Under the pieces are notes generated by a model. That model was not told the DNA's origin. It made no database searches and worked only from the letters and a program-made list of their open reading frames with translations. A stretch of DNA of 64,000 nucleotides from Anaerolineae bacterium (lineage in GTDB: Bacteria; Chloroflexota; Anaerolineae; B4-G1; SLSP01): the NCBI GenBank assembly GCA_035347995.1, contig DAOPQD010000007.1:888-64887 (forward strand), read 5' to 3'. Within the stretch, counting starts at the first letter, position 1; each line of letters starts with the position of its first letter. Positions 1 to 64,000 of the stretch are shown here, in pieces. The position numbers and the translations under genes were made by a program.

Positions 1-22
1 CTTCGAAGAGGCGGCACCGTGG

Positions 23-1681
23 TTGGTCGCTGGCGTCACATTGCTGGGAGGTGGGCTGCGCGTCCTGCTGCTCGGCAGCAAGGGAATGTGGCTGGACGAA
101 ACGTTCAGCGTGTGGCTGGCCAGCCACAATGTCGGCGAGCTGCTGCGGTGGACGGCCACGGTGGATCAACATCCGCCCCTGTATTATCTGCTGTTGCATG
201 TCTGGATCGCGCTCCGAGGGGACTCGCCCTACGCCGTCCGCCTGCTCTCCGTCCTGCTGGGAACGGGCACGATCCCGGTGATATATGGGATCGGCAAGCG
301 CCTCTCAGGACCCCTGATGGGATTTGCGGCGGCGGTATTGCTGGCGGTGTCGCCTTTTCACATCCGCTTCGCTCAGGAAACCCGCATGTACACGTGCCTG
401 GCGTTCAATGCGGCCGTGGCCATCTATGCGCTGGTGAGGCTGCTCACCGATCCACGGTCTGTGGAACCGATCGGCAGCCAGTTCCGCGCGGCGCTGCGCG
501 CCTGGCGCACAACGGAGCCGGTGAAGGCCGGGGACGGGGAGATTTGGGACGAGGACGCGGCTACAGGCAGGCCGACGACCGGGGAAGCCCGGCGTCCCCG
601 CCATCGCTGGCCGCCCCGGCAGACCTTTGAGACCGACCTGGCGTGGGTCGGATTGGTGGTGTTTTCAGCGGCGACGATGCTCACCCACAACACGGCGCTG
701 CTTTTCCCCCTGGCCACCCATGGCTTTGTCTTGGGCCTCCTGCTTTTTCAGAGACTGAGGAAAACGAACTCTCCGGCTGGACTTCACGCGCCCTCGCCTC
801 AGAACTGGCTGAAGGCGCAGGCAGGCATCTTTCTGCTGTGGAGCCCGTGGCTAGTCGCCTTCCTCCATCAAGCCAGAGGGGTATACCAGGAATTCTGGTT
901 GCCCCGGCCGGATTGGCAAACCGTGACCCGCGCGCTCATGACGTTTCTGAATGCCGCTACACCTGCGCCCGGCCAATCCAGCGCGGAGCCGGCTGCCTGG
1001 ATGTGGCTCCTCTATGCGACGGTGGCAGGCCTGGGGCTGTGGCGCTATCGGAAAGAGCCATCGCGGTGGCTGCTGTTGGTCGCTCTGTTCACCATTCCCT
1101 TCGCGGGTGAGTTGCTCGTGAGCCTCCGCCGGCCTGTTTTCTACGATCGAACGCTGATCTGGATCACAATTCCGCTGTTCCTGCTGCTGGCGGCGGGAAT
1201 CACACAGCTGCGGTATCGCTTTCTCGTGATCCTGGCGTTGGGGATTCTGGGGACCAACAATCTGTTCGCTGCGGCCGATTATTACCGGTTTATGCAAAAG
1301 GAGGACTGGAACACCGCCGCGGGTTATGTCGCGAACTTCGTCGAGCAAGATGATTTGGTGCTGTTCAACGCAAATTGGGCGCAGATTCCGTTCGACTATT
1401 ATTTCAGGACGTATGAGGACCTGTATGACATTCGGGTGGAGAAGCGTGGGCTTCCAGAGGACATGTTCGAGAGCGGCGTACTCGAGCCCAAGATGACGGA
1501 GAACGACGTGGCAAGGCTGATGGCGTTGGTGAACGGGCGAGAGCGGGTGTGGCTGGTGTATAGCCACGACTGGTATACGGATCCGCAAGGACTGATCCCG
1601 AAGACGCTGGGCGCGAGGATGCCAGTGGCGCGGCAGCGCTATTTCTACGGCGGACAGGTGCTGCTGTATGCGGCGCCGTGA
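23..1681 (+). CDS. GT-C fold membrane glycosyltransferase (PMT_2/ArnT-like); 5' end probably truncated by window edge
   Basis: 552-aa multi-TM ORF. The N-terminal pattern MWLDETFSVW...HPPLYYLLLHVW...SPFHIRFAQETRMYT is typical of polyprenyl-phosphate-sugar dependent GT-C enzymes. Layout matches ORF 43295-45637. The frame stays open back to nt 2. Confidence 0.7.
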   Translation: MVAGVTLLGGGLRVLLLGSKGMWLDETFSVWLASHNVGELLRWTATVDQHPPLYYLLLHVWIALRGDSPYAVRLLSVLLGTGTIPVIYGIGKRLSGPLMGFAAAVLLAVSPFHIRFAQETRMYTCLAFNAAVAIYALVRLLTDPRSVEPIGSQFRAALRAWRTTEPVKAGDGEIWDEDAATGRPTTGEARRPRHRWPPRQTFETDLAWVGLVVFSAATMLTHNTALLFPLATHGFVLGLLLFQRLRKTNSPAGLHAPSPQNWLKAQAGIFLLWSPWLVAFLHQARGVYQEFWLPRPDWQTVTRALMTFLNAATPAPGQSSAEPAAWMWLLYATVAGLGLWRYRKEPSRWLLLVALFTIPFAGELLVSLRRPVFYDRTLIWITIPLFLLLAAGITQLRYRFLVILALGILGTNNLFAAADYYRFMQKEDWNTAAGYVANFVEQDDLVLFNANWAQIPFDYYFRTYEDLYDIRVEKRGLPEDMFESGVLEPKMTENDVARLMALVNGRERVWLVYSHDWYTDPQGLIPKTLGARMPVARQRYFYGGQVLLYAAP

Positions 1682-1766
1682 GGGAAGAGGGAGCGCCCGT
1701 GAAGGCGGAGGGGAAAAGCCAGCGTAGGGAGTCAGTGGCTGTGAGCAGGGTCGTCGCTAAGCGCTT

Positions 1767-2669
1767 TCACCGTGTCAAAAGTCCGGTGCCCCCGCGCCTT
1801 GCCGCCTCTGAAGCCAATGCGGCGAGGGCGTGAGCTTCCAGCGCGCGCGGCAGAGCGCAACACGCCTCAAAGCGCTGAATGACGTGCCCCCTCGCCCGCG
1901 CGGCGTCGAGGGTGGCGCGCGCGGGCAATTCGATGCGCGTCGCCCCCGCTTCCAACGCCGCCAGCTCCAGCGCCGCCCGCATCCGCCGATCGCGCGGACG
2001 CATACACCCCAGCGCCAGCTCCGCTTGCGGGAACCGCTCCCGCACCCCCCGGAAGACCTTGCTTACCGCTTCGGGAGCCGGCGCTGGCGTCGTCGCCATC
2101 GGCGTGCCGGGGGTAGGAGCGAAGACGATGATCACCACCGTCTCCGGCGGCGCTACCCCCTCCAACAGCGCCGCCTCGCTGCCCTCGTACACCGTGAGAT
2201 GCGGGATCACCGGGATGCCGGCCGCGCGCAACCGCTCATAAGCGGCGCGATAATCCGCCGTCGTCGCCCGAAGCCCGAAGATGCGCTGCGCCGTCTCCGT
2301 GGCGGGAATCTCCAGCGAGGCGAAATCAATCGCACCCGCTAGCGCCATCGCCGTCTCAGCATCCAGCAGCCCCGGATGAAGGTTGAGCAGCAACCCAGTC
2401 TCCGCCTTGAGGCGCTGAATCGCGCCCGCCAGCGGCTTGAGGTTGAGGAGCGCCCCCTCACGGGTGGAGCCGCCGCTCAGCAGCGCGCCGAGCGCGCCCC
2501 CGTCCCGCAGACGTCGCCCGGCGGCGAGCAGGGCTTCCGGCGTGGCAACCGACCTCATCCCCGCAAGATACGTCGCCGTGCAGTGCCGGCACTGCAGCTC
2601 GCAGGCAGTCCCCGAAAGCGAGAGCGCCGGAAAACGCGGCAGGGGCTGATAGACCTTCAACAGTGCCAT
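1767..2669 (-). CDS. radical SAM protein, LipS1/LipS2-type candidate lipoyl synthase subunit
   Basis: CELQCRHC (CX3CX2C) lies near the N-terminus. I place the start at ATG 2669 (MALLKVYQ) because the first 74 aa of the 374-aa track ORF are Arg/Gly-rich read-through. The gene lies directly downstream of the split lplA. Confidence 0.7.
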   Translation of the reverse strand: MALLKVYQPLPRFPALSLSGTACELQCRHCTATYLAGMRSVATPEALLAAGRRLRDGGALGALLSGGSTREGALLNLKPLAGAIQRLKAETGLLLNLHPGLLDAETAMALAGAIDFASLEIPATETAQRIFGLRATTADYRAAYERLRAAGIPVIPHLTVYEGSEAALLEGVAPPETVVIIVFAPTPGTPMATTPAPAPEAVSKVFRGVRERFPQAELALGCMRPRDRRMRAALELAALEAGATRIELPARATLDAARARGHVIQRFEACCALPRALEAHALAALASEAARRGGTGLLTR

Positions 2670-2686
2670 TCGATCTTCACCGGAGA

Positions 2687-2992
2687 TCAGGGTTTCGCGG
2701 CCAGCAAGAGCTGCACGAAGTCCTCCACATCCGCGCCGATGACCTGCACCTCGCCTGCGAAGAATGGCGCGATGCGCTCGCGCAACACGTCCGCCCGCAG
2801 CGGAACGCCCGGCAGCGCCGCTTCCAACGCCTCCAGCGCTTCTTCGGGATGCATGAAGAAATCGCCCGTGATGCTGACCGCTGCGATGCACGGCTCCCCT
2901 TGCGCGTCCGGTACAGTCCGCAACCGCACGCGGAGCAATTTGCCGCCGGTCACCTTGTAATCAGCGCTTGAAAAGCCATTCACGTCGGGCAT
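2687..2992 (-). CDS. lipoate-protein ligase C-terminal accessory domain protein (LplB-like)
   Basis: KVTGGKLLRVRL...ITGDFFMHPEEALEALEAAL matches the LplA C-terminal domain pattern. The start ATG 2992 is preceded by AAGGGGGAG and overlaps the end of the catalytic lplA gene by 32 nt. Confidence 0.75.
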   Translation of the reverse strand: MPDVNGFSSADYKVTGGKLLRVRLRTVPDAQGEPCIAAVSITGDFFMHPEEALEALEAALPGVPLRADVLRERIAPFFAGEVQVIGADVEDFVQLLLAAKP

Positions 2993-3731
2993 AACGCTCC
3001 CCCTTGATTTGTTGAGCCAGCTGCGCTTCCTGCTCCGTGAGGACACCGGGAATGAATTCCGCATCCAATGCCGCAGCGAACCCCGCGCACAGGGCCTCGA
3101 TCACGGCCTGAGGATCCACCGCTCCCACCTCTCGCCGAATCGAAGTCACCCGCTCCGCCACCGTCTGAAGCAGCTTGTCCCGCAGCTTGGCATCAGGCAC
3201 CTTGAGGAGCGTGAACATCAATGCCGGATTCACGTCGCACAAGACCGTCCCGTGTTGCAAGACGCCGCCAAAGCGCCGGGTCTGCGCGTTGCCGGAGATC
3301 TTACGCCCGTTGACGGCGATGTCGTTGATGGGAGCGAAAGTCGCCTCCAGCCCCAGGCGGCGCAGCCCCAACACCAGGCCCTGGCAGAACACACCGTAAG
3401 AATCCAGCACATTCTGCGGGACGCCGGGGGCATTCCCCTGGAGCATCAGCGAATAGGTGATCTCCCCCTCGCGGTCGTGGAAGACAGCCCCGCCGCCCGT
3501 AATCCGGCGGATGACATCCACTCCCTCGCGGCGGCAGGCTGCGAGATCCACCTCCTGCTCCACCCCCTGGAAATAGCCGATGGAGACCGCCGAAGGCTCC
3601 CACGTGTAAAAGCGCAGCGTGGCCGGCACATCGCCGACGGCGACAGTGCGCAAAATCGCCTCGTCAATCGCCATGTTGTCAAAGGCGTTGCGCGCGCCGT
3701 GAAGCAACAAACGCCAGCGTTGGGTCATCAT
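2961..3731 (-). CDS. lplA: lipoate-protein ligase A, catalytic (N-terminal) domain protein
   Basis: 256 aa. NMAIDEAIL...LRFYTWEPSAVSIGYFQ...RRITGGGAVFHD...GRKISGNAQ is the BPL/LPL catalytic domain signature. Confidence 0.85.
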   Translation of the reverse strand: MMTQRWRLLLHGARNAFDNMAIDEAILRTVAVGDVPATLRFYTWEPSAVSIGYFQGVEQEVDLAACRREGVDVIRRITGGGAVFHDREGEITYSLMLQGNAPGVPQNVLDSYGVFCQGLVLGLRRLGLEATFAPINDIAVNGRKISGNAQTRRFGGVLQHGTVLCDVNPALMFTLLKVPDAKLRDKLLQTVAERVTSIRREVGAVDPQAVIEALCAGFAAALDAEFIPGVLTEQEAQLAQQIKGERYARREWLFKR

Positions 3732-3799
3732 GGCTTCTCCTTAAATATAGAAGGTAAAGGGTGCGTTAGTTGAGTGTGGCGACTGGTGACAAGTAACCT

Positions 3800-3848
3800 G
3801 GTAATGGGGAATGGGGAACGGGGAATGGGAAACAGGGAATGGGAAAGA
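3800..3848. repeat. seven tandem heptamers (GGTAATG GGGAATG GGGAACG GGGAATG GGAAACA GGGAATG GGAAAGA)
   Basis: Read directly from the sequence. Lies in the 143-nt gap between lplA (start 3731) and the upstream radical SAM gene (stop 3875). Confidence 0.9.
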
Positions 3849-3874
3849 TGATCGCATATTCCGTATGTCACGTT

Positions 3875-4834
3875 TCACGCATCGCGTAAATACGCCGCCG
3901 CTGCCTCCCGTGCCGCGCGTTTCTCCGCCTCGGTCAACGGGCGGGGGAAGTTGTACATCACGCCGCCGGGACGCTCGTTGTAGAGCGGACGGTTGCAATC
4001 GGGGCAGCCGCTCGTGCGGAACGCTCGCCCCGAGGCGAATGCCGCTTCCACCATCGCCGACTCGACCTCAAGGCCGACGAGCCGACCCTCCTCGAAGCGC
4101 AACGCCTCGACCCGCGCCTGCCCCGTGATCAGCAACTGTCGCGCCAGCTGCAGCGCCCGGTACCGCTCGATGGGCGGCGGCGACAGCTGCAAGCGCGCGC
4201 CGCGCACCGGCGTGAACGCAAACAAGGCCACGGCGTGCCCGCTGTCATGGCTCGCCTGGACTTTGTGCAGCAATTCCGCATCGCTTTCGCCCAGGCCCAC
4301 GATCAAATGGATGGAGCTGCGACCGAAGACCGCGGCGACATCTTCGAGAAAGCGCTGGGTGCGCTCCCAGCTAAAGCCGGGCTTGAGCTCCTTGAACAGG
4401 GCTTCGGTAGCGCAATCCAGGCCCACGCCGACCCGCTCGACACCGGCGGCTTTGAGGTCCTCCAACCCCACGCGGGGAATCGGATTCAGGCACACGGAGA
4501 TCGGCAGCGGCGAGACGGCATGGAGTTGCGTGACGCTCTCCAGCAACGCGGGAAGCAGCTGCGGCGTCAGCAGTGTCTGAAGGCAGATCCGACGCAGGGG
4601 ATGGGGACGGCTCAGCGCCGACGTCACCTCCGCGAGAGGATAGGCAGGCCACGCAATCCGCGAGAGGAACTTGCGATCGGCGTCGCTATCGCGGGCCTGC
4701 GCGCAGAAACGGCACGCGCCCTGACAGCTCTCGCCCACCATGGCGTACAACGTCGTAGGCGAGGCCTCCATCTGCGCCTGCGCCAGTCCCAACATCACCG
4801 CTGAGCCAGTGCTGAGTCGAAGTTGCGATATCAC
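3875..4834 (-). CDS. radical SAM protein, LipS1/LipS2-type candidate lipoyl synthase subunit
   Basis: 319 aa with a CQGACRFC (CX3CX2C) motif. It is the first gene of the co-oriented string radical SAM - lplA - lplA C-domain - radical SAM. Confidence 0.7.
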   Translation of the reverse strand: MISQLRLSTGSAVMLGLAQAQMEASPTTLYAMVGESCQGACRFCAQARDSDADRKFLSRIAWPAYPLAEVTSALSRPHPLRRICLQTLLTPQLLPALLESVTQLHAVSPLPISVCLNPIPRVGLEDLKAAGVERVGVGLDCATEALFKELKPGFSWERTQRFLEDVAAVFGRSSIHLIVGLGESDAELLHKVQASHDSGHAVALFAFTPVRGARLQLSPPPIERYRALQLARQLLITGQARVEALRFEEGRLVGLEVESAMVEAAFASGRAFRTSGCPDCNRPLYNERPGGVMYNFPRPLTEAEKRAAREAAAAYLRDA

Positions 4835-4899
4835 ACAATTACCTCAAATATTAGTTGTGTTTCCACGTACCCACGTGCTCACGTTCACACGTCCTCCCG

Positions 4900-6222
4900 T
4901 CACGAAACAGGCCAGACAGAGGAAGGTTGCTTCGGGAACAGCGCGTTGAGCAGCACCGTCGCCTCGGCGTTGGCGTAACAATCGGGGAAGGCCGCGCGCA
5001 GCTCCGCCAACGCGCGATAGCCAAACAGCAGCTGCAGGAACGTCAGATTGGGGAACGCCGCGGCGCCGGTATCGTTCCCCTGCGGCTCCCATGGCGCGAC
5101 CTCGGTGAGGCAGCCCCGCTCGAACGTCAGCCGCACGCCGCTGCGATAAAAGCCCAGAGTGAGTGTACCGGTATGCCCCGCCGCCACCGACTGTGCCAGT
5201 CGCGTCTCCAGGACCGGCGCGATGTGGCGCAAAAATGCAGGCAGATCGGGCACCCGCACATACCAGGCGTAAGGCGGTTGAATTCGGGGCAATCCCGCGC
5301 TGAACGCCTCGTAAACGGGATGGGTCTCTCCCAGGCTAAAGCTGAATGCGAGACACTTGCCTTTGCTGCCACCATAGGCCCACAGATAGCGCACCACGGC
5401 CGGCGTCACCGCCAGCCAGGAGACACCTTCGCGCAGCTCATAGGCCGTGGCGGAGATCGTCGTGTTCCACAACCCTGCAGGATGCGCCAGAAAACCGACC
5501 CGTTCGCCCTCTGGCGTCTCGATGATCCCCCATTGACGTCGCTCCGCCGCTTCCGGCGAACGCCCGCCAAGCTCATACTGCCACATCGCCGCATCGCGCA
5601 CGCAGCCGACGACTGAACGGGCCGCCGCGTGCGCCTCGACGGCCATCAAAAAAGGGACGTCCTCCTCCGTGGCCGGGCGCAGACGATACGGCTCGACCTG
5701 GCCCTCTTTCAACGCGGGGACCTGAGGCGCATATCCTATCCGCGCGCCATACAGCGAGAGCGCCATCTCATAACCAAATTGCCGGTAATACCAGGGGATA
5801 CCGGTGATCGCCTGCAGCAGCTCGCCCCGTTCGGCGCTCAGCGCGTGGAGCAGCTCGAATTGCGCGCGGACCAGACCCCGGCGGCGATAATCCGGATGGG
5901 TGGCCACCAGCTCCGGGCGTCCCACCCCAAAGGGGATAGCTCCATAGCGCCACGTCTGCGAGATCAGGCACATGCTGGAGACGATCGCCCCGGTCTGCAA
6001 AACTTCCACCATGACAAAATCCGCCGGCTGGAAGGTCGGATGGGGGCGCGTGAGCAGGTCGCGGATCCACAACCGCACCCCCTCGTCGGGGGTGTCCCAA
6101 CCGGCGTCGCTGTGCGCGCGCGCCTGCAGCTCGGCAATGGCCTCGACATCATCCGGCGCAGCACGCCGCAGGCGCACCCCGTCCGCAAGGAAACGCGGCT
6201 CCTCTGACTGCAATGTGGACAT
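4900..6222 (-). CDS. GNAT family N-acetyltransferase, two-domain (Eis-like architecture)
   Basis: Start taken at ATG 6222 (MSTLQSEEP). The acetyl-CoA motif RRRGLVRAQ sits in the first domain and total length is about 440 aa. The track ORF extends 71 aa further through unlikely sequence. Confidence 0.65.
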   Translation of the reverse strand: MSTLQSEEPRFLADGVRLRRAAPDDVEAIAELQARAHSDAGWDTPDEGVRLWIRDLLTRPHPTFQPADFVMVEVLQTGAIVSSMCLISQTWRYGAIPFGVGRPELVATHPDYRRRGLVRAQFELLHALSAERGELLQAITGIPWYYRQFGYEMALSLYGARIGYAPQVPALKEGQVEPYRLRPATEEDVPFLMAVEAHAAARSVVGCVRDAAMWQYELGGRSPEAAERRQWGIIETPEGERVGFLAHPAGLWNTTISATAYELREGVSWLAVTPAVVRYLWAYGGSKGKCLAFSFSLGETHPVYEAFSAGLPRIQPPYAWYVRVPDLPAFLRHIAPVLETRLAQSVAAGHTGTLTLGFYRSGVRLTFERGCLTEVAPWEPQGNDTGAAAFPNLTFLQLLFGYRALAELRAAFPDCYANAEATVLLNALFPKQPSSVWPVS

Positions 6223-6271
6223 GGACCGACTCCCAAAACTTGATGTGATAGGACTTACACGGGAAACACTT

Positions 6272-7276
6272 TTACTGACCGCCGTCCCCGGCGGCGATGG
6301 AGCCCAAAAGCGCCCGCAGCGCCTCCGGTTGGGTGGCTTCCAGCAGGGCGGGATACAGCGCTTTGGGGACGGCGGCGCCGCGCAAATAGCGGACGAGGTG
6401 TTTGCGAAAGTGAATGACGCCATAGCGAGGGCCATAATGCGCCACCATCCGCTCCAGGTGCTCCAGCATCACCGCCCGGCGTTCCTCCCAGGGCACGTCT
6501 TTCCGATCGCGGTACTGGAAGATCCACGGATGCCCCTGCGCCGCGCGACCGATCATCACGGCGTCACAGCCAGTGTGCGCCTTCATGCGCGCGATATCGG
6601 CGACGACGTTGACGTCCCCATTTCCCACCACCGGAATGTGGACCGCTTGCTTCACAGCCGCGATGGCGTCCCAATCCGCGGGCTCGTTGTAACGCTGATG
6701 GCGCGTGCGGCCATGAACGGCGATCAACGCCGCCCCGTTGTCTTCCAAAGCTCGCGCCACCTCCAGGTAGTTCAACGTCTCCCGTTCTGGACCCAGGCGG
6801 ATTTTGGCCGTCACCGGCACACGGACCGCCCGCGTGAGCCGGGCCATGATCCGCCCCACGTTGGCCGGGTCGGAAAGCAGACCCGCCCCCGCGCCCGTCT
6901 TGGTCACCTTGGGGACCGAACAACCGAGGTTGAGATCCATGAAATCGGGGGCGAATGGCTCCACGAGGCGTGCAGCGGCCTCGAGCACCGCCGCGTCGCG
7001 CCCGAAAAGTTGCATCGCCAGGGGACGCTCGTCCTCCCCGAAGGCGAGCATCTGACGGGTCCGCTCGCTAGCGTGCAGCAAGCCCTCGGCGGAAAGCAGC
7101 TCCGTGACCACCCACGCCGCCCCCAGCCGGCGACAGATGCCGCGATAGGGCCGATCGGTGTAGCCCGCCATCGGGGCCAGCACCAGTTCGCCATAGATCG
7201 GGACATCCCGCACCCAAAAGGCGGGTGCGGGAGTCGTGATGGCTGCCGTCCGGGCAGGAGCTTCCGACAATGTCAT
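6272..7276 (-). CDS. dus: tRNA-dihydrouridine synthase
   Basis: VLAPMAGYTDRPYRGICRRLG...MDLNLGCSVPKV...AVHGRTRHQRY are Dus family (FMN TIM-barrel) motifs. Confidence 0.85.
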   Translation of the reverse strand: MTLSEAPARTAAITTPAPAFWVRDVPIYGELVLAPMAGYTDRPYRGICRRLGAAWVVTELLSAEGLLHASERTRQMLAFGEDERPLAMQLFGRDAAVLEAAARLVEPFAPDFMDLNLGCSVPKVTKTGAGAGLLSDPANVGRIMARLTRAVRVPVTAKIRLGPERETLNYLEVARALEDNGAALIAVHGRTRHQRYNEPADWDAIAAVKQAVHIPVVGNGDVNVVADIARMKAHTGCDAVMIGRAAQGHPWIFQYRDRKDVPWEERRAVMLEHLERMVAHYGPRYGVIHFRKHLVRYLRGAAVPKALYPALLEATQPEALRALLGSIAAGDGGQ

Positions 7277-7381
7277 GGACCCTTCCTCACGTAGCAGCGC
7301 GTCGTGCGCGCGTCCGCCGCCTATTATAGCGCAAGTTGAGCGGACGACACAGTCCGTAATGCGTCATGCGTAAGATCTTCT

Positions 7382-7450
7382 CGGAAAATAGAGAGCAGTG
7401 AGCCGTGAGTAAAGAGCTGTCGCAGTCACGGCTCACGACTCACCACTCAC
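7382..7450. repeat. GTGAGCC-type intergenic hairpin element, copy A
   Basis: GAAAATAGAGAGCAGTGAGCCGTGAG...GAGCTGTCGCAG...TCACGGCTCAC. Near-identical copies occur at 28864-28938 and, inverted, at 32432-32500. The inverted repeat is GTGAGCCGTGA/TCACGGCTCAC. Confidence 0.85.
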
Positions 7451-7922
7451 ATTTTGAGGCGGGATTGGCAATGCCGCTGCCCGGTTCGGCCTCCTCGCCG
7501 GGCTGACACTCGCCGCGATAGAAGGCCCACTCCTCGCACTCGCTGTGATCCTCGAAGACGCAGATGCCCGTCTGGCTGCCGTCCTCCGCCGTGCGAATGT
7601 CCACCTTGCCGCCATGCTCCTCGCAATAGACCGAGGCGGGATTGGCAATGCCGCTGCCCGGTTCGGCCTCCTCGCCGGGCTGACACTCGCCGCGATAGAA
7701 GGCCCACTCCTCGCACTCGCTGTGATCCTCGAAGACGCAGATGCCCGTCTGGCTGCCGTCCTCCGCCGTGCGAATGTCCACCTTGCCGCCATGCTCCTCG
7801 CAATAGACCGAGGCGGGATTGGGCATTCCCGGATCGGCAGATTCGTTCTGCTTTGAACCACATGCGCTGATCGCCAAAGCCATGAGCAACACTATCCCCA
7901 CAACCGCAACTCGCTGCTTCAT
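7440..7922 (-). CDS. lipoprotein with two DUF333 (putative hemolysin-like) domains
   Basis: Start ATG 7922 is preceded by AGGAGG. The signal peptide carries the lipobox LAISAC. NPASVYCEEHGGKVDIRTAEDGSQTGICVFEDHSECEEWAFYRGEC occurs twice. Confidence 0.8.
   Translation of the reverse strand: MKQRVAVVGIVLLMALAISACGSKQNESADPGMPNPASVYCEEHGGKVDIRTAEDGSQTGICVFEDHSECEEWAFYRGECQPGEEAEPGSGIANPASVYCEEHGGKVDIRTAEDGSQTGICVFEDHSECEEWAFYRGECQPGEEAEPGSGIANPASKCEW
7456..7822. repeat. perfect 177-bp tandem duplication (2 full copies plus 13 nt)
   Basis: 7456-7632 and 7633-7809 are identical base for base. The next 13 nt (GAGGCGGGATTGG) repeat again at 7810-7822. Confidence 0.95.
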
Positions 7923-8082
7923 CCCTGACCTCCTGAATTTCGTGAAAACCATTTCCCTCAGCTACAAAAACTGCGTGAACGCTTCGGGCGCTCATGACAT
8001 TATAACTTCAAACGGCGCGACAAAGTTCCCCAACGCCAGCGGGACGAGTGTATATGGATATATGGAATGGAAGGTCGCCCTA

Positions 8083-8111
8083 TTGACAGGCACTACAGAA
8101 GTGCGTATAAT
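8083..8111 (+). promoter_or_regulatory. consensus sigma70-type promoter TTGACA-17-TATAAT
   Basis: TTGACA at 8083-8088, a 17-nt spacer and TATAAT at 8106-8111, in an AT-rich gap about 130 nt upstream of the ROK regulator gene. Confidence 0.6.
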
Positions 8112-8118
8112 GAAGGTA

Positions 8119-8147
8119 TATTAATTTATCCTCTTGCGAAATTAATT
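8119..8147 (+). promoter_or_regulatory. inverted repeat TATTAATTT-N11-AAATTAATT (candidate operator)
   Basis: An 8/9 inverted repeat starts 8 nt downstream of the -10 box and would cover the predicted transcription start. Confidence 0.4.
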
Positions 8148-8239
8148 ACCGTGGGAGCAAGGGAGCGGGAACGCGACAGGATTTCTTACCGCCGGCCAGG
8201 ATTGGCCGCATCTCTCTAAACCGGAGGCGAGTAAGACCC

Positions 8240-9478
8240 TTGATCAAACAGCACGAACTCACCGGTACCAACGGCAGTGACATCAAATTCCACAATCTCC
8301 GCGCCGTATTGCTGGCGCTCCTGCAGCAAAAAACCATCTCGCGCGTGCGACTGGCCCGCCTCACGGGTCTCTCGAACACCACAATCACCCATCTCGTCAA
8401 CGAGCTGCTGGCTGAGGGCATCATAGAGGAAATCGGCGCGGAAGAATCGCCCACCGCTCCGACCGTGGGACGTCCGCCCACGGCCTTGCGGCTGATTCCA
8501 ACAGCGCGCTATGCCGTCGGCGTCCATTTCGGCGTCGGCAGTGTGCGCGTTGCAGTCACCGACCTGCTGGCACAGCCGCTGCTCACGTTGAGCCTGGAAC
8601 ATCCCCTCGAACGCCCCGCTGAGGAAGTGCTCGAGGACACTCTCGCCTTAGTGCGCTCCGCCATTGCCGAAAGCGGCATCCGTCCGACCGCACTGGTGGG
8701 GGTGGGGGTGGGGGCGTCAGGGCTGGTGGACCTGGAACGCGGCGTCAATCTGTTCGCTCCCAACCTGGGGTGGCGGGACGTGCCGTTGCTCGATTGGTTT
8801 GCCGACGCGCTGGGAGTGCCGGTGTGGGTGGACAACAACGTCCGCGCGATGGCGCTGGCCGAGTCTATGTTCGGGCAAGAAGATCATCGGACAGAAGCCC
8901 TGGCGTTTGTCTATGCCCGCATCGGCGTCGGCGCCGGGCTTGTGGTGAATGGAAAACTCTATCATGGCAGCGTCGCCGGCGCGGGAGAGATCGGGCACAC
9001 GACGCTGCTGGGAGCGGGCGGCGAGCCATGCCGCTGTGGCAACGTCGGTTGCCTGGAGACGCTGTTCTCCGAACCGGTCATCGTGCGCTGCGCCCAGGCC
9101 CTGGCGGAGCAGGCACCTGATGGCCTGCTGGCGATGACATTGCGCGAAGGGCAGGGCCCCCTGATTGAGCGCGTTTTCGCCGCGGTGGAGCAGGGCGACA
9201 GTGCCACCCGCGCGATGCTCGCAGAACGCGCCCATTACATGGGCATTGCCCTGGCCAACCTCGTCAACGTCCTCAATCCGGACCTGATTGTTTTGGGCGG
9301 CTTGTTCGTTCAGGGACGGCGCTGGCTCATGCCCGCGGCCGAGGCCACCATGCGCGCGCGGGCGTTCGCCGGCCTCGGTGAACGCGTGCGGCTGGAAATC
9401 ACGCAGTTCGGGCCTAATGTCGGTGTCATCGGCGCGGCGGCACTGGCGCTCAACTCGTTCTTCTATCAAGCGACGTGA
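8240..9478 (+). CDS. ROK family transcriptional regulator (NagC/XylR-like)
   Basis: N-terminal wHTH (ISRVRLARLTGLSNTTITHLVNELL). The ROK sugar-kinase-like body carries the zinc motif GHTTL...CRCGNVGCLE. Confidence 0.85.
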   Translation: MIKQHELTGTNGSDIKFHNLRAVLLALLQQKTISRVRLARLTGLSNTTITHLVNELLAEGIIEEIGAEESPTAPTVGRPPTALRLIPTARYAVGVHFGVGSVRVAVTDLLAQPLLTLSLEHPLERPAEEVLEDTLALVRSAIAESGIRPTALVGVGVGASGLVDLERGVNLFAPNLGWRDVPLLDWFADALGVPVWVDNNVRAMALAESMFGQEDHRTEALAFVYARIGVGAGLVVNGKLYHGSVAGAGEIGHTTLLGAGGEPCRCGNVGCLETLFSEPVIVRCAQALAEQAPDGLLAMTLREGQGPLIERVFAAVEQGDSATRAMLAERAHYMGIALANLVNVLNPDLIVLGGLFVQGRRWLMPAAEATMRARAFAGLGERVRLEITQFGPNVGVIGAAALALNSFFYQAT

Positions 9479-9533
9479 ATTCATGGCCGGAGCCAGCAAT
9501 TTCACGCACGACGGGTGTCGGCAGGAGTAGCCT

Positions 9534-10892
9534 ATGCCTTCTTCAACCCTGACGGTAGGCTTTGCAGCATTGGCGCGGACGACGTTCGATGTGCCGTTGG
9601 CGCAGGCCATGACGGCGCGGGCGCGGTCAGCCCTGGCAGAGGCAGGGTTCAGGCTGGTTGGACCGGAGGCCCTGGTGACAGGCCTGGAGGAAGCCCAGGT
9701 CGCGGCCCAACAGTTGGCCCAAGACCCGCCGGACCTGCTGTTGATTTTCCAGGCAACCTTCGCCGACAGCACGATGCTCACGGCGCTTGCCGAAGCCGGC
9801 ACGGCCCCGCTGTTGCTGTGGGCCGTGCCGGAGCCGTCCAGCGGCGAGCGTCTGCGACTCAACTCGTTATGCGGGATCAACCTGGGCGCTTTCGCCCTCA
9901 AACGACGGGGGCTGACGTATGCGTATGTGTACGCGCCGCCGGAGGATCTCGCCGCCATGGAGAAGGTGCGCGTCCTGGCGCAAGGCGGGCGGCTGCGACG
10001 CCTGCTGCGCCAGGCTCGCATCGGACGGGTGGGCGAAGCCCCTGAAGGCTTCGAGCCCTGCGCGCTGGACGAACCGACGCTGACGGCGCGCCTCGGCGTG
10101 CAGATCGTGCCGCTGACGTTGGAGGAAGTCTTTGCCGGCGCGCGCGCGACCCCCGCGGACGCCGTGGCCGAGGCGCTGACGACACTGCGCACCCGGCTCG
10201 ATGGCCTCGACGCGCTGGATCAGACGGCGGTGCGCGGCACGATAGCGACCTATCTCACCCTGCGCGACCTGGCGGCGCGGCTGCATCTCGACGGGCTGGC
10301 GGTCCGCTGCTGGCCGCAATTTTTCACCGAACTGGGGTGCGCTGCCTGCGGAGCCATGTCGCTGCTGAGCGAGGAGCTCGTCCCTTGCAGCTGTGAGGCG
10401 GACATCAATGGGAATGTGACGCAGCTGGTGCTGCAGTGGCTCAGCGGGGAACCGGCCTTCGGCGCCGACATGGTGGCCTTTGATATGGAAGCCAACACGG
10501 CAGTGCTGTGGCATTGTGGCCTGGCGCCGCTGGCGATGGCCGATCCGACCGTGCGCCCGCGCGGGACGGTGCACTCAAATCGCGGTCTGCCCCTGCTCCT
10601 GGAGTTTCCCCTGAAACCGGGGCGGGTCACATTGGCGCGGCTGACCGGCGGCGGGACGGCCGGCGAGCTGCGATTGGTGGTGGGCAGCGGCGAGATGCTC
10701 CGCGCCCCGCGCAGCTTTTCCGGCACCTCCGGCGTGTTGCGCTTCGACTATCCCGCCCAAACCGTGCTGGATACCCTCATGAACGAGGGATTGGATCACC
10801 ACATCTGTCTCACGTATGGCGAACACCTCGCGCCGCTGCTGGAATTGGCCCGGCTGCTCCGGCTGCCGGTGATGCAGCTCGGTAAATCATAG
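9534..10892 (+). CDS. L-fucose/L-arabinose isomerase family protein
   Basis: 452 aa, with an AGGAG RBS. Its length and N- and C-terminal regions look to me like the uncharacterised fucose-isomerase-like family, but I cannot point to a diagnostic motif. Confidence 0.55.
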   Translation: MPSSTLTVGFAALARTTFDVPLAQAMTARARSALAEAGFRLVGPEALVTGLEEAQVAAQQLAQDPPDLLLIFQATFADSTMLTALAEAGTAPLLLWAVPEPSSGERLRLNSLCGINLGAFALKRRGLTYAYVYAPPEDLAAMEKVRVLAQGGRLRRLLRQARIGRVGEAPEGFEPCALDEPTLTARLGVQIVPLTLEEVFAGARATPADAVAEALTTLRTRLDGLDALDQTAVRGTIATYLTLRDLAARLHLDGLAVRCWPQFFTELGCAACGAMSLLSEELVPCSCEADINGNVTQLVLQWLSGEPAFGADMVAFDMEANTAVLWHCGLAPLAMADPTVRPRGTVHSNRGLPLLLEFPLKPGRVTLARLTGGGTAGELRLVVGSGEMLRAPRSFSGTSGVLRFDYPAQTVLDTLMNEGLDHHICLTYGEHLAPLLELARLLRLPVMQLGKS

Positions 10893-10897
10893 TTTCA

Positions 10898-11615
10898 ATG
10901 AAATCGCCCAAGAGTTTGATCCTGTTGCTCATCTTGAGCATGATCGTGACTGCCTGCGGCTCGGAGGCAACGCCGACGCAAGCCCCGACACAGGCGCCGC
11001 CAGCGGAAGTCGTGGAGCTCCGCATGATGTGGTACAACGACGGCGTCGAGGGTGAGGTGATGCGCGACCTCCTCGATCGTTTCGAAGCCGCCAACCCCGA
11101 TATTCGGGTGGTGATGGACACCGTGGCGTATGCGGACCTCCACACCATTCTTCAGGGGCAGGTAGAGGCCGGCACCGGGCCTGATCTGGCCCGCGTCACG
11201 GACGTCAACCGCTTCAAGCAATACTACCTGGATATGCGGCCCTATATGGCTGATCCCGATGGCTGGGCGGCAAACTGGCCAGAGGCGGTCCTCAATTCGC
11301 TGCGCGTTCCAGGTGACACGAAGGGGCTCCATGGATTTCCCACGCAGTTCACTGTCACCGGTCCCTTCATCAATCGCACGCTGTTTGAGCAGGCGGGCGT
11401 GCCGGTCCCCAGCGACACTTCCGACAAAGTGACCTGGGAAACGTGGGTCGAGGCCGCCAAGAAGGTAGCGGCCGCTACCGGGACGCCCTACGCAGTGGCC
11501 ATTGATCGCACCGGTCACCGCTTCTGGGGACCTTCACTGAGTCGTTGCGCCACCTACATCACCGAAGACGGCTTCAAAATTGATACGCCCGGCTTCCGCA
11601 GCACCGCCCAGATGA
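10898..11615 (+). pseudogene. truncated sugar ABC transporter substrate-binding lipoprotein (N-terminal ~240 aa only)
   Basis: Lipoprotein signal (LSMIVTACGS) and family-1 SBP sequence run up to ...TPGFRSTAQMI. After that the frame reads implausible His/Arg-rich sequence. A full-length SBP would be about 430 aa. Confidence 0.7.
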
Positions 11616-11618
11616 TCA

Positions 11619-11840
11619 GTGATGTGGCGGTGGAACGATTTCCTCTGGCCCCTGATCGTCGTCACCAAATCGGAGCTGTTCACTTTGCAGGTAGGGTTGA
11701 ATGCCTTTCAGGGCGAGCTCAACGTGCAGTGGCAATACATTCTGGCGATGACGGTGCTCACGTTGTTGCCCATCAGCGTAGTATTTGCCTTCCTGCAGGA
11801 ATACATCACCACAGGCATCGCCACGACCGGCATGAAGTGA
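11619..11840 (+). pseudogene. C-terminal ~70 aa remnant of a MalG-type ABC sugar permease
   Basis: WNDFLWPLIVV...LFTLQVGLNAF...WQYILAMTVLTLLPISVVFAFLQEYITTGIATTGMK is the conserved C-terminal end of CUT1 permeases. No N-terminal part is present. Confidence 0.7.
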
Positions 11841-11881
11841 CGCTGGCAGAGCGCGTCGTTTGAGAGCGTATCAGACCCGGA

Positions 11882-11935
11882 ATTCATTCCGAGGCAAACG
11901 GTCTGAGAGCGGCCTGAAGTTCGCGCCACCTTTGT
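11882..11935. repeat. repeat module CAGACCCGGAATTCATTCCGRGG...CGGCCTGAAGTTCGCG
   Basis: The same module occurs at 48198-48236, upstream of pepF. Here it carries a 15-nt internal insertion. Confidence 0.8.
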
Positions 11936-11995
11936 CACGCAAGTGATTCGCTGACTCGCTTTTTCGCTGATTCGCTAATTTTCCGAGGAAACCCT

Positions 11996-13840
11996 ATGAC
12001 ACATCCCTATGCCGGGCAATACTTCTACATTGACCTGACAATGGGCGACATCCAGCTCCAGCCCATCGCCGAGGCGGATGTGCGCAAATATCTGTTGGGC
12101 AGCGGCTATGCGGCGAAGCTCTACGCCGAAGACCTCGACCCCGCGCTTGACCCGCTGGACCCGCGCGCGTCGTTCTACATCTTCAACGGCCTGCTCACGG
12201 GGACATTTGCTCCCACCGGCTGCCGTTCGAGCTGGTGCGGACGCAGTCCGCTCACCGGCATCTGGAACGAGGCCAATGTCGGCGGGCACATCGGCGCGGA
12301 ATTGCGGGCCGTGGGTGTAGATGGGCTGGTGCTCACCGGTCGGGCTGAGCATCCCGTGTACCTCTACCTCCACGACGGCCCCGACGGGCCGCTCGCTGAA
12401 ATCCGCGACGCCAGGGATCTCTGGGGACTGGACACCTTCGACGCCTACGACGCGCTGCTGGCGCAGACGGATCCCAAAGCGCGCGCTGCCGTCATCGGCC
12501 CGGCAGGCGAGGCGCTGATCCCCTTTGCGGCCATCCTGCAAGGGGGGCGTGATCACAGCCGCGCGGCGGCGCGAGGCGGTATGGGCGCCGTGCTCGGCAG
12601 CAAACACGTCAAAGCCATCGTGGCGCGGGGGAAACAGAAACCGGCTTACGGCGACCCCCATGCCTTTCGCACCGTCGTCAAGGAACTCACCCCCCTCATC
12701 AAACGCCATCAGGCAGGAGCCTCGCTCTACGGCACCACCGGCGGGATGACGGGAACGGAATTGCGCGGCGACTTGCCCATCCACAACTGGGCCGGCGGGA
12801 CTTTCATCGAGGGCGCACACGCCCTTTCGGGGCAGGTGCTGCGGGAAAAGTACGTCACGAAGGACACGTTCTGCTACGCCTGTCCGATTGGCTGCGGCAA
12901 GTTCATCGAAATCAACAGCGGGCCTCACGCCGGCACACGCGGCGAAGCGGCGGAATACGAAACCGTGGCCGCCCTGGGTTCGATGCTGGAGATTGATGAC
13001 CTGGAAGCGGTGAACCGCGCCAACGAGATCTGCAACCGCCTGGGCCTGGATACGATCAGCGCGGGCGGCGTCATCGCCTTTGCCTTCGAAGCTTTTGAGC
13101 AGGGGCTGCTCACCCTCGAGGAGACCGACGGCGTGCCACTGAGCTGGGGCAGCGTGGACGCCCTGTTCAAAGCGCTGGAGCTCATCCTGGCGCGACGCGG
13201 CGCGGGCGCCTATTTGGCGCTAGGCACGCGCGCCGCCGCCGCCCACCTCGGACACGGCTCCGAGGTCTACGCCGTCCACGTCAAAGGGTTGGAAGTCGCC
13301 TGTCACGATCCGCGCGCGTTCTTCTCCATGGCCACGAATTACGCCACGGCGAACCGGGGCGGCTGCCACCTGGAGGGTCTGACGTATTGGCCCCTGTACG
13401 GCATCGAGCCCGACGCCTGGTACCCCGTCCCCTACGAGCGCTTTTCTGATGCAGGGGCGGCAGCACACGCGATCGCCTTCCAGGATTACACCGGCCTGTA
13501 CAATCCGTTGGGATTGTGCAAATTCGCGGGAAAAGTGGGGGCGCTTTACGAGCGGCTGCCAGAACTGCTCCAGGCAGCGACAGGATGGGACCTCAGCACG
13601 GCGGAACTGCGGCTGATCGGCGAACGTCTGTTCAACCTCAAACGCCTCATCAACCTGCGGCTGGGGATCACCGCTGCCGATGACACCCTGCCCCGGCGCC
13701 TGCTCACGCCGCGTCCCTCCGGCGAGGCGGCAGGCAAAATCCCCGACCTGGCGCGACAATTGCGCGAGTATTACGCGCTGCGCGGCTGGGACGAACAGGG
13801 ACGTCCCACCGCGGCAAAACTGGCCGAATTAGGGCTGTAG
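11996..13840 (+). CDS. aor: aldehyde:ferredoxin oxidoreductase family (tungstopterin enzyme)
   Basis: 614 aa. N-terminal YIDLT...GSGYAAKLY...GRSPLTG, then DTISAGGVIAFAFE, GGCHLEG and PLGLCKF, are AOR family motifs. Confidence 0.85.
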   Translation: MTHPYAGQYFYIDLTMGDIQLQPIAEADVRKYLLGSGYAAKLYAEDLDPALDPLDPRASFYIFNGLLTGTFAPTGCRSSWCGRSPLTGIWNEANVGGHIGAELRAVGVDGLVLTGRAEHPVYLYLHDGPDGPLAEIRDARDLWGLDTFDAYDALLAQTDPKARAAVIGPAGEALIPFAAILQGGRDHSRAAARGGMGAVLGSKHVKAIVARGKQKPAYGDPHAFRTVVKELTPLIKRHQAGASLYGTTGGMTGTELRGDLPIHNWAGGTFIEGAHALSGQVLREKYVTKDTFCYACPIGCGKFIEINSGPHAGTRGEAAEYETVAALGSMLEIDDLEAVNRANEICNRLGLDTISAGGVIAFAFEAFEQGLLTLEETDGVPLSWGSVDALFKALELILARRGAGAYLALGTRAAAAHLGHGSEVYAVHVKGLEVACHDPRAFFSMATNYATANRGGCHLEGLTYWPLYGIEPDAWYPVPYERFSDAGAAAHAIAFQDYTGLYNPLGLCKFAGKVGALYERLPELLQAATGWDLSTAELRLIGERLFNLKRLINLRLGITAADDTLPRRLLTPRPSGEAAGKIPDLARQLREYYALRGWDEQGRPTAAKLAELGL

Positions 13841-13888
13841 CTTTCGCTGCGCCAACCCTACAAATAAATCCTTCAGGAGGCACTCGCA

Positions 13889-14551
13889 ATGCAATTCTTC
13901 CTCGATAGCGCACACGTGCATGAGATCGAACACGCACTCCAGATGTGGAATCTGGACGGGGTGACGACCAATCCCAGGCACATCCAGGCTTCCGGCAAGC
14001 CGTTCCTGACGGTGATTCGGGAGATCGCGGCACTGTTTGCCGGCACGGATAAGACCATCTCCGTGGAAGTGAACCCGCACCTGACGAGCTGGGAGGCCAT
14101 GGCCGCCGAGGCGGAGAAACTGGCGGCGCTCAGTCCCAATTTCGTCATCAAATTGCCCGCCACTGAGGCCGGCTTTAAGGGCGTCGCCGTGCTCAAAGAA
14201 AAGGGCATCCGCAGCAATCTCACGCTCGTCTTTTCGGCGGCGCAGGCGCTGCAGGCGATGCGAATGGGCGCTTTCTACGTCTCGCCCTTCATCGGTTGGA
14301 AAGAGGCCAACGCCGAGGAGACGCTGAGCATGATTCAGGACATCGTCGCCATCCGCGACAACTACGGGTTCAACACCGGCGTGCTCGTGGCGGCGCTCCG
14401 CAACGGGCGGCAGATGGTGGATGCCGCCGTCGCTGGCGCGGACATTGTCACCGCGGGCTTCGCGGTCTACCAAGAGGCCTTCGATCACCCCTACACGCAT
14501 GTCGGCCTGGCGCGCTTCCAGGGCTTTTGGGATCAGACGCCCTACGAATGA
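13889..14551 (+). CDS. transaldolase family protein / fructose-6-phosphate aldolase-like
   Basis: 220 aa. FFLDSA...DGVTTNP...VIKLPAT...NLTLVFS...YVSPFIGW is the short Tal/FSA class signature. Confidence 0.8.
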   Translation: MQFFLDSAHVHEIEHALQMWNLDGVTTNPRHIQASGKPFLTVIREIAALFAGTDKTISVEVNPHLTSWEAMAAEAEKLAALSPNFVIKLPATEAGFKGVAVLKEKGIRSNLTLVFSAAQALQAMRMGAFYVSPFIGWKEANAEETLSMIQDIVAIRDNYGFNTGVLVAALRNGRQMVDAAVAGADIVTAGFAVYQEAFDHPYTHVGLARFQGFWDQTPYE

Positions 14552-14637
14552 TGGCGGGAAATGGGAAGCGAGCGACGAGTCGTGAGCAGTGAGCCCATGG
14601 CTAGAAAATAACCCAATCAGCACACAAGGAGCATCCC

Positions 14638-16146
14638 ATGACACACGGCATTCTCATGCATTCTATCCACGACGATGCAGGCGTGGCGGTGATGGACCTC
14701 GCCCCCGGCGACGAGGTGGGGGTAGTAACCCTGGAAGGGGACTTCGTGACGACGCTCAAGGTGACCGAGGCGGTGCCGCTGGGGCACAAGATCGCCATGC
14801 GCGCGCTGCCTGCCGGGCACGTGCTGCTCAAGTACGCGCGCCCCATCGGCAAGACGACGCAGCCCATCGCCCAAGGCGCGCATGTCCACATCCACAACCT
14901 CAAAACCATGCGCTGGGACCTGGAACGGGCGGAAAAGCCCGCGACGTCCGTCAAGCCGCCGGAGCGGCTCTCGCTCGGCGGGCGCCAACCGGAGACGCTG
15001 CAGCTGCTGGGGTACCGGCGCGCAAATGGCCGCGTCGGCATCCGCAATCACGTGCTCATCCTGCCGGTAGATGACATCTCCAACGCCGCCGCCGAGGGCG
15101 TGAGCGCCCTCATCCAGGGCACGCTGGCGCTGCCCCATCCCTACGGGCGCTTGCAATTCGGCGAGGACCTGGAGCTCACCTTCCGCACGCTGGCGGGCAC
15201 GGGACGCAATCCCAACGTCGCCGCCGTCATCGTCATCGGCATCGAGCCCAAATGGACGCAGCGGATCGTGGACCGCATCGCCGAAACGGGCAAACCGGTC
15301 GCCGGCTTCAGCATCGAACGCTACGGCGATCTCAAAACTATCGAGATGGCCGCGCGCCAGGCGCTGGCGTACGTCCAGTGGGCCAGCGAGCTGCAACGCG
15401 AGCCGTTCGCCATCCATGAGCTGTGGATGAGCACCAAGTGCGGCGAATCCGACACCACCTCCGGGCTGGCGGCGAATCCCACCGTCGGGCGTGTCTTCGA
15501 GCGGCTGGCGAAAGCGGGAGCGACGTTGATTTTCGGCGAGACAACCGAAGTCACCGGCGGCGAGGACCTCATCATGAGCCAGTGCGCTACGCCAGAGGTC
15601 GCCGCCGAGTTCAAGCGCGTCTTCGACGATTACCAGGCGCTCATCGCCAGCCAGGGCGTGGATCTGCTCGGCTCGCAGCCCACGGAAGGCAACCTCCGCG
15701 GCGGGCTAACCACCATCGAGGAGAAGGCGCTGGGCAACATCCAGAAGATGGGACGCTGCACGGTACAATCGGTGCTGGGCCCTGCCATGGAGCCCTCAGG
15801 GCCGGGGCTGCACTTCATGGACTCCTCGAGCGCGGCGGCAGAAATGGTGACGCTCTGCGCCGCCGCCGGATCGGTCGTCCATTTCTTCCCTACCGGTCAG
15901 GGCAACATCATCGGCAACCCCATCCTCCCCGTCATCAAGCTCTGCGCGAACCCGCTCACCGTGGCGACAATGGCGGAGCACATTGACGTGGACCTCACCG
16001 GGCTGCTGCGGGTGGAGCTAAACCTCGATGAGGCCGCCGATCACCTGCTGGGGATGCTGGAGCGCACCATTTGCGGGCGCCTCACCGCCGCCGAGGGCTT
16101 GCGTCACAGCGAGTTCGTGCTGACCAAACTGTATCGCAGCGCGTGA
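14638..16146 (+). CDS. uxaA: UxaA family hydrolyase (altronate/galactarate dehydratase-like)
   Basis: 502 aa. N-terminal SAF domain ([26 protein letters not shown]...GAHVHIHN) followed by a UxaA C-terminal domain. Confidence 0.8.
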
Positions 16147-16176
16147 AGGCGCTACCGCATAAGGAGGAAAACTTCT

Positions 16177-17391
16177 ATGACCGGAAAAGAATTGCGCAGC
16201 CGCGCTTTCACCCTGAACCCAAATTTCAGTTATTTGCCCGACCCCGACCGTTATCTGATGGCGCGGGAGAGACCCCGTCATCGCTTCAACGTGATCGGCG
16301 TGGGCGTGAACGGCCAGGAGCACCTCCACATCACCCTGTTGGAAGGGCGCGCCACCATCCACGGGATCTACGATCCCAACCCCGGCAGCGTCGCCGGCGC
16401 GCAGCGCGCCTACAAGCAATTTGTGCCGCAGGGGGAGCTGGTCGTCTATGACTCGCTGGAAGCGGCCTGCCATGACCCGGCAGTGGATGGACTGATCATC
16501 AGCACGCCCAACTACACGCACCTGGAGCTGGTGCGCGTGGCGGCGAAATCGGGCAAGCACATCCTGCTGGAAAAGCCCATGGCGACCACCATTCCCGACG
16601 CCTATGAAATCCTGCAAATCGCCCAAAACCACAACGCCATTTTCCAGGTCGGCCTGCAATACCGGTACAAAGCCATCTACGTCGAGGCAATCTACGAGAC
16701 GTTGGTGCGCCGCTCGCTGGGCGAGGTCAAGCAAATCAGCATCATGGAACACCGCATCCCCTTTCTGGACAAGGTCAACCAGTGGAACAAATTCTCGAAA
16801 TACTCCGGCGGGACGCTGGTGGAAAAGTGTTGCCACTACTTCGACCTGCTCAACCTGTTCGCACAGGCCAGGGCAACGCGCGTCTTCGCCACGGGCAGCA
16901 TGGCGGTCAACTTCCGCGAGTTTGAGTACCGCGGCGAGAAATCCGACATCCTCGACAATGCCTTCGTGACGGTGCAGTACGCCAATGGCGTGCTGGGCAG
17001 CTTCAACCTGTGCATGTTCGCGCCGATGTTTTACGAGGAGCTCATCATCTGCGGCGACGAAGGGCGGCTCAAGGCCTACGAAAATCAGGACTTCCTGGCG
17101 CTGGCACGTCCGCACACGCATCTGGAAATTCTGCACGGCGAGGACCGGCCCGGGCGAGTCGGCGCCCCCGGCTATCCCGCCTACATCGAGGAGACCGGGC
17201 ACAACGGCGGCACCTTCTACGAACACGTCAACTTCATCGAGAACATCGAGGGGCGGCAGACGCAAACTGCCACGGCAGCCGAGGGGTTCTGGTCCGTCGT
17301 GGTGGGCGCCGCAGCCGAGGAATCGGTGAAAACAGGGCAGCCGGTCATCATCGCAGAGCTGCTGGAACGCTATGGGATAGATCTCCGCTGA
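16177..17391 (+). CDS. Gfo/Idh/MocA family oxidoreductase
   Basis: RFNVIGVGVNGQEH Rossmann start and EKPMATT motif. The RBS is TAAGGAGG. Confidence 0.8.
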   Translation: MTGKELRSRAFTLNPNFSYLPDPDRYLMARERPRHRFNVIGVGVNGQEHLHITLLEGRATIHGIYDPNPGSVAGAQRAYKQFVPQGELVVYDSLEAACHDPAVDGLIISTPNYTHLELVRVAAKSGKHILLEKPMATTIPDAYEILQIAQNHNAIFQVGLQYRYKAIYVEAIYETLVRRSLGEVKQISIMEHRIPFLDKVNQWNKFSKYSGGTLVEKCCHYFDLLNLFAQARATRVFATGSMAVNFREFEYRGEKSDILDNAFVTVQYANGVLGSFNLCMFAPMFYEELIICGDEGRLKAYENQDFLALARPHTHLEILHGEDRPGRVGAPGYPAYIEETGHNGGTFYEHVNFIENIEGRQTQTATAAEGFWSVVVGAAAEESVKTGQPVIIAELLERYGIDLR

Positions 17392-17498
17392 GGTACAGCC
17401 CCTGCGGCAATTTGTCTTTTCGCCCTGCGGGTGTACACTGTGAATCACCATACTTCATGGCGCTATAGTCAGGGGCGCACCCAGGAAAGGACAGCGAA

Positions 17499-17678
17499 AT
17501 GTTGCCGCGAATAGGCTTACCGGAAATTATTGTAGTTCTCGTGATCGCGTTGCTTATCTTCGGGCCGGGACGGATCACGAAGGTCGCCGGCGAATTGGGG
17601 AAGAGCATTCACGCCTTCCAGCATGGGCTGAAAGAGCAGGACAAGCCTGCTGACGAAAGCCAGCACGACGGCGCATAG
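17499..17678 (+). CDS. tatA: twin-arginine translocase subunit TatA (59 aa, below the ORF-track cutoff)
   Basis: I translated it by hand as MLPRIGLPEIIVVLVIALLIFGPGRITKVAGELGKSIHAFQHGLKEQDKPADESQHDGA, the canonical TatA/E TM plus amphipathic helix. Confidence 0.85.
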   Translation: MLPRIGLPEIIVVLVIALLIFGPGRITKVAGELGKSIHAFQHGLKEQDKPADESQHDGA

Positions 17679-17743
17679 ACCGCCTGACCTGGAGGTGAGG
17701 GCCTGACTCGCCCCCAGGTCGCTTCAGGCCGACGACTTACCCC

Positions 17744-18025
17744 ATGGATTTCTTCAACATCGGAACGCCCGAACTCCTCGTCATCCTCCTCATCGGGCTG
17801 CTGTTGTTTGGACCAGAGGAGCTGGTGAAATTCGCGCGTACAGCGAGCCACTATTTGCGCTCAGCCCAGCAGCTGTGGCGCGAGGTCGCCGCGCAGCTGA
17901 CGCCGGACCTCACGGCGCCTGCCCCCGACCCGCCCGCCGACAACACCGCCATGCCCACAGCCGCCGCCGATGACGACCTCCCCGCGCCGGATGAGACGGC
18001 GCCCCCTCCAGGTTACGGGCCATGA
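17744..18025 (+). CDS. TatA/TatB-like Sec-independent translocase subunit
   Basis: MDFFNIGTPELLVILLIGLLLFGPEELVKFAR followed by a Pro/Ala-rich tail. Its end overlaps the tatC start. Confidence 0.8.
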   Translation: MDFFNIGTPELLVILLIGLLLFGPEELVKFARTASHYLRSAQQLWREVAAQLTPDLTAPAPDPPADNTAMPTAAADDDLPAPDETAPPPGYGP

Positions 18026-18783
18026 AGCATAAAGAGCCGCAAGATCAAGAGCGCACCCTCCTCGAACATGTCACCGAATTGCGCGTGCGCCTGCTGCGGA
18101 GCCTCGCGGCGCTGGGAATCGGCAGTATCCTCGGCTCGTTCTTCGCCAATCAAGCCATCGCGATCCTCACCGCGCCCGTAGGGGACATGGAGCTCATCGC
18201 GGTCAGCCCCACCGCGCCACCGATCATCTTCTTCAAGGTCACGTTGCTGCTGGGATTGCTGATCACGCTGCCTTACATCCTCTATCAGCTCTACGCTTTC
18301 GTCGCGCCGGGATTGTTCCCCCACGAACGCAAATTCCTGTTGCAGAGCGTGCCGGGCGTGATCCTCCTGTTCATGCTGGGCGTCGCCTTCACCTTGCTGG
18401 TGCTGATCCCCTTCAGCATCCCCGTGCTGACGGGCTTCCTGAGTGACGTCGTGACCCCCACCTACACGCTGGAAGATTACCTGTCGTTCGTCACCACGCT
18501 GTTGTTGTGGATGGGCTTGCTGTTCCAGACGCCGCTGGTGATGTACACCCTCGCGCGGTTGGACATCGTCCAACCCGCCAGGCTCAAGCAGCTCCGCAAG
18601 CTCGTCATTTTCCTGGCAGCGGTCCTCGCGGCGGTCATCACGCCCACGACGGACCCCTTCACCATGCTGCTGGTGACCGGACCCTTCATCATCCTCTATG
18701 AGCTGGGCCTCCTGCTGGCCAGATTGGCACTGCGGCAACGGCGGACAGCGTCGTCAACGGCGGCGGGAGCGTCCGGCGATTGA
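18022..18783 (+). CDS. tatC: twin-arginine translocase subunit TatC
   Basis: 253 aa and 6 TM. LLEHVTELRVRLLRS near the N-terminus is the TatC signature. Confidence 0.85.
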   Translation: MKHKEPQDQERTLLEHVTELRVRLLRSLAALGIGSILGSFFANQAIAILTAPVGDMELIAVSPTAPPIIFFKVTLLLGLLITLPYILYQLYAFVAPGLFPHERKFLLQSVPGVILLFMLGVAFTLLVLIPFSIPVLTGFLSDVVTPTYTLEDYLSFVTTLLLWMGLLFQTPLVMYTLARLDIVQPARLKQLRKLVIFLAAVLAAVITPTTDPFTMLLVTGPFIILYELGLLLARLALRQRRTASSTAAGASGD

Positions 18784-18798
18784 CCCTCAGGCTAACGC

Positions 18799-18835
18799 AA
18801 AAAAACGTCGCCCTCTGATCTCTCAGAGGGCGACG
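18799..18835 (-). terminator. intrinsic terminator after tupA (hairpin also closes tatC)
   Basis: CGTCGCCCTCTGA-TCTC-TCAGAGGGCGACG, a 13-bp stem. On the minus strand it is followed by T7. Confidence 0.7.
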
Positions 18836-18857
18836 TGAAGCGGCTCCCGCGTCGCGA

Positions 18858-19697
18858 TTACTTCACGGCATCGGGGAAGAAGAGCGGCAAACCGCTCTTG
18901 GGTTCCGTGAAGGCAGCGATCTTCGCCTGCGTCTCCGGCGAGGTGATCCACTCGGTGAACTTCTGCGCGCCCTCGTAATTGATGTCCGGGTACTTCTCCG
19001 GGTTGACGGCGATGACGTGATAGGGGTTGAAGAGTTGCGCATCGCCCTCCACCAGAATCGGCAGGGCGTAGCCTTCAGCCGTGCGCGCCAGATAGGTGCC
19101 CCGGTCGGTGAGCGTGTAGGCGTTCATCTCCTGCGCCATGTCCAGGACGGCTCCCATCCCCTGACCGGCAGAGACATACCAGCTGCCCTCAGGCGTGACC
19201 CCGACCTTGGCCCAGATGCTCTTTTCCTTAGCATGGGTGCCCGAGTCGTCGCCGCGCGAGATAAAGGACGATTGCGTCTCCATGATCTTGCGGAAGGCCT
19301 CTACCGCGTCGGTCATGCCCTTGATGCCCGCCGGGTCTGCAGCAGGACCCACGATAACGTAATCATTGTGCATCACCGCGGTGCGATCGACGCCAAAGCC
19401 ATCTGCCACAAAGGTTTCCTCCGCCGCCGGGGAGTGCACCAGCAACACATCGGCGTCCCCGTTTTTGCCGGTCTCCATGGCCTGCCCGCTGCCCACAGCA
19501 ATGACCTGCACCTCAATGCCGGTCTGCTCCTTGAAATCCGGCAGCAGGTAATCCAGCAACCCGGAATCCTGGGTGCTCGTCGTTGTCGCCAGGATCAGGC
19601 GCCGGGGTGGCTCGGCGGTCGGGCTGGCGCACGCCGCCAACAACATCACCCATACCAAACACAACCAGGCCTTTTTCACAGAAAACCAACGTGTCAT
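18858..19697 (-). CDS. tupA: tungstate ABC transporter substrate-binding protein
   Basis: Lipoprotein signal (LLAACAS) and the ILATTTSTQDSGLLDYL motif (TTTS signature of TupA-type binders). Confidence 0.75.
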   Translation of the reverse strand: MTRWFSVKKAWLCLVWVMLLAACASPTAEPPRRLILATTTSTQDSGLLDYLLPDFKEQTGIEVQVIAVGSGQAMETGKNGDADVLLVHSPAAEETFVADGFGVDRTAVMHNDYVIVGPAADPAGIKGMTDAVEAFRKIMETQSSFISRGDDSGTHAKEKSIWAKVGVTPEGSWYVSAGQGMGAVLDMAQEMNAYTLTDRGTYLARTAEGYALPILVEGDAQLFNPYHVIAVNPEKYPDINYEGAQKFTEWITSPETQAKIAAFTEPKSGLPLFFPDAVK

Positions 19698-19827
19698 GCA
19701 TTACCTCCTGAAAAGTGATAAGGTGAAACGGCGGGATACGCAATATGTGCGGCACGACGCAACATGCCATGCGGGTCGCGCCGCACCCATTACCCATCCC
19801 AGCGGATCCCGCAGGACTCCTGCCGCC

Positions 19828-20556
19828 TCAGCACACCATCTCCCCGCGCACAAAGGCGCGTGTGCGCGCATCGGCCGGCGCCTCGAAAAAGGCCTGCGTG
19901 TCCGCCAGTTCCACAATCTGGCCGTTGAGCAGAAAAGCCACGCGATGCGCCATTCGCCGCGCCTGGAAAATGTTGTGCGTCACGATGACGACCGTTGTGC
20001 CGCGCTGCTGGTTCATGTCCGTCACCACGCGCTCGATGAGGCCGACGTTGTAGGGATCGAGGTTCGCGGTCGGCTCGTCGAGCAGCAAAACTTGGGGACG
20101 AATGATCAACGCGCGGGCGAGTGCCACACGCTGCGCCTCGCCGCCGGAAAGGGTACGCGCCCTGGCGCGCGCCAGCTCCTTCAGCCCCAACAGCTCCAAC
20201 GTCGCGGTGAGGTCTGCCCTGCCATCGCGGGCTCCGCGCAGGCGCAGGCCGTAAGTCACATTTTTGGTCACGGTGGTTGAGAGCAACGCCGGACGTTGAA
20301 ACACCGTCGTGACCTGCCGCCGCAACGCCAGCGGCGCTTCGCCTCGCGGCAGGGATTGCCCCTGGAAAACGAGGGTCCCGGCGTCCGGCTGTTCCAGGAA
20401 ATTCAACAGCCGCAACAGCGTGGATTTTCCGGCGCCGCTGGGTCCTACCAGCGCCAGCATCTCTCCGGCATAGATGTCGAGCGCGCTGATGTCCAGCACA
20501 GTCCGCCCGGCGTAAACTTTGCGCACGCCATGAAGGGTGTACATGGCTTCACTCAT
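19828..20556 (-). CDS. tupC: ABC transporter ATP-binding protein (tungstate, TupC-like)
   Basis: Start ATG 20556 (MSEAMYTLHG). Walker A GPSGAGKST, signature LSGGEAQR and Walker B LLLDEP are present. The 493-aa track ORF is read-through into the permease gene in another frame. Confidence 0.8.
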   Translation of the reverse strand: MSEAMYTLHGVRKVYAGRTVLDISALDIYAGEMLALVGPSGAGKSTLLRLLNFLEQPDAGTLVFQGQSLPRGEAPLALRRQVTTVFQRPALLSTTVTKNVTYGLRLRGARDGRADLTATLELLGLKELARARARTLSGGEAQRVALARALIIRPQVLLLDEPTANLDPYNVGLIERVVTDMNQQRGTTVVIVTHNIFQARRMAHRVAFLLNGQIVELADTQAFFEAPADARTRAFVRGEMVC

Positions 20557-21281
20557 ACGTGCTGCCCCTGCAATTGTGACACCACCAGATTCACCAGGAA
20601 TGAGAGCAACAACAGCACCATGCCCAGGCCGAGCGCCAGGTCGAAGTTGCCGCGTCGCGTCTCCAGCATGATGGCGGTGGTAAGGACGCGCGTGTATCCC
20701 TCGATGTTGCCGCCCACCATCATCACCGCGCCCACCTCGGAGATGACGCTGCCCAGACCGCCCACCAACGCCACCAACACCCCCAGCCGCGCCTCCTGGA
20801 CCACGGCCTCCGCGACCTGCAGGCGGGTCGCTCCCAGCGCCTGCAGCTGCCGTCCCAGGTCGGGATCCACGCCCGCCACTGCCGCCATGGTAAAGCCCAC
20901 CACCAGCGGCGTCGCGATGATGATCTGCGCCCAGATCATCGCCTGGGGAGTGAAGAGCTCCGGAATGCCGGGGAGATTCAACGGCGCGAGGATGCCGTTC
21001 CGTGAGAGCAACAGGTAGACGAACAGGCCCACAACCACCGGCGGCAGGCCCATTCCCGTGTAAACGAGCACCTGGAACAGACGTTTGCCAGGGAAGTGCA
21101 ACAGCCCCAATAGCACACCGCAGGGAACACCGATCACCGCGCTGACCAGAACGGCGATGCCGCTCACCTGCGCCGTGCAGGCAATGACTTCCCAGACGAC
21201 CGGGTCGCCGGTAAGAAGTAGCCGCAGTCCCTGTACCAGACCTGACCAAAGGACGTCCACGCGATCGCTCCCGACGTTCAA
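20553..21281 (-). CDS. tupB: ABC transporter permease (tungstate, TupB-like)
   Basis: Multi-TM protein with an ATGA overlap to tupC. The true start may be GTG 21260, which follows GGGAG, because a plausible promoter (TTGCTA-16-TATCAT, 21296-21323) lies very close to 21281. Confidence 0.75.
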   Translation of the reverse strand: MNVGSDRVDVLWSGLVQGLRLLLTGDPVVWEVIACTAQVSGIAVLVSAVIGVPCGVLLGLLHFPGKRLFQVLVYTGMGLPPVVVGLFVYLLLSRNGILAPLNLPGIPELFTPQAMIWAQIIIATPLVVGFTMAAVAGVDPDLGRQLQALGATRLQVAEAVVQEARLGVLVALVGGLGSVISEVGAVMMVGGNIEGYTRVLTTAIMLETRRGNFDLALGLGMVLLLLSFLVNLVVSQLQGQHV

Positions 21282-21356
21282 GTGATAGCGCTAAAATGAT
21301 ACCATACAACTGAACATTAGCAAGGTTCCGGCCTCCCTTTCCCCCTGGGCAGACAC

Positions 21357-21390
21357 AAAAAAGCCCGCCGCAGGCAACCCCACGGCGGGC
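21357..21390 (-). terminator. intrinsic terminator after the TPR gene
   Basis: GCCCGCCG-N12-CGGCGGGC followed by T6 on the minus strand, 19 nt after the stop at 21409. Confidence 0.7.
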
Positions 21391-21408
21391 GAACAGGCGT
21401 ACGCGCGT

Positions 21409-23994
21409 TCAAGCGGCAGGCGTGAGGCCCAGCCTCTGGCGGCAGAATTCCAGGTGATCCTGAGTCAGCAGAGCTTCGTCCGCAAGGGACACGGCGCGTT
21501 CCAGGTGCGGCAACGCCTCGGCAAACAGGCCACGTTTGCAATAGGTCCAGCCCAGCGTGTCCAAAGCGGGCGCCAAAAGGCCGACGTCCTCCAGCTGCGA
21601 GGCCAACCGCACGGCGCGTTCCGCCAGCGCGGTGGCCTCTTCAAGACGTGCGCCCATGGTATCCGCATAGAGCCAGGCAAGGGCGTTGTAAGGTTCAGGG
21701 CGATCAGGCGCCAGCTGCAGAGCGTGCTCGAAATCCGCGATGGCCTGGTCGAAGGCCAGCAAGGCGGCATAGGTGTCGCCACGATCCAGATAGGCCTGAA
21801 AGCTCTCCGGGTCGGCGAGCCCGGCGACGTGCGCGGCGGCCGCTTCCTCCTCACGTCCCAGACGCTGCAGGGCGGCGCTCCGCACCTGCTGGACCCAGAG
21901 CAATGAGGGGTCTTGAACCAGCGCACGTTCTGCATGTTCCAAAGCCGCCGCGTCGTTCCCCAATAGATAATTCACCCCCGCCAGCTGCCCCCGGCCCCAG
22001 GCGTAGCCAGGGTCAAGTTCGAGCGCCTGCAGCAATGAGGACGCCGCGCAAGCATAGGCGCCGAGTTGCCGGAGCGCCAGCCCTTTCTCCCCATGCAGCC
22101 AGGCCAGTTGCGACTCACGCTCCAGCGCGCGCTCCAGCGCCTGGACGGCCTCAGCATAGCGACGCGCCTGCCGTAACACCACCCCCTTCCAGGCCCAGGC
22201 CCAGACATACTGCGGCGAGAGCGCCAACGCCCGATCGAAGGTCAAAAGCGCACTGCGCTGCCGCTCTAAAGCGGAATAGGTCGCCCCCAGGGATCCCAAG
22301 GCCCAGAAATCGGAGCCGTTCAGCGCCACCGCACGTTCCAGAAGGACCAACGCTTCCGCATGTTGCCCCAAGAAGCGGAGGGTCTCACCATAGCGCGCCA
22401 AGGCCCACTGATACTCGGGCGCGCTTTCCACCGCCCGGCGGAAAGCCTCGACCGCTTCGCGGTGTCGTCCCGCCATGCGCAAGGCTTCTCCCAACTCCCC
22501 ATAAGTGCGCGGTTGCGCCGCATTGTTCGCCAGCTCGAGATCTACCGTCGCCTGCAGAGCAGTGATGGCTTCCTCAAAGCGTCCCAGCAAGCGCAGGCAG
22601 GCGCCGCGATAATACCCCGCCTCGGCATTGCCGATGTCGTGTTGCAACACCGCATCGAAAGCAGCCAGCGCTTCCGCATACTGATCCAAGTTGTACCACG
22701 CCACACCCTGGAAATAATGCAGGAACGGGACATCCGGATTCAGCGTCAGCGCATACTCCAAAACGGGCAGCGCTTCGGCGTAGCGCTCTGACCCCACGAG
22801 CAGCATCCCGAGCTGTGCATGGGCGTAGAAATACTCGGGCTCCAGGGAAATCGCCGTGCGAAACGCCTCCAGCGCCTCTTCAGTCCGACCCAGGTCACTC
22901 AACACGGCACCGCGTTCCGCGTGGGTCCAGGGTGAGTCCGGCTCCTGCGCCAGGACTTCATCCAGCAATTGCAGGGCCGCGTCATAACATTCGAGATGCC
23001 GTAGAATCGCCCCCTTCTGCGCTTTGGCCGCCGACCACTCCGGTTGCAGCTCCAGCGCTTGATTGATGGCGCCCAACGCCAGATCAAACTGCTCGCTCTC
23101 ATGGTACGCCTGCGCCAGGCGATAATGCACCTCTGCCGAGGGCGCCAACGCCAGGGCCTGTTTCAAGGCCTCGATCGCCTCTGCATAGCGATCCTGGGCA
23201 TAGAGCGCCAGTCCCCGCAATAGATGCGCCGCGCCGGCATTGGGATCCAGTTGGTAGATCGCGCGCTCGGCAATCGCCTGCGCCTCCTGAAGCTGACCCC
23301 GCTCCAGCAACTGACGCGCTGTTTCGACAAAAGCTCCCACCGCCAGGGCGGATTCCCCCGCCGTCTGATAGGTCACCCCTAGTTCGAAGGTATACTGCGG
23401 ATCCGCGGTCAACGCTGCCAGCAGCCGCAGCACGGACAGGCTCCCCTGGAGGTCGCCGACCCGTCGCAGCAGCGTCCCCTTCCCCAACAGAGCCTCGCGG
23501 TCCTCTGGATCGAGCGCCAGCGCCCGGTCAAACTCACGCAACGCCTCCTCGTAATTCCCCAGGCGCGCATAAATCAGGCCCAGACCACTGTGGAAAGGAG
23601 CCCACTCCTCCCGCAAGCCTACCCCCTCCAAAAACACGCCAAGGCTTTCAGCAGTCTTGTTCTGATTGTAGAGCGCCCAGCCCAGGGACTCCAGCGTCTC
23701 CACATCGGCGGGATTAAGAGCCAACATGCGCCGCAAGACCGCTTCAGCCGCGGCGTGATCGTGCCGACGGGGCAACTCCGCCGCCAGCTGACGGTAGATG
23801 TCGCAGGCCGCATCGAATTTTTCGAGCGCCTCATACGTGCGTCCCAACGCTTCGCACACCTCTGCATAGGGAAAATCAGCGTCGCGGTCTTCTGCCAGGG
23901 CCTGCTGCAACGCGCTTTCAGCCTCTGCGTAACGCGCCGCTGCCGCCAGCGCCAGTCCGAGATCAGCAAACAGCGTCCCGATAGATTGTGTCAT
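21409..23994 (-). CDS. tetratricopeptide repeat protein (861 aa, TPR throughout); gene D of the four-gene operon
   Basis: The pattern A..Y.LG.AL...G.Y.EA...F..AL.L.P recurs more than 20 times. Start ATG 23994 is preceded by AAGGAGGG and forms an ATGA overlap with the upstream gene's stop. Confidence 0.85.
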   Translation of the reverse strand: MTQSIGTLFADLGLALAAAARYAEAESALQQALAEDRDADFPYAEVCEALGRTYEALEKFDAACDIYRQLAAELPRRHDHAAAEAVLRRMLALNPADVETLESLGWALYNQNKTAESLGVFLEGVGLREEWAPFHSGLGLIYARLGNYEEALREFDRALALDPEDREALLGKGTLLRRVGDLQGSLSVLRLLAALTADPQYTFELGVTYQTAGESALAVGAFVETARQLLERGQLQEAQAIAERAIYQLDPNAGAAHLLRGLALYAQDRYAEAIEALKQALALAPSAEVHYRLAQAYHESEQFDLALGAINQALELQPEWSAAKAQKGAILRHLECYDAALQLLDEVLAQEPDSPWTHAERGAVLSDLGRTEEALEAFRTAISLEPEYFYAHAQLGMLLVGSERYAEALPVLEYALTLNPDVPFLHYFQGVAWYNLDQYAEALAAFDAVLQHDIGNAEAGYYRGACLRLLGRFEEAITALQATVDLELANNAAQPRTYGELGEALRMAGRHREAVEAFRRAVESAPEYQWALARYGETLRFLGQHAEALVLLERAVALNGSDFWALGSLGATYSALERQRSALLTFDRALALSPQYVWAWAWKGVVLRQARRYAEAVQALERALERESQLAWLHGEKGLALRQLGAYACAASSLLQALELDPGYAWGRGQLAGVNYLLGNDAAALEHAERALVQDPSLLWVQQVRSAALQRLGREEEAAAAHVAGLADPESFQAYLDRGDTYAALLAFDQAIADFEHALQLAPDRPEPYNALAWLYADTMGARLEEATALAERAVRLASQLEDVGLLAPALDTLGWTYCKRGLFAEALPHLERAVSLADEALLTQDHLEFCRQRLGLTPAA

Positions 23995-24995
23995 AAGTCG
24001 TCCCTCCTTGCGTTCCACGCCGGCGCCGCCTCATACGCCTGCTGCCAGGCCTCCGGCGGGAACTGCGCTCCCAGCCGATAAGATTGCTCCAGGCCCTCAT
24101 AGAGTTCGCGGGCCAGCCGCCGCGCCTGGAGGCGATGGAAGGTCGCCACGGCGTCCGGCTGGACGCCGCAGGCAGCCACGGCCTGAGTCCAGAGATCCTT
24201 GAGGCGCGCTATCGCCGGCGCATACGGCCCCAAAGCGTAGACGTCCGCCTGCGCCGCCGAATTCATCCGCTCCAACACGGTGAGCAAAACCTCGAACCGC
24301 TCGGCGTGGGTGGGATGGCGACCGCGCCGCAGCAAAGCTTCCGCCGGATTGAGATGCAGCGGCGTCATATCGAAAGCGAACGCCGGCCCCTGGCAGTAAA
24401 GCGCGAAAGCATCCGCAAAGAATTCGTGCAGGTGCGCGCTGCGCTGGCTCACGTAGGACTCCCGCTGCTGCCGGGTCCAGCTTTCGGCCTTGGGATGCCC
24501 TTCGACCAGGGTCAGCACCTGCCGTGCCAGGAATTCCAGGAAGGCGGGCGTGTTCAAAGCCGCCACGTGTCCAAATTCATGCGCCATGAGCGGGAGATTC
24601 CAGATCTCAGCATCGGGGAAATGCCACAGGTGCAGCCGTTGCCGCTGCAACAGCAGCTGCCGGTCGTCCCGCGCGCCCAGGTCACTGGCCTCTGGCCGGG
24701 CCATCGCCAGCGAGCTCACCTCCGGCAGCCAGAGCGCCGCTTCCGCCGCATCGCAAGCGCCCGCCCCGAGGTCAAACCGCGCGACGAGGGCGGCTTCACG
24801 CGCGGCGACGAAGGCCTCGAGCGCCGCACTGCGCCCGCGTTTGGCGATCCAGAAGCCGTAAGCATGCGCCAGGAGGGGCAGATACCACACGTCCCAGCGG
24901 GGGAGCGGCAGGCGGACGAGAACATCGTCGGCCCCCTCTTCCACCGCCAGCGCCTCCGGGAGATCTTCAGCCGTCCGCCGGCCCAGGATCACCAC
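23991..24995 (-). CDS. putative zinc metallopeptidase (HEFGH ... EFFAD, gluzincin-like); gene C of the operon
   Basis: 334 aa with no signal peptide. WNLPLMAHEFGHVAA is followed 48 aa later by HEFFADAFA (ExxxD-type third ligand motif). The N-terminal half has a degenerate copy, WYLPLLAHAYGFWIA. Confidence 0.55.
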   Translation of the reverse strand: MVILGRRTAEDLPEALAVEEGADDVLVRLPLPRWDVWYLPLLAHAYGFWIAKRGRSAALEAFVAAREAALVARFDLGAGACDAAEAALWLPEVSSLAMARPEASDLGARDDRQLLLQRQRLHLWHFPDAEIWNLPLMAHEFGHVAALNTPAFLEFLARQVLTLVEGHPKAESWTRQQRESYVSQRSAHLHEFFADAFALYCQGPAFAFDMTPLHLNPAEALLRRGRHPTHAERFEVLLTVLERMNSAAQADVYALGPYAPAIARLKDLWTQAVAACGVQPDAVATFHRLQARRLARELYEGLEQSYRLGAQFPPEAWQQAYEAAPAWNARRDDL

Positions 24996-25357
24996 GGGGG
25001 ACTAGGGGGGACGCCCGCTTCCTGGATCAGCCCTTCGATGAAACGCTGGGCGTGATCGGCGAGGGCCTGCGCCGGCGGCAGCTCGCGGAGGGCCACGCCG
25101 CCCAGGAATTCCAACGCTTCTTCAAACAACGCCTGCGCGCGCAGTTCCAGAGTGGCGAAAGCGGCCCACGCCTCTGCCACGTTGCCGGCAGCGGCCTGCG
25201 CCTCGAGCGCCGCGAGGTCGTGCAGGAGCGGGCTGACGGCGCGCTTGAAGTGTCCGCTGAGCAATCTGCCGTAAGGGGCCGGCAGCTGTGGAGCGTCCAC
25301 CACCCGCAGCAGACTCTCAAAATCGGCCCGCAGTTGGGCGAGCTGCGCCGCGAGCAT
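24989..25357 (-). CDS. hypothetical small helical protein; gene B of the operon
   Basis: 122 aa, Ala/Leu/Glu-rich, with no motif I recognise. It starts 8 nt after gene A's stop and overlaps the gene C start by 7 nt (GTGGTGA). Confidence 0.5.
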   Translation of the reverse strand: MLAAQLAQLRADFESLLRVVDAPQLPAPYGRLLSGHFKRAVSPLLHDLAALEAQAAAGNVAEAWAAFATLELRAQALFEEALEFLGGVALRELPPAQALADHAQRFIEGLIQEAGVPPSPPW

Positions 25358-25365
25358 GCCGTCTC

Positions 25366-26520
25366 TCAGGCCAGGGCAGCCCTGGAAATCTGCACGACCC
25401 CCGGCACAAAGGTGATCAACGTGGTCGTATCGGCGTGATCCATCGCGTTGAGCAGGGTGAAGTCCATGGCGACCAGGTAGAAAGTGCCAAAGAGCAGCAC
25501 CGCCGTGGCCTCGGGGAGCAGCTTCCCCACGAATTTCTTGCCGGTGTTCAACGCCTTGACGAGGCGTCCCATCATCGCCGCCTGCCCGGTGAAGTGCGCT
25601 TGAAGCGCCAGCAGTTTTTGCACACCGCTGTCAATGGCGGCGCCATCCGCCGTCGTTTGGGCCAGCAGCTCCCGAATCGTCTGAGTCGAAGGGGTAACGC
25701 CCAGGCTGTAGGCCAGGAACTGATCCACAAGATTGCCGCCCTCTTTGAGCGTCTTGAGAAGTTCCTCCGCCTTCTTCTGCAGCTCCGGGACGAGGTCTTT
25801 TCCCAGCAGCTCCGTGAGCGCGTCCATCGCTTTCACCGCCAGTGCCAATCCCTTAGACACCAGCTTGCCCAGGCCCGGCAGCGCGCCCGCCTGTTTGCCG
25901 ATCATGCCGATCGCCTCTCCCAACAGCTTATCGTCGAGGTCGTCCACGCCGGTCAGCGCGGCGGTCAGCACTTTCTTCGTCTCCTCTTGCAGCGCCTTGA
26001 AGACCGCCTCAAGTTGCTTCTCAAAGGCCGCCTTTGCCGTCGGCGCGTCAGGGACCGCAGCGGCTTTGGCAGGTGCGGGGACCTCGTCGAGGCCAAAACG
26101 CCGCAGGGTGTCCGGCGCCGCCAGCTCCGGCCCGGCGACCGCCTGCGTCACCTGCTGCAAGTCCCTGGAGACGGCCTCGAGCTCCTCTGGCGTCGCCGCT
26201 TCTGGCGTCTCGCCTACGGCGCCGCCGGCGACGAACAACGCCGCGGCGACCTCCATATCGGCGACAACGCCGGCAAGGATCTCCGCCGCGACTCGCTCAC
26301 GCTCGGGGGTAGCCGCCTGGCCCTTGACCAGCGCCTCGTCGAACGCCGCGCGCCGCGAGCCGGCAACCTGGTGCTCGTAGCGCTCCGCCGCCCGCGCCAG
26401 CTGTTCGCTCGCGTAGAGAGCGTCATCCGTGCCCAGCGAACCGCGCAGCATGTCGAATGCTGCGGTCACGCCGCGCAAACCACCCGCCAAATCCGCCCTG
26501 AATTCGCCGTACCCCGTCAT
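25366..26520 (-). CDS. hypothetical helical protein with hydrophobic C-terminal segment; gene A of the operon
   Basis: Start ATG 26520 (MTGYGEF) is preceded by AAGGAG. 384 aa, rich in Ala/Leu/Lys/Glu amphipathic stretches, with a hydrophobic segment LLPEATAVLLFGTFYLVAMDFTLL near the C-terminus. I recognise no family. Confidence 0.55.
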   Translation of the reverse strand: MTGYGEFRADLAGGLRGVTAAFDMLRGSLGTDDALYASEQLARAAERYEHQVAGSRRAAFDEALVKGQAATPERERVAAEILAGVVADMEVAAALFVAGGAVGETPEAATPEELEAVSRDLQQVTQAVAGPELAAPDTLRRFGLDEVPAPAKAAAVPDAPTAKAAFEKQLEAVFKALQEETKKVLTAALTGVDDLDDKLLGEAIGMIGKQAGALPGLGKLVSKGLALAVKAMDALTELLGKDLVPELQKKAEELLKTLKEGGNLVDQFLAYSLGVTPSTQTIRELLAQTTADGAAIDSGVQKLLALQAHFTGQAAMMGRLVKALNTGKKFVGKLLPEATAVLLFGTFYLVAMDFTLLNAMDHADTTTLITFVPGVVQISRAALA

Positions 26521-26687
26521 GGTTTTCTCCTTATCTTCAGTGAACAATGGACCGAAAGCAGAGAGCAACGCCTCGATATGATTGGGGGGACATCTCCTCC
26601 CAGCGGTCAAATCGCTCGGGGAGTCACACGCACGATGCCACAGTCGCAAACTATGGCGCCCTTGCCGCATTGATTTCATTGTATAAG

Positions 26688-26718
26688 CAAAACCCCTCGG
26701 CGTCAATGGGCCGAGGGG
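26688..26718 (-). terminator. intrinsic terminator after glmS
   Basis: CCCCTCGGC-N8-GCCGAGGGG followed by TTTTGCTT on the minus strand, 20 nt after the glmS stop. Confidence 0.65.
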
Positions 26719-26739
26719 TCGAGCGAGAAAGTCTGCACC

Positions 26740-28581
26740 TCACTCCACCGTCACGCTCTTCGCCAGATTGCGCGGCTGATCCACATCCGCGCCGCGCCGC
26801 ACGGCGATGGCATACGCCAGCCATTGCAGCGGGATCACGTTCAGCACGGGGCTGAGATACGGCGAGCTGACCGGCACTTCCAGCACATAATCGGCGCGCT
26901 CGTGAGCCAGGGTATCCCCCTGCTGCACCACGGCGATGACGACCCCATTCCGGGCGTGCACCTGCTCCATCTGACTGAGCATCTTGTCGTAGACGCCATC
27001 CCGCGGCGCCAGGGTCACCACCGGCATGAGCGAGTCAATCAGGGCGATGGGACCGTGTTTCATCTCACCGGCGGGATAGCCTTCAGCGTGAATGTAGGAA
27101 ATCTCCTTGAGCTTGAGCGCGCCCTCCAGGGCGACGGGATAGTTGATGCCACGTCCAAGGTACAGGAAATGCTCACGCTTGTGGAAGATTTCGGCCAGCT
27201 GGTGATAGAGGGGAAGCTCCTCGGCCACTTGCCCCACGAGTTGCGGCAACCGGGCGAGATCATCCACCGCCCGCCGCAATGCCGGTCCGTCCATCACCCC
27301 GCGTTTCTCCGCCAGCGCCAACGCCAGCAGATAGAGATCCACCAGGCTGGTCGTGAACGCCTTGGTCGAGGCCACCCCGATTTCCGGCCCGGCCTGCATG
27401 AGGATGTAGCCGTTGGAACTGCGCTGCGCCTGGCTGCCCAGCACGTTGACGATAGACCAGAGCCGCGTCCCGCGCGCCTGCCCCTCCTCCATCGCTGCCA
27501 GCGTGTCCACCGTCTCCCCCGACTGCGTGATCGCCAGCACCACATCTTCCGGGCCGATCAGCGGGTCGCGGTAGCGGAACTCCGAGCCATAATCCACTTC
27601 CACAGGCAGGCGCGCCAGGTTTTCCAGGAGGAATTTCCCCACCAGTCCGGCGTGATACGAGGTGCCGCAGGCCACGATGGTCATCTTCCGCAAAGCGCGG
27701 GCCTCCGCTGCGGTGAGAGGCAGCGTATCCAGGTGTACCCGTCCCGCGTGGAAATCCGCCCGTCCACGGATCGTGTCGGTGATCGCGCGGGGCTGCTCGG
27801 CGATTTCCTTCTGCATGAAGTGACGGTACTGTCCCTTCTCGGCGGCGACCGGATCCCAGGAAATGACGTGAATGGTCGGCTCGAGGCGCCGTCCTTGCAG
27901 ATCGAAGATCTCGACGCGCTCCGGCGTCAACGCCGCCAGCTGCCCGCTCTCCAGGAAGATCACGCGGCGGGTGTGTTCAAGGATGGCCGGAATGTCCGAG
28001 GCGACAAAGGCTTCGCCCTCCCCCAGGCCAATGACGATCCCGCCAGCGTTGCCCAGCCGGGCAGCTACCAACCGTCCCGGCTCGCGCGCGCTGAGAAAGA
28101 CGAAAGCACTCGCACCCTCGATTTCCGGAAGCGCACGCTGCACAGCCGTGAGCAGCTCCCCATCCTGCAGCCCGGCATCCACCAGCTGCGCAATCACCTC
28201 CGTGTCCGTCTCGGAGGTGAAGATGACGCCCTGATCCTGCAGCTCCTGGCGCAAGAGGGCGTAGTTTTCGATAATGCCGTTGTGCACGACAGCCACGCGG
28301 CGATTCAATCCCAGGTGGGGATGCGCGTTTTGCTCGGTGACGCCGCCGTGCGTGGCCCAGCGCGTGTGCCCGATGGCGATGTGACCGCACAGCGGTTCAG
28401 CCTGCAGCCGCTCGACCAGCTGGGACAGTTTGCCGACCGCGCGCACGGTCTTGAGGTCTTGCTCTTCCGTCAACAGCGCCAATCCGGCAGAATCGTACCC
28501 CCGGTATTCCAGGCGCTTCAAACCGTTCACCACGACCGACGCCGCATCACGCGGCCCCACATATCCGACAATGCCACACAT
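26740..28581 (-). CDS. glmS: glutamine--fructose-6-phosphate aminotransferase
   Basis: Start ATG 28581 (MCGIVGYVG, the obligatory N-terminal Cys after Met) is preceded by AGGAGG. Two SIS domains follow and the protein ends ...KSVTVE. Confidence 0.95.
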   Translation of the reverse strand: MCGIVGYVGPRDAASVVVNGLKRLEYRGYDSAGLALLTEEQDLKTVRAVGKLSQLVERLQAEPLCGHIAIGHTRWATHGGVTEQNAHPHLGLNRRVAVVHNGIIENYALLRQELQDQGVIFTSETDTEVIAQLVDAGLQDGELLTAVQRALPEIEGASAFVFLSAREPGRLVAARLGNAGGIVIGLGEGEAFVASDIPAILEHTRRVIFLESGQLAALTPERVEIFDLQGRRLEPTIHVISWDPVAAEKGQYRHFMQKEIAEQPRAITDTIRGRADFHAGRVHLDTLPLTAAEARALRKMTIVACGTSYHAGLVGKFLLENLARLPVEVDYGSEFRYRDPLIGPEDVVLAITQSGETVDTLAAMEEGQARGTRLWSIVNVLGSQAQRSSNGYILMQAGPEIGVASTKAFTTSLVDLYLLALALAEKRGVMDGPALRRAVDDLARLPQLVGQVAEELPLYHQLAEIFHKREHFLYLGRGINYPVALEGALKLKEISYIHAEGYPAGEMKHGPIALIDSLMPVVTLAPRDGVYDKMLSQMEQVHARNGVVIAVVQQGDTLAHERADYVLEVPVSSPYLSPVLNVIPLQWLAYAIAVRRGADVDQPRNLAKSVTVE

Positions 28582-28639
28582 GGGGAAGGCCTCCTTTGGG
28601 GGAATAAAAGGCGTCAGCCGCAAGGCACGCGGATTCTCG

Positions 28640-28826
28640 CGTGACCCGCGCCTGCGTGATGGCCCTGTCGCACCGGCTGTCCCGGCTGTTGCCGGCCGGT
28701 TTTGGAGTGCGACTTTCACTTCGGGAGGGGAAAACGAGGGAAGGACCTTTCCCTGGCGGCATCCGCCGACGGCTCGATCAACCGCCACCTCGTCTTCCTG
28801 TCATCGGGTGACAGGAACTGGCGCTA
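28640..28826 (-). ncRNA. glmS ribozyme: glmS ribozyme (GlcN6P-dependent self-cleaving leader)
   Basis: The minus strand reads AGCGCCAGUUCCUGUCACCCGAUGACAGGAAGACGAGGUGGCGGUUGAUCGAGCCGUCGGCGGAUGCCGCCAGGG. This matches the conserved A/GCGCC cleavage site, GACGAGG and AUCGA..UCGGCGGAUGCC core. It lies in the glmS 5' UTR. The 3' boundary is approximate. Confidence 0.85.
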
Positions 28827-28863
28827 TTTTCCCCTGGACAAAATGGACGAGATCACCCCCCTT

Positions 28864-28938
28864 CGAAAATAGAGATCAGTGAGCCGTGAGGAGAGAGCTG
28901 TCGCAGCCTCCGCTCACGGGTCACGGCTCATAACTCAC
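28864..28938. repeat. GTGAGCC-type hairpin element, copy B
   Basis: CGAAAATAGAGATCAGTGAGCCGTGAGGAGAGAGCTGTCGCAG...CGCTCACGGGTCACGGCTCA is collinear with copy A (7382-7450). Confidence 0.85.
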
Positions 28939-28989
28939 ATCCTCTTGCTTGCATGGCGTGCGCCAGCCCATGGCGTCTCCACCTCCAGC

Positions 28990-29017
28990 ATTATAACGGC
29001 GAACGCTCTGCCTGCAA
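28990..29017 (-). promoter_or_regulatory. candidate glmS promoter TTGCAG-16-TATAAT (minus strand)
   Basis: The reverse complement of 28990-29017 gives TTGCAG, a 16-nt spacer and TATAAT. It sits about 165 nt upstream of the ribozyme 5' end, so repeat copy B would lie in the leader. Confidence 0.45.
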
Positions 29018-29054
29018 CCGGCGTTTCGGTCACCCCCCGCACTTCTCGCCGACC

Positions 29055-30518
29055 TCACGGCGCGCTTTGGAGCTGCCCATTACAGGTCTTCACGGCCTTG
29101 TCGAGCTCGGTCTGCGCGTCCGCCCCGCCAAGAGCCGTCCGCAGCATGTTGTAGATCGTCGTGCGGCAATCCTCATACCCCACGACCGGCGGCTCCACAC
29201 CCGAATCGTACGTCATGAACTCCAGCGCCCTGGCATACATGGGATTCTTGCGGAGATATTCCTGCATCCCCTGGGCGGCGCTGCGACGGATGGGCAAATA
29301 GCCGGTGTGGCTCGCCCACCGCGCCTGCTGTTCCGGCTCGCTCAGCCACTTGAGGAAGATCCATGCCGCCAGCTGCTGCTCCGGCGCGCCGACAAAAATG
29401 GAATGGCTCGGCCCGTAGATATTCAGGCGCGGCTCCGCCGTGCTGTGCGGCAGCGGGCTGATGTTCCACGCGAAGTTGGCGCCCTTCTCCACCTCCTGGC
29501 GATAGTAATACAGCCCGGCGATGGTCCCCGTCGTGAAAAGCACCCGTCCCGCCCCAAAATCCGCCTGATCACCGTAGCGCTGTCGAGTCGGCGCGGCACA
29601 GCCCTGGGCCACCAATCCCTGCCAGAAAGTGAGCGTTTCCAGCCCCACCGCGTCGTTGAAGACAAAACCGGTCGCCTCCGCGTTGAGGAGCTCGCCGCCG
29701 CGACTGAAGACGAAAGCCGCAAAGCGGGAAGCGTCCACCGAATACTCGTAGCCGAGCGCCGCTCCCGGCCCTGCCTGCTTCGAGAACGGCTGCTGCACGG
29801 CCTGGCACGCCAGCTCCTCGAACGCTGCCCACGTCTCCGGCGGCCCGGCGGCCCCCAGCTCCTTGAGCCACTCCTCGTTGTAGAACAGCACTTCCATGGA
29901 TTTCTGGAAAGGCCAACCGTAGCGTCCCCCGAATTGGGGCAGGACGTCCGCCTCCAGAGCCATGGGGAAGAAATCGGCCAGCTCTGCCTCGCGGTAACCC
30001 CAGACAGAATCGTGCGCATACGCGTCCAGCGCCACGAGCGCTCCCTGCGCAGCGTAGACCGCTGCCTGATTCGGGTAGGCGAGGGCCACCGCCGGCAGCT
30101 GCTGCCTGGAAATGCCCGCGAGGATCTTGTCGTACAGATCGGTGTACCCTCCCTGACTTTCCTCCACCACCGTGATCCGCTCCGGGTTGGCGCGGTTAAA
30201 GTCCTCGACCATGGCGGTGAGCAACTTCGCCGTCGCGCCGGTGAAAGGATGCCAGTAGGTGATGGTCTGTCCGCGCGGATCAAGCTCCTCGAACGCCGAT
30301 TTTGGCGTCGGCGTTGGGGTGGGGGCGGACGTCGCCGTTGGCGCCGGCGTTGGCGTCGCGGTCGCCGTCGCGGTAGCGGTCGCCGTCGCCGTTGGGGGAG
30401 GGGGCAACGTCGTCGTCGGCGTGAAGGTCGCCGGCGCCGCAGTGGGACTGCACGCCGCGACCAGCGGTAACAGGATGAGCACGCTGAGGCTCCAGGCCAG
30501 CCAAACGCGAGTGTTCAT
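29055..30518 (-). CDS. ABC transporter substrate-binding lipoprotein (carbohydrate, family 1)
   Basis: Start ATG 30518 (MNTRVWLAW) follows AGGAGG. Lipobox LVAACS, then a TPT/TATATATA low-complexity linker, then an SBP_bac_1-like body. Confidence 0.8.
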   Translation of the reverse strand: MNTRVWLAWSLSVLILLPLVAACSPTAAPATFTPTTTLPPPPTATATATATATATPTPAPTATSAPTPTPTPKSAFEELDPRGQTITYWHPFTGATAKLLTAMVEDFNRANPERITVVEESQGGYTDLYDKILAGISRQQLPAVALAYPNQAAVYAAQGALVALDAYAHDSVWGYREAELADFFPMALEADVLPQFGGRYGWPFQKSMEVLFYNEEWLKELGAAGPPETWAAFEELACQAVQQPFSKQAGPGAALGYEYSVDASRFAAFVFSRGGELLNAEATGFVFNDAVGLETLTFWQGLVAQGCAAPTRQRYGDQADFGAGRVLFTTGTIAGLYYYRQEVEKGANFAWNISPLPHSTAEPRLNIYGPSHSIFVGAPEQQLAAWIFLKWLSEPEQQARWASHTGYLPIRRSAAQGMQEYLRKNPMYARALEFMTYDSGVEPPVVGYEDCRTTIYNMLRTALGGADAQTELDKAVKTCNGQLQSAP

Positions 30519-30623
30519 GTCATTCCTCCTTCGAAAAATAGGCGAGTCAGCGAAAAAGCGAATAAAATACGTTCGCACGTGTCCACATTTCCATGTTCCC
30601 ACATCTCCGCCGGCGAACTCCCC

Positions 30624-31919
30624 TCACGATTCCCAATCCACGAATTCCCAGTCCACGACGGCTATCGGCTTTCCCAACCGCGCGCCGAGTTCCTCCGCCG
30701 TGACCCCATCCAGCGTGCGCCCCTCCGGGCCGCGGAAAATCACCTCCGGCGCAACGATGACCTCGCCCGTAGCAGTTGCAGCGAGCGCGGCAAGAAGGTC
30801 GGCGCCGGCGAGCAGGCCGGTCACCGTCACCGTCTCACCGAAAGCAGCATTGGGCACCGCGAGCACCTCCGCCGGGATGCCGGTCTCGGCCTCAAAACGC
30901 CGCGCATACGCGCGCAGCAGCGGCGCGAAGAGCGTCCCGGTCACCCAGGTCTGGCGCTCGCCGCCAAGCGCCGCGATCCTGGCCTGCGTGGCAGGCCACC
31001 ATTCCATGAACAGCCGCACCATCCCCACACCGTTTTCCACCAGCGCCGGCAGCAGATCGTCGTAAGCCGTCAGCGGCGGGACAGGCTCCCCGGCGCGCAG
31101 GTACCACTCATCCGACGGATAGACGAAGCCGATGCCCAACGTCTCGCGTAGCCGCGCCTGATGCGCCAGCGTCTGTTCCAACGTTGCCCTCGCCTCCGCA
31201 TCGGTGAAGGGACGCAGCGTCGGCTTGTGCCAGCGCGTAAGGCCGACCGGCACTACACACAGCGAACGCACGCCCGGATACAGCGCCGCCAGATCCATGA
31301 TGGTACGGTCAAGGCAGGCGCCATCGTTGCGACCGGGAAGGAGCACCGCTTGCGTGTGAACTTCGATGCCGGCGTCTACCAGGCGCCGGAGCTGCGCCAT
31401 GATCTCACCCGCGCGCGGATTGTGCATCAGACTCACGCGCACGTCAGGGTCGGTCGCATGGACGGAGACGTAGAGCGGGCTGAGAGCCTGTTCCGCGATC
31501 CGCTCCCAATCCGCCGGGGAAAGATTAGTGAGGGAAATGTAATTGCCGTGCAAAAACGACAGCCGATAATCGTCGTCTTTCACATACAACGGCGGACGCA
31601 AGTCCGGCGCCATCTGCGCCACGAAACAAAAATCACAGGCGTTGCGGCAGACGTGCAACGGCCCATCGAAGAGCTCTTCGGCGAAGTCGAGTCCCAACGG
31701 CTCGCCATACCGACGCTGCGCCGGGAGGCGCTTCCGCTGCCCTTCACGCTCCACCAGAAAGCTGAGACGCGGCGCGGCGGCCACGATGGACACATCAATC
31801 ACGTCCCGCAGCGGCATACCGTTGAGCGCCAGCAACACATCGCCGGGCATGATCCCTGCCCGCGCGGCGACGCTTTGGGGGTCCACTGCGGTGATCAACG
31901 CCGGGAAATAGGAGGTCAT
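30624..31919 (-). CDS. PDZ domain / radical SAM / DUF512 protein
   Basis: N-terminal PDZ (GIMPGDVLLALNGMPLRDVID), then a Cys motif CRNACDFCF, then a DUF512-type C-terminus. I prefer ATG 31919 over the TTG at 31937. Confidence 0.7.
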   Translation of the reverse strand: MTSYFPALITAVDPQSVAARAGIMPGDVLLALNGMPLRDVIDVSIVAAAPRLSFLVEREGQRKRLPAQRRYGEPLGLDFAEELFDGPLHVCRNACDFCFVAQMAPDLRPPLYVKDDDYRLSFLHGNYISLTNLSPADWERIAEQALSPLYVSVHATDPDVRVSLMHNPRAGEIMAQLRRLVDAGIEVHTQAVLLPGRNDGACLDRTIMDLAALYPGVRSLCVVPVGLTRWHKPTLRPFTDAEARATLEQTLAHQARLRETLGIGFVYPSDEWYLRAGEPVPPLTAYDDLLPALVENGVGMVRLFMEWWPATQARIAALGGERQTWVTGTLFAPLLRAYARRFEAETGIPAEVLAVPNAAFGETVTVTGLLAGADLLAALAATATGEVIVAPEVIFRGPEGRTLDGVTAEELGARLGKPIAVVDWEFVDWES

Positions 31920-32092
31920 CTCTGTCCTGCTCGCCAAATTCTTATGGACTACGGATCACACATCACAGATTATAAAAGCACTTACCGCGAGCGCAACCGC
32001 TATTCAAAAAACCTCTTGCAGTTTTCATGGCCCATGGTAAGATATTCTCAGGTTTACGCCATGCTCCAAATTCTAACCGCAAGGGGCGCAAA

Positions 32093-32139
32093 GGAGACAT
32101 CAGGTGCTGGCGTACATCATGTAAAAATGAAAATGTGAG
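32093..32139 (+). repeat. 47-nt conserved box GGAGACRTCAKGTGCTGGCGYACATCATGYAANNATGAAAATGTGAG
   Basis: 41/47 identical to 57511-57557 in the same orientation. Confidence 0.85.
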
Positions 32140-32206
32140 GTAACTTTCAGCCTGGCGCCAGGCAGCTAGACGGCGATGGATGAACCTTTGTGACTTGTAG
32201 CTTTTG

Positions 32207-32335
32207 CCCCTCCCCCACGGCGCATGTGCCGTGGGGGAGGGGGAGAAAAAATAAGGGGTTTTGCAGGCGGGCGTAGCCCGCCTGCAAAACCCCACAAAAA
32301 AAAGTTCCTTTTCCCCCGCGCCACGCGGGGGAAAA
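32207..32335. other. three consecutive very stable GC-rich hairpins separated by A-tracts
   Basis: H1 is 32207-32242 (15-bp stem), H2 is 32255-32293 (17-bp stem) and H3 is 32309-32335 (12-bp stem). On the minus strand H3 is followed by GGAAC+T8 and H2 by TTATTTTTT, which are terminator-like. Confidence 0.8.
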
Positions 32336-32431
32336 GGGCAGGGGATAGGGGGGAGGCAAAAATTGATTTTCAATCTTCTGCAGTTGCCAGGAAATCTTCC
32401 GTTCTTTAGTCAGTGGCTGAACAGTCACCAT

Positions 32432-32500
32432 GTGAGCCATAATCCGTGAGCAGAGGCCGTGACGACTCTCTACTCACGGTTCACTGCTCTCTATTTTTAG
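32432..32500. repeat. GTGAGCC-type hairpin element, copy C (inverted orientation)
   Basis: The reverse complement reads AAAAATAGAGAGCAGTGAACCGTGAGTAGAGAG...CTGCTCACGG...GGCTCAC, collinear with copies A and B. Confidence 0.85.
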
Positions 32501-32512
32501 AGGAGGTCCGCT

Positions 32513-33100
32513 GTGGCAGAAACGAACACTCAAACCAAAAAACGTCGGCTACGCTTCTGGGAGGCTTTCAAGAACTTCGCCTTGATCTTCTCCTTCCTCG
32601 TCAACCTGATCCTGGTCGTCGTCCTGCTGTTGCTCATCAGGCCCCTCTTCATGGTCAAAACCGAAATCGCGGAGCCGCTGCTCGGCAATCTCGACTCCGC
32701 CTTTGCGGCGTTGGGCGAGACCAACATCCAGACCACGGTCACCATCAACGACGCGCTGCCCGTCGCTTTCAACCTGCCCCTGCAGCAAAGCACTAACGTC
32801 GTGTTGACGGAGCCCGTGCCCTTGAGCGTGCCGACGACCTTCAGCCTGGGCAACCAGGGCACCATCTATGGGTGGGTGAGCCTCAACCTCCCCGCCGGCA
32901 TGGTGTTGCCGGTAGCGCTCGACCTCAACGTGCCCGTGAACACGACAGTCCCCGTCGTCATGGAAGTGCCGGTGACAATCAAACTGGATGAGGCCGGCAT
33001 GGGACCCGCCATCACACAGCTGCGCAGCGTCTTCAGCCCCATTCAGGCGACCTTGCAGCAAATTCCCAACTCTCCAGAAGAGATCCTCTCCCCCAAATGA
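32513..33100 (+). CDS. hypothetical membrane-anchored protein
   Basis: GTG start follows GAGGAGG. One N-terminal TM (FALIFSFLVNLILVVVLLLLI), then a Val/Pro/Thr/Asn-rich soluble part. No family recognised. Confidence 0.6.
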   Translation: MAETNTQTKKRRLRFWEAFKNFALIFSFLVNLILVVVLLLLIRPLFMVKTEIAEPLLGNLDSAFAALGETNIQTTVTINDALPVAFNLPLQQSTNVVLTEPVPLSVPTTFSLGNQGTIYGWVSLNLPAGMVLPVALDLNVPVNTTVPVVMEVPVTIKLDEAGMGPAITQLRSVFSPIQATLQQIPNSPEEILSPK

Positions 33101-33993
33101 GCGCACGTCCTATCTGCAACTACGAGGGCTCCCGCTACAGCACGGAGTTCTGGGACCGCTCACGCACCTACGAGGACGGCGCGGAGCGCGCTGCCTTGCG
33201 CGCGCTGCTTCCCCCTCAGGGACGCCGGCTGATCGAAATTGGCGCGGGGTTTGGACGCCTGGCAGATCTCTACCAGGGCTACGAGACCGTCGTGCTCTTT
33301 GACTACGCCAGCACCCAGTTAGAACAGGCGGTCGAGCGCCTTGGGGAGGCCGGTCCGTCGGGGACGCCCCGCTACGTGTACGTGATGGCCGATTTCTACA
33401 AGTTGCCCTTCGTGCCGGGCCTTTTCGACACCGTGACGATGATCCGCACCCTCCATCACGCCGTGGATGCCCCGGCCGTATTGGAAGGCGTGGCGCGCAT
33501 CCTCGCTCCTCACGGCGCCTTCGTATTGGAATTCGCCAACAAGCACAACCTCAAGGCCCTGGCGCGCTATGGATTGCGCCGCCAGCGCTGGTCGCCCTTC
33601 GACCTGGAACCCGTGGAATTCGCGGCGCTCAACTTCGATTTCCATCCCCGCTGGATCTGGGAACAGCTGGCCCGCGTCGGCCTGCGGCGGGAAGCGGTGC
33701 GCACCGTTTCTCATTTCCGCATTGGAGCACTCAAGCGGCTGTTGCCTGCCACCTGGCTCGTGGCGTTGGATCGGCTCGTCCAGCCTACCGGGCGCTGGTG
33801 GCAATGGAGCCCCAGCGTCTTTGTCCGCGCGACGGCCGGCGATAAGAGCGCCGCCCCGGCCGGCGCCTTCTTCGCCTGCCCGGAATGCGGCGCGCTGCTA
33901 GGCGCCCCTTCACCGACGGCTTTCACCTGCGCGGGATGTGGTCGCGCCTGGAAACGCCAGGGCGCCATCTACAACTTCCGCGAAGCCGCATAG
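33097..33993 (+). CDS. class I SAM-dependent methyltransferase with C-terminal zinc ribbon
   Basis: Motif I is LIEIGAGFGRLA. The C-terminal CPECG...CAGCG forms four Cys. ATGA overlap with the upstream gene. Confidence 0.75.
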   Translation: MSARPICNYEGSRYSTEFWDRSRTYEDGAERAALRALLPPQGRRLIEIGAGFGRLADLYQGYETVVLFDYASTQLEQAVERLGEAGPSGTPRYVYVMADFYKLPFVPGLFDTVTMIRTLHHAVDAPAVLEGVARILAPHGAFVLEFANKHNLKALARYGLRRQRWSPFDLEPVEFAALNFDFHPRWIWEQLARVGLRREAVRTVSHFRIGALKRLLPATWLVALDRLVQPTGRWWQWSPSVFVRATAGDKSAAPAGAFFACPECGALLGAPSPTAFTCAGCGRAWKRQGAIYNFREAA

Positions 33994-34092
33994 TCCCCGC
34001 GTATGGATGGACGACATAGATCGCGCCCGCGTTCACGACGTTCACGGCGAGCCCTGCGAAGCGCCTGCAGACCCCCCGGCAAGCGCGTAAGG

Positions 34093-34120
34093 TTGTCCAT
34101 TCCCCAACCTGGCTTATAAT
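34093..34120 (+). promoter_or_regulatory. candidate promoter TTGTCC-16-TATAAT, 8 nt before the ATG (near-leaderless)
   Basis: TTGTCC at 34093-34098, TATAAT at 34115-34120 and the ATG at 34129. Confidence 0.35.
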
Positions 34121-34128
34121 CCCGCCTG

Positions 34129-34968
34129 ATGGAACCGAGAAGTGCGCCCGAACACCTCAACCCCTGGATTGGCCCCTGGGAAGGGGGCTGGTTTCTCATT
34201 CCGCTCGCTGCGGTCCTCGGCGGTGCCTGGACCGCAGCCCGGCCCCTGAACGCGGAAACGCTGCCGCAACTGGCGCTCGCCGGCGGCGTCGCCCTCATCG
34301 CCTGGGCGCCGCTGTGGCGCGCGCTCACCTACACCAATTGGAAGGCGCCGCTCCATACCTGGCGCGATTGGGACGCGCGCGCGCCGGTACCGGCCCTGCC
34401 TTTTGCCCAACCGGGCGCGCCCGGCGCGACGCTCACTCGCGCCCTGGAACATGCCCGCGCGTGGTGGCTGGCGCAAGGACGCGCCGCCCTCGCGTCGCCG
34501 CTCGGCTCGGCGCTGCTGGCATGGGTCGCCGGCGTGCTGCTGAGCCTGCCCCTGGGACGCAGCGCGCTGCTGTTGACGCTGTTGCACTGCGCCTGGGCGC
34601 AGCTGCTGACGCTGTGGAGCGAGGGATGCGGACGCCCCGGCCCTTTGGGTGAAGCGGTCGCGCTCGGCGGATTGCCCTGGCTCCTCGGCGCGACATTGGG
34701 CCAGGGTTCCCTGCCTGTGGGCAGCGCTCTCGCCGTGATCGCGCTGCTCGGCCTCTACGCCATCCCCGGCGTGCCGGCATTCCTCGGCCCGCTGCTGGCG
34801 GCGGGATACGTGCTCTGGCAGGGACAGCCCCTGGCGACGGGGGTGCTCCTGCTGCTGGCACTCCCCGGCCTGCTCCTGCTCACGCAGCGGCTACCTGCCC
34901 CGCACTACCGCCGCGCCATCGCTTTTTGGCTCATGGCCATGCTCCTCCTGATGGGATGGGTGCTGTGA
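34129..34968 (+). CDS. hypothetical polytopic membrane protein
   Basis: 279 aa, Ala/Leu/Gly/Trp-rich with several hydrophobic spans. No family recognised. Confidence 0.55.
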   Translation: MEPRSAPEHLNPWIGPWEGGWFLIPLAAVLGGAWTAARPLNAETLPQLALAGGVALIAWAPLWRALTYTNWKAPLHTWRDWDARAPVPALPFAQPGAPGATLTRALEHARAWWLAQGRAALASPLGSALLAWVAGVLLSLPLGRSALLLTLLHCAWAQLLTLWSEGCGRPGPLGEAVALGGLPWLLGATLGQGSLPVGSALAVIALLGLYAIPGVPAFLGPLLAAGYVLWQGQPLATGVLLLLALPGLLLLTQRLPAPHYRRAIAFWLMAMLLLMGWVL

Positions 34969-34969
34969 G

Positions 34970-35803
34970 ATGAAGTGGCTGGCTCTGGTCGCCGGGTTGC
35001 TAGTGCTGGCGGCGTTGCTCTACTGGCAGCTGATCATCGCCGAAGGGGCCTATCTGGGGCGGCGGACAGTCGCCTTCCTCTACAACCTCTCGGCGCGAGC
35101 CTATGACCGCATCAAGCAATACGATCCCGGTTACGAACAATGGTTCCTCGGCCTGCCCTTGAGCCGCGCCATGCAGCTGCACCCCGATCCGTTGCTCCTG
35201 GACGTGGCAGCCGGCACGGGACGCCTGGCGCGCACGCTGTTCCGGCAGGCTGGATTCCACGGGCGGATGATCTTGCTGGACGCAGCGCGCGACATGCTCA
35301 GCGAAGCCGTCCGCACCACCCGGCCATGGGCCGCGCAGCTCACTTTTATCTGGCAGAATGCCGCCCACTTGCCCTTTCCCGATGCCACATTCGATGGGGT
35401 CAGCTGCCTGGAGGCGCTGGAATTCATGCCCGATCCCGACGCCGTCCTGCGTGAGATGCTGCGGGTGCTCCGGCCGGGCGGCTTGTTGCTGACGACCAAC
35501 CGCATCGGCAAGCTGGCGCGGCTGTTGCCGGGGCGCACCTGCACGCCGGAGGCCTTCGAAGAGCGATTGCACTCCCTGGGGCTGGAAATGGTGCGCACCC
35601 AGACCTGGCAGGAGGACTACGACCTGATTTGGGCAGTCAAGCCCGGCGTCATGACGCCGATCCCGCCGCGCACGCTGGAGACACTGCTCCGTTGCCCGCG
35701 TTGCGGCGCCGCCATGCACCAGGAGGAGCGGGCCTTCGTCTGTGAGAATGCCCATCGCGCTCCTCTCGCCGCCGATGGCGTCATCGAACTCGCGCGTGTG
35801 TGA
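34970..35803 (+). CDS. class I SAM-dependent methyltransferase with N-terminal TM and C-terminal zinc ribbon
   Basis: Motif I is LLLDVAAGTGRLA. The C-terminus carries CPRCGAAM...CENAH. It starts 1 nt after the upstream stop. Confidence 0.75.
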   Translation: MKWLALVAGLLVLAALLYWQLIIAEGAYLGRRTVAFLYNLSARAYDRIKQYDPGYEQWFLGLPLSRAMQLHPDPLLLDVAAGTGRLARTLFRQAGFHGRMILLDAARDMLSEAVRTTRPWAAQLTFIWQNAAHLPFPDATFDGVSCLEALEFMPDPDAVLREMLRVLRPGGLLLTTNRIGKLARLLPGRTCTPEAFEERLHSLGLEMVRTQTWQEDYDLIWAVKPGVMTPIPPRTLETLLRCPRCGAAMHQEERAFVCENAHRAPLAADGVIELARV

Positions 35804-35805
35804 GA

Positions 35806-35847
35806 CTGGATGCTGGAAGCTGGCGGCTGGGAGCTGGATGCTGGTTT
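35806..35847. repeat. six tandem heptamers with CTGG core (CTGGATG CTGGAAG CTGGCGG CTGGGAG CTGGATG CTGGTTT)
   Basis: Read directly. It lies in the 71-nt gap upstream of tex. Confidence 0.9.
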
Positions 35848-35874
35848 CCCTTTACCTTCTGCTGAGGAGTCTTT

Positions 35875-38013
35875 ATGGACACAAACGGCATTCTCGCCGC
35901 AGTAGCGGTAGACCTCCAATTGGCGCTGGAACGGGTGCGCGCCGCCGCGACGCTGTTGGACGAGGGGAACACCATCCCTTTCATCGCCCGTTACCGCAAA
36001 GAAGTCACCCTGTCGCTGGATGAGGAACAGCTCCGCCAGGTCGCCGAACGGCTTGGCTATCGCCGCAACCTGGAAGAGCGCCGCGAGACGATCCTCCGCA
36101 CGCTAGAGGAGCAGGGCGTGCTCACCCCCGAGCTGCAGAGCGAAGTCGCCGCCGCCGATACGCTGCAACGCCTGGAGGACCTCTATCGCCCGTACAAGCC
36201 CAGGCGCCGCACGCGCGCCACAGCAGCTCGCGAAAAAGGGCTTCAGCCGCTGGCCGATTTGATCCTGGCACAGCCCCTCGCAGGGGAACGCGAGACCCTC
36301 GCCGCGCCCTTCATCAACGAGCAAGTCCCCACGGTCGAAGAGGCCTATGCCGGCGCGCGGGACATCGTCGCCGAGACGATCGCCGATGCGCCGGAGGTGC
36401 GGGGCGCACTCCGCGACCTGGCGCAACGGCGCGGGGTCCTCACCACCGCCGTCGCTGATGAGGCAAAGGATCCTGAGGGGGTCTATCGCATGTACTACGC
36501 CTTCTTCGCGGATGTGCGTAACCTGCGTCCCCACCAGATTCTGGCGTTGAACCGGGGAGAGCGCGAGGAAGTCCTCAAACTCAGCCTGGAGCTCCCCCCC
36601 GCCGAAAGCCTGGGCATTCTGGCGCGCCATTTTCCTGCCGACCCGGCGTCCCCGCTGAGCGAGGAGCTGCGCCTGGCCCGCGAGGACGCCTTCACGCGGC
36701 TGCTGTTCCCGGCCGTGGAGCGCGACACCCGCCGCGCCCTCACCGAGGTCGCCGACGCCCATGCGATCGGCGTCTTCGCCACCAATTTGCGCTCGCTGCT
36801 CCTGCAACCGCCCCTCCGCGGCCAGGTCGTCCTGGGCATTGATCCGGGCATTCGCACCGGCTGCAAGGTCGCCGTCGTGGACGCCACCGGCAAGGTGCTC
36901 GCCACCGACACTATCTATCCCGACCGGCATCGTGGCGAGGCGGAGGCCATACTGCGCCGCCTGGTGCAGCACCATCACGTCACCGTCATTGCCATCGGGA
37001 ATGGCACCGCCGGCCGTGAGACCGAAGCGCTGGTCGCCGGGCTGATCGGCGCGGGACTGCCGGTCAACTACACCATCGTCAATGAGGCCGGCGCTTCCGT
37101 GTATTCCGCCTCCAAACTGGCGCGGCAGGAGCTGCCGGACCTGGATGTCTCACTGCGCGGCGCGGTCTCCATCGCCCGGCGGCTTCAGGATCCGCTGGCC
37201 GAACTGGTGAAAATCGAACCCAAGGCCATCGGCGTAGGGCTGTATCAGCACGACGTGGATCAGAAAGCCCTGTCGGAGGCGCTCGATACCGTCATCGAAT
37301 CGGCGGTCAACAGCGTGGGCGTGGATTTGAACACGGCCTCGCCGGCGCTGCTGGAGCACGTCTCCGGCATCGGCCCCAAAATGGCGCAGGCCATCGTGGC
37401 GTACCGGGACGCGCAGGGGCCGTTCCGCTCGCGTGAGGCGCTGCGCCAGGTCAACGGCCTGGGCCCCAAGACTTTCGAGCAGGCGGCGGGCTTCCTGCGC
37501 CTGCCCGATGGAGAATCGCCGCTGGACAATACGCCGATTCACCCCGAAAGCTACGCCGTCGCGCACAAGGTGCTCGATCTGCTGGGCCTGCCGCTGGGAC
37601 ATCCCCATCTGCCGCAGGCGTTGCAGAACCTGCGCCGCGAATGGGATCTCGAAGTCCTGGCGCAGGACTTGGAAACGGGGAAACCGACGCTCGAGGACAT
37701 CCTCGACGCGCTGGCGCGCCCCGGCCGCGATCCCCGCGACGAGCTGGAAGGCCCCATCCTGCGCGGGGACGTGCTGCACATCGAAGACCTGCATGAGGGG
37801 ATGCGGCTCAGGGGGACGGTGCGCAATGTTGTGGATTTCGGCGCCTTCGTGGACATTGGGGTCAAACGCGACGGGCTGATCCACATCAGCCGCATGGGCA
37901 GCGGCTACGTGCGCAATCCCCACGAAAAAGTCGCCGTCGGCGACGTGATCGAGGTTGAGGTCGTGGAGGTAGATCTGCAGCGCGGGCGCATCAGTCTCGC
38001 GCTGGTGGAATAA
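35875..38013 (+). CDS. tex: Tex-like RNA-binding transcriptional accessory protein (S1 domain)
   Basis: 712 aa. N-terminal LLDEGNTIPFIARYRKE, a YqgF-like centre, HhH, and a C-terminal S1 domain (GTVRNVVDFGAFVDIG...GLIHIS). Confidence 0.9.
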   Translation: MDTNGILAAVAVDLQLALERVRAAATLLDEGNTIPFIARYRKEVTLSLDEEQLRQVAERLGYRRNLEERRETILRTLEEQGVLTPELQSEVAAADTLQRLEDLYRPYKPRRRTRATAAREKGLQPLADLILAQPLAGERETLAAPFINEQVPTVEEAYAGARDIVAETIADAPEVRGALRDLAQRRGVLTTAVADEAKDPEGVYRMYYAFFADVRNLRPHQILALNRGEREEVLKLSLELPPAESLGILARHFPADPASPLSEELRLAREDAFTRLLFPAVERDTRRALTEVADAHAIGVFATNLRSLLLQPPLRGQVVLGIDPGIRTGCKVAVVDATGKVLATDTIYPDRHRGEAEAILRRLVQHHHVTVIAIGNGTAGRETEALVAGLIGAGLPVNYTIVNEAGASVYSASKLARQELPDLDVSLRGAVSIARRLQDPLAELVKIEPKAIGVGLYQHDVDQKALSEALDTVIESAVNSVGVDLNTASPALLEHVSGIGPKMAQAIVAYRDAQGPFRSREALRQVNGLGPKTFEQAAGFLRLPDGESPLDNTPIHPESYAVAHKVLDLLGLPLGHPHLPQALQNLRREWDLEVLAQDLETGKPTLEDILDALARPGRDPRDELEGPILRGDVLHIEDLHEGMRLRGTVRNVVDFGAFVDIGVKRDGLIHISRMGSGYVRNPHEKVAVGDVIEVEVVEVDLQRGRISLALVE

Positions 38014-38058
38014 GGCGGGCGGCGGGTTACGCGCCGGGTGCCGCGCCGAGGGCCTGCC

Positions 38059-38469
38059 TCACTTCTGGCGGGATTTGAGGATCTGCGCCGCGCCCCGGAA
38101 GCGGGCGGGATCGGCGATTTGCTTGCGCGCCGGGCGCTCCAGCTCGGACACAATGAGGGTGCGCAGCCGGGTGAGCGATTCCGGCGTGATCGGATCGGCA
38201 CGCAGCGCCAGTCCCAGGGCATAGTTGGAAGCGCCCAACGCCCAATCCCACTCGCGGCGCAGCGAATCGGCCTTCACATCGTAAGCGCGCTTGTCCCAGG
38301 CCTTGGCGGATTGTTGAGCGTCGTCGTAGACCTCACGCAACGCCGTCCCCGTCACCGCCAGGAGATCGTGCGCCAGCGCCTGTTCGTCTTGCTTCAACGT
38401 CGCGGGCAGATGCACCAGCAGCAGCTCAGCCACCACCCGCAATTGGCGATTTCGCTCGAGTATCGTCAT
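38059..38469 (-). CDS. hypothetical helical protein
   Basis: Start placed at ATG 38469 (MTILERNRQ), giving 136 aa. No recognisable motif. Confidence 0.45.
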   Translation of the reverse strand: MTILERNRQLRVVAELLLVHLPATLKQDEQALAHDLLAVTGTALREVYDDAQQSAKAWDKRAYDVKADSLRREWDWALGASNYALGLALRADPITPESLTRLRTLIVSELERPARKQIADPARFRGAAQILKSRQK

Positions 38470-38500
38470 AGAGTTCACCAGGATCGGGAATTGGGAAACA

Positions 38501-38974
38501 ATGACAGCGCCAAACCTACCACAGCCCGGTCGGAAGTCAACCCGCACGCGCTGGCTCGCGCGCGGGGCCATTCTGGCCGTGCTGCTCTGGAATCTTTCCG
38601 CAGCGCTCCCCTTTATCGCGTATCCTGAGGTCTACGCTGGCGCCTTCGAACTTTCGGGAACGGTGGGCGCGGTGCTCACCCGTAGCATCGGCGTGCTATT
38701 TCTCATGTGGGTCATCCCTTACCTGCCGGCGGCGCTCGATCCGGTGCGCTATCGTGTCTGCCTGGCCGTCATCCTCGTCCAACAGGGGATCGGGTTGACC
38801 GCCGAGAGCTGGATGGCGCTGACCCTGCCGGCGGGACACGCCAGCTTGCGCGCCACGGGCCTGCGCTTCATCGCCTTCGATGCTGCGGGACTGGTGTTGC
38901 TCACGGCGGCATGGCGGCTCACTCGTCCCGCCGCGCGGGATGGCGCGAAAGACAGATCGGCGGCGGAATCTTGA
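38501..38974 (+). CDS. hypothetical membrane protein (about 4 TM)
   Basis: 157 aa with a regular pattern of hydrophobic spans. Its 3' end overlaps the 3' end of plsY convergently by 56 nt. Confidence 0.5.
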   Translation: MTAPNLPQPGRKSTRTRWLARGAILAVLLWNLSAALPFIAYPEVYAGAFELSGTVGAVLTRSIGVLFLMWVIPYLPAALDPVRYRVCLAVILVQQGIGLTAESWMALTLPAGHASLRATGLRFIAFDAAGLVLLTAAWRLTRPAARDGAKDRSAAES

Positions 38975-39560
38975 GATAGATGGGCAGGAAGTTCTCCTCC
39001 CGCCGCCGCAGCCGCCGGATGTTGGGACGCAAGGCCCAAAGCGTGAGCGCCATCGCCGGCAAGGCGAAGCCCACCACCACGGCCGGCATTTTCAAGACGC
39101 CGAACAGGATGGGCAACGACAGGGCGACAGAAATCGAGGCCACCGAAGCGTGCCCGACCAGGAGTCCCATCCCCACCGCCAGCCCCACCAGGATCGGCAA
39201 AGCCGGGGACCACAACGCCGCCGCAACACCGACGCTGGTTGACGTCCCGGCCCCGCCGCGAAAGCCCAGGAAGCACGAGTAATTGTGTCCCACCACGGCG
39301 AGGACGCCGGCAAGCGCCAGCCCCCAGTCGTTGACGTGTAACGCCTGCGCCAGCCAGATGGCGGCGGCGCCCTTGAGGCCATCACTTATCATGGTGAGCG
39401 CTGCCGGGATGAGGCCCGCCGTCCGCCAGACATTCGTCCCGCCGGTGCGCCCCGTCCCATGATGACGGACGTCAATCCGCCGGAAAGCCCATCCCCAGAG
39501 CAACCCCGCCGGCAGCGATCCCAGCAAGTACCCGCCAAGTGCCGCAACGATCATCTTCAC
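38919..39560 (-). CDS. plsY: glycerol-3-phosphate acyltransferase PlsY
   Basis: GYLLGSLP...DVRHHGTGRTGGTNVWR...GLKG are PlsY motifs. GTG start overlaps the degV stop. Confidence 0.85.
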   Translation of the reverse strand: MKMIVAALGGYLLGSLPAGLLWGWAFRRIDVRHHGTGRTGGTNVWRTAGLIPAALTMISDGLKGAAAIWLAQALHVNDWGLALAGVLAVVGHNYSCFLGFRGGAGTSTSVGVAAALWSPALPILVGLAVGMGLLVGHASVASISVALSLPILFGVLKMPAVVVGFALPAMALTLWALRPNIRRLRRREENFLPIYLKIPPPICLSRHPARRDE

Positions 39561-40528
39561 CTCGTGTCCTCCTCCTTCGAACCGGGCAGCCGGACATTAT
39601 CCAACAGCTCCTTCGCCTGTCCCTGCAACCGCGAAAGGCCGCCGCGCAAAGCCGGTCTCTCAGAGATCACAAAACCGGCTTCCGCACAGTACGCCACGCC
39701 GATGGACCCCGGTCCCGCGTGCACGCCCAACGCCACGGGCACCCGCGTGAGATATGTCTCCACACAGTTGACGGCGGCCTTGAGCTGAGACAGCAATTCC
39801 TGAGCTTCCTCCTCGACTTCAGCGAAGTGAACGGCGACCCGCGCCGGAGAATCGCCCACCTGCGCCTTCACCCGCTCCACGAGCTGGCTCAATCCCCGCC
39901 CGCGTCGCCGCACCTGTCCGAGCAGGCCCACTTTGTTGTCGCCCACACGGACGAGGGGCTGAATGTTCAAGAGGCCGCTCACCAATCGCGCCGCGCTGGC
40001 CAGACGCCCGCCACGAATGACATAGTTGACATTCTCCAGCAGCGCGATCAGCTCCACTTTGGGCACCAAGGCGCGGGCCCGCGCGACGACGTCCGCAAGC
40101 GGCGCCCCCTCCACAGCCGCGCGGGCGGCTTCCAGAACCACAAAACCCTCTGCCATGGCCGTGGTGGCCGTGTCTATCACCGTGACGGGGATGGGGCTGG
40201 ATTGGGCCGCCAGTTCTGCTACATCGCAGGTGGCGCTCTGCGTTCCAGCCAGATGAATGGAGACGATGGCTTTGGCTCTGGCCGCCACACGTCGGTAGAC
40301 CTCCAGGAAAACGCTGGCGGAAGGCACACTCGTCCCGACATCGGGCTCCGCTTGCGCGCGGGCCAGCCTGAAGAATTCCGCCGGCGTAATGTCCACACCA
40401 TCGAGAAACGATCGGGGCCCCACCTGCACCCAGTAGGGGACCACTTCGATGGCGTACTCCTGCAACAAAGATTCCGGCAAACCTGCGGCAGAATCTGTCA
40501 CAATGGCGACAGGATCCAAGTTCTCCAT
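39557..40528 (-). CDS. DegV family (fatty-acid binding, FakB-like) protein
   Basis: Start ATG 40528 (MENLDPVAIVTDSAAGLP). DegV N-terminal signature IVTDS..LP. Confidence 0.8.
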   Translation of the reverse strand: MENLDPVAIVTDSAAGLPESLLQEYAIEVVPYWVQVGPRSFLDGVDITPAEFFRLARAQAEPDVGTSVPSASVFLEVYRRVAARAKAIVSIHLAGTQSATCDVAELAAQSSPIPVTVIDTATTAMAEGFVVLEAARAAVEGAPLADVVARARALVPKVELIALLENVNYVIRGGRLASAARLVSGLLNIQPLVRVGDNKVGLLGQVRRRGRGLSQLVERVKAQVGDSPARVAVHFAEVEEEAQELLSQLKAAVNCVETYLTRVPVALGVHAGPGSIGVAYCAEAGFVISERPALRGGLSRLQGQAKELLDNVRLPGSKEEDTR

Positions 40529-40645
40529 ACAGCACCTCCGATTTGGCAAATGGCCAATTTCTGATAGGATAAGCACCGTGAGTGTACCCGCAACAGGGGT
40601 TCCGACAAGTCAAGCCCCTGAGATTCCTGTGAAAGGAGCAACGCG

Positions 40646-41065
40646 ATGGCTCGCACAGCCGTATTTGCCGGGTTGGTTTCCGATGAATTCGGGCAAGCCG
40701 TCAACGTCGGCTTCCTGGGTGATGAAGCCTACTACATCGTCAACGACGCCGGCTTTGAGCGTCACATTCTCGCCGAAATTGTGGATCGGCAGGTGCTGCG
40801 GCAGTTGAGTGAACAGGTGCTGGCCCAACGGGACCTGGTCGTCGAAGGGACGCTGAAATTCCTGGGACAGGAAGACCTGTTTGCCAAGGCCATGGTCGAA
40901 GCCTCCCTGGACAAAATGGATGAAAATATCGAGCAGCTCCTTCAGACAGGGCTGCCAGAAGAGGCGCGAGTCTGGTTGGGATTGATGGGGTTTCACATTG
41001 TGATCAATTATCATGGGGACATCCTCGCTCTCGATTTTCCGAGCGAGACGGACACCGACGAATAG
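40646..41065 (+). CDS. hypothetical protein
   Basis: 139-aa ORF with plausible composition, preceded by AAAGGAG. No motif recognised. Confidence 0.5.
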   Translation: MARTAVFAGLVSDEFGQAVNVGFLGDEAYYIVNDAGFERHILAEIVDRQVLRQLSEQVLAQRDLVVEGTLKFLGQEDLFAKAMVEASLDKMDENIEQLLQTGLPEEARVWLGLMGFHIVINYHGDILALDFPSETDTDE

Positions 41066-41092
41066 TCGCCGGGGCGCAAGGACTCCTTCCTT

Positions 41093-41128
41093 AAAACAAC
41101 CCTCCCCGCTTGGCTTAAGCGGGGAGGG
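41093..41128 (-). terminator. intrinsic terminator after the tRNA-Ala pair
   Basis: CCCTCCCCGC-N9-GCGGGGAGGG followed by TTGTTTT on the minus strand, 5 nt after the tRNA 3' end. Confidence 0.65.
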
Positions 41129-41132
41129 TGTG

Positions 41133-41205
41133 TGGACCTGAAGGGATTCGAACCCTTGACCTCCTCAATGCCATTGAGGCGCGCTCCCAACTGCGCCACA
41201 GGCCC
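41133..41205 (-). tRNA. tRNA-Ala: tRNA-Ala (anticodon GGC)
   Basis: I folded the 73-nt cloverleaf by hand. Acceptor GGGCCUG/CAGGUCC has G3:U70, the anticodon loop is AUGGCAU and the T-loop is TTCGAAT. No encoded CCA. Confidence 0.9.
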
Positions 41206-41242
41206 AACAGCGATTCGATTGTTGCGGGCGCAAGCCCCGCTA

Positions 41243-41315
41243 TGGAGATGAGGGGATTCGAACCCCTGGCCTCTACAGTGCGATTGTAGCGCTCTCCCAG
41301 CTGAGCTACATCCCC
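41243..41315 (-). tRNA. tRNA-Ala: tRNA-Ala (anticodon CGC)
   Basis: 73-nt cloverleaf. Acceptor GGGGAUG/CAUCUCC has G3:U70, the anticodon loop is AUCGCAC and the T-loop is TTCGAAT. No encoded CCA. Confidence 0.9.
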
Positions 41316-41332
41316 TGGCGTTTGCAAGCAAG

Positions 41333-41360
41333 ATTATACCACAATCGTTTGAGGTGACAA
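41333..41360 (-). promoter_or_regulatory. candidate tRNA promoter TTGTCA-16-TATAAT (minus strand)
   Basis: The reverse complement gives TTGTCA (41355-41360) and TATAAT (41333-41338). The -10 box ends 17 nt upstream of the tRNA 5' end. Confidence 0.5.
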
Positions 41361-41362
41361 GC

Positions 41363-42169
41363 TCACAATTCCTCGCCGAAGCGCCCGCGAAAACGCAGGA
41401 AGAAAGCGTAGCCCGCGACCAGGATCAGCAACGCCGTCACCGCCGTGCGCACCAGAAAATCCCACGTCGTCAGCCGTCCATAGTAGACCAGATCCTGGTA
41501 CGTGTTGATGATCGAGGCCATGGGATTCAGCCAGAACAACAACCGCCGCGGCGAGAACTGCAGCCCCAGCAGCGTCGCCGAATCCGTCACCTGTTGCACG
41601 GAATACCAGATCGGTGTGAGAAAAAACCACGCCAGGATCGCCACATCCATGACCATGTGCGTGTCGCGGTAGAAGACTTCCAGCGTGGACAGGAAGAGCA
41701 CGATGCCGATGGTGAAACACGTCTGCACCAGGATCGGCAAGGGCAACAACAGGACCCACGCGCTGAGCGGCACCCCCGAAATCCACGCCAGCAGGAACAG
41801 CACGGGCAGGCTGATGAGGAAGTTCACCAGGCCCGAAAGCACCGTCGCAATGGGCAGAATCTCGCGGGGAAAATACACCTTCTTGATCAAATGGCTGTTA
41901 CCGGTAATGCTGAACAATCCACCCATCACCGCCGCGGAGAAGTAATTCCACGGCAACAGGCCGCTCAACACAAAGATGTGGAAATCCCGCATGGGCGAGC
42001 GCTGCATCACATTGAAGACGAAGGTAAACACCAGCATCATCAACAGGGGATTGAGCCACGACCAGAGCACGCCCAGAATCGAATTCTTGTAGCGCACCTT
42101 CAGATCGCGCAGTACCAGGTTGTAGACAAGCTCACGATACTGCCAGAGTTCCTTGAGCGCTTTAATCAT
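41363..42169 (-). CDS. ABC-2 type transporter permease (polysaccharide/teichoic-acid exporter Wzm/TagG-like)
   Basis: 268 aa and 6 TM. N-terminal [35 protein letters not shown] is the ABC-2 signature. No cognate ATPase gene is adjacent. Confidence 0.8.
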
Positions 42170-43151
42170 CGTCCTGCCTCTGCTCCGTCATCTGCAACTC
42201 CACTTTGCGCAGCCGATAGAGTGCCTCCTCCATGATTTTGCGATTCGCGGCGACCAGATCGGCCAGCAGCCCGATCAGCCAGATCTGAAAGCCCACGATG
42301 AGCAGCACTGCCATCAAAATGAGGGATTGCACGTGTCCCGCGCTGCCGCCGCTGAAGTAAAAGTAGAGAAAGCGTATCCCCAAGACCAATCCCAGCAGGA
42401 AACACACCGTCCCCGTCCACAAAAACACCCGCAAGGGACGATACATGGTGTAAGCGCGCAAAATGGTGACGGTGGAATGGGCAAGAAAGTGGGGCAGGCT
42501 CTTCATCAGGCGCGAGGGGCGGGTCACCGGGTTGACGTGGATGGGGACGTACACCACCGCCAACCGCTCGGCCCCTGCCTGAATGAGCGTCTCCAGCGTG
42601 TAAGAATACTCGCCGAGCACGAGCAGGCGCAACGCCGCTTCCCGGCTCAACGCGCGGAAACCGCTCGTCGCGTCGTGGACCGGCGTTCCCGAAGCCCGAC
42701 CGACGACCCAACTGCCCACCTGCTGCAGCCAGCGCTTGAAGGGGGAAAAGTAGGGATGCTGCGCCAGCTGCCGATCCCCAATGGCGATGTCCGCCCGCCC
42801 TTCCAGAACCGGCTGCGCCAACAAGGGGATGTCCGCCGCCTGATATTGATTGTCCGCATCCGTGTTGATGATGACGTCGGCGCCGGCCGCCAGCGCCGCC
42901 TCCAGCCCACTGAGGAACGCTTTCGCCAGGCCCCGGTTGCGCGTGTGGCGCACGAGGTGCTGGACGCCCAACGCGCGAGCCACCTCCGCGGTCCCATCGC
43001 TGCTGCCATCATCCACCACCAGGTACTCGACCATATCCGCGCCGGGAATCTCGCGCGGCAAGGCCCTCACCGTTTCCGGCAAGGCTTCCCGCTCATTGTA
43101 GCAGGGGATCTGAATGATGACCTTGATCGGCTTCTTGTCCACGGGGAGCAT
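42162..43151 (-). CDS. family 2 glycosyltransferase with C-terminal TM helices (polyprenyl-phosphate glycosyltransferase, GtrB/ArnC-like)
   Basis: Start ATG 43151 ([20 protein letters not shown]). DDGSSDGT and a DAD motif are present, with two C-terminal TM segments. Confidence 0.8.
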
Positions 43152-43294
43152 TATAACATCGGGGAACAGGATGACAAAGCCGGGCGCGGTTGTTGGAGGC
43201 GGCTTTACGATTATAATGGCGCCATAGTCCAAAACGCGCCGAACGCCGATCAAGCGCTGATAAAAAATATCCCGATGAGATTTGAGGACGATGT

Positions 43295-45637
43295 ATGAAG
43301 CGTAGCCACCGCCTGCTGCTGGGCGTGATCCTGCTGGTCGCCTTCGCGCTACGCCTGACGCGCCTGGGCGACCAGAATATCTGGTGGGATGAAGGCCTCT
43401 CCGTCGTCGCCTCGCGGATGTCCTTTACCGGCGCCACGCTGTGGACCGCCAGCGACGTGCATCCGCCGCTGTACTTCTGGCTGCTATGGACGTGGGCGCG
43501 GGTCAGCGGCGAGACCGAGTTTGCGCTGCGCTTCATCACCGCACTGGAAGCCTTCCTCACCTTGCCAGTCGTCTATGCCCTCGCGCGGCGCCTTTCCCGT
43601 TCCCCCGCCGTCGGCGCCGGCGCCATGGCGCTGCTGGCGCTCTCGCGCTTCCACATCTGGTGGTCGCAGGAGATGCGGATGTACGCGCTCGCGGGGTTGG
43701 GCGCTATGCTCTCGCTCTACTTCACTGTCCGCCTCGCCGAAGGAGAGCTCACGCGCCGCACCATCGGCGGCTGGATTCTGACGACGGCGGGCGCCATGCT
43801 GACCGTTTACTCCTCCATCGTCCTTGTGCCGATCGAGAATCTCACGTTGCTCCTCGCCGGCTGGCGCCGCCAGGATCGCTGGCGCTTCTGGGGACGCTGG
43901 ATCGCCATTCAAGCGGGCGTGCTCCCCTTCCTCCTGCCGTGGATGGCGCTGGCGTTGCCCCGCATGCGTTCCTGGTCCGTGGTCAAAGAACCCGCGTCGC
44001 TGAGCTTCGTCATGGAGCTCAACGCCGTGCTGGTGACGCTGGGGATCTCTACCGACGTGGGACGCTATCGCACGCCGGCGCTGCTCGTCGTCGGCGCGCT
44101 GCTGGTGGGCGTGATCTTGCTCCTGCGCCAGGAGCAGGGTCCCGCTCGCGCGCGGCTGACATGGGGACTCGCCCTGCTCGGCGGCAGCGTGCTGTTCATG
44201 CCGCTCATCATCTGGGCGCTGTCGCAGCCCCGCGCCCTCTTTTACAATCCCCGCGTCGAAGCGCGCTACCTGCTGCCGCTCGCCCCCGCGTTCTACGTGC
44301 TCCTGGCCTGGGCGCTGGCCGGTTGGCTGCGGCCTCGCCGCCTGCGTCGGGTGGGCGTGCTGCTCAGTATGGGGATCGCCGGCATGATGCTGTGGACGTT
44401 GCCGCAACATTTCGCGCCGCGCTATCTGCGCGACACCGACCTCACCCTCAGCCGCATCATCTGGACCCACGCACGGCCCGGCGACGCGCTGGCGCTGGTC
44501 TCAGGGGACCGTTATCCCCTCTTCACCCTGAGCTACGACCGCGCCCCCGCGCCGGAAAACCGTCCGCCGATCACCCGGGTGCCGCAAAGCTCGCCGCCGC
44601 TCACCGAGGCTGCCGCCGCCGCAGAACTGGGCGCGCTCGCGGCGAACCATCCCCGCATCTGGCTGGTGCAGCTCGAACGCGGGCTGGAGGATCCCGAAGG
44701 CTACGCCGAGGCGTGGCTCATGGCGCATTCCAGGCGCGTTCTGCATTACGATTTCGGCTACAATGCGCTCAGCCTTTTCAGCGCGGCGGAGGAAGACCCA
44801 CTGACGCCGCTGTGGAACACGCCGCCCCAATATCCCCTGGAGCACGACCTGGGAACGGACGCGCGGCTCCTCGGCTATGATCTGCCCACCACGGAGTTCC
44901 GGCCGCTGGATGAAGTACGCCTGGGGTTGTATCTGCAGGCGGAGCAGCCGATCACGCTCGCCGTGACCCTGCGCGGCGCCGATGGCCTGATCGTCGGGCC
45001 GACGAACGTCAGCGTCGCGCCCACGCCTGCCGGGGCTGCCCGCTATGGCCAGGCCCGTTTCACCATCCAGCCGCTCCTCCCCGCGCAGCGCTATACTTTC
45101 GAGCTTCGGGTGCCGGCCGGGGAAACGCTGGAGCTGGGGGCGATAAAAGTCACGCACACGCAGAGCGCTGCCGACCCCGCCCGCATTCCCCAGCCGCTAG
45201 AGGCCGCCGTCGGCGAAGCGACGCTGCTCGGCTATGAGCTGCGCGGCGTGCGGCGGGGGGAGCCGCCAACCGCGCGGCCGGGGACGACGCTGGAACTGAC
45301 GCTCTATTGGGAAGCCACGGCGCCCATCACCCAGAGCTACACAGTCTTCACGCATCTGCTCGGCGCGGCGTACAATCCCGTCACCCAGGGACCGCTCTGG
45401 GCGCAGGACGATCAGATCCCGCTGGAGGGCGCTTATCCTACCTGCACCTGGCTACCGAACCTGCCCTTCGCGGATACCTACACACTGGACATTCCGCCAG
45501 AGACGCCGCCGGGCGACTACCAGCTCCTCACGGGGATGTATCACACGGAAAACGGCGTGCGGGTCCCGGTCTCCGGCGCGGGAGCGGATCCCGCCATGGG
45601 CAACGTGCTGCTCACCGTCATCCGTATCGCGCCGTAG
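43295..45637 (+). CDS. GT-C fold membrane glycosyltransferase (PMT_2/ArnT-like) with large C-terminal soluble domain
   Basis: 780 aa. [15 protein letters not shown]...[11 protein letters not shown]...[14 protein letters not shown] parallels ORF 23-1681. It is divergent from the GT2 gene. Confidence 0.75.
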
Positions 45638-45710
45638 GGTACAAACACACCGGCTGGGGACGAAAAATCCCCAGCCGGGTAGGACGTGATGGGCAGGCCC
45701 GCCGCGGGCC

Positions 45711-46640
45711 TCATTCCGAGGCCGGCTCGGAATCTTCCTCCGTCGGTTCCTCTGGCTCTGCCGAGAGCACCTCGACCTCCGTGAGGGGGAAGCGATAATG
45801 CTTGCGCTCGCGGCGCGGGCCGTCGGGCGGGATTTCCACAATCAACTCCGCTTTGAGCGCGTCCCAATCAATCACCCGCCCGATGCCCTCGGAAGTGTGC
45901 ACGCGCGTTTTGCGCTTGGGAAAATCCTTAGCGGAATCCAGATAGACCTGGTGCTCATAGGCCAGGCAGCAGCGCAGGCGCCCGCACATGCCGGTGATGT
46001 CGGTCGGGGCCATGGAAATGGATTGATCCTTCGCCATGCGAATCGAGACGGTGTGAAAATCAGAAAGAAAACGCGCACAGCAACGCGGTTCGCCGCAGAC
46101 GCCGTATCCCCCCAGCATCTTGGCATGATCCCGCGGGCCGACGACGCGCAGATCCACATGACAGCGCAGCCGGGGCGCCAGACGCCGCCGCAGCGCATTC
46201 TGGTCATTGCCCGAAAGAGTCCCCACGCAGAAAACGACGGCTTTCTCGCCGTCGAGGGTGAATTCGACCTGCACCGCCTTGATCTCTTTGAGCCCCAACG
46301 CCTTGATCTCTTCGGCGACGGCCTCCACCGCCCGTTCCCCGCGCTCGCGCAGGTGCTGGTGCCGCGCCATGTCCAGAGCGCTGGCGCGACGCACGATCGG
46401 GCGCAACGTCTCCTCGCCGCAAGTCGCGCATGTCGGCGGCAGGTTCACCGTCACCACTTGCCCCACCTGTAAGCCGTGCGTCGTCTCCACGACCACCCAC
46501 TCGCGCGCCTGGAGGGCGAGCTCTGGGGCGGCCAGGAAGTAGTAGATTTTGCCCACCGGCTGAAAACGCACGGCGACGACGGTCCCCCCCACCACGGCTC
46601 CCGCCGGGGCGCCTTCAGCCTCCAATTTTATGTTTTCCAT
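45711..46640 (-). CDS. PSP1 domain protein (YaaT/RicT-like)
   Basis: GKIYYF...VVVETTHGLQVGQV followed by the PSP1 C-terminal Cys cluster GYGVCGEPRCCARFL...GMCGRLRCCLAYE. Confidence 0.8.
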   Translation of the reverse strand: MENIKLEAEGAPAGAVVGGTVVAVRFQPVGKIYYFLAAPELALQAREWVVVETTHGLQVGQVVTVNLPPTCATCGEETLRPIVRRASALDMARHQHLRERGERAVEAVAEEIKALGLKEIKAVQVEFTLDGEKAVVFCVGTLSGNDQNALRRRLAPRLRCHVDLRVVGPRDHAKMLGGYGVCGEPRCCARFLSDFHTVSIRMAKDQSISMAPTDITGMCGRLRCCLAYEHQVYLDSAKDFPKRKTRVHTSEGIGRVIDWDALKAELIVEIPPDGPRRERKHYRFPLTEVEVLSAEPEEPTEEDSEPASE

Positions 46641-46874
46641 ACGTTTACGTTAAAACTCCGTGTTCGCCGCGGCGAAAGTTATCTGCACCACCGGCCACTC
46701 TCTTATTTCGGATAGATGCGACGTTCTTCGACTATACTGCACAACCTGCATAAAGCAACCGAACTTTGTCAGGAATCGTCTTTTTTATCCCTGGCCTTCA
46801 GGCCGCCTTCCTGCGCCAGGTGGCCAAATGCGATAGCCCAAGAATTCACTTGACGCTGCGGGGATTCGGCTACA

Positions 46875-47369
46875 ATGGAACCCATGCAACACGTTTTCTG
46901 GGTCATCGAAGGCCTGCTGGCCGGGCGTCCCGGTCCTACCGCAGCGCCCTGGAATCCCGCCGAACTGTACGCCGCCGGGATCCGGGCGCTCGTCTCTCTC
47001 GCCGAGGATGACCTGCCCGAGGACCTTTCATCGCAGGGATTCGTCCACTACCGTGCGAAGTTCCCCTCGATCGTGCTGAGTTCACGGAGCCTGCAGCGGG
47101 CCTTCATCTACGAGGCGCTGAAAGTGTGGGCCTTCATTGACCTTCAGCTGCGCGCGGGGAATCCCACCCTGGTCCATTGCTATATGGGGCAGGATCGCAC
47201 AGGCGCGATTCTCGCTGGCTACCTGGTCATCTACAGGAACATGACGCCCGACGAGGCCATCGCCCGCGTGCGCAGCGTCCGCCCTACCGCCATGGCAGCC
47301 GAAGGCTACGAGGCAGCCGTGCGCTTATTGGAGCCAGGGGTCCTGCCCGATCCCCGCACGCTGTTGTAA
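46875..47369 (+). CDS. dual-specificity / tyrosine protein phosphatase family protein
   Basis: The active-site loop is HCYMGQDRTG (HCX5R). The start could be ATG 46884 instead. Confidence 0.75.
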   Translation: MEPMQHVFWVIEGLLAGRPGPTAAPWNPAELYAAGIRALVSLAEDDLPEDLSSQGFVHYRAKFPSIVLSSRSLQRAFIYEALKVWAFIDLQLRAGNPTLVHCYMGQDRTGAILAGYLVIYRNMTPDEAIARVRSVRPTAMAAEGYEAAVRLLEPGVLPDPRTLL

Positions 47370-47506
47370 GATGCGAGGCGTAGGGCGTGAAACGTGGATG
47401 AGCCGGGGGCCGTGCGCCGTTCGGACATTCTTTCGCTCACCCCTCATCGCCTCCACCCACGGTTTTGGTTAGCAGGGTTGGAATACCCGTTCCGTCGTAA
47501 AATCCT

Positions 47507-47944
47507 CTAGCGTTTCACCCGGCCCCCCGGAAACAGACGCGGGATCTCGATCGCCATGCAGCGATCCTGCACAAAGGGAATCCCCGCGGCTTCTGCCAGC
47601 GCTCGCGCCGTCTCGTTCACGATTCCCAACTGCAGCCAGATCAACGCCACATCACCACGAGCCGTGTGCCGCGCGAGCGCTTCCTCCACGACCGGCAGGG
47701 CGTCCTCCGAGGGACGGAACACCTCCACAATGTCAATGGACTCCGGGATGTCCAGGAGGCTGCGGTAACACCGCCGCTCCAGAATCGTCTCGGCGTGCGG
47801 ATTCACCGGAATCACCTCGAAGCCTTCGGTGAGCAGATAGGCCGGCACGCGATGAGCGGCCTTGGTGGGATTGGTGGACATCCCCACCACAGCGACCGTG
47901 TTCAACCGTTCCAACAACGCTTTCAGTTCTGTGTCGTTCAACAT
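47507..47944 (-). CDS. CoA-binding domain protein (YccU/YneT-like)
   Basis: Start ATG 47944 (MLNDTELKALL). VAVVGMSTNPTKAAHRVPAYLL..GFEVIPVNP is the CoA_binding_2 pattern. Confidence 0.8.
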   Translation of the reverse strand: MLNDTELKALLERLNTVAVVGMSTNPTKAAHRVPAYLLTEGFEVIPVNPHAETILERRCYRSLLDIPESIDIVEVFRPSEDALPVVEEALARHTARGDVALIWLQLGIVNETARALAEAAGIPFVQDRCMAIEIPRLFPGGRVKR

Positions 47945-48080
47945 CGTTTCCTCCCGCGAGTCTGTGAGATGTGAACCGTGAGTTTCAAGTCGTTTCAAAA
48001 GGGAACTTCATCACTGTTCACCACTCACGACGTCCTGCTCCCTAAACAGTATAACCCGAATCACGCTCCCTTCAACTCTG

Positions 48081-48108
48081 TTGACAATCCGGCGGGCTGG
48101 ACTACAGT
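48081..48108 (+). promoter_or_regulatory. candidate pepF promoter TTGACA-16-TACAGT
   Basis: TTGACA at 48081-48086 and TACAGT at 48103-48108. The predicted start falls at the first bases of the repeat motif beginning at 48111. Confidence 0.5.
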
Positions 48109-48110
48109 TT

Positions 48111-48170
48111 GGCTGGGGATGGAATTCCCCGCCTGACGCGAGCCAACCGCGCTGAAGCGCATTGTTGGGG
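48111..48170 (+). repeat. 57-60-nt leader motif GGCTGGGGATGGAATTCCCCGCCTGACGCGAGCCAACCGCGCTGAAGCGC...
   Basis: The same motif with a few substitutions occurs at 57376-57435 and 57590-57649. It contains two small hairpins, GGGGA-TGGAAT-TCCCC and GCGC-TGAA-GCGC. Confidence 0.8.
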
Positions 48171-48269
48171 GAGCTCGCTTCAGCGAACTTGACCTGCCAG
48201 ACCCGGAATTCATTCCGGGGCGGCCTGAAGTTCGCGGTACTCGCCTATTTTCTGAAGGAGAACCCTACC

Positions 48270-50078
<1,809 letters not shown>

Positions 50079-50146
50079 TTCCGCAGCTCTAAAAACACGG
50101 GGGACGCGCGGCAGATGAATGAGGCCGGCGTCCTCCGTGTTCCTGT

Positions 50147-50938
50147 GTGAAAATCATGACGACAGAACTGACGCTACTCTCGTGGAACGTCAACGGCCTG
50201 CGAGCGGCCGTGCGCAAGGGATTCCTGGCGTGGTTTCAACAGGCCGCGCCCGATGTGCTGTGCCTGCAAGAAACCCGCGTCGAAGAGGCCCTCTTGCCGG
50301 CGGAAATCGCCCGGTTGACCGGCTATGACGCCTACTGGCACGCGGCGCAAGCGCGCAAGGGCTACAGCGGCACGGGCCTGCTCACCCGTCTGCGCCCCCT
50401 GGAGGTACAAACCGGCCTGGGCATCCCCGAATTCGACCAGGAGGGCCGCACCCAGATTGCCCGCTACGCGACCTTCACGCTGCTCAACGGCTACTTCCCC
50501 AACGGGCGCCGCGATCAACAGCGTGTGGACTTCAAGCTGGCCTTCTACGAGGCCTTCCTGGAGCGCTGTGAGGCATTGCGCCGCGCGGGCCAGGCGGTGA
50601 TCTTCTGTGGGGACGTCAACACCGCACACCGTCCCATTGATCTCACCCACCCAGGCCCCAACCGCAACACGTCGGGCTTTCTGCCGGAGGAGCGCGCCTG
50701 GATGGACCGCTTCATCGAGGCGGGGTATGTGGACACCTTCCGCCATTTCCATCCCGACGCGGCGGAACAGTATACCTGGTGGTCGCAAGCGACCCGCGCC
50801 CGCGAGCGCAACGTCGGCTGGCGCATTGACTATTTCTTCGTCGCCGCTGAGGTCCTGCCGCGTGTGCGCGACGCCTTCATCCTGCCGGAAGTCATGGGCA
50901 GCGATCACTGCCCGGTGGGGATAGTGCTGGAGGTCTGA
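50147..50938 (+). CDS. xthA: exodeoxyribonuclease III
   Basis: LLSWNVNGLRA...LCLQETR...DHCPV are EEP/ExoIII motifs. Confidence 0.9.
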   Translation: MKIMTTELTLLSWNVNGLRAAVRKGFLAWFQQAAPDVLCLQETRVEEALLPAEIARLTGYDAYWHAAQARKGYSGTGLLTRLRPLEVQTGLGIPEFDQEGRTQIARYATFTLLNGYFPNGRRDQQRVDFKLAFYEAFLERCEALRRAGQAVIFCGDVNTAHRPIDLTHPGPNRNTSGFLPEERAWMDRFIEAGYVDTFRHFHPDAAEQYTWWSQATRARERNVGWRIDYFFVAAEVLPRVRDAFILPEVMGSDHCPVGIVLEV

Positions 50939-50977
50939 AGCTGCGCGTTCCCTTCACGCCCTTTGCCTGACCGGGTC

Positions 50978-52099
50978 TCAGTCTTGGGCGACGGAGGGCC
51001 GCTTCCGCAACCGCTGCGTGAGGTGATACGCTGCCATCCCCGCCAGATAGCCCAGCGCCATGTTGCTCAGCACGGAGACGAGCACCGTCAGCGCCACAAA
51101 GAGGAGCTCCTCATTCCACGAGAGGGCCTTTGCCCCCTTGAGCAGCTGCAGTCCCACATAGCACAGCATCGCGCCGATGATGGCCTGCGGGAAGACGGAG
51201 AAGAGCTGCGCGATGGAAGGGGAGAGAAACAATCCCAGCGCGATCTCGATGCTGCCCTCCAGCACGTTCGCACCGCCCGTCCGCGCGCCAAAAGCGTACT
51301 GGCCCGCGAGTCCCCCCGCTCCATGGCAGAGCGGGAAGCCGCCGAAAAAGGGGACGATCACGTTGATGAAGCCGTGGTTCAACGCCAGTTTGCGTTCCGC
51401 CACCGGATGTTCCGGCCAATAAGTCTTGATGAGGGCCGCCGTAGCGATCACCGCGTTAGCAGCCGTGAGGGGAATCTGCGCCAGCCCCGCCTGTAAGAAC
51501 GCCTGCCACATCTCGGCGAGGGTGAAGGACGTGAGCGGCGGCAGCTGCAGTCGCGGCGGTGCGATCCCGCGCAGCTCGCCCCGGAAAAACGCGAGGCCCA
51601 GTCCCAACGCCATCAGCACCAGGCCGGCCGGCGCGAAGCGATTGTCGCGCAGCAGCAGGATCAACGCCAGCGCGACGACGCTCCACAGCCATCCCGTCGC
51701 CATCATGCGGAACGCCTGCACGAGCAGCAACGCCGCCAGCGAGAACTGAATCCCACGGACGATGCACGGCGGGGTGTACCGGGCAATCCAGTCCACCACC
51801 CCCGTCGCGGCGAAAAGCAGCCACACCAGCCCCATCGTGAAACCCGCCGCATAGATCATCGAGGGCGGCCACGCCTGCGCGATCGCCACCGCTGCGATGG
51901 CCTTCATCGGCTCGATAGGCAACGGCAGATGATAGACCAGCCCGGTCACGAGGTTCGCCAGTCCCATCAGCACCAGGAACCCGGCAGGATTCATCCCACA
52001 CACCGCGATGTAGCCCACGGAGAGGGGGAAAAGCGTGCCAAAATCCCCCATCGCGCCGCTCAATTCGCGCAGGCTGAACTCGAAGGATTTGATTTTCAT
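50978..52099 (-). CDS. putative sulfate/molybdate (oxyanion) transporter, MOT1/SulP-related, no STAS domain
   Basis: 373 aa, polytopic. N-terminal ELSGAMGDFGTLFPL is the pattern I associate with the MOT1-like oxyanion transporter family. Confidence 0.6.
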   Translation of the reverse strand: MKIKSFEFSLRELSGAMGDFGTLFPLSVGYIAVCGMNPAGFLVLMGLANLVTGLVYHLPLPIEPMKAIAAVAIAQAWPPSMIYAAGFTMGLVWLLFAATGVVDWIARYTPPCIVRGIQFSLAALLLVQAFRMMATGWLWSVVALALILLLRDNRFAPAGLVLMALGLGLAFFRGELRGIAPPRLQLPPLTSFTLAEMWQAFLQAGLAQIPLTAANAVIATAALIKTYWPEHPVAERKLALNHGFINVIVPFFGGFPLCHGAGGLAGQYAFGARTGGANVLEGSIEIALGLFLSPSIAQLFSVFPQAIIGAMLCYVGLQLLKGAKALSWNEELLFVALTVLVSVLSNMALGYLAGMAAYHLTQRLRKRPSVAQD

Positions 52100-52383
52100 G
52101 TCCGGCCTCCACGCTGCCGCATGGCTGGTTGCTGGTTGCTGGTGGCCATAGTGTAGTACAATTTAAGGAGTCGGCAAAAATCCCCTGGCTCTGGCTTTTA
52201 ACTTGACATAAGTATTAGTTGGCAAGCCTTGAGTAGAGTGCCGTCGCAGTTTCTGCCACCCGTTCACACGTTCGTTTCCACGTCGCCACGCTGGTTTCAT
52301 CCTCGCTGGTGCCCGACGGGACAGGGAGTATTTCAAGTTGGGGGAAAAGGGCAGATAATGGCCTATAAAATGCGGGTCACCCC

Positions 52384-52412
52384 TTGACAATTTGGGGGAA
52401 GTGGATTATAGT
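52384..52412 (+). promoter_or_regulatory. near-consensus promoter TTGACA-17-TATAGT upstream of csoR
   Basis: TTGACA at 52384-52389, a 17-nt spacer and TATAGT at 52407-52412. Confidence 0.6.
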
Positions 52413-52417
52413 ATGTT

Positions 52418-52443
52418 TATCCCCCCCCAGGTGGGGGGGGATA
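52418..52443 (+). promoter_or_regulatory. CsoR-type operator: TATCCCCCCCC-AGGT-GGGGGGGGATA
   Basis: Perfect 11-bp inverted arms with G/C tracts lie 6 nt downstream of the -10 box. This resembles GC-tract pseudopalindromes bound by CsoR family repressors. Confidence 0.6.
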
Positions 52444-52462
52444 GATCAACAAGGAGAAGGAG

Positions 52463-52771
52463 ATGGACACACACGACTCTGCCGCTCACCTGCATCATGG
52501 CGCACACCATGAGGCGGCCCTGCGTCAGCTCAAGACGACGGAGGGACACTTGCGCGGCATTCAACGGATGCTGGAAGAGGACGCCTACTGCATAGACGTT
52601 ATCCGTCAGATTCAGGCGGCACAGGCAGCGTTGAACAAGATCAGCGTGCAGATTCTTGAGGAACACCTCAACTCGTGCGTCATCACTGCCGTGCGTGGCG
52701 AGGATCCCCAAGAGCGCGAGCGTGTGCTCAAAGAAATCAGCGATGTATTTGAAGCGGCAACCAAGGTCTGA
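52463..52771 (+). CDS. csoR: CsoR/RcnR family metal-sensing transcriptional repressor (copper-type C-H-C ligands)
   Basis: 102 aa. GHLRGIQRMLEEDAYCIDVIRQI...HLNSC is present. The N-terminal tail is His-rich (HDSAAHLHHGAHHE). Confidence 0.85.
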   Translation: MDTHDSAAHLHHGAHHEAALRQLKTTEGHLRGIQRMLEEDAYCIDVIRQIQAAQAALNKISVQILEEHLNSCVITAVRGEDPQERERVLKEISDVFEAATKV

Positions 52772-52828
52772 AGTTTCTCGAAGGTCTTGAATCGGACAAT
52801 CTATCTATCGTCAATGGAGATGACAGAA

Positions 52829-53311
52829 ATGGACAAGAGAGCACGTTATCTATTAGCAGCAATCCGCATCGGCTTGGGATGGATTTTTTTCTGGGCTTTT
52901 CTCGATAAACTCTTTGGCTTGGGACGCTCCACCGCTCCAGAAGACGCCTGGTTGGCCGGCGGGTCGCCGACGGCGGGCTTTCTGGGGTTTGCGACGCAGG
53001 GGCCGTTGGCAGAGCTATACAAAAGCATCGCCGGGAGCCCCGTCGTGGATACGCTGTTCATGATAGGACTGTTGGGGCTGGGAGTGGCGCTTCTGTTGGG
53101 CATCGGCCTCAAGATCGCCGGCACCGCCGGGCCGTTCATGATGCTGTTGATGTGGGCGGCGCAATTGCCGCCCGCGACGAACCCGCTCATTGACAATCAC
53201 ATCATCTTCGCGCTGCTGCTGATGCTGTTCCCGGTGGTCAAGGCCGGACACACCCTGGGGTTGGGCGCCTGGTGGGCCGAGAAAACCCGCACCGCGCCGA
53301 TTTTGCAGTAA
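52829..53311 (+). CDS. DoxX-like membrane protein
   Basis: Start ATG 52829 follows GGAG (the track ORF begins at TTG 52787). Four TM with RIGLGWIFFWAFLDKLFG, as in the DoxX/DoxD family. Confidence 0.6.
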   Translation: MDKRARYLLAAIRIGLGWIFFWAFLDKLFGLGRSTAPEDAWLAGGSPTAGFLGFATQGPLAELYKSIAGSPVVDTLFMIGLLGLGVALLLGIGLKIAGTAGPFMMLLMWAAQLPPATNPLIDNHIIFALLLMLFPVVKAGHTLGLGAWWAEKTRTAPILQ

Positions 53312-53312
53312 G

Positions 53313-53395
53313 AGTAAGGGGTAAAGGGTAATGGATAAAGAGGTGATCCGTCATCTCAACACTCATCACCCATCACCCATCACCCATCACCCATC
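53313..53395. repeat. GGGTRAT/ATCACCC heptamer hairpin element
   Basis: GTAAGGGGTAAAGGGTAATGG...GGTGAT...CATCACCCATCACCCATCACCCATCACCCATC lies between doxX-like and copZ. Confidence 0.85.
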
Positions 53396-53410
53396 TATGG
53401 AGTAAAAAAC

Positions 53411-53614
53411 ATGACGACCGTAACTTATACCGTACCCAATATCTCTTGTGGGCATTGTGTCCGCACTATTCAGAATGAGGTAGCGGAACTCGAGGGCGTT
53501 CGCGCGGTGAAGGCCGACCTCGGCACCAAGTCGGTCGAAATCACCTTCGATGCCCCGGCGACGGAAGAAGCGATCAAGGCCCTGCTGGCAGAGATCAACT
53601 ATCCGGTAGCGTGA
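53411..53614 (+). CDS. copZ: heavy-metal-associated domain copper chaperone
   Basis: 67 aa with the metal-binding motif SCGHC in the HMA fold context (YTVPNISCGHCVRTIQNEV). Confidence 0.85.
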   Translation: MTTVTYTVPNISCGHCVRTIQNEVAELEGVRAVKADLGTKSVEITFDAPATEEAIKALLAEINYPVA

Positions 53615-53617
53615 CAG

Positions 53618-53680
53618 AGTAATGAAAAATGGGTAATGGGTGAAATTTCCTCATCACCCATTACCCGTTACCTATCACCC
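53618..53680. repeat. GGGTRAT/ATCACCC heptamer hairpin element
   Basis: ATGGGTAATGGGTGA-N10-TCACCCATTACCCGT (14/15 complementary), between copZ and copA. Confidence 0.85.
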
Positions 53681-53695
53681 CGTTTCTGAGGTTAT

Positions 53696-56185
53696 ATGCC
53701 TGAGACCAAACACTTAACCCTTCCCGTCACCGGTATGACGTGCGCAAACTGCGTGGCGACAATCGAACGCAGCTTGAAGCGGCAGCCGGGCGTGCAGGAT
53801 GCCGTGGTGAACCTCTCGTCGGAGCGCGCGACAGTGATCTTCGACCCGACGCTGGTGGACCTCTCCACCCTCACCGCACGCATCGAGCGCGCCGGCTACG
53901 GCATCGCTACCGGTGAGGCCGAGCTCAGCATCAAGCGGCTTGCCGATGCTAACGACGCCCGGCGGCTCGAAAAAGCTCTGCTCCAGCTCGAGGGCGTGCT
54001 GGAAGCGCAGGTCTCGCTGGCGACAGAAAAGGCCCGCGTGCGCTACGTGCCCACCCTCGTCAGCCAGGCGGAGCTCCGCAAAACCGTGGCACAGGCCGGC
54101 TTCGAGGCGTTGGAACTCGGCGGCGAGGCCGAGGACGCCGAAGCCAAAGCCCGCGCTGATGAAATCGCCCGTCAAAAGCGGATGCTCATCATCGGCCTGA
54201 TCTTTACGGTGCCACTGTTCCTCTTCTCGATGGCGCGCGACCTGGGCCTGCTCGGCATGTGGGCGCACGCCGATGGGGTCCATTGGGTGATGCTGGCATT
54301 CGCGACGCCGGTGCAATTCTACGTCGGCGCGCAGTACTACGTCGGCGCGTACAAGGCACTGCGCAATCGCTCCGCCAACATGGACGTCCTCATCGCGCTC
54401 GGCACGACGGCGGCCTATCTCTATTCGTTGCCCATCGTCTTCGGCTGGCTGGAGGGACACGTCTACCTGGAAACTTCCGCCGTCATCATCACCCTGGTGC
54501 GCCTGGGCAAGCTCCTGGAGGCCCGCGCCAAAGGGGGCGCCTCCGAGGCGATCAAGAAGCTGCTGGGATTGCGGCCCAAAACGGCGCAGGTGTTGCGTGA
54601 CGGGATCGAGATGGAAGTGCCAGTAGACGACGTACGGGTGGGGGATGTGGTGCTCGTGCGCCCCGGCGAAAAAATCCCCGTGGACGGCGTCGTCATCGAG
54701 GGACGCTCAGCGGTGGATGAATCCATGCTCACCGGCGAATCGCTGCCGGTGGAGAAAGGGCCGGGCGACCCCGTTATCGGCGCCACGCTGAACAAGCTGG
54801 GCCTGCTCAAGTTCGAGGCGACGAAGGTGGGACGCGAGACGGCGCTGGCGCAGATCGTCCACCTGGTGGAAGAGGCCCAGGGCAGCAAGGCGCCCATCCA
54901 GCGGCTGGCTGACCAAATTTCAGCGGTGTTTGTGCCCCTCGTCATCGCCATCGCCGCGCTCACATTCCTGGGCTGGCTCTTCTTCGGCCCGCCGCTGCCG
55001 GCGAATGCCGACACCAACGCCTTCACCCGCGCGCTCATCAACATGGTGGCGGTGCTCGTCATCGCCTGCCCCTGCGCCATGGGCCTGGCGACGCCGACGG
55101 CAGTGATGGTGGGGACAGGCCGGGGCGCGGAATTGGGCGTCCTGCTCAAGAACGGCGAGGCCCTGGAACGCGCCGGCCACATCTCCGTGATCGTGTTGGA
55201 CAAGACCGGCACGCTCACCAAAGGCCAACCGGCAGTGACGGACGTGGTCATGAGTAACGGGTCAGAGGTGATGGGTGATATGTCCCCCCTTACCCATTAC
55301 CCATCACCCATCACCCCAGACGAACTCCTTTGCCTCGCCGCCTCCGTCGAGAAAGGCTCCGAGCATCCCCTGGGGGAGGCCATCTGGGCCGAAGCGACGA
55401 CGCGCGGGCTGACCCTGGCAGAGCCGACGGGCTTTCGGGCCGAGGCCGGGCGCGGCGTCAGCGCGGAGGTCGCAGGCCACAGCGTCGCGGTGGGCAATGT
55501 GCGCATGATGGAAGAACGCGGCTATCCGCTCAACGGGCTGCTCTCAGAGGTAGAACGCCTGCAGGCAGAGGCGAAAACTGCCATGCTGGTCGCTGTGGAT
55601 GGTGGGGTGCGCGGCGTCATTGCCGTGGCAGACACCCTGAAAGACGGCTCCGTTGAGGCCATTGCCGATCTGAAACGCCTGGGGCTGGAAGTGATCATGC
55701 TCACCGGCGACAATCGTCAGACCGCCGAAGCCATCGCCAAGCAGGCGGGCATCGAGCGGGTGCTGGCGGAGGTGCTGCCCGAAGGCAAAGCCGCTGCCAT
55801 CAAGCAGCTGCAGACGCCGACCGAAGGCGCCAAAGCCGCCCCCGTCGTGGCGATGGTAGGCGACGGCGTCAACGACGCGCCGGCGCTCGCACAAGCCGAC
55901 GTGGGCATCGCCATCGGGACGGGAACGGACGTCGCCATTGCCGCCGCGCCGATCACCCTCATGTCCGGCGATCTGCGCGGCGTGGTGCGGGCGATCGCGC
56001 TCTCGCGCAAGACCCTGCGCACCATCAAGCAGAACCTGTTCTGGGCCTTCTTCTACAACGTCATCCTGATCCCGACCGCGGCGCTGGGCCTGCTCAACCC
56101 CATGCTTGCGGCGGGGGCGATGTCGTTCAGCAGCGTGTTTGTGGTCACCAATAGCCTGCGGCTGAAAAGGGCGCCCCTCGAATAG
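53696..56185 (+). CDS. copA: copper-translocating P1B-type ATPase
   Basis: Two N-terminal HMA domains are present (the first has GMTCANC; the second has lost the Cys pair), plus CPC in TM6, [15 protein letters not shown] and SEHPLGEAI. 829 aa. Confidence 0.92.
55267..55315. repeat. GGGTGAT hairpin element located inside the copA reading frame
   Basis: GGTGATGGGTGAT (55267-55279) is perfectly complementary to ATCACCCATCACC (55303-55315). The loop contains TTACCCATTACCC. The element is translated as ...[17 protein letters not shown]... Confidence 0.9.
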
Positions 56186-56227
56186 CAAACGCCGGCCGTT
56201 TACCCATAGTATCGAGAGGTCACTCGC

Positions 56228-57295
56228 GTGCGTCCGTCGGTCATTCCAGTCCTCAAAGCCTTGCTTGCCGCAGCGCTCTTCGGCATCAGTGCGCCGCTGT
56301 CCAAGACGCTGCTGGGTGAAGTCGCCCCGATCCCGCTGGCCGGTCTGCTCTACCTGGGCAGCGGGCTGACCGCTGCCGTCCTGTTGGCCTTCCAGCGCCG
56401 CACGGCGCCGGAAGGGGAGGCGCGCTTGCAGCGCAGCGATCTCCCCTGGCTGGCAGGGGCCGTGTCGGCGGGCGGGATTGCGGCGCCGATCATTTTGATG
56501 TTCAGCCTGCGCAGCACTCCCGCCACCACCGCCGCGTTGTTACTCAATTTCGAAAGCGCCGCCACCACACTCATCGCCGGGTTGATCTTCCACGAGGCCA
56601 TCGGGCGGAGGACAGGTTGGGCGGTGGGGCTGATCACGCTGGCCAGCATTCTCCTGTCCTGGGATAATAACGGGCAGTGGGGCCTGGCGCCGGGCGCGCT
56701 GGGGATTCTGGCCGCCTGCACGTTGTGGGGACTGGATAATAACTTCACGCGGAACATTTCAGCCCGCAATCCCCTGGTCATCGTGACCTGGAAAGGACTG
56801 GGCGCGGGGACGTTTTCCGTGATCCTGGCGCTGGTGACGGGACAAGCGTTTCCCGCTCCTGCGGTCATGCTGCGCGCGTTGCTGCTGGGCGGGGTCAGCT
56901 ATGGCCTGAGCATTATGCTCTTCATCCTCGCTCTCCGCGACCTGGGGGCGGCGCGCACCAGCGCGCTCTTCAGCAGCGCTCCCTTCATCGGCATGACGCT
57001 GGCCTTTGTCCTGTTTCGCGACCCTCTCGCCCCGGCTTTCCTGCTGGCCCTGCCGGTCATGCTCGGCGGCGCCCTGTTGCTCATCGGGGAGGGCCACCAG
57101 CACGAGCATTACCATCCGCGCCTGGTACACGAGCACCGCCATCGGCACGACGACGGCCATCATGCCCATGTCCATGCCGCCGGCGAAATTCCCGCGCACG
57201 GCTGGCATTCACATCCTCACATCCACGAGCCTCAGACCCACACGCATCCTCACACGCCGGATCTCCACCATCAGCACCGGCACGAGACCCCTTAG
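56228..57295 (+). CDS. EamA/DMT family permease with histidine-rich C-terminal tail
   Basis: About 10 TM with a two-EamA-domain layout. The last 69 aa contain 24 His (GEGHQHEHYHPRLVHEHRHRHDDGHHAHVH...HHQHRHETP). Confidence 0.75.
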   Translation: MRPSVIPVLKALLAAALFGISAPLSKTLLGEVAPIPLAGLLYLGSGLTAAVLLAFQRRTAPEGEARLQRSDLPWLAGAVSAGGIAAPIILMFSLRSTPATTAALLLNFESAATTLIAGLIFHEAIGRRTGWAVGLITLASILLSWDNNGQWGLAPGALGILAACTLWGLDNNFTRNISARNPLVIVTWKGLGAGTFSVILALVTGQAFPAPAVMLRALLLGGVSYGLSIMLFILALRDLGAARTSALFSSAPFIGMTLAFVLFRDPLAPAFLLALPVMLGGALLLIGEGHQHEHYHPRLVHEHRHRHDDGHHAHVHAAGEIPAHGWHSHPHIHEPQTHTHPHTPDLHHQHRHETP

Positions 57296-57343
57296 CGGCA
57301 CCATCATGCGGCGGTTTGACCCGGGATCCTGTTCCAGGCGCAA

Positions 57344-57371
57344 TTGCCAATCCTGCACAAAGGAGTATAAA
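57344..57371 (+). promoter_or_regulatory. candidate promoter TTGCCA-16-TATAAA
   Basis: TTGCCA at 57344-57349 and TATAAA at 57366-57371. The predicted start coincides with the first bases of leader repeat copy 1 (57376). Confidence 0.45.
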
Positions 57372-57375
57372 GTCT

Positions 57376-57508
57376 GGCTGAGGATGGAATCCCTAGCCTG
57401 ACACAAGCCGCTCGCGCTGAAGCGCGGTGTTGGAGGACGTAGCAGCCCCGGGGGCCAGGAATTTCTCATCTGATTCGTGAAATTCGGGTTCATTCGAGGC
57501 CATTTTCG
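57376..57508 (+). repeat. 133-nt leader repeat, copy 1
   Basis: Collinear with 57590-57722. The 3' 75 nt or so are identical and the 5' 58 nt carry about 9 substitutions. Confidence 0.9.
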
Positions 57509-57589
57509 CAGGAGACGTCATGTGCTGGCGCACATCATGCAAGCATGAAAATGTGAGTCGTGAGCAGCGACGGCGACGGCTCACGGGTC

Positions 57590-57722
57590 GGCTGGGAATG
57601 GAATCCCCCGCCTGACACGAGCCCACCGCGCTGAAGCGCGGTGTTTGAGGACGTAGCAGCCCCGGGGGCCAGGAATTTCTCATCTGATTCGTGAAATTCG
57701 GGTTCATTCGAGGCCATTTTCG
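57590..57722 (+). repeat. 133-nt leader repeat, copy 2 (immediately precedes RBS/ATG of the PLP enzyme gene)
   Basis: See copy 1. The period is 214 nt. It ends ...GGCCATTTTCG followed by GAGGAGATCATCATG. Confidence 0.9.
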
Positions 57723-57734
57723 GAGGAGATCATC

Positions 57735-58910
57735 ATGTCCACAGAAGAGCATCTGCACACCTTAGCCATTCACGCCGGGGAGGATGAAGGCTTGCCCGAT
57801 GTCGCCGCGCCGCTGCACATGGCGAGCACGTTCCGCTACGCCAGCGCCGCCGAAGCCGCGCACGCCTTCGAGACCGAGGAGCGCCCCATCTACACGCGCT
57901 GGGGCAATCCCACTCTCGCCATGCTGGAAGCCAAAGTCGCAGCGCTGGAAGGCGGAGAGGCGGCGCTGGCTACCGCCTCCGGGATGGCCGCCGTCAGCAC
58001 GGCGCTGCTCACCGCGCTGCAGGCGGGCGATCACGTCGTCGCGACCACGGGGTTGTACAGCGGGACTTACAGCCTGCTCACCCGCGACCTGCCCCGCTTC
58101 GGCGTCGAGACCACGCTCGTCGAAGCCACCAATCCCGACGCCTTCGCCGCCGCGCTGCGTCCTAATACCCGCGCCATCTACCTGGAATCGCCCGGCAACC
58201 CCACCCTCGCGCTCAACGACGTGGCCGCCATCACCGCCCTGGCGCGGGAAAGGAGCATCCTCACCTTCATGGACAACACCTTCGCCACGCCCTTCAATCA
58301 GCGCCCGCTGGAGCTGGGCGTGGATGTGGTGGTGCATTCGGCGACCAAGTTCTTCTGCGGGCACGGCGACGCGATTGGCGGCGTGATCGTGGCCCCGCAG
58401 GACTTCATCACACGAGCGCTCAAGGGGCCGCTGCGCACCTTCGGCGGCTGCATGAGCCCCTTCAACGCCTGGCTTATCGCCCGCGGTATCCATACCTTCC
58501 CGCTGCGGATGGCGCGCCACAACGCCAATGCCCTGCGCGTCGCCGAATGGCTGGCCGAACAGCCCGGTATCACTGGAATGCGCTATCCGTGGCACCCGGC
58601 GCACCCTCAATACGCGCTCGCCCGCGCCCAGATGCCGGGCGGCGGCGGGGGCGTGGTCGTCTTCGAGGTAGCAGGGGGCGAGCAAGCCGGCGCGCGCCTG
58701 CTCGATGCGGTGCGGCTGTGTACGCGAACCGTGAGCCTGGGTGACACGCGCACGCTCATCACCCACGCGGCAAGCACTACCCATCGCAGCGTCCCCAAGG
58801 CGGCGCGGCTCGCTGCCGGACTGAGCGATGGTCTGGTGCGACTGGCTGTGGGGCTCGAAGCGGTCGAGGACATCATCGCGGATCTGGAGCAGGCGCTGCG
58901 CGCGGTGTGA
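57735..58910 (+). CDS. Cys/Met-metabolism PLP-dependent enzyme (cystathionine gamma-synthase / methionine gamma-lyase / O-acylhomoserine sulfhydrylase family)
   Basis: 391 aa. TRWGNPT...ASGMAA...HSATKFFCGHGD (PLP lysine) is the family signature. I cannot call substrate specificity from the sequence. Confidence 0.8.
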   Translation: MSTEEHLHTLAIHAGEDEGLPDVAAPLHMASTFRYASAAEAAHAFETEERPIYTRWGNPTLAMLEAKVAALEGGEAALATASGMAAVSTALLTALQAGDHVVATTGLYSGTYSLLTRDLPRFGVETTLVEATNPDAFAAALRPNTRAIYLESPGNPTLALNDVAAITALARERSILTFMDNTFATPFNQRPLELGVDVVVHSATKFFCGHGDAIGGVIVAPQDFITRALKGPLRTFGGCMSPFNAWLIARGIHTFPLRMARHNANALRVAEWLAEQPGITGMRYPWHPAHPQYALARAQMPGGGGGVVVFEVAGGEQAGARLLDAVRLCTRTVSLGDTRTLITHAASTTHRSVPKAARLAAGLSDGLVRLAVGLEAVEDIIADLEQALRAV

Positions 58911-58950
58911 GACGCTCCTGCCGCATCACAGTCGGAGGTGACTTGAAAGT

Positions 58951-58980
58951 CGCGCGGCCTGATGCATCACAGGCCGCGCG
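58951..58980. terminator. hairpin between convergent genes (bidirectional terminator candidate)
   Basis: CGCGCGGCCTG-N8-CAGGCCGCGCG, an 11-bp stem. The flanking U-tracts are weak. Confidence 0.45.
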
Positions 58981-59004
58981 ATTGTGTCCGATCAAAGGCC
59001 GCCG

Positions 59005-60132
59005 CTACGTCCCGCCCTCATACACCCGAGGCACGCGCGCGTTGATCTGGCACGTCACCTCGTAGGTGATTGTCCCCAGCTGCTCCGCCCACTCGTAAGC
59101 GGTGATCTCCGCGTCGCCGCTGCGCCCGATGAGCACGACCTCCTCGCCCACGCGCGCTTCCGTCTCCGGCCCCAGGTTGACCATGCTCTGATCCATGCAG
59201 ACGCGCCCGACGATAGGATAGCTGCGTCCGCCAATGAGCACGCGCCCCCGGTTGGAGAAAAGCCGATTGAAGCCGTCGGCGTAGCCCACCGGAATCGTGG
59301 CAATCCACGTGCGCTCCGGCGCGACCCACGTCCGCCCGTAGCCGATGCTTGTCCCCGCTTCCACTTGCTTGAGGAAGGAGATCCGCGTGAGGAAACTCAG
59401 CCCCGGCTTGAGCGGGATCGTGCGCGGCGTTTCCGCATCGGGATAGAAGCCGTAGATCATGATGCCGGGGCGCACCATGTCGAACCAGCCGTCGGGATGG
59501 GCCAGCACGGCGCCGGAGTTGGCGCAGTGGACAAGCGCGACCCGTCGTCCAAGCGCGGTGTGAATCGCATCCACGGTCGTGCGGAAGCGGGCGATCTGTT
59601 CGCAGGTGTAGGCCGGATCGGCGATGTCGCTCACCGGCAGGTGCGTGAAGAGGCCCTCCAGCCGCAGGTGCGGACACGCGCGCTCGAGGTGCGCCGCCAG
59701 CGCGGGGGCCTCTTCCGGTGCAACGCCAATCCGTCCCATGCCGGTATCCACCTTGAGATGCACCGTCGCCGTGCGCCGCAGCGCGCGACACACGCTTTCA
59801 AGCGCGTCGGCGTTGGCGCGGTCGCACACCGTCAGCGTGAGGTCATTTTCCACCGCCGCTGCCATCTCTTCAGGGAAAGCATGGCTCAGTTTGAGGATGG
59901 GCAGCCGGATGCCGGCAGCGCGCAGTTGCAATCCCTCCGGCACGGTAGCGACGCCCAACCACTCGACGCCACTACGCTCGGCCAGACGAGAGACTTCCAC
60001 CGCGCCGTGGCCGTAGCCGTTGGCCTTCACCGCGATAAGAATCTTCCGTTCCGGTCCCACCGCCTGGCGGATGCCTTCAAGGTTGAAGCGAATGTTCTGC
60101 AAGTGAATGCGAGCATGGGTTTGGTAGAGCAT
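59005..60132 (-). CDS. alr: alanine racemase
   Basis: 375 aa. AVKANGYGHGAVEV (PLP lysine motif) and a C-terminal beta domain ending ...VPRVY. Confidence 0.88.
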   Translation of the reverse strand: MLYQTHARIHLQNIRFNLEGIRQAVGPERKILIAVKANGYGHGAVEVSRLAERSGVEWLGVATVPEGLQLRAAGIRLPILKLSHAFPEEMAAAVENDLTLTVCDRANADALESVCRALRRTATVHLKVDTGMGRIGVAPEEAPALAAHLERACPHLRLEGLFTHLPVSDIADPAYTCEQIARFRTTVDAIHTALGRRVALVHCANSGAVLAHPDGWFDMVRPGIMIYGFYPDAETPRTIPLKPGLSFLTRISFLKQVEAGTSIGYGRTWVAPERTWIATIPVGYADGFNRLFSNRGRVLIGGRSYPIVGRVCMDQSMVNLGPETEARVGEEVVLIGRSGDAEITAYEWAEQLGTITYEVTCQINARVPRVYEGGT

Positions 60133-60157
60133 AGAGTTTGTCAGTCCTTGTGTAGAA

Positions 60158-60210
60158 ATGGGTGATGGGTGATGGGCAATGAGTGCTCGTTACCCCTTAC
60201 CCATCACCAC
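60158..60210. repeat. GGGTGAT/ATCACCC heptamer hairpin element overlapping the 3' end of the next gene
   Basis: ATGGGTGATGGGTGATGGGCAATGAG...CTCGTTACCCCTTACCCATCACCAC. The right arm encodes the last residues VVMGKG and the TAA stop of ORF 60190-61272. Confidence 0.85.
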
Positions 60211-61272
60211 CTTCTGCACATACACCGAGGTGCTGGCCGCAAGGAGTGCGCCGTAGCCGGGGGTGAAGGCAATTTCCGCACCGAGGGTCACGGGGTGCTG
60301 CGCGTCTTCCACATCGAGGATGAGATGATCGCTGCTGCCCCCCAGGACGATGACGCCGGGGTCCTCCGGTTCGAGGTTATCCACGACGACGTCCTGCCGA
60401 CCCAGGTTACAGATGGCGCGCCGACGCACGCCGCGATCCACGAACTCCGGCGTCCCGCCGAAGGCGTCCTGTCCGCGCTCGCCGATGGGGACGGAGGGCT
60501 TGCGCTCCAGCTCCACCACCTCGCCCACCACACGGAAAGTGTCCTGCCGGGCGCCGGGCCAGGGCGAACGGTCAATCACGCTGCGGCCCAGCAGCATCGT
60601 CTCGCCGATGCGCAGCATGTTGATCTCCGGCGGCATTCCTCCGGCGGCGAGCAGCGGCAGATTCGCGCTGTTCCCGCCGCAGAGGACGGGCAGCTCCAGA
60701 CCGGTCGCCGCGCGACAGGTGTCACGGAGATCCCGCAACTGCTGCATCTTCTCCGTGGTGGGGATGACGCCGCCGTAGCAGGCGAGGTTGCAGCCCAGGC
60801 CGATGATCTCGAGGGCGGGCAGCGTCGCCGCCTCGCGGAGCGCGTCCACGGCGCGATCGGGCCAGATGCCCTCGCGCAGATCGCCGAGATCCACCATGAA
60901 GATGACCTGATGCCGGACGCCGTAGAAGGCCGCGGCCTGCGAGAGCAAGCGCAGCGTGGCGACGGACGAGTTGAGGGAGACATCGCTCCAGCGCACCACA
61001 TCGGCGGCCTGGCCCGGCGCGGGGATGCGGAGCAGCATCAGCGGCAGCGTCGCGCCCATGCGCCGCAGCGCCTGCAGGTTCTCGAGGCGCGAGTCGGCGA
61101 GTAAATCCGCGCCCGCCTCCACGAGCGCCCGCGCCACCGCCGGGTGCGCGCAGGTCACCTTGGTCACGGCCGCCACGCGGATGCCGTGGCGATGACACAG
61201 GCCCAGAATCGCGCGCGCGTTCTCCGCGATGCGCTGCGGGTAGATTTCCAGTCGGGGAGTGAAATTGGGCAT
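60190..61272 (-). CDS. alanine/ornithine racemase family PLP enzyme (Orr-like)
   Basis: 360 aa. N-terminal TIM-barrel with AAVTKV (PLP Lys). The overall pattern matches the short racemase family that includes clostridial ornithine racemase. Confidence 0.65.
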   Translation of the reverse strand: MPNFTPRLEIYPQRIAENARAILGLCHRHGIRVAAVTKVTCAHPAVARALVEAGADLLADSRLENLQALRRMGATLPLMLLRIPAPGQAADVVRWSDVSLNSSVATLRLLSQAAAFYGVRHQVIFMVDLGDLREGIWPDRAVDALREAATLPALEIIGLGCNLACYGGVIPTTEKMQQLRDLRDTCRAATGLELPVLCGGNSANLPLLAAGGMPPEINMLRIGETMLLGRSVIDRSPWPGARQDTFRVVGEVVELERKPSVPIGERGQDAFGGTPEFVDRGVRRRAICNLGRQDVVVDNLEPEDPGVIVLGGSSDHLILDVEDAQHPVTLGAEIAFTPGYGALLAASTSVYVQKVVMGKG

Positions 61273-61374
61273 GGGACCTCCATGAGAGGTATGATGAGCG
61301 CACAGGGCGCACTCAATCTATATGCACCATCACGTTCTATCATTCATTATTGCGGGTATCATACGAAGGATGTG

Positions 61375-61677
61375 CTATCCTGGGCCAGAAAAAACCAAAA
61401 CTTCGCGCTCAAGCCGTGCGCCCAATTCATCCTCTGCCAGATCCAAATCATAGTCCATTTGCAATCCCAGCCAGAATTTCGCGGAGGTCCCAAAGTAATG
61501 TGCCAGACGTAAAGCTGTATCCGCAGTGATACGCCGCTTCCCCAGCACAATTTCATTGATGCGCCGCGGGGGCACGCCCATGCTCAACGCCAGACGATTC
61601 TGGCTGAGAGCCATAGGCTTCAGAAATTCTTCTAGCAATACTTCACCTGGATGCACTGGAGCCAGTTTTTCAATCAT
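61375..61677 (-). CDS. higA: HigA family antitoxin (XRE-type HTH)
   Basis: HPGEVLLEEFLKPMALSQNRLALSMGVPPRRINEIVLGKRRITADTALRLAHYFGTSAKFWLGLQ is the canonical HigA pattern. Confidence 0.88.
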   Translation of the reverse strand: MIEKLAPVHPGEVLLEEFLKPMALSQNRLALSMGVPPRRINEIVLGKRRITADTALRLAHYFGTSAKFWLGLQMDYDLDLAEDELGARLEREVLVFSGPG

Positions 61678-61688
61678 CGGTTTTCTCC

Positions 61689-61970
61689 CTAATGATAATC
61701 TGTGATTTCAACGTCGCCAGCGTCGCCATCTACCCACGTAAAACATATCCGCCATTGATCATTGATTCGAATACTATATTGCCCGACTTTATCGCCCCGC
61801 AACTTCTCTAATCGGTTTGCGGGTGGAATACGCAAATCCTCCAATGTGACTGCATTGTTCAGCATCCGCAATTTCCGCAGCGCGACTTGCTGGATTGTGG
61901 CAGGCAATTTACGCGAGAACTGACGATGAAAGATTTTTTCAGTCTCTGCATCTTTGAATGTCTTGATCAT
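61689..61970 (-). CDS. higB: HigB toxin (RelE/ParE superfamily, plasmid maintenance system killer)
   Basis: MIKTFKDAETEKIF...RKLRMLNNA..LEDLRIPPANRLEKLRGD..GQYSIRINDQWRICF is the HigB pattern. The toxin precedes the antitoxin, as in higBA. Confidence 0.88.
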   Translation of the reverse strand: MIKTFKDAETEKIFHRQFSRKLPATIQQVALRKLRMLNNAVTLEDLRIPPANRLEKLRGDKVGQYSIRINDQWRICFTWVDGDAGDVEITDYH

Positions 61971-61974
61971 ATTC

Positions 61975-62007
61975 TATAACGTATTGCGTTAAACGTCAAG
62001 CGTTATA
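61975..62007 (-). promoter_or_regulatory. inverted repeat TATAACG-N19-CGTTATA upstream of higB (candidate HigA operator)
   Basis: A 7-bp perfect inverted repeat begins 5 nt upstream of the higB start codon, in an AT-rich gap. Confidence 0.4.
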
Positions 62008-62052
62008 CGGAAGAAGCACACATCATTAGCCAGCATTCCCAAGAGAAGGCTC

Positions 62053-63432
62053 TTATCTGAGCCGGGGCGCACGCAGCTGGCTGACGGGGCGTCTGCCGCT
62101 CTCGGCCAGCTCCTCCGCTACCCAGCGGCGGAAGGTCTCTTTCACCTCCTGCGGGTACGCCTGAGCGAGGGTGCCGAGCGCGGAGAAGCGATAATCGCGG
62201 TCCAGCAGAATCTGCACTTCGGGACGCGGCAGAAGGTATTTGCCCGGCCCGGTGCAGACGCGCCGCAGGATCACGTCACCGCCCTCGACGCGGGTGAGCG
62301 CGCCGCCCGTGCCGATGACCCATTTGACCGCGGTGAGGTCCTTTCCCTTGACGATTTGCTTCTTGCCGGTCGGCATGTAGAGGTCGCTCACGACGCCGGC
62401 ATGTCGCCGAACGCCGGTCTCGACCGCCTGTGTGCAGAGCCAGCGAGTGAGCTCTTTAGCGCGCTCGGTGGTGGGAATGGCCTCCAGGTCAGCCAGGCGC
62501 GCTTCCCATTCCGGATCGTGCTGCAATTCCACGATGTGGCGCGCGTTGACATAGACGCCCAGGTCGCCCTCGACGGTGCGTTTGGCGCGCGGCTCCGGCT
62601 CGACGAGGCGCGGAGCCCACTCTGGGCTGCCGTCGGTGACGCTGTGCACGTCCGTCGTCGCGCCGCCCACATCAAAGACCAGACAATCCCCCAGCTCCTC
62701 GGCGAAGAGCTCGGCCCCGCGCAACACTGCGCCCGGCGTCGGGAGGATGCCCCAGCGGGTCAGCTCAGCGATGTGACCCATCCCCGGCCCATGGATGATG
62801 TGTCGGTTGAAGACTTCGTGGATCACCTGGCGCAGCGGCTCGACGTTGAGCACGTCCACCTCGGGGAAGACGTTGTCGGCCAGCAGCAGCTCCATGCCGG
62901 CTTCCGCAAAAATCTGCTGGATGTGTTTGCGGATGGCGATGTTGCCGGCGTAGATGACCGGCGCGGATAACCTCAGGCCGGCAAGTTTCTCGGCGTTCTG
63001 CAGGACGACGGTCTTCTCACCGTAGTCCACGCCGCCCGCCAGGAGGACGATGTTGGGGCGGAGGGCGCGGATGTCATCCAGATCGTAAGCGCTGAGCGCG
63101 CCTGCCGTGACCAGCTTGACGATGGCGCCCGCGCCCAGGGCCGCCTCGCGGGCCGCTCGCGCCGTCATGCTGTAGGTCAGCCCGTGGACGGTCATCCGCA
63201 GTCCGCCCGCCGCCGAGCTGTTGACGAACGTCTCGTGTGCGGGGGGCAGCGGGCCGAAGTGCGCCTCCAGGTCAGCGATGGCTTCTTGCACGCCCAGGCG
63301 CACATCGCCGGCGGCGACGCTTGTCGGCGCGAAGCCCTGCGCCCGGTGCACGAAGCCGCCGTCTTCTAGCGTGAAGGCATTGGCCTTGGTGATGGTCGAG
63401 CCGACTTCCAGGGTGAGGAAACATAAGGGCAC
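62053..63432 (-). CDS. GlmL/MutL-like protein (glutamate mutase L / aminomutase reactivase-like, ASKHA fold)
   Basis: I place the start at GTG 63432, which follows AGGAGA (VPLCFLTLEVGSTITKANAF). The upstream 35 aa of the track ORF run through the CACGAAT repeat array. Confidence 0.6.
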   Translation of the reverse strand: MPLCFLTLEVGSTITKANAFTLEDGGFVHRAQGFAPTSVAAGDVRLGVQEAIADLEAHFGPLPPAHETFVNSSAAGGLRMTVHGLTYSMTARAAREAALGAGAIVKLVTAGALSAYDLDDIRALRPNIVLLAGGVDYGEKTVVLQNAEKLAGLRLSAPVIYAGNIAIRKHIQQIFAEAGMELLLADNVFPEVDVLNVEPLRQVIHEVFNRHIIHGPGMGHIAELTRWGILPTPGAVLRGAELFAEELGDCLVFDVGGATTDVHSVTDGSPEWAPRLVEPEPRAKRTVEGDLGVYVNARHIVELQHDPEWEARLADLEAIPTTERAKELTRWLCTQAVETGVRRHAGVVSDLYMPTGKKQIVKGKDLTAVKWVIGTGGALTRVEGGDVILRRVCTGPGKYLLPRPEVQILLDRDYRFSALGTLAQAYPQEVKETFRRWVAEELAESGRRPVSQLRAPRLR

Positions 63433-63502
63433 TTTGATCTCCTGAAAACGAGGGGAACACCCTCGCGACTTTTCGCGCTCATTGTAGTTGTAACACAGCC
63501 GG

Positions 63503-63675
63503 CCACGAATCCTCACGAATACACGAATGCCAGCCACGAATCCTCACGAATGCGGCCACGAATCCTCACGAATGCACGAATGCCAGCCACGAATCCTCAC
63601 GAATGCACGAATGCCAGCCACGAATCCTCACGAATGCCACTCCTATTCGTGTTTCATTCGTGTTCCCATTCGCGG
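63503..63675. repeat. CACGAAT heptamer array: 13 forward copies in 31/22-nt super-repeats plus 3 inverted copies
   Basis: The core CCACGAATCCTCACGAAT occurs at 63503, 63534, 63556, 63587 and 63618. The array is followed by ATTCGTGTTTCATTCGTGTTCCCATTCGCGG (opposite arm). Confidence 0.9.
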
Positions 63676-63759
63676 ATGACTGACTCCCCGCCTTGAAAAC
63701 TACAGCCCGTCGCGTTGCAGACAAAACGGCGGGCTGCGATCACACCTGAACAGGTTTCG

Positions 63760-63990
63760 TTAATGCGCCGACGCTACACGAGTGCTTTTCCCTGCAATCT
63801 CAACCAGCAGCCGCAGAGCGTTATTGACCGATTCCGAATCCGGGAATATCTCCGCTATGTCTGGCGATAAGACCACGACATTGCTGCCCTGTGCGAAGCG
63901 CTCCACATACTTGCCGCGCACGCCCTGGCTAAAATCGTAATCGTCTAACATATCGGGGTCGCGTTCTATTTCTTCAACTTGCTTCTTCAT
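63760..63990 (-). CDS. putative type II antitoxin-like small protein
   Basis: 76 aa. The MLDDYDFSQGVRGKYVERF motif recurs in small antitoxin-like proteins as far as I recall. The region has lower GC. Any partner gene would lie beyond the window end. Confidence 0.4.
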   Translation of the reverse strand: MKKQVEEIERDPDMLDDYDFSQGVRGKYVERFAQGSNVVVLSPDIAEIFPDSESVNNALRLLVEIAGKSTRVASAH

Positions 63991-64000
63991 AAGTCTTCCT

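Follow-up and report, generated by a model that had tools for sequence, protein, structure and literature searches.

Gluzincin peptidases of the anthrax lethal factor type (MEROPS M34; Pfam ATLF, PF07737), like other minimal gluzincins (M48; M78, ImmA/IrrE/CapP), carry an HEFGH helix and, ~35-55 residues past it, a Glu within an E-x-F-A-(D/E) helix. In anthrax lethal factor the two motifs read HEFGH and EFFAE. Type III secretion combines class-II TPR chaperones with FlhA/SctV proteins, whose cytoplasmic domain is described by Pfam FHIPEP. In bacterial conflict systems proteases occur together with repeat sensors, as in bacterial gasdermins with their adjacent protease, TPR-CHAT/Csx29 and the peptidase effectors of ternary systems (Kaur et al. 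2020, PMC7159879). Two-gene antiphage systems of a TIR and a TPR protein (BcTir/Tpr) are outlined in a preprint (bioRxiv 10.1101/2023.05.26.542521). Here we analyze a locus that resembles these systems in part and belongs to a cassette not described in Kaur et al. 2020.

The locus lies in a 64,000-nt stretch of DNA from an Anaerolineae bacterium (the window). As the initial annotation had it, four co-oriented ORFs, A to D, are packed on the minus strand (Table 1). AAGGAG is found 8 nt 5' of the ATG of A, 8 nt lie between the stop of A and the start of B, B and C overlap inside GTGGTGA, C and D overlap by ATGA, and D is preceded by its own ribosome-binding site, AAGGAGGG. Likewise, terminator-like hairpins flank the unit. 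No Shine-Dalgarno sequence precedes C.

B and C had been taken for independent, translationally coupled genes and C for an internally pseudo-duplicated metallopeptidase. The ORFs and their overlaps do exist, as do two segments in C that resemble each other. However, the closest relatives carry at the same position glmS - A - X (857-865 aa) - Y (437-441 aa) - TPR, and B plus C are collinear with one gene, X, in every relative. B equals X residues 1-120 (75% identity to X of locus L006) and corresponds to the N-terminal helical domain of a module that we call M1. C residues 1-126 equal X residues 121-252, an M1 remnant with the degenerate motif HAYGF, and C residues 125-324 equal X residues 613-812, part of a second module, M2, in which HEFGH, EFFAD and HP..H..R are intact; the C-terminal ~50 aa of X are absent. 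Tblastn alignments switch from frame 1 to frame 3 at 25001/24998, where a 2-nt insertion in a C-run creates a +2 frameshift that accounts for the TGA of B and the GTG start of C, so that the GTGGTGA "coupling" is a by-product. At least one MAG that belongs to the same 90% cluster lacks the insertion: its 190-aa partial protein P0166 reads through the site unbroken. The duplicated look of C is the scar of a 1,080-nt deletion between M1 and M2, joining HAYGF to HEFGH. On these grounds we reject the reading of four separate genes as highly improbable. By alignment, a single ancestral gene has come apart into B and C, which lie in different reading frames, and C is a chimera of an M1 remnant and an M2 predicted to be catalytically intact.

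A second deletion leaves the locus without Y, the gene for a third module, M3, which all close relatives have; the window contains no M3-like sequence elsewhere. Because of this deletion, the ribosome-binding site of D sits directly after the truncated C. In the very probable history of this Anaerolineae population, the 1,080-nt deletion joined the first part of M1 to the catalytic portion of M2, the ~1.5-kb deletion took out the tail of X and M3, and the frameshift afterwards split the remaining gene in most sampled strains. The window locus is very probably a reduced form of a widespread cassette that is conserved but uncharacterised.

Table 1. Features of the window copy (X and Y, genes of the closest relatives; M1 to M3, modules).
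Feature	Position	Strand	Basis
Intrinsic-terminator-like hairpin closing the upstream glmS unit	26691-26720	minus	
Sigma-70-like promoter candidate, TTGACG-17-TACAAT, 5' of A, overlapping the glmS terminator	26678-26706	minus	consensus match alone
Gene A, 384 aa	25366-26520	minus	ORF list
Linker motif RFGLDEV, A residues 141-147	26080-26100	minus	conserved in alignment of A homologues
Conserved hydrophobic segment, A residues ~334-360, candidate membrane-inserting helix	25441-25521	minus	Kyte-Doolittle and conservation
ORF B, 122 aa	24989-25357	minus	ORF list
Frameshift site, C6 run with 2-nt insertion	25005-25010	minus	DNA alignment against three relatives
ORF C, 334 aa, GTG start	23991-24995	minus	ORF list
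Junction of 1,080-nt in-frame deletion (X residues 253-612), CAT/T microhomology	24618-24623, break 24621/24620	minus	
HEFGH zinc-binding/catalytic motif, C residues 139-143	24567-24581	minus	sequence motif
EFFAD, putative third zinc ligand (Glu) of a gluzincin, 48 aa after HEFGH	24411-24425	minus	sequence motif
Junction of second deletion, ~1.5 kb lost (X tail and entire Y/M3 gene)	24010-24022	minus	
Gene D, 861 aa, TPR throughout	21409-23994	minus	ORF list and profile match
Strong intrinsic-terminator-like hairpin, 12 pairs and T-run, closing the A-D unit	21363-21390	minus	

A B protein identical over all 122 aa is encoded on 34 independent contigs. Some strains have 323-aa variants of C, with an additional in-frame loss of 10 aa. 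It is a serious possibility, which we rate somewhat below the functional reading given further on, that the window copy is a non-functional remnant, its middle pseudogenising and A and D not yet decayed. Three independent lesions in one lineage (the frameshift and both large deletions), the additional 10-aa deletion, the absent Shine-Dalgarno sequence, the 126-aa orphan piece of M1 in C and the loss of M3, which most A-containing cassettes examined keep, all speak for decay. In contrast, both large deletions are in frame or have clean gene boundaries and spare every catalytic motif of M2, and A and D are full length in all variants read (10 of 10 and 13 of 13, respectively). Amino-acid diversity of C (0.86%) is not above that of A (2.4%) or D (2.2%), in samples that are not matched. 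Moreover, natural two-gene systems of a TIR-M2 fusion and a TPR protein indicate that M3 is dispensable in some versions, and the GTGGTGA overlap would permit termination-reinitiation, on which M2 of the window copy depends.

Each M module pairs a ~120-aa helical N-domain with a zincin-like domain behind it; after the zincin-like domain comes a conserved helical tail with an LNxAW motif. M1 and M2 are usually fused in protein X (~860 aa) and M3 is the separate protein Y (~440-600 aa). The HEFGH and EFFAD motifs reported initially in C are confirmed. All 94 family members compared share H, E, G and H in HEFGH, D in E-x-F-A-D and an R further downstream; the E of E-x-F-A-D and an H-P pair are nearly invariant (at least 90%). 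Long-form cassettes retain the full set, HE(F/Y)GH ... E-x-F-A-D ... H-P, in M2 only; their M1 and M3 have lost it and are, judged by motif content, pseudo-enzymes. Short-form M3 often retains HExxH (L019, L022, L023, L026 and L028).

The module family comprises 1,719 representative clusters at E≤1e-3 and is without a match in Pfam, NCBIfam, PADLOC or PDB. No member reaches a Pfam gathering score, and C has no Pfam match at E≤1. Repeated sub-threshold Pfam matches all fall in zincin families, namely ATLF/anthrax lethal factor (8 of 94 members, best 9.7e-5) and, in a few members, M48, M9, M78 and Zn_peptidase_2; one member weakly matched capP. Modelled with AF2, the module (pLDDT 74.5, pTM 0.80) came out as essentially all-helical, and Foldseek gave no significant match to the model in PDB or BFVD, and none to a peptidase. 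Profile searches of PDB returned nothing beyond the HEFGH hexapeptide of matrix metalloproteases. Since the model has no Foldseek match, the zincin assignment rests on the motifs and the sub-threshold profile matches. The modules share the HEFGH helix and the downstream Glu with the gluzincins named above, but differ from them in these scores and in the Foldseek result, in the helical domains before and after the zincin-like domain, and in occurring as a set of active and inactive paralogues.

A is the first gene of the conserved cassette. Its orthologues occupy the same syntenic site in relatives (65-74% identity), and homologues adjoin M modules in other phyla too. Neither A nor B or C matches Pfam, NCBIfam or PADLOC, and no characterised family was found for them, in keeping with the initial view of A and B as unassignable and of the locus as an undescribed system. 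The protein has two domains, an N-terminal helical bundle (residues ~1-130) and, after a Pro/Ala-rich linker, a helical C-terminal domain that closes with a conserved hydrophobic helix; an MD(Y/H)ADT motif follows this helix. A low-confidence AF2 model (pLDDT 43.8) is all-helical, as had been predicted; the single hydrophobic segment claimed initially is joined by a second, less conserved stretch at residues 81-102. Kyte-Doolittle 19-residue maxima of the conserved segment are 1.8-2.4 in most homologues, and 1.56 in that of L018, under the 1.6 threshold. Conserved Asp residues lie inside the helix, which could be buried rather than transmembrane. RFGLDEV is conserved inside the otherwise variable linker segment, and in L005 protein A is split naturally into two genes at the linker. 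We infer that this motif is a candidate cleavage or docking site. The conserved hydrophobic helix, the two-domain build with its linker motif and the split in L005 suggest that A may be a membrane effector.

The full cassette runs from A (~380-400 aa, helical) through two or three paralogous M modules to a large TPR protein. HMM mapping placed the order A - M(1)2 - M3 - TPR in ~20 loci of Chloroflexota, Acidobacteriota and a gammaproteobacterium (Anaerolineae, Solibacteraceae, Pyrinomonadaceae, Blastocatellia and Methylovulum miyakonense). The genes are therefore co-conserved across several phyla, as the initial reading demands, rather than adjacent in one strain, and no known pathway or family accounts for them. 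Of the gene set named initially, A, the zincin-like module and the TPR protein recur together; the anatomy of four coupled genes is wrong, and the normal form has the further gene Y, lost here.

D, confirmed as 861 aa of TPR, has orthologues (58-69% identity) in the TPR genes closing the cassette in relatives, with start codon and ribosome-binding site conserved. It exceeds the NCBIfam cut-off for LcrH_SycD (111.9 against 104.8 bits), although this score adds up 8 generic TPR stretches. The TPR proteins of L004 and L012-L015 (1,450-1,620 aa) carry a complete FHIPEP cytoplasmic domain at their C-terminus (profile positions 321-654); of these, L014 and L012 were scanned directly and gave E 1e-34 and 1e-44, respectively. 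A second, ~585-aa protein resembling this domain follows the TPR gene, strongly in L014 (E 2e-30) and partially in L012 (26.4 bits against the Pfam cut-off of 29.1). Together with the C-terminal hydrophobic segment of helical A, these matches would fit an export or insertion device made from type III secretion parts. In such a device the TPR protein would act as a class-II (SycD/LcrH-type) chaperone, docked by FlhA/SctV-type cytoplasmic rings in some lineages, and the zincin would process A, a translocator-like helical protein sent to a membrane. However, the FlhA_C domain is absent from the window clade, D included, and from short-form cassettes, no locus has an FlhA membrane domain or any other secretion gene, and the TIR fusions described below are ill-suited to export. 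We regard this reading as very unlikely.

Two family members (P0116 and P0120) carry TIR/SEFIR domains at the N-terminus of a complete M2 (TIR_2, 51-58 bits against a 28-bit cut-off); a TPR gene lies directly downstream and A is absent. This order, a TIR protein and then a TPR protein, is that of BcTir/Tpr; as far as the preprint outlines that system, it differs in that the TIR domain of these members forms one protein with a full zincin-like module, and in that the window version has protein A instead of a TIR domain. Distant homologues of the module, with HExxH, EEFxxD and HP kept, follow operons of Piwi (pAgo) and a PD-(D/E)XK nuclease on two plasmids and adjoin CBASS, SIR2 and AAA genes. 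Furthermore, the position of A is variable: it is taken by an astacin-like protein in L020 and by nothing in L023, and L004 has a CHAT-like protease that lies ~1 kb 5' of the modules, beyond three small ORFs. TPR-S (sensor) matches in the cognate TPR proteins are under the Pfam gathering cut-off of 27.6 bits, except in L019 (40.1 bits). The TIR-M2 fusions, the homologues after Argonaute-nuclease operons and the variable gene at the position of A suggest a conflict or immune role, and the cassette probably belongs to the cell's conflict/immunity machinery.

The cassette resembles the protease and repeat-sensor systems in its operon layout, which combines a large TPR protein with a peptidase and an effector (TIR, or putatively membrane-damaging), in its variable effector position, in its patchy distribution, concentrated in Chloroflexota and Acidobacteriota, and in the CHAT-like gene of L004. 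Unlike those systems, the cassette uses a peptidase from a new zincin-like family in place of a caspase, CHAT, trypsin or subtilase protease, has no NTPase (STAND, MoxR or GTPase) component and includes pseudo-protease paralogues as integral parts. A is all-helical and does not have the gasdermin fold.

The setting of the cassette would also suit a housekeeping machine for proteolysis or assembly, in which TPR scaffold and zincin process or quality-control a membrane-associated helical protein without any link to conflict. In several Anaerolineae genomes it holds a fixed chromosomal site, glmS upstream and transporter or Tat genes downstream, which points to vertical inheritance rather than an island. 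Flanking genes are mostly housekeeping or metabolic, with few of defence type, no phage or viral-contig copies were found, and PADLOC matched no component apart from generic TPR models. We consider this explanation unlikely, given the TIR fusions to M2, the pAgo-linked homologues in defence islands, the patchy spread over unrelated phyla, the variable first gene, and the ready loss and decay in the window population.

As a tentative function we propose a conflict or immunity module built on a protease, with a TPR-gated zincin controlling the membrane-active effector A. Scaffolding or sensing would fall to the TPR protein, which would gate M2, a putative gluzincin endopeptidase, and in full versions the pseudo-protease partners M1 and M3 would add to the gating. 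Upon activation, M2 might conceivably cleave or release A, the effector, at the conserved linker RFGxDEV. The released A, through the membrane-type helix of its C-terminal domain, would insert into and damage the membrane, leading to growth arrest or death. In other lineages the TIR domain fused to M2 would take the place of A. This function, combined with the anatomy and history described above, is our best explanation as a whole, and we judge its chances to be nearly even. The window copy keeps A, the M2 catalytic core and the TPR protein; it may still work as a minimal version, or it may be a system that is being lost. Together our data present the cassette as an undescribed system of interest, of which the window holds a reduced copy that may be degenerating.

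Inspection of the ORFs and their junctions bore out the arrangement described in the initial annotation, with four co-oriented ORFs, overlaps, ribosome-binding sites (RBSs) and flanking hairpins. AAGGAG lies 8 nt 5' of the ATG of A, and 8 nt separate the stop of A from the ATG of B. B and C overlap by GTGGTGA and C and D by ATGA; AAGGAGGG precedes D, which is TPR over its entire length, whereas C has no RBS of its own. Comparison with relatives, however, overturned the view that these are four coupled genes. Orthologues of A (74, 68 and 65% identity) lie on contigs syntenic with the window, with glmS upstream and, downstream, Tat genes or the ABC transporter found in the window. Between A and the TPR gene these relatives carry X (857-865 aa), which consists of two modules in tandem (M1 and M2), and Y (437-441 aa), a third paralogue (M3); each module combines a helical N-domain with a zincin-like domain. 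BLASTP and TBLASTN show that B corresponds to X residues 1-120 (75% identity), C residues 1-126 to X residues 121-252, and C residues 125-324 to X residues 613-812 (74.5% identity). B and C are collinear with X, and the unit is made up of three genes bearing a frameshift and two deletion scars.

The reading frame changes from B to C, and a four-way DNA alignment reveals a C-run carrying 2 inserted nucleotides relative to all three relatives. X residues 253-612 (1,080 nt) were deleted in frame from the window copy, and the junction falls on a CAT/T microhomology between the two X halves; the supposed internal duplication of C is the scar of this deletion. C stops ~50 residues before the end of X and Y is wholly absent, the junction of this second deletion lying immediately 5' of the conserved RBS and start of D. 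No Y-like sequence was found elsewhere in the window. As a caution for annotation, apparent translational coupling at GTGGTGA and an apparent internal duplication can signal a frameshift and a deletion scar.

Positions of the ORFs, signals, scars and homologous loci (L, locus; P, protein)
Feature	Sequence	Position	Strand	Description
A	window	25366-26520	-	384 aa
B	window	24989-25357	-	122 aa
C	window	23991-24995	-	334 aa, GTG start
D	window	21409-23994	-	861 aa
Terminator-like hairpin	window	26720-26691		flanks unit
Terminator-like hairpin	window	21390-21363		flanks unit
Promoter-like site	window	26706-26678		
Frame change, B to C	window	~25000		
C-run	window	25005-25010		2-nt insertion
First deletion junction	window	24621/24620		1,080 nt lost
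Second deletion junction	window	~24010-24022		
glmS	window	26740-28788		
glmS ribozyme/riboswitch	window	28657-28836	-	
ABC transporter set	window	18858-21281	-	
Region of overlapping ORFs	window	19000-29500	both	
Spurious ORF	window	25288-26673	+	461 aa
Spurious ORF	window	26824-28644	+	606 aa
Locus with long TPR protein	L014	12768-19345		
Locus with long TPR protein	L012	12836-19092		
Short-form cassette adjoining TniQ-family genes	L022	1-2386 and 2909-6095		
CHAT/caspase-like peptidase	L004	4390-5691		
TIR-M2 fusion P0116	L030	1258-3258		666 aa
TIR-M2 fusion P0116	L031	232-2232		666 aa
TIR-M2 fusion P0120	L032	1972-3876		634 aa
Plasmid operon with distant module homologue	L024 (NZ_CP089544.1)	2349-8504		Spirosoma oryzicola
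Plasmid operon with distant module homologue	L025 (NZ_CP072143.1)	3757-9023		Rhizobium

The frameshift and the deletions are not assembly or sequencing artefacts. An identical 122-aa B is present on 34 independent contigs (NCBI, JGI, ENA and Logan assemblies of Anaerolineae MAGs), which rules out a sequencing error as the origin of the frameshift, and both deletions occur in every C variant read whose sequence covers them. C itself is found in many assemblies as 333/334-aa variants; an exact look-up of C returned no record, presumably owing to start-codon differences. P0166, a partial protein of 190 aa that comes from a MAG and falls in the same 90% cluster, reads uninterrupted across the frameshift site ('…EAGVPWSPVVILGRR…'), indicating that the frameshift is a recent polymorphism; this sequence stops before the deletion junction and speaks to the frameshift site alone. 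Furthermore, three proteins (P0170, P0171 and P0173) have lost an extra 10 aa of C in frame, changing …AVAACGVQPDAVATFHRLQ… to …AVATSHRLQ…, and such variants within the same population show that the C gene is still in structural flux.

The window copy is thus reduced and possibly decaying, having kept A, the catalytic M2 core and D, with no M3 and with M1 present as fragments only. It may simply have been pseudogenised, as the loss of M3, the missing RBS of C and the orphan piece of M1 would suggest; against this, A, the catalytic core and D are retained, and amino-acid diversity of C is not raised relative to A and D in the few, unmatched population samples available. Between a minimal working version and a remnant we prefer neither.

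The gene directly upstream of the cassette, glmS, carries within its 5' leader a complete glmS ribozyme/riboswitch (78.2 bits and E 4e-17 against Rfam RF00234), noteworthy for a Chloroflexota/Anaerolineae genome. Downstream, the cassette adjoins an ABC transporter set of permease, ATPase and periplasmic binding protein of PBP_like_2/SBP_bac_11 type. L006, the closest relative, has matching transporter genes after its cassette, indicating that the chromosomal location of the cassette is conserved within this clade. Many long ORFs overlap the genes of this region antisense or out of frame; they have no homologues and are high-GC artefacts, not genes.

HMM labelling of the homologous loci yields a consistent gene order, A - M1+M2 - M3 - TPR, where A measures 376-402 aa, the fused M1+M2 ~820-890 aa (or two genes), M3 440-600 aa and the TPR protein 760-1,620 aa; a short form runs A - M2 - M3 - TPR. 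The window belongs to this cassette, for it holds an A homologue, a module with HExGH and ExFAD (in C) and a large TPR protein, adjacent and co-oriented. A module profile identified 10 loci among GTDB species representatives, in Solibacteraceae, Pyrinomonadaceae, Blastocatellia, Anaerolineae, an actinomycete MAG and the isolate Methylovulum miyakonense HT12, and metagenomes supplied further cassette loci. A metagenome scan with a 12-sequence alignment returned 4 loci only, since the AHEFGH pattern is common to unrelated metalloproteases. Word-indexed searches badly under-reported the family (11 matches for C, 4-6 for A), and an exhaustive profile search was required, which retrieved 1,719 representative clusters, defined at 50% identity, with E<=1e-3; of these, 707 reach E<=1e-30. 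Members concentrate in the little-studied phyla Chloroflexota and Acidobacteriota and all bear the source name 'hypothetical protein'; no counterpart of the family was found in Pfam, NCBIfam, PADLOC or PDB. In one locus (L022) the short-form cassette adjoins two TniQ-family genes (Tn7-like transposition), suggesting carriage on a mobile element, and also lies beside a GAF-histidine kinase/response regulator pair.

A, B and C of the window likewise have no match in Pfam, NCBIfam or PADLOC, and searches of PDB sequences, single and by profile, gave nothing meaningful. Literature searches found no description of the cassette or of the module family; they covered the survey of conflict systems with TPR and peptidase components from the Aravind group, which was searched for mentions of zincins and metallopeptidases. 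The unit stands as the best candidate for an undescribed system in the window, as originally proposed.

Conservation within the modules centres on M2. In C, HEFGH occupies residues 139-143 and EFFAD follows 48 residues downstream. Among 94 diverse members, no substitution occurs at the H, E, G and H of HEFGH, at the D of E-x-F-A-D or at an R further downstream; the E of E-x-F-A-D and an H-P pair are nearly invariant. M2 alone retains HE(F/Y)GH, E-x-F-A-D and the downstream H-P…R in every locus. The Glu is gone, along with HExxH, from M1 (HDYG(F/Y) or GRAVG) and from long-form M3 (HEFGE, YEFGR and similar), and short-form M3 often has HExxH as HEFWH, HEYGH or HEFGH (L019, L022, L023, L026 and L028). 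By sequence, M2 has both general gluzincin features, HExxH and a downstream Glu ligand of ExxA[DE] type. Lethal factor carries HEFGH and a Glu in EFFAE ~45 residues downstream, a pattern resembling HEFGH/EFFAD of the module. Compared singly with Pfam, the 94 members gave sub-threshold matches only, recurrently to ATLF, M48, M9, M78 and Zn_peptidase_2; ATLF (PF07737, anthrax lethal factor) was weakly matched by 8 members (best E 9.7e-5) and C did not match it at E<=1. A PDB profile search with the module did not retrieve lethal factor, yielding only the HEFGH hexapeptide of MMPs. An AF2 model of the module (11-sequence alignment; pLDDT 74.5, pTM 0.80) is almost all helix, with low confidence just before HEFGH, and Foldseek found no match for it in PDB or BFVD at E<0.2. 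Based on the zincin-type sub-threshold matches and the motif likeness to lethal factor, M2 is probably a gluzincin of a new family; the module falls short of the ATLF gathering score and is set outside MEROPS M34.

Alignment of 13 A sequences delineates three parts. A bundle at the N-terminus is followed by a linker that is variable, rich in Pro/Ala and marked by a conserved RFG(F/L)DEV motif; the C-terminal domain closes with a hydrophobic helix, itself conserved, and an MD(Y/H)ADT motif. Kyte-Doolittle maxima over 19 residues reach 1.8-2.4 in most homologues, and 1.56, below the 1.6 threshold, in L018. In L005, A is encoded by two genes split exactly at the linker. The predicted model is all-helical (pLDDT 43.8) and too poor for a structure search, and the A profile hit only designed helical repeats in PDB. 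Bacterial gasdermins, in contrast, have a beta-rich pore-forming fold, and A has no Pfam gasdermin match. An ESCRT-III/PspA/Vipp1 assignment was rejected (best match CHMP1B, E 0.58; no Pfam match), as were ClyA-type and FlgN-like proteins (E values 0.6-0.9, a range that includes ESCRT-III/PspA).

Five loci (L004 and L012-L015) encode TPR proteins of 1,450-1,620 aa. Direct scans of those from L014 and L012 place a complete FlhA/SctV cytoplasmic domain at their C-terminal end (FHIPEP profile positions 321-654, E 1e-34 and 1e-44); FHIPEP in the other three comes from precomputed annotations. A ~585-aa protein similar to the FHIPEP cytoplasmic domain is encoded next, with a strong match in L014 (E 2e-30) and a partial one in L012 (26.4 bits against a Pfam cut-off of 29.1). 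These domains suggest an export-related device as a rival explanation of the cassette; no FlhA membrane domain or other secretion gene was found at the loci that carry them, and to our knowledge FlhA_C has been described only in type III secretion. Unlike a type III chaperone or gate (SycD-LcrH; FlhA_C), the window has no T3SS genes and D lacks FHIPEP, FHIPEP_C being confined to distant relatives. The LcrH_SycD score of D is a sum over 8 generic TPR stretches, and D was dismissed as a genuine MamA or SycD orthologue, its scores being those of generic TPR. Matches to the sensor domain TPR-S in cognate TPR proteins lie below the Pfam 27.6-bit cut-off, except in L019 (40.1 bits).

Several relatives connect the modules to conflict systems. 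P0116 and P0120 fuse an N-terminal TIR/SEFIR domain (TIR_2, 51-58 bits against a cut-off of 28) to a complete M2 with HEFGH and EFLAD; a TPR gene is directly next and A is absent. These loci show that M2 and TPR form the minimal core and that a classic immune effector domain can take the position of A. A Maf gene lies upstream of the fusion gene in L030 and L032. TBLASTN against plasmids detected two distant homologues of the module, which retain HE(I/L)AH (HEIAH/HELAH), EEFxxD (EEFxCD) and HPxD. Each stands last in an operon that runs regulator, PD-(D/E)XK nuclease, Piwi (pAgo), a ~120-130-aa protein and the M-like protein, within regions that also hold CBASS phospholipase, SIR2, AAA-ATPase and ubiquitin-like genes; the pair of small protein and M-like gene does not appear in the searchable long-B pAgo literature. 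Furthermore, the gene ahead of M2 differs by locus, being usually A, an astacin/matrixin-like gene in L020 and nothing in L023. L004 has no recognisable A and carries a CHAT/caspase-like peptidase (PF12770, E 1.4e-6) ~1 kb upstream of its three module genes, and three small ORFs lie in between.

Other observations argue against a conflict role and leave a housekeeping proteolytic or assembly complex as a rival. A, B and C have no PADLOC-DB v2 match and D matches TPR-type models only (PDC-M16B and similar); likewise, the intact relatives hit only generic TPR models. The 99 flanking proteins are mostly housekeeping, with scattered defence or mobile-element neighbours (DpdF, PsyrT, subtilase, TniQ) whose enrichment is not convincing. 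Phage and viral collections hold no copies, and the chromosomal site is stable in the Anaerolineae clade.

Weighing these lines, we regard a conflict system, in which a TPR-gated M2 protease acts on effector A, as a real possibility that falls somewhat short of probable. The TPR protein would be a scaffold or sensor restraining the M2 metallopeptidase, helped in full versions by the pseudo-protease paralogues, and a trigger would let M2 act on the effector. The most economical guess for A is that M2 would cut or release it at the conserved linker, freeing a membrane-active C-domain; in the TIR fusions, the TIR domain would correspondingly be released or oligomerise. A bolder proposal, which we consider rather unlikely, is that A-M-TPR represents a class of immune or cell-suicide system not yet recognised in prokaryotes, with a pseudo-protease-bound zincin, a giant TPR gate and interchangeable effectors. 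A lethal-factor-like zincin and its own pseudo-protease paralogues would then form a hetero-oligomer, and some TPR sensors, built on FlhA/SctV-type ring domains, might form an NTPase-free 'inflammasome-like' platform. Once an invader is sensed, proteolysis by the zincin would set free A, TIR domains or other proteases, and the window would show the system reduced to its effector-protease-sensor core.

The nearest mechanistic analogues are protease-plus-repeat-sensor systems, namely gasdermin with its protease, TPR-CHAT and TIR+TPR pairs. Unlike these, the cassette is built of new families, has no NTPase, and adds pseudo-protease paralogues and FlhA-type ring domains, which are unusual. Together, the fixed TPR partnership, active and inactive paralogues, TIR fusions, pAgo relatives and FlhA-type rings suggest a new protease-gated logic of conflict signalling. 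The family and its cassette are a good lead, of which the window copy is a reduced example, and the cultured strain Methylovulum miyakonense HT12 offers a testable system. Such a system would bring a metalloprotease branch to the theme of protease-activated effectors known from gasdermins and CHAT proteases.

Follow-up and report, generated by a model that had tools for sequence, protein, structure and literature searches.

How a hairpin-forming repeat comes to lie in frame within the gene for a copper-exporting ATPase, and whether the protein makes any use of it, are the questions raised by the copA locus of an uncultured Anaerolineae bacterium, represented by a metagenome bin. All coordinates given here are positions in the window, the 64,000-nt stretch of DNA that was analyzed. 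A reading made from the sequence alone had proposed that copA holds a rare case of an intergenic-type repeat exapted into a protein. The features of the locus, including the copper genes upstream of copA, are as follows.

52463..52771, plus strand: csoR-type metal-sensing repressor (ORF, Pfam)
53312..53395, no strand assigned: hairpin of the same family as the copA element, in the copZ leader, ending just before the copZ GGAG ribosome-binding site
53411..53614, plus strand: copZ-like HMA copper chaperone, 67 aa (ORF, Pfam)
53617..53683, no strand assigned: same-family hairpin between the copZ stop codon and the copA ribosome-binding site
53696..56185, plus strand: copA, P1B-type Cu(I)-exporting ATPase, 829 aa, intact (ORF, Pfam, alignment)
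55252..55316, plus strand: in-frame heptamer-armed hairpin element in copA, residues about 520-541
55252..55279, plus strand: G-rich left arm of the element, GAGTAAC GGGTCAG AGGTGAT GGGTGAT
55280..55288, plus strand: spacer/loop, ATGTCCCCC
55289..55316, plus strand: C-rich right arm of the element, CTTACCC ATTACCC ATCACCC ATCACCC
60160..60210, no strand assigned: same-family hairpin between two minus-strand ORFs (60190-61272 and 59005-60132)

Architecture of the copA element and its repeat family

The element comprises 65 nt, in which a 9-nt spacer separates four GGGTRAT-type heptamers on the left from four ATYACCC heptamers on the right. Within it, the 13-nt arms GGTGATGGGTGAT (55267-55279) and ATCACCCATCACC (55303-55315) are perfectly complementary and lie 23 nt apart in the copA ORF. 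This is the hairpin that the sequence-only reading had described, and both it and the peptide given there as its translation were confirmed, with the full element being longer than the paired arms. Folded as RNA, the element reaches −28.4 kcal/mol (z = −2.8). The complement of the C-rich arm presents a G3N4 motif repeated four times on the template strand, and the complement of positions 55284 to 55316, GGGTGATGGGTGATGGGTAATGGGTAAGGGGGG, contains five tracts of three or more guanines separated by 3- to 4-nt loops; repeats of the GGGNATC type that form G-quadruplexes are expected to have four or more G3 tracts and short loops.

The 13-mer arm occurs 17 times in the window when up to two mismatches are allowed, against 1.44 occurrences expected, and none of 100 shuffles reached 17. 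For GGGTRATGGGTRAT, 12 occurrences with at most one mismatch compare with 0.04 expected. Matches to the heptamer family cluster at four sites (53312-53395, 53617-53683, 55252-55316, and 60160-60210), showing that, as had been proposed, the copA element and the intergenic copies are members of one GGGTRAT/ATYACCC family. An Rfam scan of the whole window placed no family on any of the hairpins, and only glmS and two tRNAs reached the gathering score.

In the genome as a whole, there are 75 GGGTRAT clusters and 21 hairpins in which a G-rich arm is followed by a C-rich arm, versus none with the opposite order; many hairpins of the family abut ribosome-binding sites. Tandem Repeats Finder (TRF) retrieved 367 period-7 arrays with a score of at least 30 and 79 with a score of at least 50, and 7 is the commonest period among arrays at the higher threshold. 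The arrays are mainly noncoding, with only a handful of 238 merged arrays located inside verified genes. The family thus has the properties of heptanucleotide simple sequence repeats, being built of tandem 7-nt units that are overrepresented, dispersed, and mostly noncoding. At least six further genes of the same genome carry in-frame heptamer arrays, and these encode WecB, a DAO-family oxidoreductase, an HdrA-like protein, and three GT-C-like proteins. Most ORFs that seemed to span arrays (TrpRS, PheS, LexA, and others) proved to be stop-to-stop read-through of 5′ leaders and were not counted as intragenic.

The loop between the P and N domains of CopA

CopA matches the Pfam families E1-E2_ATPase, Hydrolase, and HMA (twice) and aligns with CopA of A. 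fulgidus (3J09) with an E value of 9e-184. The TGES, CPC, DKTGT, SEHP, and GDGxND motifs are all present and are invariant in the alignment examined, and alignment with 3J09, 7R0G, and 3RFU identifies the protein as a P1B-type Cu(I) ATPase. Outside the insert, copA is under purifying selection. The frame is preserved, as the earlier reading had stated, and the catalytic motifs are intact.

Relative to insert-free orthologues, copA has gained a net 51 nt, or 17 aa. The distance from DKTGT to SEHP is 53 residues, versus 36 in the nearest insert-free congeners and 36 to 39 in other phyla, so that the extra linker length noticed in the sequence-only reading is real; no comparable linker exists in relatives that lack the repeat family. 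A 17-residue gap in 3J09, between strand VTDLV and helix ELLRLAA, lies opposite the insert, which falls exactly between the last strand of the P domain (VTDVV) and the first helix of the N domain (ELLCLAAS). This is the hinge position that had been anticipated. In an AlphaFold model of CopA (mean pLDDT of 81), only residues 141 to 146 and 524 to 536 score below 50, and the insert is the segment of lowest confidence within the ATPase core; it is predicted to be disordered. A second variable loop of this CopA (residues 705 to 716) shows no period-7 signal (lag-7 identity of 0.25), but relatives do carry period-7 arrays at the equivalent site.

All genomes compared are metagenome bins. Of 79 copA loci from Chloroflexota, 28 show a significant period-7 signal at the hinge (p ≤ 0.01), as do none of 15 loci from other phyla. 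Dimers of GGGTRAT number 47, 86, and 40 in genomes G000, G001, and G002, respectively, and 0 to 1 in 22 other relatives, among them the congeners G003 to G005, whose copA lacks the insert. The unit TACGCAG is abundant in G002 (78) and G023 (160), with at most nine elsewhere, and TACTCCT in G019 (92) and G020 (44), again with at most nine elsewhere. For each of these three families, the genomes that have the unit in the copA hinge are those that are rich in that unit. The spacer of the copA element has homologues (TCCCCC) in G001, L104, and L101. Other lineages carry different heptamer arrays at the same hinge, encoding unrelated peptides, and in several relatives (L023, L010, and L103) these arrays are nonpalindromic. 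The copA genes of P0003 and P0028 are only about 1% apart on the tree and yet contain unrelated hinge modules, which requires recombination or cassette-like replacement. In the gap between copZ and copA, relatives always have a heptamer hairpin, but with other units. An unbiased sample of copA sequences showed no preferred hinge length; the many hinges of 53 residues returned by one search are no evidence of such a preference, as that search was biased by a query with a 53-residue hinge. With hinge arrays in so many Chloroflexota loci and in-frame arrays in other genes of the same genome, the description of this case as rare does not hold.

Evolution of the insert and competing explanations

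The rate of change in the insert is about 20 times that in the remainder of copA. Between the CopA proteins of G000 and G001, 4 of 17 amino acid differences fall in the 23 residues of the insert (p = 8e-4), and between the copA genes of G001 and L104, 16 of 41 nucleotide differences are concentrated in 78 nt (odds ratio of 24.6, p = 1e-14). Nucleotide divergence between G000 and G001 is only weakly higher in the insert (7.7%) than in the rest of copA (3.5%; p = 0.08), so the clear rate signal is that of the amino acid changes and of the closer pair, G001 and L104. Among G000, G001, and L104, there are no compensatory changes in the stem; the substitutions break stem pairs. The insert peptide is likewise not conserved between close relatives. 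A copper-binding methionine motif within it was considered and rejected, as it is not conserved in G001, L104, or P0003.

What is constrained is the open frame. A canonical GGGTRAT array gives a stop codon at every third unit in all frames. The C-rich right arm is open in each of the three frames. Position 55259 is the first position of a codon, and the second unit of the left arm is degenerate at the point at which the canonical sequence would place GGG TGA in frame. All lineages with this insert have TCA or TTA at codon 523. This pattern reflects avoidance of an in-frame stop. All 17 full-length sequences from close relatives share the insert length and the open frame, with no insert-less allele among them, and the length is constant across about 11% divergence of the CopA protein. 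The rare exaptation first envisaged is thus supported in part, as a repeat-derived, in-frame insertion. Exaptation itself is not supported, as the peptide and the pairing are not conserved between close relatives, the segment evolves rapidly, and disorder is predicted for it. Neither finding that the sequence-only reading had named as its refutation, an equivalent linker in orthologues without the repeats or an assembly chimera, was made.

The best explanation, to which we assign a probability of about 0.75, is that the insert is a lineage-specific, heptamer-armed hairpin repeat that is tolerated in a permissive interdomain loop as a passenger without a function of its own. The family is a dispersed repeat with a left arm of tandem GGGTRAT and a right arm of complementary ATYACCC units, whose usual home is the mRNA leader before a ribosome-binding site. 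One copy would have arisen or landed in the DNA encoding the P-N domain loop of CopA before the split of lineages whose CopA proteins now differ by about 11%. This copy may have come from other arrays by copying or template switching, or may have grown in situ. Its survival would be owed to a loop that accommodates additional disordered residues, to a total length divisible by three, and to mutation of the one unit of the G-rich arm that would otherwise give an in-frame stop. The segment is then probably translated as a 17-residue surface loop, neutral in its effect on an ATPase that, judging from its sequence, stays functional, while slippage, unit replacement, and recombination presumably continue to alter the arrays. 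Some observations sit less easily with this explanation. The insert might affect hinge motion mildly, in an adaptive or a deleterious way. The 21:0 polarity, together with the covariation of both arms between lineages, suggests that the hairpins are generated by a specific mechanism; simple slippage does not account for these features. That precisely this loop is used again and again could be due to a target at the DNA level and not only to a filter imposed by selection, and the P0003/P0028 pair calls for replacement of whole modules.

Two other accounts concern how the arrays reach their sites. A dedicated process of the Anaerolineae might build heptamer-armed hairpins of fixed polarity, with purine-rich NNNNGTA-type units at the 5′ side and complementary TAC-type units at the 3′ side, and install or overwrite them at preferred slots, namely, leaders by ribosome-binding sites and a few protein hinges that include the P/N hinge of CopA. 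We regard this as unlikely; if it were true, the unit sequence would be set genome-wide, modules would be swapped faster than the host genes diverge, and the copA hinge would be a hot spot of mutation produced by a repeat-writing system of a new kind, instead of simply a loop in which random insertions persist. An active nonautonomous mobile element, similar to a MITE or REPIN, is distinctly unlikely. Here a trans-acting enzyme would recognize a DNA feature at the copA hinge and before ribosome-binding sites, again making the hot spot mutational instead of selective. The dispersed and lineage-specific family with its strict arm polarity would fit such an element, as would the fact that in many lineages the copZ-copA gap and the copA hinge are again filled, but with different units, and the GAGTAA with which three copies in the window begin. 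However, the copA copy shows no target-site duplication when compared with the empty site of L005/L006, and arm lengths and loops vary between copies, so that there is no master sequence. Moreover, the array boundaries coincide with the first and last variable residues of the protein alignment, as a selection filter predicts. The RAYT/Y1 transposase family PF01797, the enzyme screened, does not track the GGGTRAT family: it is absent from G001, which has the most arrays, and gives strong matches in G003 and G005, which have none, although this is a weak test given that the bins are incomplete.

The remaining alternatives concern what the insert might do, or whether it exists. Adaptive exaptation, in which the extra loop would alter CopA as a Met/His copper-handling loop (VMGDM...THY) or as a longer hinge tuning N-domain movement, appears improbable. 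The constant length and the lack of insert-less alleles are in its favor, and the peptide in the window has an MxxM motif, but this motif is lost in G001 (M529R), L104, and P0002. The peptide is also the fastest-evolving part of CopA, a hinge of 36 residues suffices in congeners, and unrelated peptides occupy the site in other lineages; furthermore, Met-rich Cu(I) sites are typically periplasmic, and the P and N domains are cytoplasmic. Very improbable is a function at the nucleic acid level, by which the mRNA hairpin or a template-strand G-quadruplex would act as a pause site for translation or transcription between these two domains or as a site of protein binding. The stable fold and the resemblance of the C-arm complement to GGGNATC repeats that form G-quadruplexes in vitro (PMC4692102) would be consistent with it, but G001 and L104 have lost stem pairs with no compensatory changes, nonpalindromic arrays occupy the same place in other relatives, and no Rfam family matches. 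That copA is a contingency locus, switched on and off as changes in heptamer copy number shift the frame, is hard to credit: a 7-nt unit is not divisible by three, and the copy number of intergenic members of the family does change quickly (G000 versus G001), but runs contain at most two perfect tandem units, the close relatives uniformly keep length and frame, and there are no frameshifted alleles among the hinge-containing loci. Finally, a chimera or mis-join inside copA might be suspected in a metagenome bin, since repeats are error-prone in assembly, but it is effectively refuted. The identical CopA protein occurs on 20 contigs from several sources, and about 20 sequences that were assembled independently share the insert length. 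G001, L104, and L101 have the insert as well, with substitutions specific to their lineages.

Relation to known repeats and significance

Rickettsia palindromic elements are likewise a dispersed palindromic family with copies in frame inside genes, translated at sites compatible with the fold; they occur in unrelated housekeeping genes, measure about 100 to 150 bp, and have a consensus that encodes a conserved peptide (PMC10969869). The copA element shares the in-frame palindromic repeat at a fold-compatible site. Unlike those elements, it is 65 nt long and made of tandem heptamers, has variable arms and no 100- to 150-bp consensus or conserved peptide, has its home in leaders, and belongs to Chloroflexota. 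Cyanobacterial STRR and the TAACTGA repeats of Beggiatoaceae resemble it in their 7-base tandem units, which are lineage specific, dispersed, mostly intergenic, often near start codons, and prone to fast changes in copy number (PMC4679880). Those are mainly direct arrays (the Beggiatoa genome has 169 direct repeat sets and one indirect [PMC4679880]), whereas here two complementary arrays face each other with fixed polarity. The GGGNATC repeats of Xanthomonas and Nostoc also consist of GGG plus four bases, with about four units preferred, lie within 50 bp of ORF ends, and are underrepresented in ORFs; no recurrent in-frame protein insertions were reported for them (PMC4692102). In the present family, the unit is GGGTRAT, the G-rich array and its complement together form a hairpin, and a G-quadruplex is predicted from the sequence. 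Intragenic MITEs, ERIC, and BOX are small structured repeats with occasional in-frame fusions to host ORFs, but they differ from the copA element, which has no terminal inverted repeats distinct from its body, no target-site duplication, and no apparent link to the Y1 transposase screened. The element is best read as a heptamer-hairpin variation on known kinds, namely, heptanucleotide simple sequence repeats and Rickettsia palindromic elements. Heptanucleotide repeats are not known to occupy one protein hinge recurrently and in frame, and nothing was found on Anaerolineae in the literature searched.

To our knowledge, it is chiefly in Rickettsia that small structured repeats have been seen to be translated within essential proteins. 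The copA case involves a different type of repeat, a heptanucleotide-array hairpin that repeatedly populates the hinge of one P-type ATPase across a bacterial class. For copper biology itself, the insert is probably of little consequence. For annotators, it is a warning that such in-frame segments are repeat derived and are not domain features. The arrays in relatives provide a natural map of the tolerance of CopA for 10 to 50 extra residues, at the P/N hinge and in the loop before GDGxND, and, with filled and empty sites, lineage-specific units, and strict arm polarity, they offer a comparative system for the origin and spread of heptamer repeats.

A heptamer-armed hairpin in the copA reading frame

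The cop locus lies on the plus strand and is listed here together with the four clusters of the repeat family found in the window.

52463-52771, +, CsoR-type repressor (ORF and Pfam)
52787-53311, +, predicted membrane protein of 174 aa between csoR and copZ
53312-53395, family cluster 1, copZ leader
53411-53614, +, CopZ-like HMA chaperone
53617-53683, family cluster 2, copZ-copA gap
53696-56185, +, CopA P1B-type ATPase, 829 aa
55252-55316, family cluster 3, inside copA
56228-57295, EamA-family transporter, downstream of copA
60160-60210, family cluster 4

The complementary 13-nt arms in copA, GGTGATGGGTGAT at 55267-55279 and ATCACCCATCACC at 55303-55315, pair perfectly and are separated by 23 nt, as the sequence-only reading had described. 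A 7-nt register extends the element beyond these arms, over 55252-55316, with the following parts.

Left (G-rich) arm: GAGTAAC GGGTCAG AGGTGAT GGGTGAT
Spacer between the arms: ATGTCCCCC
Right (C-rich) arm: CTTACCC ATTACCC ATCACCC ATCACCC

The motif occurs in the window far above chance, with 17 matches to the 13-mer at up to two mismatches (1.44 expected) and 12 matches to GGGTRATGGGTRAT at up to one mismatch (0.04 expected).

The 174-aa membrane protein has no Pfam match; a similar-sized gene fills its slot at L104, the copA locus of a relative, where an EamA transporter is likewise the next gene after copA. In the window, the EamA transporter has a long C-terminal tail rich in histidine (HQHEHYHPRLVHEHRHRHDDGHHAHVH...HSHPHIHEPQTHTHPHTPDLHHQHRH), which suggests metal binding. 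Two direct repeats of 140 nt (57376-57515 and 57590-57729; 93% identical, 214 nt apart), with no Rfam family match, occupy the gap between this gene and a PLP-dependent Cys/Met-metabolism-like ORF starting at 57735. The window also holds a glmS ribozyme (28657-28836, minus strand, 78 bits) and two tRNA genes (41133-41205 and 41243-41315, minus strand).

Position of the insert in CopA

In an alignment of 20 orthologues from related genomes, the distance from DKTGT to GSEHP is 52 residues in the window CopA and in that of the relative G001 (98% identical protein), and 35 residues in three genomes of the same genus (G003, G004, and G005; 87-88% identity). Compared with the empty site of L005, another relative's copA locus, 72 nt (MSN...TPD) stand in place of 21 nt (TDQLPED), a net gain of 51 nt, and no duplicated flank is present at the copA copy. 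The HMMER alignment with Archaeoglobus fulgidus CopA (PDB 3J09) leaves a 17-residue gap opposite the insert peptide, with the P-domain strand ...VTDLV before the gap and the N-domain helix ELLRLAA after it. The AlphaFold2 model of the window CopA, built on 38 orthologues (mean pLDDT 81.3, pTM 0.72), falls below a pLDDT of 50 only at residues 141-146, in the linker that follows the metal-binding domains, and at residues 524-536, in the insert, whose flanking strand (513-519) and helix (541-552) each reach about 90. Because the gap and the low-pLDDT segment both fall at the hinge, the loop linking the phosphorylation (P) and nucleotide-binding (N) domains, the placement expected from sequence was correct.

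Heptamer arrays in the genome and at the hinge of relatives

The window lies on contig C7 of a 3.46-Mb metagenome bin (G000; 62% G+C), whose closest named relatives are Anaerolineae/Anaerolineales MAGs. Tandem Repeats Finder reports many period-7 arrays in this genome, from several unit families (AATGGGT, ACGACTC, AGCATCC, AACTCAC, and others). A GGGTRAT G-array is followed by its complementary C-array within 45 nt at 21 sites (e.g., C7:54206-54279, C8:8970-9041, and C47:6622-6768), and the reverse order occurs at none. The G-then-C arrangement is identical on both strands, so the polarity is intrinsic to the element. Among the paired matches listed for TACGCAG (relatives G002 and G023) and TACTCCT (G019 and G020), the order is the same: the complementary ...GTA unit stands to the left of the TAC... 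unit. At least eight GGGTRAT hairpins, the two intergenic ones of the cop locus among them, stop a few bases 5' of a Shine-Dalgarno sequence and start codon; the hairpins have no Rfam family match.

In-frame arrays also occur in G000 genes for a UDP-GlcNAc 2-epimerase, a DAO-family oxidoreductase, an HdrA-like protein, and three GT-C-type membrane proteins (C2:34275-34295, C12:22805-22833, C51:10843-10865, C6:29710-29740, C13:31553-31605, and C22:3634-3729), with Pfam matches that lie across or beside the arrays. The C22 array is a GGGTRAT/ATYACCC hairpin with the same G-arm/C-arm build, and its peptide resembles the copA insert (EVMSNEG...PITHHPSP). Most other apparent intragenic arrays were discarded as 5' leader read-through. 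Two genes have very long arrays in their leaders, a LexA-like gene (C50:6515-6721, 207 nt, unit CCAGCAC) and the gene for a large multi-pass membrane protein (C109:7061-7373, 313 nt, unit GCTGGAT); both arrays are open and in frame with the downstream gene, yet lie 5' of the likely start.

Other heptamer arrays of relatives occupy exactly the same hinge position as the window insert.

Heptamer units at the hinge in copA loci of relatives
L003, L004: AATCAGC, GAATGGC, TACGCAG units
L009: ACGAAT, GGATCGGC, TACTCCT units
L010: ATCACGA, three times
L016, L017: GTTTCAC/GAAAC hairpins
L050: GATTGGG/CCAATCC hairpin
L032, L061: CAGTNNN/NNNACTG hairpins
L023: 19 CAGTNAT-type units

Against a codon-shuffle null, the variable hinge segment carries a significant period-7 signal at 28 of 79 Chloroflexota loci and at 0 of 15 from other phyla, and the significant loci include some with no net length gain (L022, L027, and L051). 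The array boundaries coincide with the outermost variable residues of the hinge loop. A second CopA loop, between the KxLQ helix and GDGxND (after residue ~710), holds period-7 arrays in five relatives (Anaerolineales; L022, L023, L025, L027, and L028; lag-7 identity 0.5-0.9); the 7-residue extension of the window CopA at this loop shows no period-7 signal. The recurrent hinge arrays and the other in-frame arrays in G000 contradict the rarity first ascribed to the insert.

GGGTRAT dimers number 47 in G000, 86 in G001, 40 in G002, and 0-1 in 22 other relatives, TACGCAG counts are 78 in G002, 160 in G023, and at most 9 in the others, and TACTCCT counts are 92 in G019, 44 in G020, and at most 9 in the others. 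For these three families, the hinge unit is one that is abundant in the host genome. G002 has GGGTRAT arrays in its genome, yet carries other units in its copA hinge. The orthologous copZ-copA gap always contains a heptamer hairpin, with units that vary by lineage.

Turnover of the insert and rival explanations

In a hinge-masked tree, about 1% separates the related CopA genes P0003 and P0028, which carry unrelated hinge modules; the CopA genes of L101 and L103 are 95% identical with wholly different modules, each spanning exactly ten heptamer registers. Exchange or replacement of modules therefore outpaces divergence of the gene. Such differences suggest recombinational exchange or in-place module replacement, and the flanking VTDVV that P0003 has in common with the window's lineage suggests homologous recombination of the hinge allele in that gene.

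The copA genes of G000 and G001 show 89 differences in 2487 nt and 17 in 829 residues, and 4 of these 17 residue changes fall within the 23 insert residues (Fisher p = 8e-4). G001 and L104 share 99.6% protein identity outside the hinge, and the hinge segment, 78 nt long, holds 16 of their 41 nucleotide differences (odds ratio 24.6, p = 1e-14), with entire units swapped (e.g., ATCACCC to CTTACCC). Stem pairs are broken (GGTGAT to GGCCAT) with no compensatory stem changes, and an MxxM motif in the insert, a possible hint of copper binding, is destroyed by changes among G000, G001, and L104; thus, neither the peptide nor the pairing is conserved. This counts against adaptive exaptation, which is unlikely. 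The sequence-only reading is confirmed in its observation and supported in part in its interpretation: the insertion, hinge position, and intact gene stand, and the claims of rarity and exaptation fall. The RNA fold of the copA copy has -28.4 kcal/mol (z = -2.8); an mRNA or G4 structure with a regulatory role in the insert is likewise improbable. Canonical (GGGTRAT)n has one stop codon per three units in every frame, and no frame of (ATYACCC)n has a stop. The second G-arm unit begins at codon position 1, where the canonical unit reads GGG TGA or GGG TAA; every lineage with the insert has GGG TCA or GGG TTA, and this stop-avoiding codon is S/L polymorphic even among near-identical sequences. 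Array length inside copA is constant, whereas G000 and G001 differ by about seven units in the intergenic copy 1.6 kb upstream. The pattern fits selection for an open frame combined with indifference to loop content. Phase variation via the insert is unlikely. The exact window CopA protein is on record from 20 contigs of several public sources, the two 90%-identity clusters have 17 full-length members, each of 829 aa and with the insert, and L101/P0003, with CopA 88.7% identical outside the hinge, has the same insert, length, and TCCCCC spacer. An assembly error is thus unlikely, and these records indicate an insert that is not an artefact and is fairly old.

In function, the nearest analogue is the Rickettsia palindromic element, which likewise occurs in frame in housekeeping genes (PMC10969869); the copA element falls outside its definition in size, consensus, and conserved peptide. 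In its sequence, the copA element is a member of the heptanucleotide simple-sequence-repeat class of cyanobacteria, Beggiatoaceae, Xanthomonas, and Nostoc (PMC4679880, PMC4692102), for which slippage of the polymerase on a 7-nt footprint has been put forward; the fixed-polarity hairpin build and the repeated in-frame occupation of a single ATPase hinge are absent from those descriptions. Full-text literature searches turned up no account of repeats of this kind in Anaerolineae or Chloroflexi. A more interesting but rather improbable reading invokes a mechanism that makes complementary fixed-polarity arrays, with co-varying arms and genome-wide setting of units. Fixed polarity, unit sequences set genome-wide, and arms that co-vary between lineages (GGGTRAT/ATYACCC in the window, GAGTRAW/WTYACTC in L105) speak for it. 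The copA copy has no target-site duplication and a RAYT-type transposase does not track the GGGTRAT family, a weak test given incomplete bins.

The preferred reading, with a probability of about three in four, is a heptamer-hairpin repeat in a permissive interdomain loop. A lineage-specific hairpin, normally a leader element, would have come into the DNA for this loop and persisted because it keeps the frame and has no stop codon; its translation product would be a disordered 17-residue loop, and it would drift and turn over fast without loss of CopA function. The repeated occurrence of hinge arrays across Anaerolineae would most simply reflect a high rate of array formation in the class together with a selection filter.
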